This document shows positions 1 to 32,000 of a DNA stretch of 32,000 bases, piece after piece. The DNA is taken from NCBI GenBank assembly GCA_028700115.1, contig JAQVTI010000007.1, forward strand, positions 1-32,000. The letters are read 5' to 3'. Source of the stretch: Candidatus Iainarchaeum sp. Lineage in GTDB: Archaea > Iainarchaeota > Iainarchaeia > Iainarchaeales > CSSED10-239. The first letter of the stretch is position 1. Every line of letters starts with the position of its first letter. The translations under genes and the position numbers were made by a program. The notes below the pieces were generated by a model that had not been told where the DNA came from, made no database searches, and was given only the letters and a program-made list of their open reading frames with translations.

Positions 1-1449
1 ATTACTTGCTGCAAAAGCTGAAACTCCTATACCATCTCCTAAAGAACTTTTAATATCTTCTAAAACTCCAGAATCTGCAATAATACTATTATCTGTTCCT
101 TTTTGGGAAATTGCTTTTCCAAGATTCATTTTAATTTCTTCAACACTTGTTCCTGAATTTAAGATTAAATCTAAATCTTCATTTTTTCCTCCAAGCTCTA
201 AATAAATTTCTTTTAATTTCTGAATTTTAGAATCTTGTGTTAAATTTTTCTTTTCTTCTCTAAGTCTTTGTATTTTATCATAAGGATCTTCCATTTTATT
301 TAATTCCTCTGTTAATGTTTTTATAAGTTCTTCATTTCCTGCAAAAATTTCTAATAAATTTTTTTCTAAATCACTTGCAAGTTCATTTATTGTTTTTTCT
401 TTTTCTTTTTCTAAATTTTCATAATGTTTTTCTAATTTATCTTTATTTTCTTCTATTATTTTTTCTTCATCTATATTATTTTGATTCTTTTTTGCTTTTG
501 AAGGATCTTTTTTAGAATAAACTTCATCCCAATTATCATTAATACAAGAATATGCTCTACTTCTTGCATAATCTGAATTATTACAAATTGCTAAAAATGC
601 ACCTAATTTAGATTCATAAAGTTCATCTGAATCAAATTTAGGAGTACATTCTTTTATTAAATCATGATCTTGAAAAAAATCTTCTATTTTTGCATTATTA
701 TTACTAAATTTAGCTAATACTATTTGATTTAAAGAAACATCTAAAAGATCATCTACACAAGATAAAAAATTACTTTCTACAACTCCTTCTATTAAACATT
801 CATGTCCATTATATACATCTACAACTCTAATACCATCTTCTATTTGAAAATAAATTTTATTAATTTCATTTATAACTTTTTCTTCAATATTTTCTTTTGA
901 AATTTTGTCTGTACAAATTTTTATTTCTTCAGATTTTTTGGTTTCACATTCATTAGTTAAATTTATATTTTCAAGCATTAATTCTCCACATGTTTTTGCT
1001 TCTAAACAAACACATTTTTCTTTACCATCTATTATTTCACAAGAAGGATTTGCACAAAGATTCATTTCAGAAAGTTTACTTGGGTCTTCTAAACAAAGTG
1101 TATTATAAAATGTACCATAATCACAAAAATCTAAATATGGTTCATAAATTTTTATAAATTCATTAAAATTAGGAACTGAAATAAGTGCATGATTTGCAAT
1201 CATTGTAAGTTTATCAAAACAATTTTTTTTATCAAGTTCCCAAGCAATTGAATATTCTTCTTGGGAATCAAAATTTTGTCTTAAAATTTGATTATTATTA
1301 TATTCTTCTTGAAATTCTTTTGCAACTTTTTGTTGTTCTTCTGGAAGATCATAAATACTCATTTCAGCAAAAACAGGATATATAAAATATATTAATCCAA
1401 ATATAATAAAAATTATTGAAAAAAATTTTTCTAATTTTTTAAAAGTCAT
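1..1449 (-). CDS. hypothetical secreted or membrane-anchored cysteine-rich protein with a Glu/Lys-rich coiled-coil-like C-terminal part (3' end runs off the window)
   Basis: Frame checked triplet by triplet: ATG at 1449-1447 and no stop down to base 1 (483 codons). N-terminus MTFKKLEKFFSIIFIIFGLIYFIYPVFA is a hydrophobic signal or anchor. The middle has many Cys. Absent from the ORF track because it has no stop inside the window. Confidence 0.6.
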   Translation of the reverse strand, partial: MTFKKLEKFFSIIFIIFGLIYFIYPVFAEMSIYDLPEEQQKVAKEFQEEYNNNQILRQNFDSQEEYSIAWELDKKNCFDKLTMIANHALISVPNFNEFIKIYEPYLDFCDYGTFYNTLCLEDPSKLSEMNLCANPSCEIIDGKEKCVCLEAKTCGELMLENINLTNECETKKSEEIKICTDKISKENIEEKVINEINKIYFQIEDGIRVVDVYNGHECLIEGVVESNFLSCVDDLLDVSLNQIVLAKFSNNNAKIEDFFQDHDLIKECTPKFDSDELYESKLGAFLAICNNSDYARSRAYSCINDNWDEVYSKKDPSKAKKNQNNIDEEKIIEENKDKLEKHYENLEKEKEKTINELASDLEKNLLEIFAGNEELIKTLTEELNKMEDPYDKIQRLREEKKNLTQDSKIQKLKEIYLELGGKNEDLDLILNSGTSVEEIKMNLGKAISQKGTDNSIIADSGVLEDIKSSLGDGIGVSAFAASN

Positions 1450-1625
1450 AAATAAAACTCTCCTTTTTTTAATTTTAAATTTTTTTTATAAATTAAAAAT
1501 GTATATTATTTTAAAATATAGATAATAATAATGTTTATAAACATAATTATATTATCATAAATTATAAAATTAGTAATTTATATAATAATTTATAATATTT
1601 AATAAAAATATTAAATTTGATTAAA

Positions 1626-2096
1626 ATGAAAGAAACAATAATTGGGATTATTAAAAATGTACAAGCAAAAGGAAAAAATACTTTTATTAAAAAAAATTGT
1701 GATTTATATTTTACAAATAAGAGAATTATTTGTATTATTTTAAGTGAATCTAATTTTATAAGTGGTATGACTGGGGGACTAATTGCAGGAGTTTCAGGAA
1801 TTATTGCACTTTCTCAAATAACAGATTATACAGCAAAAGATAAAAGATCTAAAAATAAAGAAAAAGAATTAGATTTTATAATTTATTCTAATCCAAATAG
1901 TTTTGAAATTAAAAATAATGATATAATTATAGAAAAATCAAAACTAGAAACAAGATTTATAAAAACTTTTAGAATATTTGCTCAATTAATAATAAAAACC
2001 AAATCTAAAAAATATTTTTTTGATATCCCTTATCAATATAGATATATTGCAAAAATAATTATATCAAAATATAACAATAAATTAAAAATAAATTAA
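1626..2096 (+). CDS. hypothetical protein
   Basis: ORF track 1617..2096. The track start is TTG; the first ATG is at 1626. One central hydrophobic, Gly-rich segment (GMTGGLIAGVSGIIAL). No family recognised. Confidence 0.4.
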   Translation: MKETIIGIIKNVQAKGKNTFIKKNCDLYFTNKRIICIILSESNFISGMTGGLIAGVSGIIALSQITDYTAKDKRSKNKEKELDFIIYSNPNSFEIKNNDIIIEKSKLETRFIKTFRIFAQLIIKTKSKKYFFDIPYQYRYIAKIIISKYNNKLKIN

Positions 2097-2668
2097 ATTA
2101 TTAATTCATATTCTGGAAGTAAATTATAATCTATTTCTATATGTTTTAAATCTGATCCTTTTATTCTAGATAAATCAGAATTATAAGATTTATCAATATA
2201 TTCTAAAAATAATTTATTCCCTTCAAAATAAACAGAATATATTTTTTTAACATTTTTATCTTTAAGAAATTTATTAAATTTAATAATTTTTATTTTAGAA
2301 ATAGGTTTAAAACCTAAAGATTGTGCAAAATTAGGATGTTTTATAAAAATCCAAGAACTAATTTTTATTTTAGGAATTTTTTCTTTTTTTGCATATTTTT
2401 TAATTAATTCAATATTATATATTAATTTACGAAGAGATGGATCTAAATTTATTGACATCCCTTTAATTCTTTCAAAATCTTCTATTCTGATATGATCTTT
2501 AAATTTTAAAATTTTTAATTTATAATTTCTTGTTTTAATTTTTTGATTATTTTCAAATTTACCAATAATTGGATGTTTCTTTAAAATATTATAATTTATA
2601 TTACTTTTTATATCTGAAAATGTTTCTTTAATAATTTTAGTTACTATTGAATTTTTTGTTATAACCAT
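2093..2668 (-). CDS. hypothetical protein
   Basis: 191-aa ORF with an ATG start. No motif recognised. Confidence 0.5.
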   Translation of the reverse strand: MVITKNSIVTKIIKETFSDIKSNINYNILKKHPIIGKFENNQKIKTRNYKLKILKFKDHIRIEDFERIKGMSINLDPSLRKLIYNIELIKKYAKKEKIPKIKISSWIFIKHPNFAQSLGFKPISKIKIIKFNKFLKDKNVKKIYSVYFEGNKLFLEYIDKSYNSDLSRIKGSDLKHIEIDYNLLPEYELII

Positions 2669-2693
2669 ACAATATCATTATTTATAAATTATA

Positions 2694-3194
2694 TTAATTT
2701 AATAAAAATACTAAAAAATTTAAAATCATTGCAAAAAAAATCCATAAAACATAAGGTAATAATAATCTAGAAGCAGTTCTATTTATATAACTAAATTTAT
2801 TAATTGTTAAAATTATAAAAACTTCTAAAATAACAATTTCAATTAATGATATAAACAAAAAATTAAATTCAAAAAATAAAATAACCCATAAAAAATTTAA
2901 AATTAATTGTATTATAAAAAAATTTATTGCAGATTTTCTTAAATCTATAAAAGATTTATTTTTATTATATGTTTTTAAAATAATATAAAATGAAATAATC
3001 ATTAAAATAAATAAAATATTCCAAACTATTGGAAAAATAAAACTAGGAGGTACTAAAAAAGGTAAATTTATTGTTTGATACCAAGTTGGTATATTTCTAG
3101 TTGTAAAAATACTTCCAATTATTGCAGTTATAAAAATAAATATTACTGAAATTATAAATGCAGTTAATTTATTTAATTTTTTATATATAAACAT
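2694..3194 (-). CDS. tspO: TspO/MBR (tryptophan-rich sensory protein) family membrane protein
   Basis: About 5 TM segments. N-terminal pattern 'PTWYQTINLPFLVPPSFIFPIVWNILF' matches the TspO signature W-Y-x-x-L-x-x-P-x-x-x-PP-x-x-x-F-x-x-VW-x-x-L. Confidence 0.65.
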   Translation of the reverse strand: MFIYKKLNKLTAFIISVIFIFITAIIGSIFTTRNIPTWYQTINLPFLVPPSFIFPIVWNILFILMIISFYIILKTYNKNKSFIDLRKSAINFFIIQLILNFLWVILFFEFNFLFISLIEIVILEVFIILTINKFSYINRTASRLLLPYVLWIFFAMILNFLVFLLN

Positions 3195-3257
3195 ATTAAA
3201 ATATGTAGAAGAATTAATTTAAAAATATGTGCTTTTTTCTTTAAATAAATAAAAATA

Positions 3258-3361
3258 TCCCTCCTCCCAGATTCGGACTGGGGATCTTCCGGTCACCGCC
3301 AATTAGGGCAGTTTACCTAATGTCTACAGCCGGACGCACTAGACCACTATGCTAAGGAGGG
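3258..3361 (-). tRNA. tRNA-Tyr(GUA) with a 30-nt intron at the canonical 37/38 position
   Basis: Folded by hand on the reverse complement. Acceptor CCCTCCT/AGGAGGG (C1-G72, the archaeal/eukaryal Tyr identity pair). D arm GCAT..GTGC. Anticodon stem TCCGG/CCGGA with loop CTGTAG|intron|A. T arm CCCAG-TCCGAAT-CTGGG. Intron ACATTAGGTAAACTGCCCTAATTGGCGGTG contains an ATTAGG/CCTAAT hairpin. Confidence 0.85.
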
Positions 3362-3438
3362 ATTAAAAAAACTCTTAAAAACAATAGGTTAATTAATATA
3401 TATTATATGTAAGAAAAGATATATAAATAAAACCCTTT

Positions 3439-3876
3439 CTAACCTTTTATTGCTTTTTTTAATTTTTTAAGAGCAGGAAAAAGTATTTGATGATAAGCTA
3501 TAACTTTATTATTCTTTAAAAAATAATCTTCTAAAAGATAAACTTGTACAGCCTCAACAAAAGCATCTTTTATATTTTTATCTATCTCTTTTGGAATAAC
3601 TGCTGTTATTTTCTTTTTTGTTTTTGCAGAATAAATTTCAGTTAAAAAAACAGATTCATCTAAATCAAAAAGTGCTTTATTTTCTTCAATAAATTTTTCT
3701 ACATCAACAATTTCTGCAAGCAAAGATTTAATTTTACTATTTGTAGAAACTTGGATTGATACAATAAATTGCAAAATATCCTCTGGTTTTTTAGTTAAAT
3801 CTACATTCATTTTTTTAACAGCAGTAAAGCCTTTAACATTTGATACAAAATCTATTCTTTCACTCATAATTTTCAC
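3439..3876 (-). CDS. hypothetical protein
   Basis: 145-aa ORF. The track start at 3876 is GTG; the first ATG is at 3867. No motif recognised. Confidence 0.5.
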   Translation of the reverse strand: MKIMSERIDFVSNVKGFTAVKKMNVDLTKKPEDILQFIVSIQVSTNSKIKSLLAEIVDVEKFIEENKALFDLDESVFLTEIYSAKTKKKITAVIPKEIDKNIKDAFVEAVQVYLLEDYFLKNNKVIAYHQILFPALKKLKKAIKG

Positions 3877-3927
3877 ATATTTAAATTACTTTAATTCTAA
3901 AAAATTATACTTAATAATATTTATAAA

Positions 3928-4524
3928 TTAATCTTTTTCTAAAAAACAATTATTACATCTTGCTTGATAAAAATTAATTCCACCAATTACAACAGTATCT
4001 TTAGATTCTCCTAACCTATAAGTTCTAGTTGCAACCTTTCCACAATTATTACAAATTGCATCAAGTGAAATAACTTTGTCAGACAAAGCCATAAGTGTAC
4101 ATATATGATCTTTTTTATCCTTAAAAGGAAAAGGCTTTCCTTCAAATGTCTGATTTAAACCACATGCAAAAACATTTATTCTATATTTATTTCTTAATTT
4201 TTCTATAACATTAATTATATTTGAATCAAAAAACTGAACTTCATATATATAAACATTAATTAATTTTTCAGATTTATTATGATTAGATAAACTTAGTTCT
4301 TTTTTCACAAAATTTAAAATATCATTAGAATCTTTTGCATTTATTGCTTTTTCTTTTTGACCATTATGATTTACAACTTCTCCATTTTAAGAATATCTTT
4401 GATCCATATCTGGTTTAAAACAAATAGATTTTCTCTGAGCAATTTCTTCTCTTGAAAAAAGTCTTTGAAGTTCTGTTATTTTTCCAGAAAACATAGGTCC
4501 TGTAATTATTATTAATTTACACAT
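3928..4524 (-). pseudogene. tdk: thymidine kinase (TK1-type) interrupted by a single in-frame TAA at codon 46
   Basis: ATG at 4524. N-terminus MCKLIIITGPMFSGKITEL carries the P-loop GxxxxGK(T/S), followed by FKPDMDQRYS. A TAA at 4389-4387 follows. The same frame then continues NGEVVNHNG...YIYEVQFFD...C-terminal CNNCG/RCNNC zinc ribbon (the track ORF 3928..4308 is this C-terminal part). Confidence 0.8.
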
Positions 4525-4576
4525 ATTTTCATCTTCTTTAAAATATAAATGTATAATATATCAAATTTAATATAAA

Positions 4577-4633
4577 GTTGCCGATTTAAATCGACAACAC
4601 TTATGTATTTTGTCGATTTAAATCGACAAAATA
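4577..4633. promoter_or_regulatory. two copies of a long palindrome (core TCGATTTAAATCGA), centres 32 bp apart: candidate operator or TATA-overlapping site upstream of tdk
   Basis: 4577-4598 GTTGCCGATTTAAATCGACAAC is a 22-nt palindrome with 1 mismatched pair. 4606-4633 TATTTTGTCGATTTAAATCGACAAAATA is a perfect 28-nt palindrome. They lie 53-110 nt upstream of the tdk ATG. Confidence 0.45.
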
Positions 4634-4639
4634 ATTTAT

Positions 4640-5460
4640 TCAATCAATAGGCACATTAAACTTATAACTTTCTCTTAATAACAAATCTGTAAAATAAATT
4701 TCATATTTATCTTTTTTAATATCCACAAATATATTTGCTGGATTTAGATAATCATCAATTACTTCTATATTTTTAGAAGTATGAACACCAATTTCTTTAG
4801 AATATTTTTCAATATTTTCAATTTTTTTTAAAATACTGTTTTGTTTTTTACGAGAAAATTTTTTTTTAAAAGTTAAATCAGAAAGAGTTTATAAATTTGA
4901 AAAATCATAAATTATAATATTATTATTATATATATTAGAATTAAAAGAAAAATGTGGTTTTATTGTTTGAATTCCAAATTTTTCAAAAACCTTACTAGCT
5001 AGAAATTCATTATAGATATATGTATTATTTACTTCATTTCTTAAAATTTTTACAAAATATCTTTTTAAACTATTTTTATCCTTAAACAAAATACTCATCT
5101 TATAAAGTCCACTATGCAATGAACCATGTGCTATATAATAAGGTTTTAAATTAATTTTTAATTTTTTATTTTCAGAAATAATTTCTTTTTCCGTAATTCT
5201 TGAAATTAGTTCTTTTTTTATAAATTTATAAATATCAGGATATTCTTTTAGAATTTGTTTAGCTTCTTTACTTAAGTTTATTTTAATTCCTTGTTTTTCA
5301 TCAATCTTTTGATAAAACAAAACTTTATTATCTTTTTTTACAACCTTAAGTTTAGAACCTTCTTTTCCTTTTAAAGTTTTTTTAGAAATATTAGAATTTA
5401 AATTTATTTCCCCTATATTTATTTTTTTTCTAAGTTTAAACAGATTTTTTCTAAATTTAA
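4640..5460 (-). pseudogene. kinase-fold-like family paralog (same family as 16930-18787) with an in-frame TAA and no obvious ATG start
   Basis: The track ORF 4889..5320 ends ...IIIYDFSNL-stop (TAA at 4891-4889). The same frame continues TLSDLTFKKK...YLNPANIFVDIKKDKYEIYFTDLL...PID-stop (4640). This aligns with LDYSNLQNLKSFY and DILPKNVLI...YLIDP of the intact paralogs. The upstream open frame has no ATG before it runs into the RNase P RNA gene. The 5' limit is approximate. Confidence 0.6.
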
Positions 5461-5470
5461 GTAAATAATA

Positions 5471-5718
5471 GTGGTTTGCTATAAGCTGCCTTCTGTAGTT
5501 AATAACAATTTATCTTAGCGGAAAAAAACTTCCTTGCACTCTAATTTCTGAAATTTTCAGCAATCCTTCTTTTTCCTCAATTTTCCATATCACAGGTTAA
5601 CAAAAAGAAGATGTATTATTTCTGCTCAGAAAAAACCTCTATTAAAGGTTTTGATTTTAATGAGTGGGCAGACCTTCCTTATTTTCTTAAAAAAGAAAAT
5701 ATGTTAAACACAAACCAC
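5471..5718 (-). ncRNA. rnpB: RNase P RNA (compact, about 248 nt)
   Basis: On the reverse complement, P1 is GTGGTTTG...CAAACCAC and P3 is the hairpin ATTTTCTT-TTTT-AAGAAAAT. AAGGAAGGTCTGCCC corresponds to the conserved GAGGAAAGTCCGGGC. GAGTGCAAGG corresponds to GGAGCAAGGCC. ACTACAGAAGGCAGCTTAT corresponds to ACGACAGAACCCGGCTTAT. The CTGCC/GGCAG pairing covaries with CCGGG/CCCGG of the E. coli RNA. Local GC is higher than the surroundings. Confidence 0.85.
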
Positions 5719-5786
5719 TAATAAATATATATTATATATTTATTATAAAAAACTATTGTTTAAAATAAAAAAATTTATTATAAAAA

Positions 5787-6485
5787 TCAAAAAGAAATAC
5801 ATTTATTAAAAATAATAATTGTTCCAGAAATTAAAAAATATATAAAATACATAATAAAAATTTTAGAAACAATTTCAGATATAAAAATATTCCCAAAAAT
5901 AGTAAATAACCCTAAAATTATAAAATATATAAATAAAATTAAAAATATATAACCTATAAAAAAAGAAAAATAAACTAAAAAAATTCTAGAAAATATTAAT
6001 TTAAAAGTTTTTTTAAAATCAAAAATTATTTCAATTTTTTCTTTAGATACATAATTACTTAAATTAATTATTTTTATAAATTCTAAAACAATTACAAAAA
6101 ATATAAAAATTAATCCAAATATTCCAGAAATAGTTAAATTAAATAAATTTAATGAAGAAAAATTAAACATATTTGATACTATCAAAGAAGGAGAAAATCC
6201 TATCAATATTAAAATTGACTGAAATATAAAAAATATAAAATTACAAACTATAAATATAAATGAATATTTTAATAAATTAATAGAAAATAAATTTTTAAAA
6301 CTTAATTTATTCTTAATATTTAAAGAAATTACAAAATATGATATAAATATTGTTAAAAAAAAGGATATTACAAAAAAAGTACTATTAATTAAAGATAAAA
6401 TACCAAAAATCAAAATCAATAAAAAAAATTTATAATTTACAAACGGCTTTCTAAAAACATCTACAAAATTAAAATTATTATTCAT
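5787..6485 (-). CDS. hypothetical polytopic membrane protein
   Basis: 232-aa ORF made almost entirely of hydrophobic Phe/Ile/Leu-rich segments (about 6 TM). Confidence 0.55.
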   Translation of the reverse strand: MNNNFNFVDVFRKPFVNYKFFLLILIFGILSLINSTFFVISFFLTIFISYFVISLNIKNKLSFKNLFSINLLKYSFIFIVCNFIFFIFQSILILIGFSPSLIVSNMFNFSSLNLFNLTISGIFGLIFIFFVIVLEFIKIINLSNYVSKEKIEIIFDFKKTFKLIFSRIFLVYFSFFIGYIFLILFIYFIILGLFTIFGNIFISEIVSKIFIMYFIYFLISGTIIIFNKCISF

Positions 6486-6560
6486 TTATTAAACACCTAA
6501 TTAATATACTATATATAATCCTTTTATAAATAAATTTATTTTAAAAAAAATAAAAATTAA

Positions 6561-7547
6561 TTATAATCTTCTAGTATTTTTAAGAGAATTAACTTTAATA
6601 AATTTATCCTTATTTTTTAAGATTTTATTTCTTCCAAAAAGATTTTTAGTTTTTTCTCTATTTTTTAAAAGATAATTCAATTCAACAAAAACACCACCTT
6701 GTTTGGAAATTACAGATGTTTGTCTTTCAAGATACATACTAAATTTTCCTTTTTCTTTAGGTTTAAAATATATTGAAAAATTAATAGATGGATTACTTTT
6801 TTTAGTTTTAGGATTAATTAATCTTCCACCTTCTAAAGTTGAATTAAATATATATTCTCCTTTTTTACTTAAATCTGCAGTTCCATAAAAACCTATAAAT
6901 TTTGTAGAAATATTTTTATTTTCAAAAACTCTAATTCCTGCAGAATATTTATTTTTATTAAATTTTATTTCTGAAATACCATTATATGATTTAATTATAC
7001 CATTTTCTAAATAAATACTTCCACCAATTCCTATATTTTCTTTTTTATTTCTTAAAGCAAGTGAAATTTCTGATTTTTCTAAAATATTAATATCCTTTAA
7101 TTTAAAATTATTTAAATTTTTATCAAAACCAACATTTAAAGATATAGGAAGTTTAAAAATTTCTGAAAATTTTAAAACAGTATGTATTTGAGAATAAAAT
7201 TTATCCGGAACAAGTTTTCCATTGATAAACATATTATTTTTTCCAACTTCTAAAGCAAAATTATATTTTAGATTATTTTTATCTTTACCAAATCTATATT
7301 CTAAACTTTGTGTTAATGTTTTTTTTTCTAATTCCCCAGGATCTAAATAAAATGTTCTTGATGAAAATAAATTTCCTTGTTCGTATATTATTGGATTAAA
7401 TTCTAAAGTTTTAATACTTGAAATTTGTTGAGCTGAAACTTTTTGTGAACCAATAAATACAGATGTACTTAATAATAATGTTTTTAAAATTTGTTTAGGA
7501 TTTTTTAAATAAGATATAATAAATTGTTTTGTGTTTTTGAATTTCAT
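6561..7547 (-). CDS. hypothetical secreted beta-strand-rich protein
   Basis: N-terminal signal-like segment LLLSTSVFIGSQKVSAQQ. The rest has short alternating hydrophobic/polar stretches (YNFALEVG, YSAGIRVF, FIGFYGTADL, FSMYLERQ, VFVELNYL). Confidence 0.55.
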   Translation of the reverse strand: MKFKNTKQFIISYLKNPKQILKTLLLSTSVFIGSQKVSAQQISSIKTLEFNPIIYEQGNLFSSRTFYLDPGELEKKTLTQSLEYRFGKDKNNLKYNFALEVGKNNMFINGKLVPDKFYSQIHTVLKFSEIFKLPISLNVGFDKNLNNFKLKDINILEKSEISLALRNKKENIGIGGSIYLENGIIKSYNGISEIKFNKNKYSAGIRVFENKNISTKFIGFYGTADLSKKGEYIFNSTLEGGRLINPKTKKSNPSINFSIYFKPKEKGKFSMYLERQTSVISKQGGVFVELNYLLKNREKTKNLFGRNKILKNKDKFIKVNSLKNTRRL

Positions 7548-7641
7548 AAAAATCGTGTTATAATCTTTTTTTAATATATAAAATAATTATAAATCTTATA
7601 AATAATATTATAAAATATAAATAAAATAATAAAATTTAAAG

Positions 7642-7714
7642 TGGACTCTACGAGATTTGAACTCGCGGCCTCGTCCTTGCAAGGGACGCGCTCTACCAAC
7701 TGAGCTAAGAGCCC
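7642..7714 (-). tRNA. tRNA-Ala(UGC)
   Basis: Reverse complement GGGCTCTTAGCTCAGTTGGTAGAGCGCGTCCCTTGCAAGGACGAGGCCGCGAGTTCAAATCTCGTAGAGTCCA. Anticodon loop CTTGCAA. G3-U70 pair present in the acceptor GGGCTCT/AGAGTCC. Confidence 0.9.
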
Positions 7715-7876
7715 TTTTATTAAAATATTATATAAGAAAACACTTATAAATATATTTTTTTAAAATAAACATAAATAAATTGAAGAAAAATAGAGAGAAT
7801 GTGGAGATTAGAAGTATTTGCTTAAAAAACTCTAATTTGAAAATTTCGAAAAAATAACTAAATAAAATAGTTATAT

Positions 7877-9371
7877 AGGAGGTGATCCGTCCGCAGGTTC
7901 CCCTACGGACACCTTGTTACAACTTAGTCTACCTCACGAAATATAGAATAACTTTAACCTTTAGTAGCTTAAAGTTCATCTACACTTCATTCAGTTGGCT
8001 TGATGGGCGGTGTGTGCAAGGCGCAGGGACATATTCACCGCGCGATAGTGACACGCGATTACTGGGGATTCCAGTTTCATGAGGGTGAGTTGCAACCCTC
8101 AATCCAGACTTGGATCAAGTTTTTGAGATTACCACCCCCTTTCGGGTTAGAGACTCTTTGTCTTGACCATTGTATGCCGCGTGTTGCCCAGAACGTTTGC
8201 ACTATACTGACCTACCTTCGCCCATTCCTTCCTCACTGTTACCAGTGCAGTCTTGTTAGAGTGCTCTTTTTTGTAAACAAAAAAGATAGCAACTAACAAT
8301 ATGGGTCTCGCCCGTTACCTGAGTTAACAGGAAGCTTCACAGTACGAGCTGACGATGGCCATACAGTAGCTCTCAGCGCATCAGGTAAGACCTTTAGCCT
8401 GACCGTCATCTTGCTGTCAGCCCTGGTAAAATATCTGGCGTTTCATCCAATTAAACCGCAGCATCCACCCCTTGTAGTGCACCCCCGCCAATTCCATTAA
8501 GTTTCAGTCTTGCGACCATACTTCCCAGGCGGCGGATTTAATGGTTTCCCTTCGGCCCTGAGTAAACTCGTAGTTTACCCAACACCTAATCCGCATCGTT
8601 TACGGCTGGGACTAACCGGGTATCTAATCCGGGTTGCGCCCCCAGCTTTCGTGTCTCACTGTCAGATCCGTTCTCGTTAAGCGCCTTCGCCACAGGTAGT
8701 CTTTCTAGTATCTTAAGATTCTACTCCTACTCTAGAAATACTCTTAACGTCTCCCGGTCTCTAGTCATGCCAGTATCTCTTGCAATTCAACAAGTTAAGC
8801 TTGCTGCTTTCACAAAAGACTTAACAAACCAGCTACACACGCTTTAAGCCAAATAATGCTGGATACCACTTGGGGATTACGTATTACCGCGGCGGCTGGC
8901 ACGCATATTGCCCTCCCCTTATTCGCATAGTTATTCACACTATACAAAAGCTTGCAAAGCAAGCACTTGGAATCTCTTTATCACGGTTTCCCGCATTGTA
9001 AAAGTTTCGTAACTGCTGCACCCCGTAGGGCTAGGGACATTATCTCAGTTCCCTTCTCCGGGCTCCCTCTCTCAAGGCCCGTACAGATCTCAGGCTTGGT
9101 AGGCAATTACCCTACCAACTACCTAATCTGACGCAGTCCCATCCTTTCGCGACTTACCAGCATGAAGGTAAGACTTTTTAAAAAACAATCATTCCAGATT
9201 TGTTTTTCTATAGAGCATTATCCTCAGTTTCCCAAGTTTTACTCTTCAAAAGGGTAGGTTGACCACGCGTTACTGAGCCGTTCGCCAAAACTTCTCATAG
9301 CTGAAGTTTTTAGACTTGCATGTCTTAGTCAGATTCCAATAGCAGTATCCACCAGCAGGATCAGCTGGAAT
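7877..9371 (-). rRNA. rrs: 16S (SSU) ribosomal RNA, archaeal type, 1495 nt
   Basis: 5' end ATTCCAGCTGATCCTGCTGGTGGA (reverse complement at 9371). 3' end ...GTAACAAGGTGTCCGTAGGGGAACCTGCGGACGGATCACCTCCT (ends at 7877). Conserved blocks GTGCCAGCCGCCGCGGTAATAC and TTGCACACACCGCCCGTCA are present in reverse complement. Confidence 0.95.
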
Positions 9372-9651
9372 TATTTTATATAATTTTGGAATTGGTTATA
9401 TAATTTTGCACACAAATTTTAGTGAATTTAAGCATATAAAATTTGTTACTTTCTAATCTTTCCACATCAGACTCAAAAAAACTTGAGACCTCATAAAAGA
9501 TTTTACCTCAAAAATAATTTCGGTAAAATTTGTCTGCTTGAAAAAAACTTCTTGCAGTAAAATAATAATTGTACCGGCAAGTTTAAAAAGGTTTTGCTTT
9601 TTTCCTCTAAAAAATTAAAAAAAGCTTTAAAAAGACAGTTTTTTAAAAAAA

Positions 9652-9804
9652 ATATAATTTAAATATAAATATTATAAAAAAAAAATATAATTTAAATATA
9701 AATATTATAAAAAAAATATAATTTAAATATAAATATTATATAAAAAAATATAATTCAAATATAAATATTATAAAAAAAAATATAATTTAAATATAAATAT
9801 TATA
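9652..9804. repeat. five tandem copies of a 25-nt unit ATATAATTTAAATATAAATATTATA separated by A-runs (period 31-33 bp), about 280-430 bp upstream of the 16S 5' end
   Basis: Unit starts at 9652, 9685, 9716, 9748 (one T>C change) and 9780. Each unit contains TTTAAATA / TTTATAT TATA-box-like strings on both strands. Confidence 0.85.
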
Positions 9805-9917
9805 TAAAAAAAATTTAAAAATAAAAAAAGTTAAGATTAAAAAAAATATTTAAATAAACTAAATTATTATATTTAAAATTAAATATATTTATTAAAAAAA
9901 AAAATAAGAAACTACAC

Positions 9918-10049
9918 CTATGATGCAGCTCTTTTTCTTAAATATCTTCTTTCTCTTTTCTTTTCTCTCATTTTCTTTTTCTTCCATTTCCATCTTTGTC
10001 TGGATTTAGTTTTTTTAAACCTACTTGAATCTTTCTTTCTTGTTCCCAT
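9918..10049 (-). CDS. rpl41e: very basic 43-aa peptide, ribosomal protein L41e-like
   Basis: Not in the ORF track (too short). ATG at 10049, TAG at 9920-9918. Translation MGTRKKDSSRFKKTKSRQRWKWKKKKMREKKRERRYLRKRAAS. The RWKWKKKKMR-x-KKR-x-RR core resembles L41e as recalled from memory. Confidence 0.5.
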   Translation of the reverse strand: MGTRKKDSSRFKKTKSRQRWKWKKKKMREKKRERRYLRKRAAS

Positions 10050-10144
10050 TAATTTTCACATTTTATAAACATTATTTTTTTATAAATATTTTTATAATAA
10101 ATATTATTTTTTAAAAATTATTTTAAAAAATAAAAGTTTATCAA

Positions 10145-10217
10145 TGCTCTGGCCGGGATTCGAACCCGAGTCACTGGCTTGAAAGGCCAGTATGATTACC
10201 AACTACACTACCAAAGC
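10145..10217 (-). tRNA. tRNA-Glu(UUC)
   Basis: Reverse complement GCTTTGGTAGTGTAGTTGGTAATCATACTGGCCTTTCAAGCCAGTGACTCGGGTTCGAATCCCGGCCAGAGCA. Anticodon stem CTGGC/GCCAG, loop CTTTCAA. T arm TCGGG-TTCGAAT-CCCGG. Confidence 0.85.
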
Positions 10218-10542
10218 ACATAAAGATAAATTGTTTTTATTTAAATATAATTAAAAACAGTATAATATAAATAAGTAACGATTTATTTATATATTCTTTG
10301 TTTTTTTACTATATAATTATTACAACTATATAACTATGATAAAATAAATATATAAATATATTTATTTTTAAATAAACATAATCAAAAAAAATAAATTTTT
10401 TAAAATATAAAAATATTCTAAAAAAAGATACTATTTAAAAAGTTTTATTAATATCTTTATATATATAATATTAACTAATTTAAAAAAAATAGTTGTAAAA
10501 AAATAAAATAAAAAAATAATATTTATTTAAAGGTGGATTAAT

Positions 10543-10695
10543 ATGGATAATGCAGCAAAAGAAAGAAGATTAAAAAATATATGGGTATGTATGGCTTGTA
10601 ATAACACTATGAGATCTTCAAAAAAACCAGAAGCATGTAAAAAATGTGGTTCTACAAGAATAAGAGCTAAAAAGAAAGGAAAGAATGTTAAATAA
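10543..10695 (+). CDS. rpl40e: ribosomal protein L40e (50 aa, C4 zinc ribbon)
   Basis: Not in the ORF track. AGGTGG Shine-Dalgarno at 10531-10536. Translation MDNAAKERRLKNIWVCMACNNTMRSSKKPEACKKCGSTRIRAKKKGKNVK, with the pattern C-x-x-C...C-x-x-C-G...R-x-K typical of L40e. Confidence 0.7.
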   Translation: MDNAAKERRLKNIWVCMACNNTMRSSKKPEACKKCGSTRIRAKKKGKNVK

Positions 10696-10723
10696 TTTTA
10701 TAAATTAATAATAAATAAAAAAG

Positions 10724-11767
10724 TTAAAACCATTTTGATAAACTTTTTTGTTTTTCTTTTTCTTCTTTTTCTATAATAAATTTATTTAAAGTATTATTAA
10801 TTCTTTCTTCAGAAAAATTAGCTTTATCAATTAATATATTTCTAATTTTATTTTCATCAAATTTACCTTTTATAATTTCTGGATTTTTATTAATATTTGG
10901 ATTTAAAAAAATATCCTGTATCTCTTTATAATCAAATGAAACATTTTTATTTTTTGATTTTAAATAAGAATTAATATCTTCAAAAGAATTATATTCTTTA
11001 ACAATTTTTAAAGCAGTTTTTGGACCTATTCCTTCTACTTTATCATTAAAATCTGTACCAATTAAAATAGACAACCAAATTAATTTTTCTCTAGAAATAT
11101 TTAATTTCTCAAAAAGTTCTTTAGAATATATAATTTCTGGTTGTATATCTATATATATATTTTTATAAGGAATTTTTTTTTTCCCAGAAACAGTTAAATT
11201 TCTCAAAAGATTTGGGGAGTTAAAAAGAAGAGAATCATAATCTTGAGATACTGTGTAATCTAAAATTCCTTTAGAAGTCATATATGATATTTGAGCTTCA
11301 GCCTCTGATGGAGCATCAATATATGAAACCCCCATTGCTAATAATAATTCTTTAGATTCATTAATTATTTTTTTATTTAAAGAAACAATTTGTCTAGAAA
11401 ATTTAAAAATATCAGGCATATTTCCATCAATAGTTGCCTGTTCTAATTTTTCTTTTGCTTTTTCTTTTAAATTTTGCCTTCTATCTTTAGTTTTTTGCTT
11501 TAAATAATTACTTTTACCATCAAAAACAAAATATAAGTCTATATTATTTGTCATCAAGTTTAAAAGTCTATAAAAAAGACCATTTAAATGCGAGGTAACT
11601 TCTCCATTTAAATTTTTTAAAGGTTCCCCATCTATACCTCTAATACTTGTTAAAAATTGATAAAGAATATTATATGAATCAAAACCAAATTTTTTTAATT
11701 TAAATTCTTTTGTTAATTTAAATTCTTGTTTATATTCTTTTATTAAAGAACCAATTGCTACTCCCAT
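10724..11767 (-). CDS. fen: flap endonuclease 1 (FEN-1)
   Basis: N-terminus MGVAIGSLI...FGFDSYNILYQFLTSIRGIDGEPLKN..GEVTSHLNGLFYR...YFVFDGK. I-domain ...APSEAEAQISYM... H3TH ...LIGTDFN..VEGIGPKTALKIV. All are classic XPG/FEN-1 blocks. Confidence 0.93.
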   Translation of the reverse strand: MGVAIGSLIKEYKQEFKLTKEFKLKKFGFDSYNILYQFLTSIRGIDGEPLKNLNGEVTSHLNGLFYRLLNLMTNNIDLYFVFDGKSNYLKQKTKDRRQNLKEKAKEKLEQATIDGNMPDIFKFSRQIVSLNKKIINESKELLLAMGVSYIDAPSEAEAQISYMTSKGILDYTVSQDYDSLLFNSPNLLRNLTVSGKKKIPYKNIYIDIQPEIIYSKELFEKLNISREKLIWLSILIGTDFNDKVEGIGPKTALKIVKEYNSFEDINSYLKSKNKNVSFDYKEIQDIFLNPNINKNPEIIKGKFDENKIRNILIDKANFSEERINNTLNKFIIEKEEKEKQKSLSKWF

Positions 11768-11872
11768 TCATTATCACATAAAATATTAATTAGAAAAGAT
11801 ATATAAATGTTTTTTTACATTATATTATTATAAAGTAATCTTTTTTTGTTATTAAAAAAAGAAATATATCAT

Positions 11873-11944
11873 GCATCCGTAGTATAGCGGTTAGTATGTG
11901 AGCCTTCCAAGCTTAGGACTCGGGTTCGATTCCCGACGGATGCA
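11873..11944 (+). tRNA. tRNA-Gly(UCC)
   Basis: GCATCCGTAGTATAGCGGTTAGTATGTGAGCCTTCCAAGCTTAGGACTCGGGTTCGATTCCCGACGGATGCA. Anticodon loop CTTCCAA. Acceptor GCATCCG/CGGATGC. Confidence 0.9.
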
Positions 11945-11971
11945 CTTTTAACTTATTTTTTAAATATACTA

Positions 11972-12589
11972 CTAGTTTATATCTTTTAAGAAATCATAAA
12001 ATTCAAATCTATTTAAAATTTCTAAAATTGTTAAATAATTATTTAATCTATTGCCTTCTATAAAATATTTATCTATATTTTTATAAAAAGTATTATTTAT
12101 GCTTTTACTATCTTTTAAAATATTATTTCCAGAAAGAATATTTCTCAAATAAATTTTACTATATTCTTTTGAGCTAAAAACTTTTGGAGCAGAAAAATAA
12201 AGACCTATATAAAAATTAATTTCCTTTAATTTATTTTTATCTATTAATCTATCTTTTTGAGCAATAGACAACTTATTTATTAATGAAAATATCTCTTTAT
12301 CTTGCTTACTTTCAAATTTATCAAATATATTATCTTTTTTTAAATTTGCAATTTTTCTTTTTTCTAAAAGTTTATTTATTTTTTCTTTAGAAACAGAATC
12401 TTCAAATTTTTTTTTAAAAAGGTCATAAAGATTATATAAATTATCTAATAATTTTTCTTCTTTTACAGTTAAATTTAATTTATTTGCAAGTTTTAAAAAT
12501 TGTATTGCTTTTTCTTTAGTTTCATATTTTGGATTTTTTAAAGAATATTTTTCAATTTTTTCTATTTTTAAATTTTTTTTTTTAGGCAT
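11972..12589 (-). CDS. hypothetical protein (Lys/Glu-rich, predicted helical)
   Basis: 205-aa ORF with an ATG start. No motif recognised. Confidence 0.5.
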   Translation of the reverse strand: MPKKKNLKIEKIEKYSLKNPKYETKEKAIQFLKLANKLNLTVKEEKLLDNLYNLYDLFKKKFEDSVSKEKINKLLEKRKIANLKKDNIFDKFESKQDKEIFSLINKLSIAQKDRLIDKNKLKEINFYIGLYFSAPKVFSSKEYSKIYLRNILSGNNILKDSKSINNTFYKNIDKYFIEGNRLNNYLTILEILNRFEFYDFLKDIN

Positions 12590-12679
12590 ATTTTTTCAAA
12601 TTTTATATAATTTATAAATATAATAATATTATAATTATATAATTTAATAAATAGATTGTTTTAATATTTATTAAAAAAA

Positions 12680-14068
12680 TCAAAAAAAATAAGGAAGAAT
12701 ATTTAAAATTAATAATAATATTAAAATAATCCCAAAAAAAGTTCCAATTATTTTTTTTCTTTTTTCAATTTTTCTTTTTTTAGATAAATATTCAGAAAAA
12801 ATTACTTTAGACATACCCCCACCATCAAAAGGATGTGTTGGTAAATAATTTACTGTTGCAATAATAAAATTTAATAATGCGCTCCATAATAAAACATTAT
12901 ATATAGTTTTAAAAATATAATATTTTTTAGGAATAATATAATTTGGATCAGAAACAACTCCTACAGAAAAACCAACTCTTCCCATTTCATTAGGTCTTAA
13001 ATAAATTGTTTCTAAAATATTTGTATCTTTTGACATAATAATATATTTATTATCATAATCTAATTTTGTAGCATTAAGCAGATCATTTCTATTTCTAATA
13101 TTAATATCATTAACAGAAATAATTACATCATTTACATCAAAAACACCATATGCAGGAGAATTATAACTAGTACCACAAATAGATGTTTCTTTTTCTACAG
13201 AATAAACATAAACAAGATCATCTTTTTCAATAGCAATGGAATTAGATAAATTTGTCATAGTTGGTGCAAATGCCAGAAATAATAAAAAAAATATAATAGC
13301 TAAAATAACATTACTCATAGGTCCAGCAGAATACATTCTTAAAAGATCTCTATCTTTAATTTTTTTTAATTGCTTTTCATCAGGTTCTACAAATGCACCT
13401 AATGGTAAAATCCCTGCTAAAATAACTCCTATAGATTTTATTTTTAACTTTAAAGATCTTAATATAGCACCATGTGAAAATTCATGAATAACTGCTGAAA
13501 AAATTAAAATTATCCAACCATACCATGGAATAAATATATCTACTTTAGGCATTTTAACCCCAGGAATAACAAGTCCTATTCCAGGACATGCATTTGCTAC
13601 TGTTCCTAGGAATAATTTAATTATAATATCATATGCAGAAAAAATTAAAGAACCTAAAGTAAATCCAGAAAGCCCCATAACCCCTGTAAGAATTATTAAA
13701 AAATATATAAATCCTTTTGAAATTAATGGATTATTTAAAAATAAACCTTTTGTTGAAAAATAAGAAATAATTATAAAAACAATAGAAGATATTAAAAATA
13801 ATAAAACTCTTTTCCAAACTTTTTTTAATTTATTTTTAGAAACATAATCTAAACCAAATGCCCCAAAACCAATAACTAATCCAATATCTGAAAAAACATA
13901 TAATATTTTTTTGTTTTTTGCAATTTTATCTAAAAATTTAATAAATTTATTAGTTTTAAGTAATATTAATACACCTAAATAAATTTCTTTTTTAAAAAAA
14001 ACTTTTGCAAATTTAGATGTAAAAAGCAATATTAAAATAATTAATAAAATTAATAAAAATGAGTTCAT
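12680..14068 (-). CDS. site-2 protease family (peptidase M50) intramembrane metalloprotease with an inserted PDZ-like region
   Basis: HEFSHG (HExxH) in a TM segment and the second metal-ligand motif NYLPTHPFDGG near the C-terminus. Multiple TM helices. The soluble insert between them has a PDZ-like position. Confidence 0.85.
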   Translation of the reverse strand: MNSFLLILLIILILLFTSKFAKVFFKKEIYLGVLILLKTNKFIKFLDKIAKNKKILYVFSDIGLVIGFGAFGLDYVSKNKLKKVWKRVLLFLISSIVFIIISYFSTKGLFLNNPLISKGFIYFLIILTGVMGLSGFTLGSLIFSAYDIIIKLFLGTVANACPGIGLVIPGVKMPKVDIFIPWYGWIILIFSAVIHEFSHGAILRSLKLKIKSIGVILAGILPLGAFVEPDEKQLKKIKDRDLLRMYSAGPMSNVILAIIFFLLFLAFAPTMTNLSNSIAIEKDDLVYVYSVEKETSICGTSYNSPAYGVFDVNDVIISVNDINIRNRNDLLNATKLDYDNKYIIMSKDTNILETIYLRPNEMGRVGFSVGVVSDPNYIIPKKYYIFKTIYNVLLWSALLNFIIATVNYLPTHPFDGGGMSKVIFSEYLSKKRKIEKRKKIIGTFFGIILILLLILNILPYFF

Positions 14069-14166
14069 ATTTTCTCTTTATAATATATTCAATATAAAAT
14101 AAAATATAAAAGGAAATATAAAGCTTTTGGAAAAAATTATTTTTAAAATTTATAATAAAAATAAAT

Positions 14167-15732
14167 TTATAACCATCCAAAAAGCATTAAAAGACCTAAT
14201 AATAATATAATTGCACCTGCAACTAAATGGAAATATCTTATATTCTTTTGTTTCCATTCTCCAATATCTTGAATCTTACTTATCCCAAAATAAACTATTA
14301 AAGTTATAATAATCATTGGAATAATAAATATAAGATTATATAATAATAACAAAGGAATAGACTTTAAAATATCAATTAAAGCAAGAGAATTAGTTGCAAC
14401 AACATAAGGTCCAATTGTACAAGGTAAAAGAAAAACAGTAACAAAAAGACCTACTACAAAAGCACCAATCGGAGAAGTTGCTTTTTTAATTAATTTTTGT
14501 ACTTTTGGTCTTAACCCCATAGGCATTTCAGTACCTATAGTCCCAGGTTTATAATTAAAGAAGTCTTTAATTTGTAAAACTCCTAAAATAATTGCAATAA
14601 TTGCAAAAACTTTATATGCAATAATAGATGTTGCACCAGAAAATGATTTAAATAAAGAAATAAAAATTAAGCCATATAAAAAATACATAATAAATATAGA
14701 TAAAGTAAATAAAAGACCTGATTTTAAAATTTTATTTTTATTATTAGAACTATAAGTTGTAATAGTTAATAAAAGCATTAATAAAACAGCAAAAGCACAA
14801 GGATTTACAGCATCTGTTAATGCAAGAGTAACAACTTTAAAAACACTTAATTTATCTTTATTTACTTTATTTGCTAAAATTGTAGAATTATCTAAAACTT
14901 CATTACATTCTTTTTCAACAACACTACATTCTCCATTAAAATAAAATTTATAACCATCAAATTCAACAGCTTGATCAAAAGATTGTATAGCTCCTGAAAG
15001 TGGGATATAATTTTCATTAATACTAATAAAATTAATATCTTTTAAAATTAAAGAAACATCTTCTAAAGATAATAAATTATGTAAAATATCATTAGAAATA
15101 ATAGAAGAACTTGAAACTTTTTCTAAAGCTCTATCTTTTTTCCAAACTACAAAATTACCTTTTAATTTATTTAAATTAATATCAGAAAAATAAGTTGAAC
15201 CATTTTCATAAACTGAAAAAGGTAAAGGGCATTTATTATCTGTAATAAAATTTAAATTATTATCTATAAAATTATCAATTATAGAAGTATAATAAAATAT
15301 ATTTTCTTTATTCAAAACTAAAAAAGGAATAGTTGTTCCAGAATCATATAAATCATCATAATCTAAAGCAAAAATAGTATTTTGTCTTTTTTGTTTAACT
15401 TCATATTCTATAATTACCAAATTAGGATTTTCTTTTAAGCCTTCTTTTAATAAAACAGGATCAATCTTTGCACAATGAGGGCAACCTATTCCTGTAATAT
15501 ATACCCCACAAACTTCTTTATTATAATTTATAGAATTATTTCCATTTAAATCAGAATTTTCTAAATTATTATTTAAAAAATCCATACTAAAAATATTATC
15601 TGAAGAATCAATTTCACAAAGATTTTCTCCAGTATTTATATCTAAACAATCATCAGCAAATATAAATGTAGAAAAAAACAAACTTAAAACAACTAATATA
15701 AACAAAAATAAAATACTTTTATAATTTTTCAT
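14167..15732 (-). CDS. fusion of an extracytoplasmic thioredoxin-like domain (CPHC) with a CcdA/DsbD-type thiol-disulfide transporter membrane domain
   Basis: Signal/anchor at the N-terminus. GIGCPHCAKIDP is a CxxC thioredoxin motif. The C-terminal 6-TM region has the two conserved Cys contexts TDAVNPCAFAV and LLPCTIGPY typical of CcdA/DsbD-beta. Confidence 0.75.
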   Translation of the reverse strand: MKNYKSILFLFILVVLSLFFSTFIFADDCLDINTGENLCEIDSSDNIFSMDFLNNNLENSDLNGNNSINYNKEVCGVYITGIGCPHCAKIDPVLLKEGLKENPNLVIIEYEVKQKRQNTIFALDYDDLYDSGTTIPFLVLNKENIFYYTSIIDNFIDNNLNFITDNKCPLPFSVYENGSTYFSDINLNKLKGNFVVWKKDRALEKVSSSSIISNDILHNLLSLEDVSLILKDINFISINENYIPLSGAIQSFDQAVEFDGYKFYFNGECSVVEKECNEVLDNSTILANKVNKDKLSVFKVVTLALTDAVNPCAFAVLLMLLLTITTYSSNNKNKILKSGLLFTLSIFIMYFLYGLIFISLFKSFSGATSIIAYKVFAIIAIILGVLQIKDFFNYKPGTIGTEMPMGLRPKVQKLIKKATSPIGAFVVGLFVTVFLLPCTIGPYVVATNSLALIDILKSIPLLLLYNLIFIIPMIIITLIVYFGISKIQDIGEWKQKNIRYFHLVAGAIILLLGLLMLFGWL

Positions 15733-15958
15733 AAAAAAACCTTCTTAAAATATATTATAAAAAATCTTTTTAAAATATATTATTAAAACTTTAAAACATT
15801 TAAATAATTTCTTAAAAAATAAATTAAAAAAACCTATTATATAAATAAATATATAATTATATTTTTAAATATATTCTTACTAGCTTAAAAATTTTAAAAA
15901 TATAATTATATAATTTAATTTCAAAAAAAATTAAAAAATAATATAAAATTATATAAAA

Positions 15959-16906
15959 CTAAAATTTAATTTTATAAGCACAAATCTTATAAACAAGTTT
16001 TGCAAGAGTATAGCTTTCTGAAAAATAATCTTTTTTTTCTCCATTTGGGGCAAATTCTACTAAATCTAAAGCAATTACATTTTTTCTTTTAAAAATTTTT
16101 TCTAGAAAAAAATTAATTTGATTCCAATTAAATCCACCTGGTTCGGGTGTATTTGTATATTTAATTATAGAAGGATCAAAAAAATCTACATCAATTGAAA
16201 TAAATACATGTTTTGGAAGTTTTTTTAAATACAAATCTAAAAATTTAGGATTTTTAAATAAATCTTTTGCATAAACTATATTAATATTTTTTCCATCTTT
16301 TGATTCTAAAAACATATGTTCATAAAAATCTTGAGATCTTACTCCAAAAATTACAGTTTCATGCTTTTTTGAAATAATTCTAGAAGTACATGCATGAAGC
16401 CAAGTATCTTCGCCCCAAGGTTCCCTTAAATCAGAATGAGCATCAAAAACAATTATCCCAAAATCAAGGTGTTTCTGTTCTAAAAAAGATACTACAGAAA
16501 TAGTTGTTGAATGATCTGAACCTAAAAAAATATTAAATTTATCTAAAGAAACATTTTTAGATAATGTGTCCAACATACTCTGTAAATCTAATATATAATT
16601 ATTATGTTTCTGGAAGTTAAAAAAAGGATAAGTATATATTCCATAAAGATATGGTTCAAAATTTAATTCACAATCAAAATATTCTAATTCATATGAAGCT
16701 TTTAATATTTCTAAAGGACCTTTTTCAGCCCCAGAACCAACAGTTACTTTTCCTTTATATTTTATAGGAATAATATTTATCATTGAATCTTTTTTAGAAC
16801 AATATTTTTTTGGAAGATTTAAAAATATAATATTTTTATTTAAAAAATTATCATTTATATTTTTATTTTTTTTAATAATTTTTAAAGTTTTATTTTTTAG
16901 AACCAT
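15959..16906 (-). CDS. speB: agmatinase / ureohydrolase (arginase family)
   Basis: Mn-binding signature blocks LGSDHSTT, VFDAHSDLR and SIDVDFFDPS, followed by EPGGF. Confidence 0.85.
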   Translation of the reverse strand: MVLKNKTLKIIKKNKNINDNFLNKNIIFLNLPKKYCSKKDSMINIIPIKYKGKVTVGSGAEKGPLEILKASYELEYFDCELNFEPYLYGIYTYPFFNFQKHNNYILDLQSMLDTLSKNVSLDKFNIFLGSDHSTTISVVSFLEQKHLDFGIIVFDAHSDLREPWGEDTWLHACTSRIISKKHETVIFGVRSQDFYEHMFLESKDGKNINIVYAKDLFKNPKFLDLYLKKLPKHVFISIDVDFFDPSIIKYTNTPEPGGFNWNQINFFLEKIFKRKNVIALDLVEFAPNGEKKDYFSESYTLAKLVYKICAYKIKF

Positions 16907-16929
16907 ATATATTTATATTTACAATAGAT

Positions 16930-17868
16930 TTATAACTTTAATTTATTAAAAAAATTAATAGATTGAGTTATATTTTCAGAAAAGGATTCATTAAAACCAG
17001 GATCTATTAAATAAATTTTTTTAGTATTAATATTTATTAATACATTTTTAGGTAAAATATCAAATATATAATTATTATAAAAAGAATCTTTATTTTTAAA
17101 ATATATATTTAAATTATATTTGACATTTTCAAAAATATTTTCTAAATCTTTTGAAATTTTATTAAATTCTGTTGAATTTATAATTTGTTTAGTTTTATTA
17201 TATTCACTTATATAAAAACTTTTTAAATTTTGTAAATTACTATAATCTAAACAAATAAAATTAATAGCTTTATTTTTAAAAATCTTAAAATAATTTGATG
17301 AAAAATATGCTAATTTTGGGGAAATAATATTTATTCCTTGACGTTCTAATAATTTTAATGCAACAAATTCTTCAAAACTTGGTAATTTATAATTATTTCC
17401 TTGTTTAATATAAAATTTATGTATTTTATTTAATTTATCTTTAATTATTAAAAAAAATGAATTCTTTGTATTTAATGAATCTTCTTTTAACTTATTTTTA
17501 TAAGACATATTATATTTTGAAATTAAATAATTCCCTTTTGGATCTTTTATTTTTTTTAAAGAAGGATCTTTAATTAATTTTAAAAAAGAAGAAATTATAC
17601 CTTTATTTTCTGAAAGTAATTTCTTAAAAGATAAATCATATGCTAATGCTTTTATTGCATGTCCTTTTGCATAATAATCTTTTTTAATTTTTTTTTCATA
17701 AATATAAGCATTATATTTTAAATTAAGATTATTAAATTCTTTTGAATAATATATTCTTTTTAAATCTAATTCATTAGGTAGATTAACAAAACTTATTAAT
17801 TTAGTATTTCTTTTTTTAATTGTTTCTTTAATAATTTTATTTTTTCTAAATAAATTCATTATAATCAT
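16930..17868 (-). CDS. uncharacterised protein, possible minimal protein-kinase-like fold (paralog B of a tandem pair)
   Basis: 312 aa. Kinase-fold call rests on weak motifs. KFYIKQ would be the beta3 Lys and SFEEF the alphaC Glu. NFICLDYSNL would be the hinge. FDILPKNVLININTKKIYLIDPGF would be a D-x-x-x-x-N catalytic-loop-like motif plus an xID- DFG-like motif. About 45 percent identical by eye to 17870..18787. The start is 1 nt after the stop of the upstream paralog. Confidence 0.6.
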   Translation of the reverse strand: MIIMNLFRKNKIIKETIKKRNTKLISFVNLPNELDLKRIYYSKEFNNLNLKYNAYIYEKKIKKDYYAKGHAIKALAYDLSFKKLLSENKGIISSFLKLIKDPSLKKIKDPKGNYLISKYNMSYKNKLKEDSLNTKNSFFLIIKDKLNKIHKFYIKQGNNYKLPSFEEFVALKLLERQGINIISPKLAYFSSNYFKIFKNKAINFICLDYSNLQNLKSFYISEYNKTKQIINSTEFNKISKDLENIFENVKYNLNIYFKNKDSFYNNYIFDILPKNVLININTKKIYLIDPGFNESFSENITQSINFFNKLKL

Positions 17869-17869
17869 T

Positions 17870-18787
17870 TTATAATTCTAATTTTTTAAAAAAATTAATT
17901 GCATTAATTGGATTAATTTGTAAATTTGACGAAAGTACAGGATCAATTAAATATATTTTTTTTGTATATATATTAATTAACGTATTTTTTGGATGAATAT
18001 CTTTAATATATGATTTTGATTTTTCATCAATTTTACTATTTTCAACCATTTTTGAAATTTTAAAAATATTATTTACTATATTATTATATTCTTTAAAAGA
18101 CAATATATTTTTATTAGTATTATATTTACTATTAAAAAAACTATTTAAACTATGTAAATTTGTATAATCCAAACAAATAAAATTTTTATAATCTCCATGA
18201 TTCATAATACCAGAAACATTTCTAGAAAAATATGCTAATTTTGGAGATATAATATCAAATCCAATAGATTCTAAAAATTTTAAACATATAAATTCTTCAA
18301 AACTTGGGGGGGATGTATCAAATCTTGCTTGTTTAATATAAAATTTATTAATTTTATTAGATTTATCTTTAATTAAAAGAAAATAAGAACATCCTGTATT
18401 TAATGAGTTTTCTGATTTAAATTTATCAATAGATTTTAATGATTTTGAAATTAAATAATTACCTTTTGGATCTTTTATTTTTTTTAAAGAAGGATCTTTA
18501 ATTAATTTTAAAAAAGAAGAAATTATACCTTTATTTTCTGAAAGCAATTTTTTAAAAGATAAATCATATGCTAAAGATTTTGTTCTAAATTGTCTAAAAT
18601 TAAAAGGGTATGCAGTTTTAGAATATTCTTTTTTAAAAGTATTATAATTTATTTTAAAATCTTTAAATTCTTTAAAAAAATTAACTTCAAAAATTCTTCT
18701 TAAAGGCATATCTTTATAAATTTTATAAGATAATAAATCTCTTTTTTTATTTATTAATTTTTTACCTATAGGACTATTAATTGGCAT
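17870..18787 (-). CDS. uncharacterised protein, possible minimal protein-kinase-like fold (paralog A of a tandem pair)
   Basis: 305 aa. Motifs KFYIKQ, SFEEF, NFICLDYTNL and KDIHPKNTLINIYTKKIYLIDP. Shares an identical 44-aa block LAYDLSFKKLLSENKGIISSFLKLIKDPSLKKIKDPKGNYLISK with paralog B. Confidence 0.6.
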   Translation of the reverse strand: MPINSPIGKKLINKKRDLLSYKIYKDMPLRRIFEVNFFKEFKDFKINYNTFKKEYSKTAYPFNFRQFRTKSLAYDLSFKKLLSENKGIISSFLKLIKDPSLKKIKDPKGNYLISKSLKSIDKFKSENSLNTGCSYFLLIKDKSNKINKFYIKQARFDTSPPSFEEFICLKFLESIGFDIISPKLAYFSRNVSGIMNHGDYKNFICLDYTNLHSLNSFFNSKYNTNKNILSFKEYNNIVNNIFKISKMVENSKIDEKSKSYIKDIHPKNTLINIYTKKIYLIDPVLSSNLQINPINAINFFKKLEL

Positions 18788-18925
18788 AAATAAATTTACA
18801 TAAGAATGTTTTTAAAATAATTTATTATTTTATATATTAATATAATAATCATAATTTATTTAATTAAATTATATTTATTATTTATTTTTAAAAATAAATT
18901 TTAATTTTATTAAAAAAATAAATTT

Positions 18926-19972
18926 TTAGTCAACAAATATTATTTCAGGTTTTTCTAAATCAAATAAATCTGTTGAATAAATATAAGCTCCTGCATTTAT
19001 AAAAAAAATTTTATCCCCAATCTTTGGTAAATTGCCTTCCTTAAAATAAACTCTATATCTAAAAATATCCTCAGAAGCAGGAGTTAATCCTTTTATAACA
19101 TAAGATTTACCTTTTTCTTCTAAATCTTCATTTTCTACTAATAATTTAATATTTGTTACAATTGTATCCATTGAACAATTATATACAGATGCATCTATAA
19201 ATAAATTATTTGAAACTATATTTTTTATAGTTGCAATTAGTTTACCACAAGGAGCAGCAATAGCTCTTCCAGGCTCAATAATTAATTTAATATTTAAATT
19301 ATTAAAATATGTTTTAATATCAATAATTTTTTTATAAATAGATTCAATTGCAGAAGGTGAAATGTTTTTATAATCAACAGGAATTCCTCCTCCAATATCT
19401 AAATAACTAATAGCTTCTAATGTTTCTGGCAGAAGAGAATCTGTTATTTCTCTAATTATTGACCATTCAGATAAATTTTGTGTTTTTCTATGAAAATGAA
19501 CTCCAAGAGAAGATATATTTAAATTATTTTTAAGTTTAAAAATATATTCATTAATCTCAGTTGAAAAAAATCCATAAACAAAATACCTACCTGTTGAGAC
19601 AGTGTATTCTTTAAGTCTCATTCTTAAAAATAAATTCACTTTTTTATTATTTTTTTTAATATATTCTAAAAAAAAATCTAAATCTTTTGAATTATCAATT
19701 ATAAAATTTATAATACCTTTTTTAAAAATTAAATTTAATTCTTCATAATCAGGACAATGAAGCATAAAATAAATTTTTAGATTATTTTTTATATATTTAA
19801 ATTCATTAACATGATGTATTAAAAATCTAGAAGAAGTATTTTCTTCTAAAATATTTGTAATATATGGATTAGACTTTACACTATATGAAACAATATCTGT
19901 AATCTTTTCTAAATTTTTATAAGATTCTAAAACTTTTTCTTTTGAAATTTCAAATCTTGCTTTTGAAAACAT
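18926..19972 (-). CDS. PLP-dependent decarboxylase of the Orn/DAP/Arg decarboxylase family (alanine-racemase fold); probable arginine or ornithine decarboxylase
   Basis: Contains YSVKSNP (PLP-Lys context), GVHFHRKT, LDIGGGIPV and EPGRAIAAPCG, the family's conserved blocks. At 348 aa it is short for the family. Substrate cannot be read from the sequence. Confidence 0.75.
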   Translation of the reverse strand: MFSKARFEISKEKVLESYKNLEKITDIVSYSVKSNPYITNILEENTSSRFLIHHVNEFKYIKNNLKIYFMLHCPDYEELNLIFKKGIINFIIDNSKDLDFFLEYIKKNNKKVNLFLRMRLKEYTVSTGRYFVYGFFSTEINEYIFKLKNNLNISSLGVHFHRKTQNLSEWSIIREITDSLLPETLEAISYLDIGGGIPVDYKNISPSAIESIYKKIIDIKTYFNNLNIKLIIEPGRAIAAPCGKLIATIKNIVSNNLFIDASVYNCSMDTIVTNIKLLVENEDLEEKGKSYVIKGLTPASEDIFRYRVYFKEGNLPKIGDKIFFINAGAYIYSTDLFDLEKPEIIFVD

Positions 19973-19976
19973 AATT

Positions 19977-20927
19977 TTATCCCTTATAATTTTTTAAAAG
20001 ACCATCTTCTTTTAAAGTTTCAATTGCAGAAATTAAAGCAAGTGGATATGTGATAGTAACATCTCCTATTACAGTCACAGCATCTGCTTCATCTTTTATT
20101 TTCCCCCAAGATTTAGCTTCATCTGTTGTTGCTCCTGATAAAGAACCAGATCTAGGAGAAGCTGTTGTCATATAAAGTGCATAATCAGCTCCACCATTAA
20201 TTAAAGTTGTAAGAATAACATGCTGTTTAGAAACACCACCACCTAAAGCAATTATTCCTTTTTTTTCATCATGACTTGTTGAAAAAATAATATTTTTAAA
20301 ATCATCAATAATATCTACTTGAAAATCAGGATGATCTTGCTTAAATAAAAATAAATGAAAACCCATAGATCCATCTGTAATTGCAGGACAAAAAATAGGA
20401 ACATTATTTTTAGCTGCTTGATATAAAATTGAATTTTCATCATTTAATTTAAGCCCAATTTCTTTTAACATTTCTGAAATAGTCCAAGATTTTTTAAGAT
20501 TATATAATTCTAATAATATATCTTGTAATTTTGCTTCTAATGATGAATAATTTTTACTAGTAATATATATATTCCCAACTCTATTTTGACCTCTTTCATA
20601 AAGTTCTTGATCATTTGAAGAAAATGATCCTAAAATAAATTTATCTCCAAAAGCTTTCATAATATCTTCTTCAATAGAACCTACAGTTGTAACAATTATA
20701 TCACAAAGTCCAAGCTTAATATTTTGTGCAAAAAATCCTCTAAGTCCAGAAGTAACCATATTTGATGTAAATGACAAATATATTTTTGCACCATTTTTTT
20801 TCATTTTAATAATTAAATCTGAAGCTTTTTTTAATTCATAAGATTGAAAACCGATAGATCCATAAGCATTAACTAAATCTTTAACATTTAGATTTTCTTT
20901 CCAAATAAAATCTTCTGTATATTGCAT
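19977..20927 (-). CDS. dys: deoxyhypusine synthase
   Basis: Contains FTSNMVTSGLRG, IVTTVGSIEEDI and ALGGGVSKQHV (catalytic Lys context GGGxxKHH-like). Length 316 aa. Its stop lies 4 nt before the decarboxylase start. Confidence 0.9.
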   Translation of the reverse strand: MQYTEDFIWKENLNVKDLVNAYGSIGFQSYELKKASDLIIKMKKNGAKIYLSFTSNMVTSGLRGFFAQNIKLGLCDIIVTTVGSIEEDIMKAFGDKFILGSFSSNDQELYERGQNRVGNIYITSKNYSSLEAKLQDILLELYNLKKSWTISEMLKEIGLKLNDENSILYQAAKNNVPIFCPAITDGSMGFHLFLFKQDHPDFQVDIIDDFKNIIFSTSHDEKKGIIALGGGVSKQHVILTTLINGGADYALYMTTASPRSGSLSGATTDEAKSWGKIKDEADAVTVIGDVTITYPLALISAIETLKEDGLLKNYKG

Positions 20928-21086
20928 ATTTTATCAAATTTTTAATTTTTTAAAAAATTTATATTAATTTTATTAAAAAAACATAAATTAAAAACAATTA
21001 TAAATAAGTTTTACTAATATATATTTATAGAATACATTTACTTTTAAATATATATGTAAATTGAGGTTTTTTAATTAAAATATTTT

Positions 21087-21509
21087 ATGGATACAAAAAT
21101 TTGTGTAGGTGCAATAATTTATAATGACAAAAAAGAAATATTTCTAATGACTTCTATTAAATGGAAAGGTTATATTGTTCCAGGTGGAGAAATATTAAAT
21201 AATGAAACAGAAATAAATGCATTAAAAAGAACTATTTTTAAAAAACTTGGAATAGAAATTGAAAATATCCAAAAAATAGGAGAAAAAATTAAGCAACCAA
21301 GTTCTGATTTTATTAAAAATAATTCTTTAAGATTTAAGTTTATTGACTTTTTTGCAAAAGCAAAATCTAATGATATTGAGATAAATAAAGATATTAAAAC
21401 ATATAATTGGTTTAATATAGATTATGCTTTAAAAAATTTAGAATTATTAGATACAACTAGAGAATTTATTGAAACATTTAAATTATATCTTAGTGCAGAA
21501 TTAATTTAA
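21087..21509 (+). CDS. Nudix-fold protein with a degenerate Nudix box
   Basis: PGGEILNNETEINALKRTIFKKLGI fits G-x5-E-x7-R of the Nudix box. The REUxEE acidic residues are replaced by RTIFKK. Confidence 0.5.
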   Translation: MDTKICVGAIIYNDKKEIFLMTSIKWKGYIVPGGEILNNETEINALKRTIFKKLGIEIENIQKIGEKIKQPSSDFIKNNSLRFKFIDFFAKAKSNDIEINKDIKTYNWFNIDYALKNLELLDTTREFIETFKLYLSAELI

Positions 21510-21532
21510 AAAAATATAATTTATAAAAAAAA

Positions 21533-22135
21533 TTAATCAAAAGTAGAAAAAGAAAGATCTAATTTTTTATTTGATAAAAAAAAATCTAAAATTTGTATTT
21601 CATCTTGTATACCATTATTATGCATGATTGCTTGAAATTTTAGAAATAAATTATTTGTTGCAAGAACATCAGACATTGCTCTATGTGCATTTTTATTTTC
21701 TATATTAAAATAATTACATAATGAATTAAGTCTACAACTAACTATTTTAGGGAATATTTTTTTTGCAAGTTTATATGTACAAAGTGTTTTATTATCTATT
21801 TCTAAATTTAAATATTTATTTAAATTATTTTTCAAAAAAGAATAATCAAAATTTATATTATGCCCAACAATAATAGAATCTTTTAAAAAATTATTTAAAT
21901 CTGGTAAAACTTTATCAATTGTTTTTTGTCTATAAACCATTGAATCTGTAATTCCTGTAATTTCAGTAATTTGTACCGGAATTGGTATTTCTGGATTTAC
22001 TAAACATTCAAATTTATCTATAATTTTATTATTTTTAACTTTAATTGCAGCAATTTCTGTAATTTTATCTTTTTGAGGAGAAAGACCTGTTGTCTCTAAA
22101 TCTATTACTGTATATTTTTCTAGCATAAATACCAT
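21533..22135 (-). CDS. DEDDh 3'-5' exonuclease (DnaQ/epsilon-like)
   Basis: Exo I VIDLETTGL, Exo II VGHNINFDYSFL and Exo III HRAMSDVLAT. Confidence 0.8.
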   Translation of the reverse strand: MVFMLEKYTVIDLETTGLSPQKDKITEIAAIKVKNNKIIDKFECLVNPEIPIPVQITEITGITDSMVYRQKTIDKVLPDLNNFLKDSIIVGHNINFDYSFLKNNLNKYLNLEIDNKTLCTYKLAKKIFPKIVSCRLNSLCNYFNIENKNAHRAMSDVLATNNLFLKFQAIMHNNGIQDEIQILDFFLSNKKLDLSFSTFD

Positions 22136-22257
22136 ACTTTATATAAATATTTAAAAAAAGTATAATTTTAAATAAAATATTTATTTTAAAAAATGTAGTT
22201 GAAAATATTTAAAAAGAGAATGATTTAAAATACAAATAATTTATTTTAAAAATATTT

Positions 22258-22298
22258 GAAAAGAAAAAAAGAAAAAGATACTTTTTAAAAGTATCTTT
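22258..22298 (-). terminator. palindromic hairpin plus T-tract immediately downstream of ftsZ
   Basis: Arms 22274-22285 AAAGATACTTTT and 22287-22298 AAAAGTATCTTT are perfect complements. On the minus strand the hairpin is followed by TTTTTCTTTTTTTCTTTTC. It lies about 30 nt after the ftsZ stop. Confidence 0.5.
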
Positions 22299-22329
22299 AT
22301 TTTTAATATTATTTATGTTTAATAGAAAT

Positions 22330-23439
22330 CTATAAAATATCTAAACCATAATTATCATCATAAGATTTAGAAAATTTTTGCCCAGAATTTTTTCCAGTAA
22401 ACATTTTACTTCCTTTTATAAATGGAGATTTTACCCCAGTAAATATAGCAATTACTTCAATTTTATTTTCAAAAGTAGGATCTATTCTAGCACCCCAAAT
22501 AACAGCAGCATTTGCATCTATATTTTCAGTTAATAATTCTCCAACACTATTTGCTTCTCCTAAAGTTAATTCAGTTCCGCCAGTAATATGTATTAAACAC
22601 CCAGTAGCCCCATTAATATCAACATCTAAAAGAGCATTTTTTAAAGTATCTTCAACAACTTCTTCAACTTTATTTACTGATTGTGATTCTCCAACTGCAA
22701 TAACAGAAAGACCTTTTCCACCCATAACTGTTCTAATATCTGCATAATCTAAATTAATTAATGAAGGCTGTGTAATTGTTTCTGTTATTCCTCTAACTGT
22801 TCTTGCAATAACTTCATCTGCTACTTTAAAAGCATCTTGCATTGGTAAATTTGGAACTAATTCAACAAGTCTGTTATTATCAATTACAACAACTGTATCA
22901 CATACATCTTTCATTACATCAATTCCTTCTTCTGCTTTAATTAATCTTGCTCTTTCAAGTGCAAAAGGATATGTTACTATTGCAATAACAATTGCTCCTT
23001 GTGATTTTGCAATTTGTGCAACAACAGGAGCTGCTCCAGTTCCAGTTCCTCCACCCATTCCAGCTGTTATAAAAAGCATATCTACTCCATCTAAAACTTC
23101 TTCTAAAGCTCCTTTAGAAACTTCAGCAGCTTTTGCTCCAATTTCAGGATATGCTCCTGCTCCAAGTCCATTAGTTACAGACTTTCCAATTAATAATTTT
23201 GTAATATCATCTGAAATAATCCCTAAATGTTGTCTATCTGTGTTAATTGCAACTAATTGTGCTCCAGAAACACCCATAGAACATATTCTATTTACAGAAT
23301 TATTTCCTGCCCCACCAATTCCAATAACCATAATTTTTGGTGCTGCAAATTCAGATTCTTTAAAAGTTTGTTCTTCTGAAGAACTTCTTTTATGTTCAAC
23401 AGCATTTTCAACAATAGATCTCAAAAGACCACCCCACAT
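22330..23439 (-). CDS. ftsZ: cell division protein FtsZ
   Basis: GIGGAGNN and the tubulin signature GMGGGTGTGAAPVVA. Full FtsZ N- and C-terminal domains. Noticeably higher GC than its neighbours. Confidence 0.95.
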   Translation of the reverse strand: MWGGLLRSIVENAVEHKRSSSEEQTFKESEFAAPKIMVIGIGGAGNNSVNRICSMGVSGAQLVAINTDRQHLGIISDDITKLLIGKSVTNGLGAGAYPEIGAKAAEVSKGALEEVLDGVDMLFITAGMGGGTGTGAAPVVAQIAKSQGAIVIAIVTYPFALERARLIKAEEGIDVMKDVCDTVVVIDNNRLVELVPNLPMQDAFKVADEVIARTVRGITETITQPSLINLDYADIRTVMGGKGLSVIAVGESQSVNKVEEVVEDTLKNALLDVDINGATGCLIHITGGTELTLGEANSVGELLTENIDANAAVIWGARIDPTFENKIEVIAIFTGVKSPFIKGSKMFTGKNSGQKFSKSYDDNYGLDIL

Positions 23440-23591
23440 TTTTATAATTAATATTATTTATTTTTAAAAGGTTTAAATAAGAAAATAACCTCAAAATACA
23501 TTTTTTTTTAGAAATAAATAGATTTAAACATTTATTTCAATGTTATATATATAATACAAAGGCTTTTTAAATATATCGTATATTAAAGTAC

Positions 23592-23869
23592 TTGTACAGG
23601 CTATCTGGGGGGTTTGTAGTCCCTTATTATACCGGAAACCTACACATGCCGGAGAGAAGTTGTTTGAAGGGAAATAAGCAATAAAATATAACTTTATAAA
23701 ATTGCTGAAAGTTCGTCCATTAAGATCGAATATTTAACTAATCCTGTCAGATCCGGAAGGAAGCAGCAGTAAATTAAATATTTGATGCTTTTTGGGGTTG
23801 CGGGCTGGAGATTTTATAATAGTTTTTATTTTATTGGACTGTTTTTCGACATTCAACACGCCTGTACAA
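23592..23869 (+). ncRNA. ffs: signal recognition particle 7S RNA
   Basis: The 5' TTGTACAGGC and 3' GCCTGTACAA are perfect complements (terminal helix). The conserved helix-8 string CCTGTCAGATCCGGAAGGAAGCAGCAG is present. The 5' region is G-rich and Alu-like (CTGGGGGG). TTTTTAAATATA TATA-like box about 25 nt upstream. Confidence 0.85.
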
Positions 23870-24176
23870 TTAATATATTCTATTTTTATATTATAAAATT
23901 AATTATAATAATTCTAATCAAATAATAAAAAATATATTAATATAAGTTAACAACTCAAATAAATTTACAAAAAGTGTTATAATACCTCATTATTTTAAAA
24001 AAAATGTTTAAATACATCTAAATTTAAAAATACCCCAAAATAAAACTATTTATGTTTTAATTTTAAATATTTTTTATAAATATAATAGAATTTTTAAATA
24101 TTATTATATATATTATAATAAAACAATACAAATATATTAACCAAAATAAAAAAAATACAAACAGGAGTTGTATAAA

Positions 24177-26099
24177 ATGTTAAAACAAAAAATAAAAATA
24201 AAATTTCCAGATAATTCAATTAGAGAAATTGAATCTGGAAAAACAGCTGAAGATATAATAAAGGAAGAAATTGGAGAAAGTTTACTTCAAGTAGCAATAG
24301 CTGTACAAATAAATAATGATATTAAAGATATAACAACTCCTATAACGAATAATTGTAATTTTAAAGTATTAACTTTTAAAGATAAAGAAGGAAAAGAAAT
24401 TTTTTGGCATTCATCATCACACATTTTAGCACTTGCAGTAAAAAGATTATTTCCAGAAGTTAAATTAACAATAGGTCCAGCAATTGAAAATGGTTTTTAT
24501 TATGATTTTGATATAGAAAAAGCATTCTCTGAAGAAGATTTACAAAAAATAGAATTAGAAGCAAAAAAAATAATTAAAGAAAAATTAGTTTTTAAAAGAA
24601 TTGAAGTAAATCTAAATGAAGCTAAAGAAAAAGCAAAAAATGAACCTTATAAATTAGAATTAATAAATGAAATAGAAAGTAAAGATGAAAAAATTAGTTT
24701 TTATTATCTAGGAGATGAATTTATTGATCTTTGTAAAGGACCACATATTAAACATTCAGGAAAAATAAAAAGTTTTAAAATTCTTAAAAATTCAGGTGCA
24801 TATTGGAGAGGAAATTCAGAAAACAAACAACTTCAAAGAATTTATGGGATTTCTTTTTCAACAAAAGAAGAAATGCAAAAATATCTTATAATATTAGATG
24901 AAGCTACAAAAAGAGATCATAGAAAAATTGGAAAAGAACTTGATCTATATTCATTTCATGAAGAAGCTCCTGGTATGCCTTTTTTCCATGATAAAGGATC
25001 TTTTATTTGGGATAAATTAGTTGAATATGTTTCTGAAATAATGTTTAAAAGAAATTATGAAATAAATAAAACCCCAATTATTTTAAATAAAAATTTATGG
25101 CTTCAGTCAGGTCATTGGGATCATTATCAAAATAATATGTATTTTACAAAAATAGATAAACAAGATTTTGCAGTAAAACCAATGAATTGCCCAGGAAATA
25201 TATTAATTTATAAATCACATCAATATTCTTATAAAGATTTACCTATAAGAGCAGGAGAATTTGGTTTAGTTCATAGACATGAACTTTCTGGAGCTCTTTC
25301 TGGTTTATTTAGAGTAAGAGCATTTACTCAAGATGATGCCCATGTTTTTTGTACAGAAGAACAAATAAAAGATGAAGTTAAAGATTTAATTGACTTTATG
25401 GATGAAGTATATAAAAAATTTGGATTTGAATATTCAATGGAACTTTCAACAAAACCAGAAAAAGCAATGGGTTCTGAAAAATTATGGGAACTTGCAGAAA
25501 AAACTTTAAAAGAAGTTTTAGATGAAACTAAAAAAGAATATAAATTAAATCCTGGAGATGGAGCTTTTTATGGACCAAAAATAGATTTCCATCTAAAAGA
25601 TGCAATCGGTAGAACATGGCAATGTGGAACTATACAATTAGATTTTCAAATGCCAGAAAAATTTGATTTAACTTATGAATCTAGAAATAATGAAAAAAAA
25701 AGACCTGTTATGCTTCATAGAGCAGTTTTAGGAAGTGTAGAAAGATTTATGGGTATTTTAGTAGAACATTTTGAAGGTAAATTTCCATTATGGATATCTC
25801 CTCTTCAAATAGCAATCTTACCAATTGCAGATAGACATTTAGATTATTCTAAAAAAATTGCAAAACAATTAAAAGAAAAAGGCTTTAGAATAGAAATAAA
25901 TGATAAAGCAGAGACAATGAATAAAAAAATAAGAAATGCACAAATTAAAAAAATAAATTATATCCTAGTTATAGGAGATAAAGAAGAACAAAATCAAACA
26001 GTAAATATAAGAACAAGAGATGAAAAAATAATTGGAGAAAAATCAATTAATAATTTTATAAATGAACTTATAGAAGAAATTAAAGAAAAAAAATTATAA
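24177..26099 (+). CDS. thrS: threonyl-tRNA synthetase (TGS + editing/second additional domain + class II core + anticodon-binding domain)
   Basis: Contains WHSSSHILALAVKRLF (HxxxH of the editing/SAD domain), FRVRAFTQDDAHVF, GAFYGPKIDF and the C-terminal anticodon-binding domain. The track start 24168 is TTG. The ATG at 24177 is preceded by CAGGAG. Confidence 0.93.
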   Translation: MLKQKIKIKFPDNSIREIESGKTAEDIIKEEIGESLLQVAIAVQINNDIKDITTPITNNCNFKVLTFKDKEGKEIFWHSSSHILALAVKRLFPEVKLTIGPAIENGFYYDFDIEKAFSEEDLQKIELEAKKIIKEKLVFKRIEVNLNEAKEKAKNEPYKLELINEIESKDEKISFYYLGDEFIDLCKGPHIKHSGKIKSFKILKNSGAYWRGNSENKQLQRIYGISFSTKEEMQKYLIILDEATKRDHRKIGKELDLYSFHEEAPGMPFFHDKGSFIWDKLVEYVSEIMFKRNYEINKTPIILNKNLWLQSGHWDHYQNNMYFTKIDKQDFAVKPMNCPGNILIYKSHQYSYKDLPIRAGEFGLVHRHELSGALSGLFRVRAFTQDDAHVFCTEEQIKDEVKDLIDFMDEVYKKFGFEYSMELSTKPEKAMGSEKLWELAEKTLKEVLDETKKEYKLNPGDGAFYGPKIDFHLKDAIGRTWQCGTIQLDFQMPEKFDLTYESRNNEKKRPVMLHRAVLGSVERFMGILVEHFEGKFPLWISPLQIAILPIADRHLDYSKKIAKQLKEKGFRIEINDKAETMNKKIRNAQIKKINYILVIGDKEEQNQTVNIRTRDEKIIGEKSINNFINELIEEIKEKKL

Positions 26100-26158
26100 A
26101 TTTATAAGCATTTTATAAATAATATTTTTTCTTATTTTTTATTTTATTATTTATTTTT

Positions 26159-27463
26159 TTATTTATTTTTTATTATTTTAATATGTCTAAAAATATGTTT
26201 TTCTCTTAAAAAATATATTAAAATACCAATAAACATTATAGAAAGTGTAATAAATCCAATTACTATATTAAATTCAAGTAAAAATATAAATGTAAAAATA
26301 CAACCTAAAGTTGCAAGTATTGGTAAATGTCCAATATTTAATGGGACTCTGAAATAATTTTTTATTTTTAATTTATTTTTATCTTTAAATCTAATTATAA
26401 TCAATGATAAATTTACTAAAAAAAATATTAATAAAGAACCAAAATCAGTAATTTCAGTTATAAATTTCAATTGAGATAAAATCACAAAAAATAAAACAAA
26501 TAAAATTACAACAATTAAAGAAATATAAGGAGTATTATTTTTAGAAACTTTAGTAAATATTTCAGGTAAAGCTTTTTTTTCACTCATCCCAAAAATCATT
26601 CTAGATGATGAAAATATCATAATTAAAACAGTACTCCCAGTTGCAGCAAGTGCAATTATACTTAAAATAATTCCTCCTAAATTACCTAAAGTAATATTTG
26701 CAACTTGTGTAATTGCAGAATTTGTCATTTGTGAAAAAGGTATTACATTAACAGCAACTAAACAAACTAAAGCATATAAAACAGAAGCAATTACTAAAGA
26801 AATAATTATTGCTTTTGGAATATTTTTTTTAGGATTTTTAGATTCTTCAGAAAGACTAGAAACATCTTCAAATCCTAAAAATGCAAAAAATATTAATGCA
26901 GCTGCAGAAATAATTCCATTAAATCCAAATGTAAATTCAAATACATTTACAGTACCTATACTTCCAATTCCTGAAAAAATAATAGCTAAAAGACCTAAAA
27001 TTGTTAAAATTACAAAAACGGTTGCAAATTTCATTGTTCCTTTTACACTATATAAATTTATTAAAAAAGATAAAATTAAAATAATTAAAGCACCAACCAA
27101 AATAGGTAAATTAAAAAGTATTAAAAAATATTCCCCAAAACCTAAAGCAATTACAGAAATTGCAGAAATCATTACAAATACTTTTAAAAAACCTAATCCA
27201 AATGAAAACCATTTTTTATTAAATGCATTTTCAGAATAAGTATATTCCGCAGAATCTGTGGGATATCTTGAAGAAAGCTCAGCATATGAAAGACCAGTAA
27301 AACTTGCAACAATAGCAGCAATAATAAATGAAAGCCAAGTAGCATTTCCTGCAACTTGTGTTGCAAGACCAACTAAAACAAATATTCCAGCACCAATTAT
27401 TACACTTAAAGTGTATATTATAGTTTCAAATAAAGTTATATTTTTTTTTAAATTTTTTTCCAT
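26159..27463 (-). CDS. APC-superfamily amino acid/polyamine permease
   Basis: About 12 TM helices. N-terminal IIGAGIFVL..G motif and overall layout typical of amino acid/polyamine/organocation transporters. Confidence 0.75.
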   Translation of the reverse strand: MEKNLKKNITLFETIIYTLSVIIGAGIFVLVGLATQVAGNATWLSFIIAAIVASFTGLSYAELSSRYPTDSAEYTYSENAFNKKWFSFGLGFLKVFVMISAISVIALGFGEYFLILFNLPILVGALIILILSFLINLYSVKGTMKFATVFVILTILGLLAIIFSGIGSIGTVNVFEFTFGFNGIISAAALIFFAFLGFEDVSSLSEESKNPKKNIPKAIIISLVIASVLYALVCLVAVNVIPFSQMTNSAITQVANITLGNLGGIILSIIALAATGSTVLIMIFSSSRMIFGMSEKKALPEIFTKVSKNNTPYISLIVVILFVLFFVILSQLKFITEITDFGSLLIFFLVNLSLIIIRFKDKNKLKIKNYFRVPLNIGHLPILATLGCIFTFIFLLEFNIVIGFITLSIMFIGILIYFLREKHIFRHIKIIKNK

Positions 27464-27564
27464 AAATATTCATTTTTTATAATTTTATAATTAATTATAT
27501 TATCTTTACAAAATAGTTATAGAAAAAACATATAAAGATATCTTAAATATAAAATAGAATAAAA

Positions 27565-27646
27565 TGCAGGGCACAGGATTCGAACCTATGAAGCACTAAG
27601 CAATGGATTTTGAGTCCATCCCCTTTGACCACTCGGGAAGCCCTGC
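27565..27646 (-). tRNA. tRNA-Leu(CAA), class II (long variable region)
   Basis: Reverse complement GCAGGGCTTCCCGAGTGGTCAAAGGGGATGGACTCAAAATCCATTGCTTAGTGCTTCATAGGTTCGAATCCTGTGCCCTGCA. Anticodon stem ATGGA/TCCAT, loop CTCAAAA. The 13-nt variable region pairs only weakly. Confidence 0.8.
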
Positions 27647-27701
27647 TTATAAAAATATTATATATTAAAAGATTTAAAAATAGATTTATTTAAAAAGAAA
27701 A

Positions 27702-27720
27702 AAAGAAGATAATCTTCTTT
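27702..27720 (-). terminator. short palindromic hairpin plus T-tract after the 27725 gene
   Basis: AAAGAAGAT-A-ATCTTCTTT. On the minus strand it is followed by TTTTTTCTTTTTAAA. It starts 5 nt after the stop codon. Confidence 0.4.
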
Positions 27721-27724
27721 TATT

Positions 27725-28444
27725 CTAATATTCAAAAACTGCAAAAATTTTATTTGTTTTTGGATCTATTTTAAAATTACTTTCAAAAACTTTTAATTCA
27801 CTAGTAGGATCCAAACCAAATTGTTTATGATTCTTAGAAATAGTTTGTTTAATTCTACTATTTAATTTACCTAATTGAGATTCAAAAGCATCTCTTTTTT
27901 TAAAAGATAAAACTTCATTTATTGATTTTAATTTAGAATAATCAGGATAAACCATCACAGCATAACCATCTTTTCTATTAGACACACTTTTAATAGGTTC
28001 AATTACATTAATTCCAGAAGCTTTTACAATATTTGATTTTAAAGTCACATTAAGTCCAATATGATCATTTCCAGGATTCATTTTTCTAAGCACAACTGAA
28101 TATTTTTCAGCACCTACGTTTAAAGAATATCTAGCATAAGTAGCTTTATCCCCTAAGGTAAAAATTCTATTTCTATTTATTAATTCTAAACTAAATCTTC
28201 CTTTAGGATCTTTATATTTTGAAGGAATTCCTTTTCTAGAAATTAATCCAAGTTCTTTAGAAATTGCCATTAATTCTTTCATTAAACCTTTATTTTCTAA
28301 AAATAATTTTTTAGATTTAAAAGTTCCAATAACATCAAATTTAGTACCATGATGCATAGTTTGTTTTCTATCTTCTTTTATAGAATTTTTTTCTAGAACA
28401 TTTTTTTTAATTTGATTTTCTCTAATTTTTTTAATTAAACGCAT
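27725..28444 (-). CDS. divergent member of the kinase-fold-like family, lacking the catalytic-loop-like residues
   Basis: 239 aa. Shares KDPKG, a VVLRKM beta3-like strand, GINVIEP (compare GFDIISP, GINIISP, GIQTIKP) and VMVYPDYSKL (compare ICLDYSNL). The C-terminal GLDPTSELKV...KIFAVFEY has no N and no xID- motif. Confidence 0.5.
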   Translation of the reverse strand: MRLIKKIRENQIKKNVLEKNSIKEDRKQTMHHGTKFDVIGTFKSKKLFLENKGLMKELMAISKELGLISRKGIPSKYKDPKGRFSLELINRNRIFTLGDKATYARYSLNVGAEKYSVVLRKMNPGNDHIGLNVTLKSNIVKASGINVIEPIKSVSNRKDGYAVMVYPDYSKLKSINEVLSFKKRDAFESQLGKLNSRIKQTISKNHKQFGLDPTSELKVFESNFKIDPKTNKIFAVFEY

Positions 28445-28463
28445 ATATTAACACATTCTAATT

Positions 28464-28880
28464 TTAACAAGAACCCTCTTTTAAAATAGGAATTTCTCCT
28501 GCAAGACAAGTATTTGAATAAGTTACACCATTAACAGCACAAACAGGTACATATTCCAGAGTACAAAATCTATTTGGATCTAAATTATTTAAATTAATAA
28601 ATTCTCCTTTTTGACATTCATTATTAAATAATTTCCATTCCTCACATTCAGAACCATCTTCAAAAACACAAACTCCATAAGTTCCATTTTCAAAAGTTCT
28701 AAAATCTAAAGTTCCACCTAAATTATCACAATTTACAGAAGCAGGATTTGCAATTTGAACATTATCATTTCCTTCTCCTTGAGGAACATACATTCTAGTT
28801 TTAAAAAATATAATATAAACTAAAAATAAAACTAAAATAATACCTATTGCAATTAATGCAATTTTTAAACTCTTATTCAT
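28464..28880 (-). CDS. membrane-anchored secreted protein: DUF333-like Cys-rich domain followed by a Kazal-type inhibitor-like domain
   Basis: N-terminal TM anchor. ANPASVNCDNLGGT...GVCVFEDGSECEEWKLFNNEC matches the DUF333 pattern NPAS-x-x-C...GG...G-x-C-x-F-x-DGS-x-C-x-EW. CTLEYVPVCAVNGVTYSNTCLA matches the Kazal core C-x-x-x-Y-x-PVC-x-x-x-G-x-TY-x-N-x-C. Confidence 0.6.
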   Translation of the reverse strand: MNKSLKIALIAIGIILVLFLVYIIFFKTRMYVPQGEGNDNVQIANPASVNCDNLGGTLDFRTFENGTYGVCVFEDGSECEEWKLFNNECQKGEFINLNNLDPNRFCTLEYVPVCAVNGVTYSNTCLAGEIPILKEGSC

Positions 28881-28969
28881 AAAATAACCTCTTTTATTTA
28901 AATATTATAAATGTATTAAGATGCAAATATTTAAAAAGAATGTTTTTTATTAAAGGTTTTTACCTAAAC

Positions 28970-29212
28970 TTAAAAATTAGAATAAAAAGCGCAGAGGACG
29001 GGATTCGAACCCGCGTAGTCGTAAGACTCTAGCTTAGCAGGCTTGAAGAATTGTGTGCTGTTTGTGACGTTAGTGTCGTTTGTAGATGCACTAAACAAAG
29101 CAACTCTCAGCAATTGCCTTATCAACTTAGATGCATTAATTTTTTTCTTTTTAATAAAATCATACGTATGTTTATCAAGATTAATTTCAATTCTTTTCTT
29201 TTTTTCTTTCAT
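28970..29212 (-). CDS. ribbon-helix-helix (CopG/Arc-like) protein whose reading frame runs on across the tRNA-fragment junction
   Basis: Residues 1-40 MKEKKKRIEINLDKHTYDFIKKKKINASKLIRQLLRVALF fit a beta-strand / helix / helix RHH pattern. From about residue 56 onward (KPAKLESYDYAGSNPVLCAFYSNF) the frame is encoded by the tRNA-like fragment and its flank. Confidence 0.5.
   Translation of the reverse strand: MKEKKKRIEINLDKHTYDFIKKKKINASKLIRQLLRVALFSASTNDTNVTNSTQFFKPAKLESYDYAGSNPVLCAFYSNF
28990..29045 (-). other. 3' portion only of a class II tRNA-Ser(GCU)-like gene (anticodon arm, variable arm, T arm, 3' acceptor strand): att-like remnant
   Basis: Reverse complement CAAGC-CTGCTAA-GCTAG (one A-A mismatch in the stem), variable hairpin AGTC-TTAC-GACT, T arm GCGGG-TTCGAAT-CCCGT, acceptor 3' strand CCTCTGC plus G, then a T-run. 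The 26+ nt where the D arm and the 5' acceptor GCAGAGG should lie do not match. Confidence 0.7.
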
Positions 29213-30191
29213 TTAAATCACATATTTTATCCCAATCATTAATTAAATCATAACCTTGATTATAATATTCATAAAATATATTTACTATTTCCTCTCTAGG
29301 AACAGGCACAATATCAGATAATTGTGATCTTTTAATAATATCAGGAGATGGAATATTATAAATTATAATTTTTTTATTTTTATCTTCAGTAATAAAATAT
29401 CTATCGTGGATATCCTTTAGAGCATTATCATTTAAAATTTTGACATTAATATCTATATTTGTTAATTCTGATTTCAACTTTTTAAATAGTTTTCTGAAAT
29501 CTAAATTAATATGATTTGGGGAAGTAATAATTTTAATAGACAAGACTTTATCCTTTGTATATTTAAATAAATAATCAAGGCCACTAGTAGAAAAATATTT
29601 ATCAATCCAAAGTATTAAATTATTAGACCTTTCATGTATTAACTCTTCCATTGCTTTTTCATTTGAATATGGTTTATTTGGACTTATCGATATAGAAGTA
29701 ACTTCCTCGGATAACAAACCACTATCTTGATTAATAAAGTCTATACCTTCTGAAGTTATTGCTATGTGTCTACTACCTATATATTTTGCAAAACCATAAT
29801 ACTTTAAATAATCAAATACATAATAAAAATATAATTTATCTAAATTTAAATCATCAATAACTTGATTAAATAATACATAAGTAGAACTTTTAGATAATTG
29901 AAACAATTTATTTAAGATTTTAATTTCACATTCTTTCCTTCTTAAATAATCTGAATTATAATACTCTTTTTCAATCAAATTAGCACCATTTTGAGAAATT
30001 GAATAGCCACCTCCTAAAGCTCTTGATTTAATTAACCCTTTATCCGATAAATACTTTAATTCTAAATGATTGATATTTAAGTTATTTTCTGAAATTACAG
30101 TATCTATAAATATTATAGAATTAAATATATTTATTGATTTTTTCTTAGCACTATCGTAAAATAATTTTAAAAATTTCAAGTTATATTCCAT
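29187..30191 (-). CDS. hypothetical protein: two N-terminal winged-helix-like modules plus a C-terminal domain with an IHDRYFI motif (possible degenerate PLD-fold, MIT_C-like)
   Basis: LKYLSDKGLIKSRALGGGYSISQNGANLIE and FDYLKYYGFAKYIGSRHIAITSEGIDFI look like wHTH recognition helix plus wing. The C-terminal order LILWIDKYF / LSIKIITSP / INVKIL..IHDRYFITED..IIIYNIPSPD resembles the MITD1 C-terminal PLD-like domain as I remember it. That resemblance is weak. Confidence 0.55.
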   Translation of the reverse strand: MEYNLKFLKLFYDSAKKKSINIFNSIIFIDTVISENNLNINHLELKYLSDKGLIKSRALGGGYSISQNGANLIEKEYYNSDYLRRKECEIKILNKLFQLSKSSTYVLFNQVIDDLNLDKLYFYYVFDYLKYYGFAKYIGSRHIAITSEGIDFINQDSGLLSEEVTSISISPNKPYSNEKAMEELIHERSNNLILWIDKYFSTSGLDYLFKYTKDKVLSIKIITSPNHINLDFRKLFKKLKSELTNIDINVKILNDNALKDIHDRYFITEDKNKKIIIYNIPSPDIIKRSQLSDIVPVPREEIVNIFYEYYNQGYDLINDWDKICDLNERKKEKN

Positions 30192-30197
30192 ATTAAA

Positions 30198-31115
30198 TCA
30201 TATCTTTATTTTTTCATAAACTTTATATGGCCAATTTTGTTCTTCAGAAATACAAGATGAAAAAGCACTTACAAAGAATAAATTTTCAGTAAATTTAGTC
30301 ACATCATAATTACAATCTTTAATATTAAATACAGCTAAAATTAATCTGTTGAAATGAACAATATCTTCATTTGAGATACCTGAGAAATAAATTGAATTAA
30401 TTATTAAATTTATATTATAAGTATTAACCCTATTTTCAAGATTATATTTTTTAAGAGTTTTTTTTAAAGCTAAACTAGAGGTATTATTATTTTCATCAGC
30501 TATAGAATCATAACCTTTTGTTTTTTTATTTAATTTAATTTCTTTATTATAATTTAGTATATATTCTTCTTTAATTTGATTAAATTTGTCTCCAAATATC
30601 CAATACCCTAAATGATAATTTAGATAATTAGATTTTAATCCCTCTTTTATAATTTCTAATATATTAGTAAAATTATGATAAGGAAATAAAGGCCTATTTT
30701 TAATAGGTATAAAGTCCACAGATTGTAAGAAACTAAATAATATATCTATTTGTTTTTTATTTAGTTTAATATCAAATAAAATTTCAAACCATTTAAAAGA
30801 AGGAATCAATGGATTACCTTTATTTGTTGTTTTCGAAGTCCATTTTATTTCTATAGAACCATCTTTTTTTTCATCAACTCTATCAAATTGATGAAAATCA
30901 TTTTTATCTGGAATAGTTTCTAAGAAAAATGGCTTTATTTTTTTAATTTTATTTCTGATAGTATTATTACCTGTTACATCAGGATAAAATATTTCTTCTA
31001 AATTTTTCTGAGTAAAATAATAATTTTCTCTAGAACCAAAAACAAATATACTAAATAAAACTTGTGAAGTTAATTTTTCATCTAATAAGTCCAATATTAT
31101 ATTTTTATAGGGCAT
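30198..31115 (-). CDS. hypothetical protein (no recognisable domain)
   Basis: 305-aa ORF with an ATG start. It stops 6 nt before the start of the next gene on the same strand. Confidence 0.55.
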   Translation of the reverse strand: MPYKNIILDLLDEKLTSQVLFSIFVFGSRENYYFTQKNLEEIFYPDVTGNNTIRNKIKKIKPFFLETIPDKNDFHQFDRVDEKKDGSIEIKWTSKTTNKGNPLIPSFKWFEILFDIKLNKKQIDILFSFLQSVDFIPIKNRPLFPYHNFTNILEIIKEGLKSNYLNYHLGYWIFGDKFNQIKEEYILNYNKEIKLNKKTKGYDSIADENNNTSSLALKKTLKKYNLENRVNTYNINLIINSIYFSGISNEDIVHFNRLILAVFNIKDCNYDVTKFTENLFFVSAFSSCISEEQNWPYKVYEKIKI

Positions 31116-31287
31116 AATTTATCTTTCATTCTTGCTTACTAATTTAAAGTAAATTTAGTAATTATAACATTACTAATCCTATAAAAAAAATAGGACCTCA
31201 TAAACATCATAAGATATATATGATTACTAAAAAAAACTTTATTAGATAACTAATATAGTAATCAAAAAATATATAAAGAGGTGTATT

Positions 31288-31569
31288 ATGAAAAAATATG
31301 AAAGCGGACAGGTAAGTAAAGTACATACAGGTCCAAGATACAATTTGGTAGAATTAAAAACCCCTACTGAAACACTTCAGATTTCTGATTGGAATAAATT
31401 TCCTATAAAAGAAAATGAAGAATATACTTTAGAACTTCAAGAAAATGGTGAATTTCTAAACCTTATTTCTATAGAAGACGCTAAAGGTAATAAATTAGAA
31501 ATGAATAAAAAAGATAAAATAATTAAATTAGCTAATAAAATAATATCTGAAGCTAAGGAGGTGATCTAA
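31288..31569 (+). CDS. hypothetical small protein
   Basis: 93 aa. GAGGTG Shine-Dalgarno 7 nt upstream of the ATG. Confidence 0.55.
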   Translation: MKKYESGQVSKVHTGPRYNLVELKTPTETLQISDWNKFPIKENEEYTLELQENGEFLNLISIEDAKGNKLEMNKKDKIIKLANKIISEAKEVI

Positions 31570-31850
31570 TGCCTCTTTCTTATTATAATACAAAAGATAC
31601 TGTGCCTTTATCAAAATTAAAAGAAAGGTACATTACAACCTTTGTTGATAATCTTAAAGACTTTGAAGAAGAAATCATTCAAAATTATAATAACTCAAAT
31701 ACAAAGTTATTCATAGAAAATGACAAAGCTTTTCTAATTATCAATGAATTTTGTTTTATAATTATATATTATACTAAAAAAATAAAAGAAAAAATAGTAC
31801 AATGTGTGAATGGATGTGGTATAGATGCAAGAAAACATATTTCAAAGTGA
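31569..31850 (+). CDS. hypothetical small protein
   Basis: 93 aa. TAATG stop/start overlap with the preceding gene. AAGGAGGTGATC (31555-31566) is a perfect complement of the 16S 3' end found in this window. Confidence 0.55.
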   Translation: MPLSYYNTKDTVPLSKLKERYITTFVDNLKDFEEEIIQNYNNSNTKLFIENDKAFLIINEFCFIIIYYTKKIKEKIVQCVNGCGIDARKHISK

Positions 31851-32000
31851 AGATCCTATTTTTTACAATCTTAATCAAGGAGAGTTTAAAGATAACTTTT
31901 ATTTTGGAAAAGTTATATCTGTTAAAAGTCAGCAAACCAATTGTGTAATATTATCTGATAGAAACTTCTTTGTAGATTATGAATCAGTAAAAGTAAAAGA
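31826..32000 (+). CDS. hypothetical protein, 5' part only (runs off the window)
   Basis: ATG at 31826. The open frame MQENIFQSEDPIFYNLNQGEFKDNFYFGKVISVKSQQTNCVILSDRNFFVDYESVKVK continues to the window end. It overlaps the previous gene by 25 nt. Confidence 0.4.

Follow-up and report, generated by a model that had tools for sequence, protein, structure and literature searches.

A tRNA-Ser(GCU) 3′ fragment marks the very probable left end of an integrative element with an SSV-type split integrase in an Iainarchaeota-like DPANN archaeon

Results

The DNA analyzed here (the window, 32,000 nt in length) comes from a tiny AT-rich, Iainarchaeota-like DPANN archaeon and carries, at 28990-29043 on the minus strand, a 3′ fragment of tRNA-Ser(GCU) that covers tRNA positions 29-73. 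The fragment can be read directly from the letters (minus strand, 29043 to 28990: AGCCTGCTAAGCTAGAGTCTTACGACTAC-GCGGGTTCGAATCCCGT-CCTCTGC-G) and comprises, from 5′ to 3′, the last 3 nt of the 5′ anticodon-stem strand, the loop CUGCUAA (anticodon GCU), the 3′ stem strand, a 14-nt class II variable arm, the T arm, the 3′ acceptor strand and G73. It is followed by the trailer of the host tRNA, a C and a T5 run that forms the natural terminator (28984-28989, minus strand), at which the host flank starts. The T arm, acceptor strand and G73 (28990-29014, minus strand) are the original 3′ part of the host's own gene, and the preceding anticodon stem/loop and variable arm (29015-29043, minus strand) constitute the 29-bp att core. 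Intact tRNA-Ser(GCU) genes of Iainarchaeota metagenome-assembled genomes match the fragment with 96% identity over 54-58 nt (E values of 3e-18 to 2e-20), so the resemblance is not due to chance, and the initial annotation had correctly described a minus-strand tRNA-Ser(GCU) 3′ fragment with a T-run and a missing 5′ part. Neither ARAGORN nor the Rfam tRNA model called the fragment, as expected because the 5′ third of the gene is absent. The 5′ acceptor/D-arm sequence was not found in the window (one match with two mismatches at 15480, vs 0.39 expected by chance), nor was a second copy of the fragment. In the host flank, a DUF333/Kazal gene (28464-28880) and tRNA-Leu(CAA) (27565-27646) are syntenic with the related contigs L007 and L039.

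To the right, the genes are closely packed. An 80-aa ORF that runs through the tRNA fragment (28970-29212, minus strand) overlaps by 26 nt (29187-29212) a gene for a 334-aa protein (29187-30191, minus strand). This protein has no Pfam match; its AF2 model (pLDDT 89.1) contains two winged-helix domains and, at the C-terminus, a PLD-fold domain in which H262 and R264 are invariant, and Foldseek aligned it with TrmBL2 (5bpd, 1.7e-5), TrmB (3qph) and the PLD folds of FAM83, MITD1 and Zucchini, at TM scores of only 0.2-0.3. The C-terminal domain is common to 199 representatives, and the modeled fold suggests a TrmB/TrmBL2-like DNA-binding protein that may have a regulatory role. The next gene encodes a 305-aa protein (30198-31115, minus strand) that is present in all sibling contigs described below and gave no match in Pfam, PHROGs, PADLOC or NCBIfam. 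An AT-rich intergenic region (31116-31287), probably a promoter or control region, separates it from divergent plus-strand genes: two 93-aa genes (31288-31569 and 31569-31850), joined by a TAATG overlap at 31569, and an ORF that starts at 31825, upstream of the end of the previous gene at 31850, and runs off the window at 32000. The two 93-aa genes are preceded by strong Shine-Dalgarno sites (GAGGTG and the 10-nt perfect site GGAGGTGATC, respectively), and most host ORFs have none. Both the overlaps and the two Shine-Dalgarno sites had been pointed out in the initial annotation and are confirmed here. Its statement that none of these genes was recognizable did not stand, since the ORF over the fragment is the N-terminal half of an integrase (see below) and the ORF at the window edge comprises the first 58 of 531 codons of an SF3 (D5/NrS-1/DUF927-type) replicative helicase.

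The complete 531-aa helicase ORF was read at positions 2923-4518 of sibling contig L015. Its AF2 model (pLDDT 87.4) matched ASFV PrimPol, PriRep1, NrS-1, MPXV E5 and AAV Rep40 in the PDB (Foldseek, 1e-6 to 3e-4) and primase-helicases in BFVD (6.5e-25, TMq 0.55-0.63). Structural genes (VP1-like major capsid, fusellovirus) gave no match to PHROGs or Pfam above noise, small hydrophobic capsid proteins being hard to detect by sequence. Outside the window, the element also carries several membrane or secreted proteins and a Type III restriction-modification system identified by PADLOC, with adjacent genes in L015 for a Mod methyltransferase (8964-10505, MTase_III 1e-159) and a Res helicase-nuclease (6699-8963, REase_III 6e-89). 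Further ORFs of the element encode proteins of 125, 197, 276 and 353 aa and a second protein of 334 aa. Scans of IMG/VR with the attL junction sequence and the 531-aa protein returned nothing, and base composition shows no break between element and host (GC of 22-24% vs 22%).

The rightmost 3 kb of the window are 99.7-100% identical to six other contigs. Exact-protein matches to the element came from sibling contigs only, all of them ≤15.4 kb, and one of these, k141_460659 (15,389 bp; 99.7% identical to window positions 28986-32000, in the same orientation), contains both ends of the element. In this contig the tRNA fragment occupies positions 87-155, an intact tRNA-Ser(GCU) is found at 15214-15298, and the two have in common a 29-bp exact direct repeat, the att core, at a spacing of 15,127 bp; the window copy of the core differs by one variable-loop base (T for C). 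The proposal that a duplicated att site at the left would be matched by an intact tRNA-Ser at higher coordinates is thus borne out 15.1 kb to the right in the sibling contig, which supports the reading of the fragment as the junction of an integrated element.

The initial annotation had also expected an integrase beside the intact tRNA. An integrase is present, but the whole gene is not found there, because it is of the SSV type and is split, with its N-terminal half in the window. When the two arms (attL and attR) of k141_460659 were joined through the core, a single uninterrupted ORF of 355 aa resulted, which matched PF16795 (Phage_integr_3; 4e-27, 95.5 bits vs a cutoff of 27), the integrase family phrog_5127 (7e-34) and the catalytic-domain structures of the SSV1 integrase (3UXU, 3VCF and 4DKS; 1.7e-9). 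Its motifs SGVR, KYCRKW, QGR and NHY align with SGVR, KYFRKF, QGR and QHY of SSV1, and R219, R296, R319, H328 and Y329 are invariant across seven members of the integrase family; the reconstituted Int retains the conserved residues of predicted catalytic role, including the C-terminal tyrosine. Because the arms joined across the repeat give one SSV-type integrase ORF, we assign the 80-aa ORF as int(N). By tblastn with the reconstituted Int, window positions 29212-28988 encode residues 1-75 at 96% identity; residues 1-57 are element-specific and the tRNA fragment supplies the codons for residues 58-75, after which the frame enters host DNA and stops. In k141_460659, int(N) and int(C) lie at opposite ends of the element, beside the tRNA fragment and the intact tRNA, respectively, and the window contains the int(N)/attL end.

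About 60 protein clusters belong to this integrase family, mostly halves beside tRNA genes. Almost all of the homologues (n = 62) are C-terminal halves of 200-290 aa, some of which begin within the translation of a tRNA T arm, and two halves adjoin tRNA-Thr(GGU). P0058, a full-length relative from a contig devoid of tRNA genes (L045), contains a tRNA-like 3′ half embedded in its ORF. The N-terminus of int(N) is conserved. A CcdA/RHH-like fold for int(N) was considered and is not established, as the CcdA matches were below threshold (E values of 0.08 and 0.025) and a PDB sequence search was empty.

Comparison of occupied and empty sites gave the result that the initial annotation had anticipated, in that related genomes have an intact, syntenic tRNA-Ser without the element. 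In L007, from a related genome, ThrRS and tRNA-Leu are followed by an intact tRNA-Ser, and the genes that lie to the right of the fragment in the window are absent from this syntenic site, which argues against their being syntenic core genes; the nearest empty site to the host lineage of the window has only ~78% identity in ThrRS. Upstream of tRNA-Ser, L007 and L039 have a TM-wHTH gene (295/312 aa). Pairs were also compared among relatives: occupied L030 and unoccupied L009 are 97% identical over 236 bp, and L043 matches L040 over 118 bp at 100% identity, with the point of divergence falling precisely on the tRNA 3′ end. Near-identical copies of the element occur in at least two other host backgrounds, and an identical int(N) arm is joined to three variants of the host tRNA 3′ part and flank (in the window, k141_460659 and L035). 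A circular junction (attP) of the exact element was found neither among 25 core-carrying loci from GTDB representative genomes and JGI metagenome contigs nor in IMG/VR. Several int(C)-like arms after tRNA-Ser (L011/L036, L014/L034/L038 and L009/L040/L044) were rejected as integrase remnants and taken as host trailers; they bear hairpins and contain no integrase beyond the tRNA itself.

Discussion

We conclude that window positions 28990-32000 are very probably the left (attL) end of an integrative element of ~15.1 kb that resides in tRNA-Ser(GCU) and encodes an SSV-type ("type I", "suicidal") tyrosine integrase. Both junctions are observed in the sibling contig, and in the genome from which the window comes the right junction presumably has the same anatomy. 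The free circular form would carry an intact 355-aa int gene in which codons ~58-84, a copy of tRNA-Ser positions 29-73 with a short trailer, serve as attP. Int would then recombine attP with the chromosomal tRNA gene inside the 29-bp identical core, probably within its first 20 bp in the case of the window, and with cleavage sites predicted in the anticodon-loop region; integration would split int because attP sits inside its reading frame. At attR, the 5′ part of the host gene and a 3′ part brought by the element would make up a working tRNA-Ser, with a promoterless int(C) behind it; at attL, the end seen in the window, int(N) is fused to the orphaned 3′ part of the host tRNA and its T-run. 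Because int is disrupted by integration, excision would need pre-made Int or Int supplied in trans. The empty and occupied sites and the several host contexts give indirect support to the view that Int may catalyze attP x attB integration and excision. Less probably, the int(N) half that stays behind may have a function of its own and regulate by binding DNA while the element is integrated.

One explanation that shares this architecture is that the copy in the window is a decayed or truncated fossil in which loss or rearrangement of the right end, of int(C) or of an intact attR has made excision impossible. The contig of the window shows only the attL side, with attR seen in sibling contigs, and a split int is unable to drive its own excision (PMC7253208). 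Moreover, relatives have decayed: in L039 and L013 int(C) is truncated at residue ~206 and accompanied by a tandem array of att sites, in L030 int(C) is frameshifted, and in L020 a module of the element is joined to unrelated genes. Since decay is common in relatives such as L039 and L030, present-day mobility of the window copy is not assured. However, int(N) is intact, the 3 kb in the window are nearly or completely identical to six other contigs, k141_460659 contains the whole element between its two att sites, and near-identical copies in different hosts argue for recent movement. We therefore consider a fossil improbable.

A second explanation, which the initial annotation had itself raised, is a split tRNA gene like those of Nanoarchaeum or Caldivirga, in which a functional 3′ half is joined in trans to a separate 5′ half. 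Split tRNAs are known in DPANN archaea, to which the host belongs, and the fragment is well preserved with a T-run behind it. Despite these points, the window contains no split-tRNA features: upstream of the fragment lies integrase coding sequence rather than a GC-rich leader, and no 5′ half is present within the window. In addition, the upstream arm stays identical while the tRNA part varies with the host, the sibling contig has an intact tRNA-Ser(GCU) at the opposite end of the element, and the tRNA-Ser(GCU) genes of related genomes are of the ordinary, unsplit kind, all of which makes a split tRNA extremely unlikely. Hardly any weight can be given, finally, to a lambda/pNOB8-type integrase with a separate attP and a chance ORF over the fragment, the implicit model of the initial annotation and the commonest arrangement for tRNA-targeting elements, because the arms reconstitute an uninterrupted PF16795 integrase across att, searches with the element's proteins revealed no further recombinase, and the homologues are mostly C-terminal halves abutting tRNAs.

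The SSV-type self-splitting mechanism itself is already known, an attP inside int and the splitting of int by integration being the architecture as defined (PMC7253208, PMC8371274). We found no report in the literature of an SSV-type split-integrase element in this archaeal group, where a prior description is possible, and the terms "DPANN" and "Nanoarchae..." are absent from PMC7253208 and PMC8371274. That the element stands for a hitherto undescribed Iainarchaeota (DPANN) family of self-replicating integrative elements is a tentative proposal, which we regard as somewhat doubtful; if it is true, the range of self-splitting SSV-type integrases would extend to an AT-rich, apparently mesophilic, ultra-small lineage, and the association of "suicidal" integrases with hyperthermophily that has been proposed would be weakened. 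SSV-type integrases have been discussed mainly for hyperthermophiles (PMC7253208); with this element, they would also operate in an archaeon with mesophile-like rRNA composition. DPANN mobile elements are sparsely recorded, and a large provirus survey reported none or only a few from several DPANN phyla (PMC13573593). The element described here is a concrete, testable DPANN mobile element, with both junctions defined in the sibling contig, an integrase that can be reconstituted, a replicative helicase, restriction-modification cargo and several host backgrounds, and it provides attP, attB and Int ready for biochemical work. Such integrase halves beside tRNA genes would escape standard annotation or receive a wrong label.

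Among known systems, SSV1 and other fuselloviruses share with the element the PF16795 catalytic family, with a direct sequence match to SSV1 Int, and the placement of attP in the int ORF, the tRNA 3′ part as target and the flanking of the element by int(N) and int(C) (PMC7253208). The element differs from SSV1 in its AT-rich DPANN host with a mesophile-like 16S GC of 46.8%, compared with the thermoacidophilic Sulfolobales host of SSV1; in addition, only the catalytic domain (residues ~184-350) of its Int aligns with SSV1 Int, and no fusellovirus structural genes were detected in it. Its target is a class II tRNA-Ser, whereas that of SSV1 is a tRNA-Arg. The "suicidal" integrases of the pT26-2 and pTN3 families of Thermococcales and Archaeoglobales (Badel et al. 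2020, PMC7253208; PMC8371274) likewise split themselves, are carried by plasmid-like or integrated elements whose cargo varies, frequently leave int(C) or int(N) pseudogene remnants, and differ in tRNA target between family members. These families are described as prevalent in hyperthermophiles, with five Methanosarcinales exceptions (PMC7253208), and the replication and cargo genes of our element appear to differ from those of pT26-2. The archaeal pNOB8-type (type II) and bacterial lambda-type integrases also insert at tRNA 3′ parts, duplicate att and restore the tRNA, but their attP lies outside int and the gene survives, whereas the int of this element is split. The split tRNAs of Nanoarchaeum equitans resemble the fragment as isolated tRNA 3′ halves in a DPANN genome; here, in contrast, the window has no leader or 5′ half, the fragment forms part of an integrase ORF, and an intact tRNA stands opposite it at the other end of the insert.

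tRNA-Ser(GCU) fragment and element ends

The minus strand of the window reads AGC-CTGCTAA-GCTAG-AGTCTTACGACTAC-GCGGG-TTCGAAT-CCCGT-CCTCTGC-G from 29043 to 28990, followed by C and T5, and corresponds to tRNA-Ser(GCU) from position 29 through the discriminator. Neither ARAGORN nor the Rfam tRNA model called this fragment as a tRNA, and the window contains no 5′ acceptor or D-arm sequence and no second copy of the fragment. Its 96% identity across 54-58 nt to the intact tRNA-Ser(GCU) genes of two compared contigs (L010 and L011), together with the sequence itself, confirms the initial annotation of a tRNA-Ser 3′ fragment without its 5′ part. The accompanying proposal of an integrated element was supported and is refined here, in that the integrase gene itself was split by the insertion.

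Exact-protein look-ups with the window ORFs led to sibling contigs matching window 28986-32000 at 99.7-100% identity. The longest, ENA k141_460659 (15,389 bp; sequence assembled from two overlapping pieces), reproduces, in window orientation, the window's int-proximal sequence and tRNA fragment at 87-155 and has, as had been predicted for higher coordinates, an intact tRNA-Ser(GCU) (15214-15298, minus strand). The fragment and the intact tRNA share a 29-bp exact direct repeat, AGCCTGCTAAGCTAGAGTCTCACGACTAC (tRNA sense), with the copies 15,127 bp apart. Past this repeat, 5 of 25 T-arm and acceptor positions differ, including compensatory changes in the T stem (CTGGG/CCCAG in the fragment versus ACGGG/CCCGT in the intact gene), the pattern to be expected were one version of host origin and the other supplied by the element. 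One core base is T in the window and C in the element-derived copy of k141_460659; assuming an identical attP, we infer that the window's crossover fell within the core's first 20 bp (anticodon stem and loop).

The right end is known from sibling contigs and was not observed for the window's own genome, and relatives show truncation, frameshift and tandem att arrays; these points speak for a decayed copy of the element in the window's genome, a reading that we consider unlikely.

Occupied and unoccupied sites

When the 29-mer was run once against GTDB representative genomes and once against JGI metagenome contigs, 25 loci were recovered, which were sorted by their flanks. The arm carrying the N-terminal integrase half, int(N), is joined to three different host tRNA 3′ variants and flanks (window, k141_460659 and L035), the arm carrying the C-terminal half, int(C), lies 3′ of intact tRNAs with three different upstream flanks (k141_460659/L010, L030 and L043), and in many genomes a plain tRNA-Ser is followed by a T-rich trailer. 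One locus, L007, shows synteny to the window (ThrRS, 78% nucleotide identity; tRNA-Leu(CAA); intact tRNA-Ser) and has unrelated host genes upstream of tRNA-Ser. Occupied L030 and unoccupied L009 are 97% identical over 236 bp, and L043 and L040, from one sample, share a 100% identical 33-bp flank and tRNA, with their divergence setting in precisely at the 3′ end of the tRNA. Immediately past the tRNA 3′ end the int(C) arm (L018, 177-200) carries the hairpin AACCGGTTTTGCTCGGTT; because this resembles natural Iainarchaeota tRNA-Ser trailers (AGCTGATTTTGATCGGCT; L014, ~2519-2545), the attP tRNA copy may extend beyond the 3′ end of the gene.

A split tRNA gene, with the fragment as its 3′ half, is excluded because the sequence upstream of the fragment is coding, linked to the element and unchanged from host to host, the far end of the element has an intact tRNA, and the tRNA-Ser genes of relatives are unsplit.

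A split SSV-type integrase

When we simulated excision in k141_460659 by joining left arm, core and right arm, one uninterrupted ORF of 355 aa resulted. In Pfam, this reconstituted Int hits PF16795 'Archaeal phage integrase' (4e-27); its further matches are the PHROG 5127 integrase (7e-34) and, at 1.7e-9 to 6.6e-9, the three PDB entries for the catalytic domain of SSV1 integrase. The SGVR, KY.RK, QGR and HY motifs line up between Int and SSV1 integrase, and their residues are invariant in 7 members of the family. Integrases of PF16795 are those classed as type I, also called SSV-type or 'suicidal', whose int gene contains attP and is broken by integration into two parts, int(N) and int(C) (PMC7253208, PMC8371274). 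The 80-aa ORF at 29212..28970 of the window is this int(N); Int residues 1-75 match it at 96%, and residues 58-75 are encoded in the window by the tRNA fragment itself, after which the frame enters host DNA. A lambda-type arrangement is excluded because the 355-aa ORF can be reconstituted across the repeat and no other recombinase was detected among the element proteins.

A homologue search covering 5.8 billion proteins found 62 integrase clusters, nearly all of 200-290 aa, with coverage of the query confined to its C-terminal 55-80%. Several homologues start with a translated tRNA T arm (e.g. MGSNPILCV, MRSRVRLSPEA), the two examined in context adjoin tRNA-Thr(GGU), and some integrase halves are already annotated 'integrase' at NCBI. 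The ORF of a full-length relative, P0058 (337 aa), on a 7.6-kb contig (L045) with no tRNA gene, contains a class I tRNA-like 3′ half, which indicates that attP within the ORF is a family trait and that unsplit integrase genes exist. At L032, int(N) of a different element (48% identity; 486-686) is joined to the same tRNA-Ser core, with an integrase C-terminal piece (2420-2512) on the same strand 1.7 kb from int(N); a second element type may use this target, possibly in tandem.

A tandem array and altered relatives

The tRNA-Ser locus of JGI Ga0265294_10000018 (172 kb; L039 2498-7024, = L013) carries a tandem array in which an intact tRNA is accompanied by an int(C) cut short at residue ~206 (P0053). 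The array also has a second tRNA-Ser-like gene, odd in its 5′ half and matching the left flank of k141_460659 at 100% identity in its 3′ part and flank, and after it a third att fragment; IS-like ORFs lie in between. This array suggests repeated integration and decay. At occupied L030 (447-1351), int(C) is in two frames, broken at residue ~174 by either a frameshift or a misassembly, as would fit the split integrase decaying into a pseudogene. ENA k141_5183 (L020 1-7450) contains the element's 334/197/276-aa gene module (99.97% identical over 3,250 bp) and switches at k141_460659 position 10670 to unrelated genes (APH kinase, others) and tRNA-Leu(CAA); it is either a deletion derivative without attL or an assembly chimera.

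Gene content

From window 31825 onward the element encodes a 531-aa SF3 (D5/NrS-1/DUF927-type) replicative helicase (pLDDT 87.4), with Foldseek matches to ASFV PrimPol, PriRep1, NrS-1, MPXV E5 and Rep40 and BFVD matches to primase-helicases (6.5e-25). NCBI lists a protein identical to this helicase (cluster P0066) under a 39.7-kb contig of a 'Peptostreptococcales bacterium' MAG; this contig is probably a mis-binned archaeal one and may be that of the window itself. The 334-aa protein at 29187-30191 combines winged helices with a PLD-fold domain in a structure search, resembling TrmB/TrmBL2; because TM scores were low, we limit this likeness to architecture. No matches were obtained for the 305-aa protein (30198-31115) or the two 93-aa proteins (31288-31569 and 31569-31850). 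Outside the window lie a Type III Mod/Res pair, a wHTH protein, several membrane or secreted proteins and, on contig L015 (5187-5540), a protein of 117 aa with a four-helix bundle, from the 23S rRNA-IVP/bAvd family (PF05635 and, weakly, PF22296 in precomputed Pfam results). Neither a capsid nor a packaging gene was recognized among the element genes, and IMG/VR scans with the attL junction and the 531-aa protein gave no relative of the element, which may be a virus or a plasmid.

The gene overlaps and two strong Shine-Dalgarno sites of the initial annotation proved correct, the former on ORF check. The sites, GAGGTG (31272-31287) and GGAGGTGATC (31553-31568), precede the two 93-aa ORFs and are near-perfect; such sites are missing from most host ORFs of the window, and the element's mode of translation initiation may differ from that of most host genes.

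Host and relation to known systems

The window is from an archaeon: it includes an archaeal 16S rRNA gene (7877-9371, minus strand), an archaeal SRP RNA and four tRNAs. A comparison by tRNA-Ser gave Iainarchaeota MAGs, Ca. Forterrea multitransposorum among them, as the closest public relatives found. GC content is 22% for the window overall versus 46.8% for the 16S; since rRNA GC is known to be linked to growth temperature, the latter suggests a mesophilic host. GC falls to only 14-15% at 2001-3000, 6001-7000 and 17001-19000. The 16S gene is followed by tRNA-Ala (both within 7641-9371), no 23S or 5S rRNA gene is present anywhere in the 32-kb window, and the rRNA genes appear to be unlinked.

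The SSV-type mechanism is textbook knowledge, discussed for hyperthermophiles and five Methanosarcinales cases in two papers (PMC7253208, PMC8371274) from which the terms 'DPANN' and 'Nanoarchae...' are absent. A literature search for SSV-type integrases in DPANN or Iainarchaeota, with a 2024 DPANN mobile-element paper outside its reach, returned nothing relevant. The mechanism is thus already known, and what appears to be new, allowing for a possible earlier description, is the host lineage and setting.
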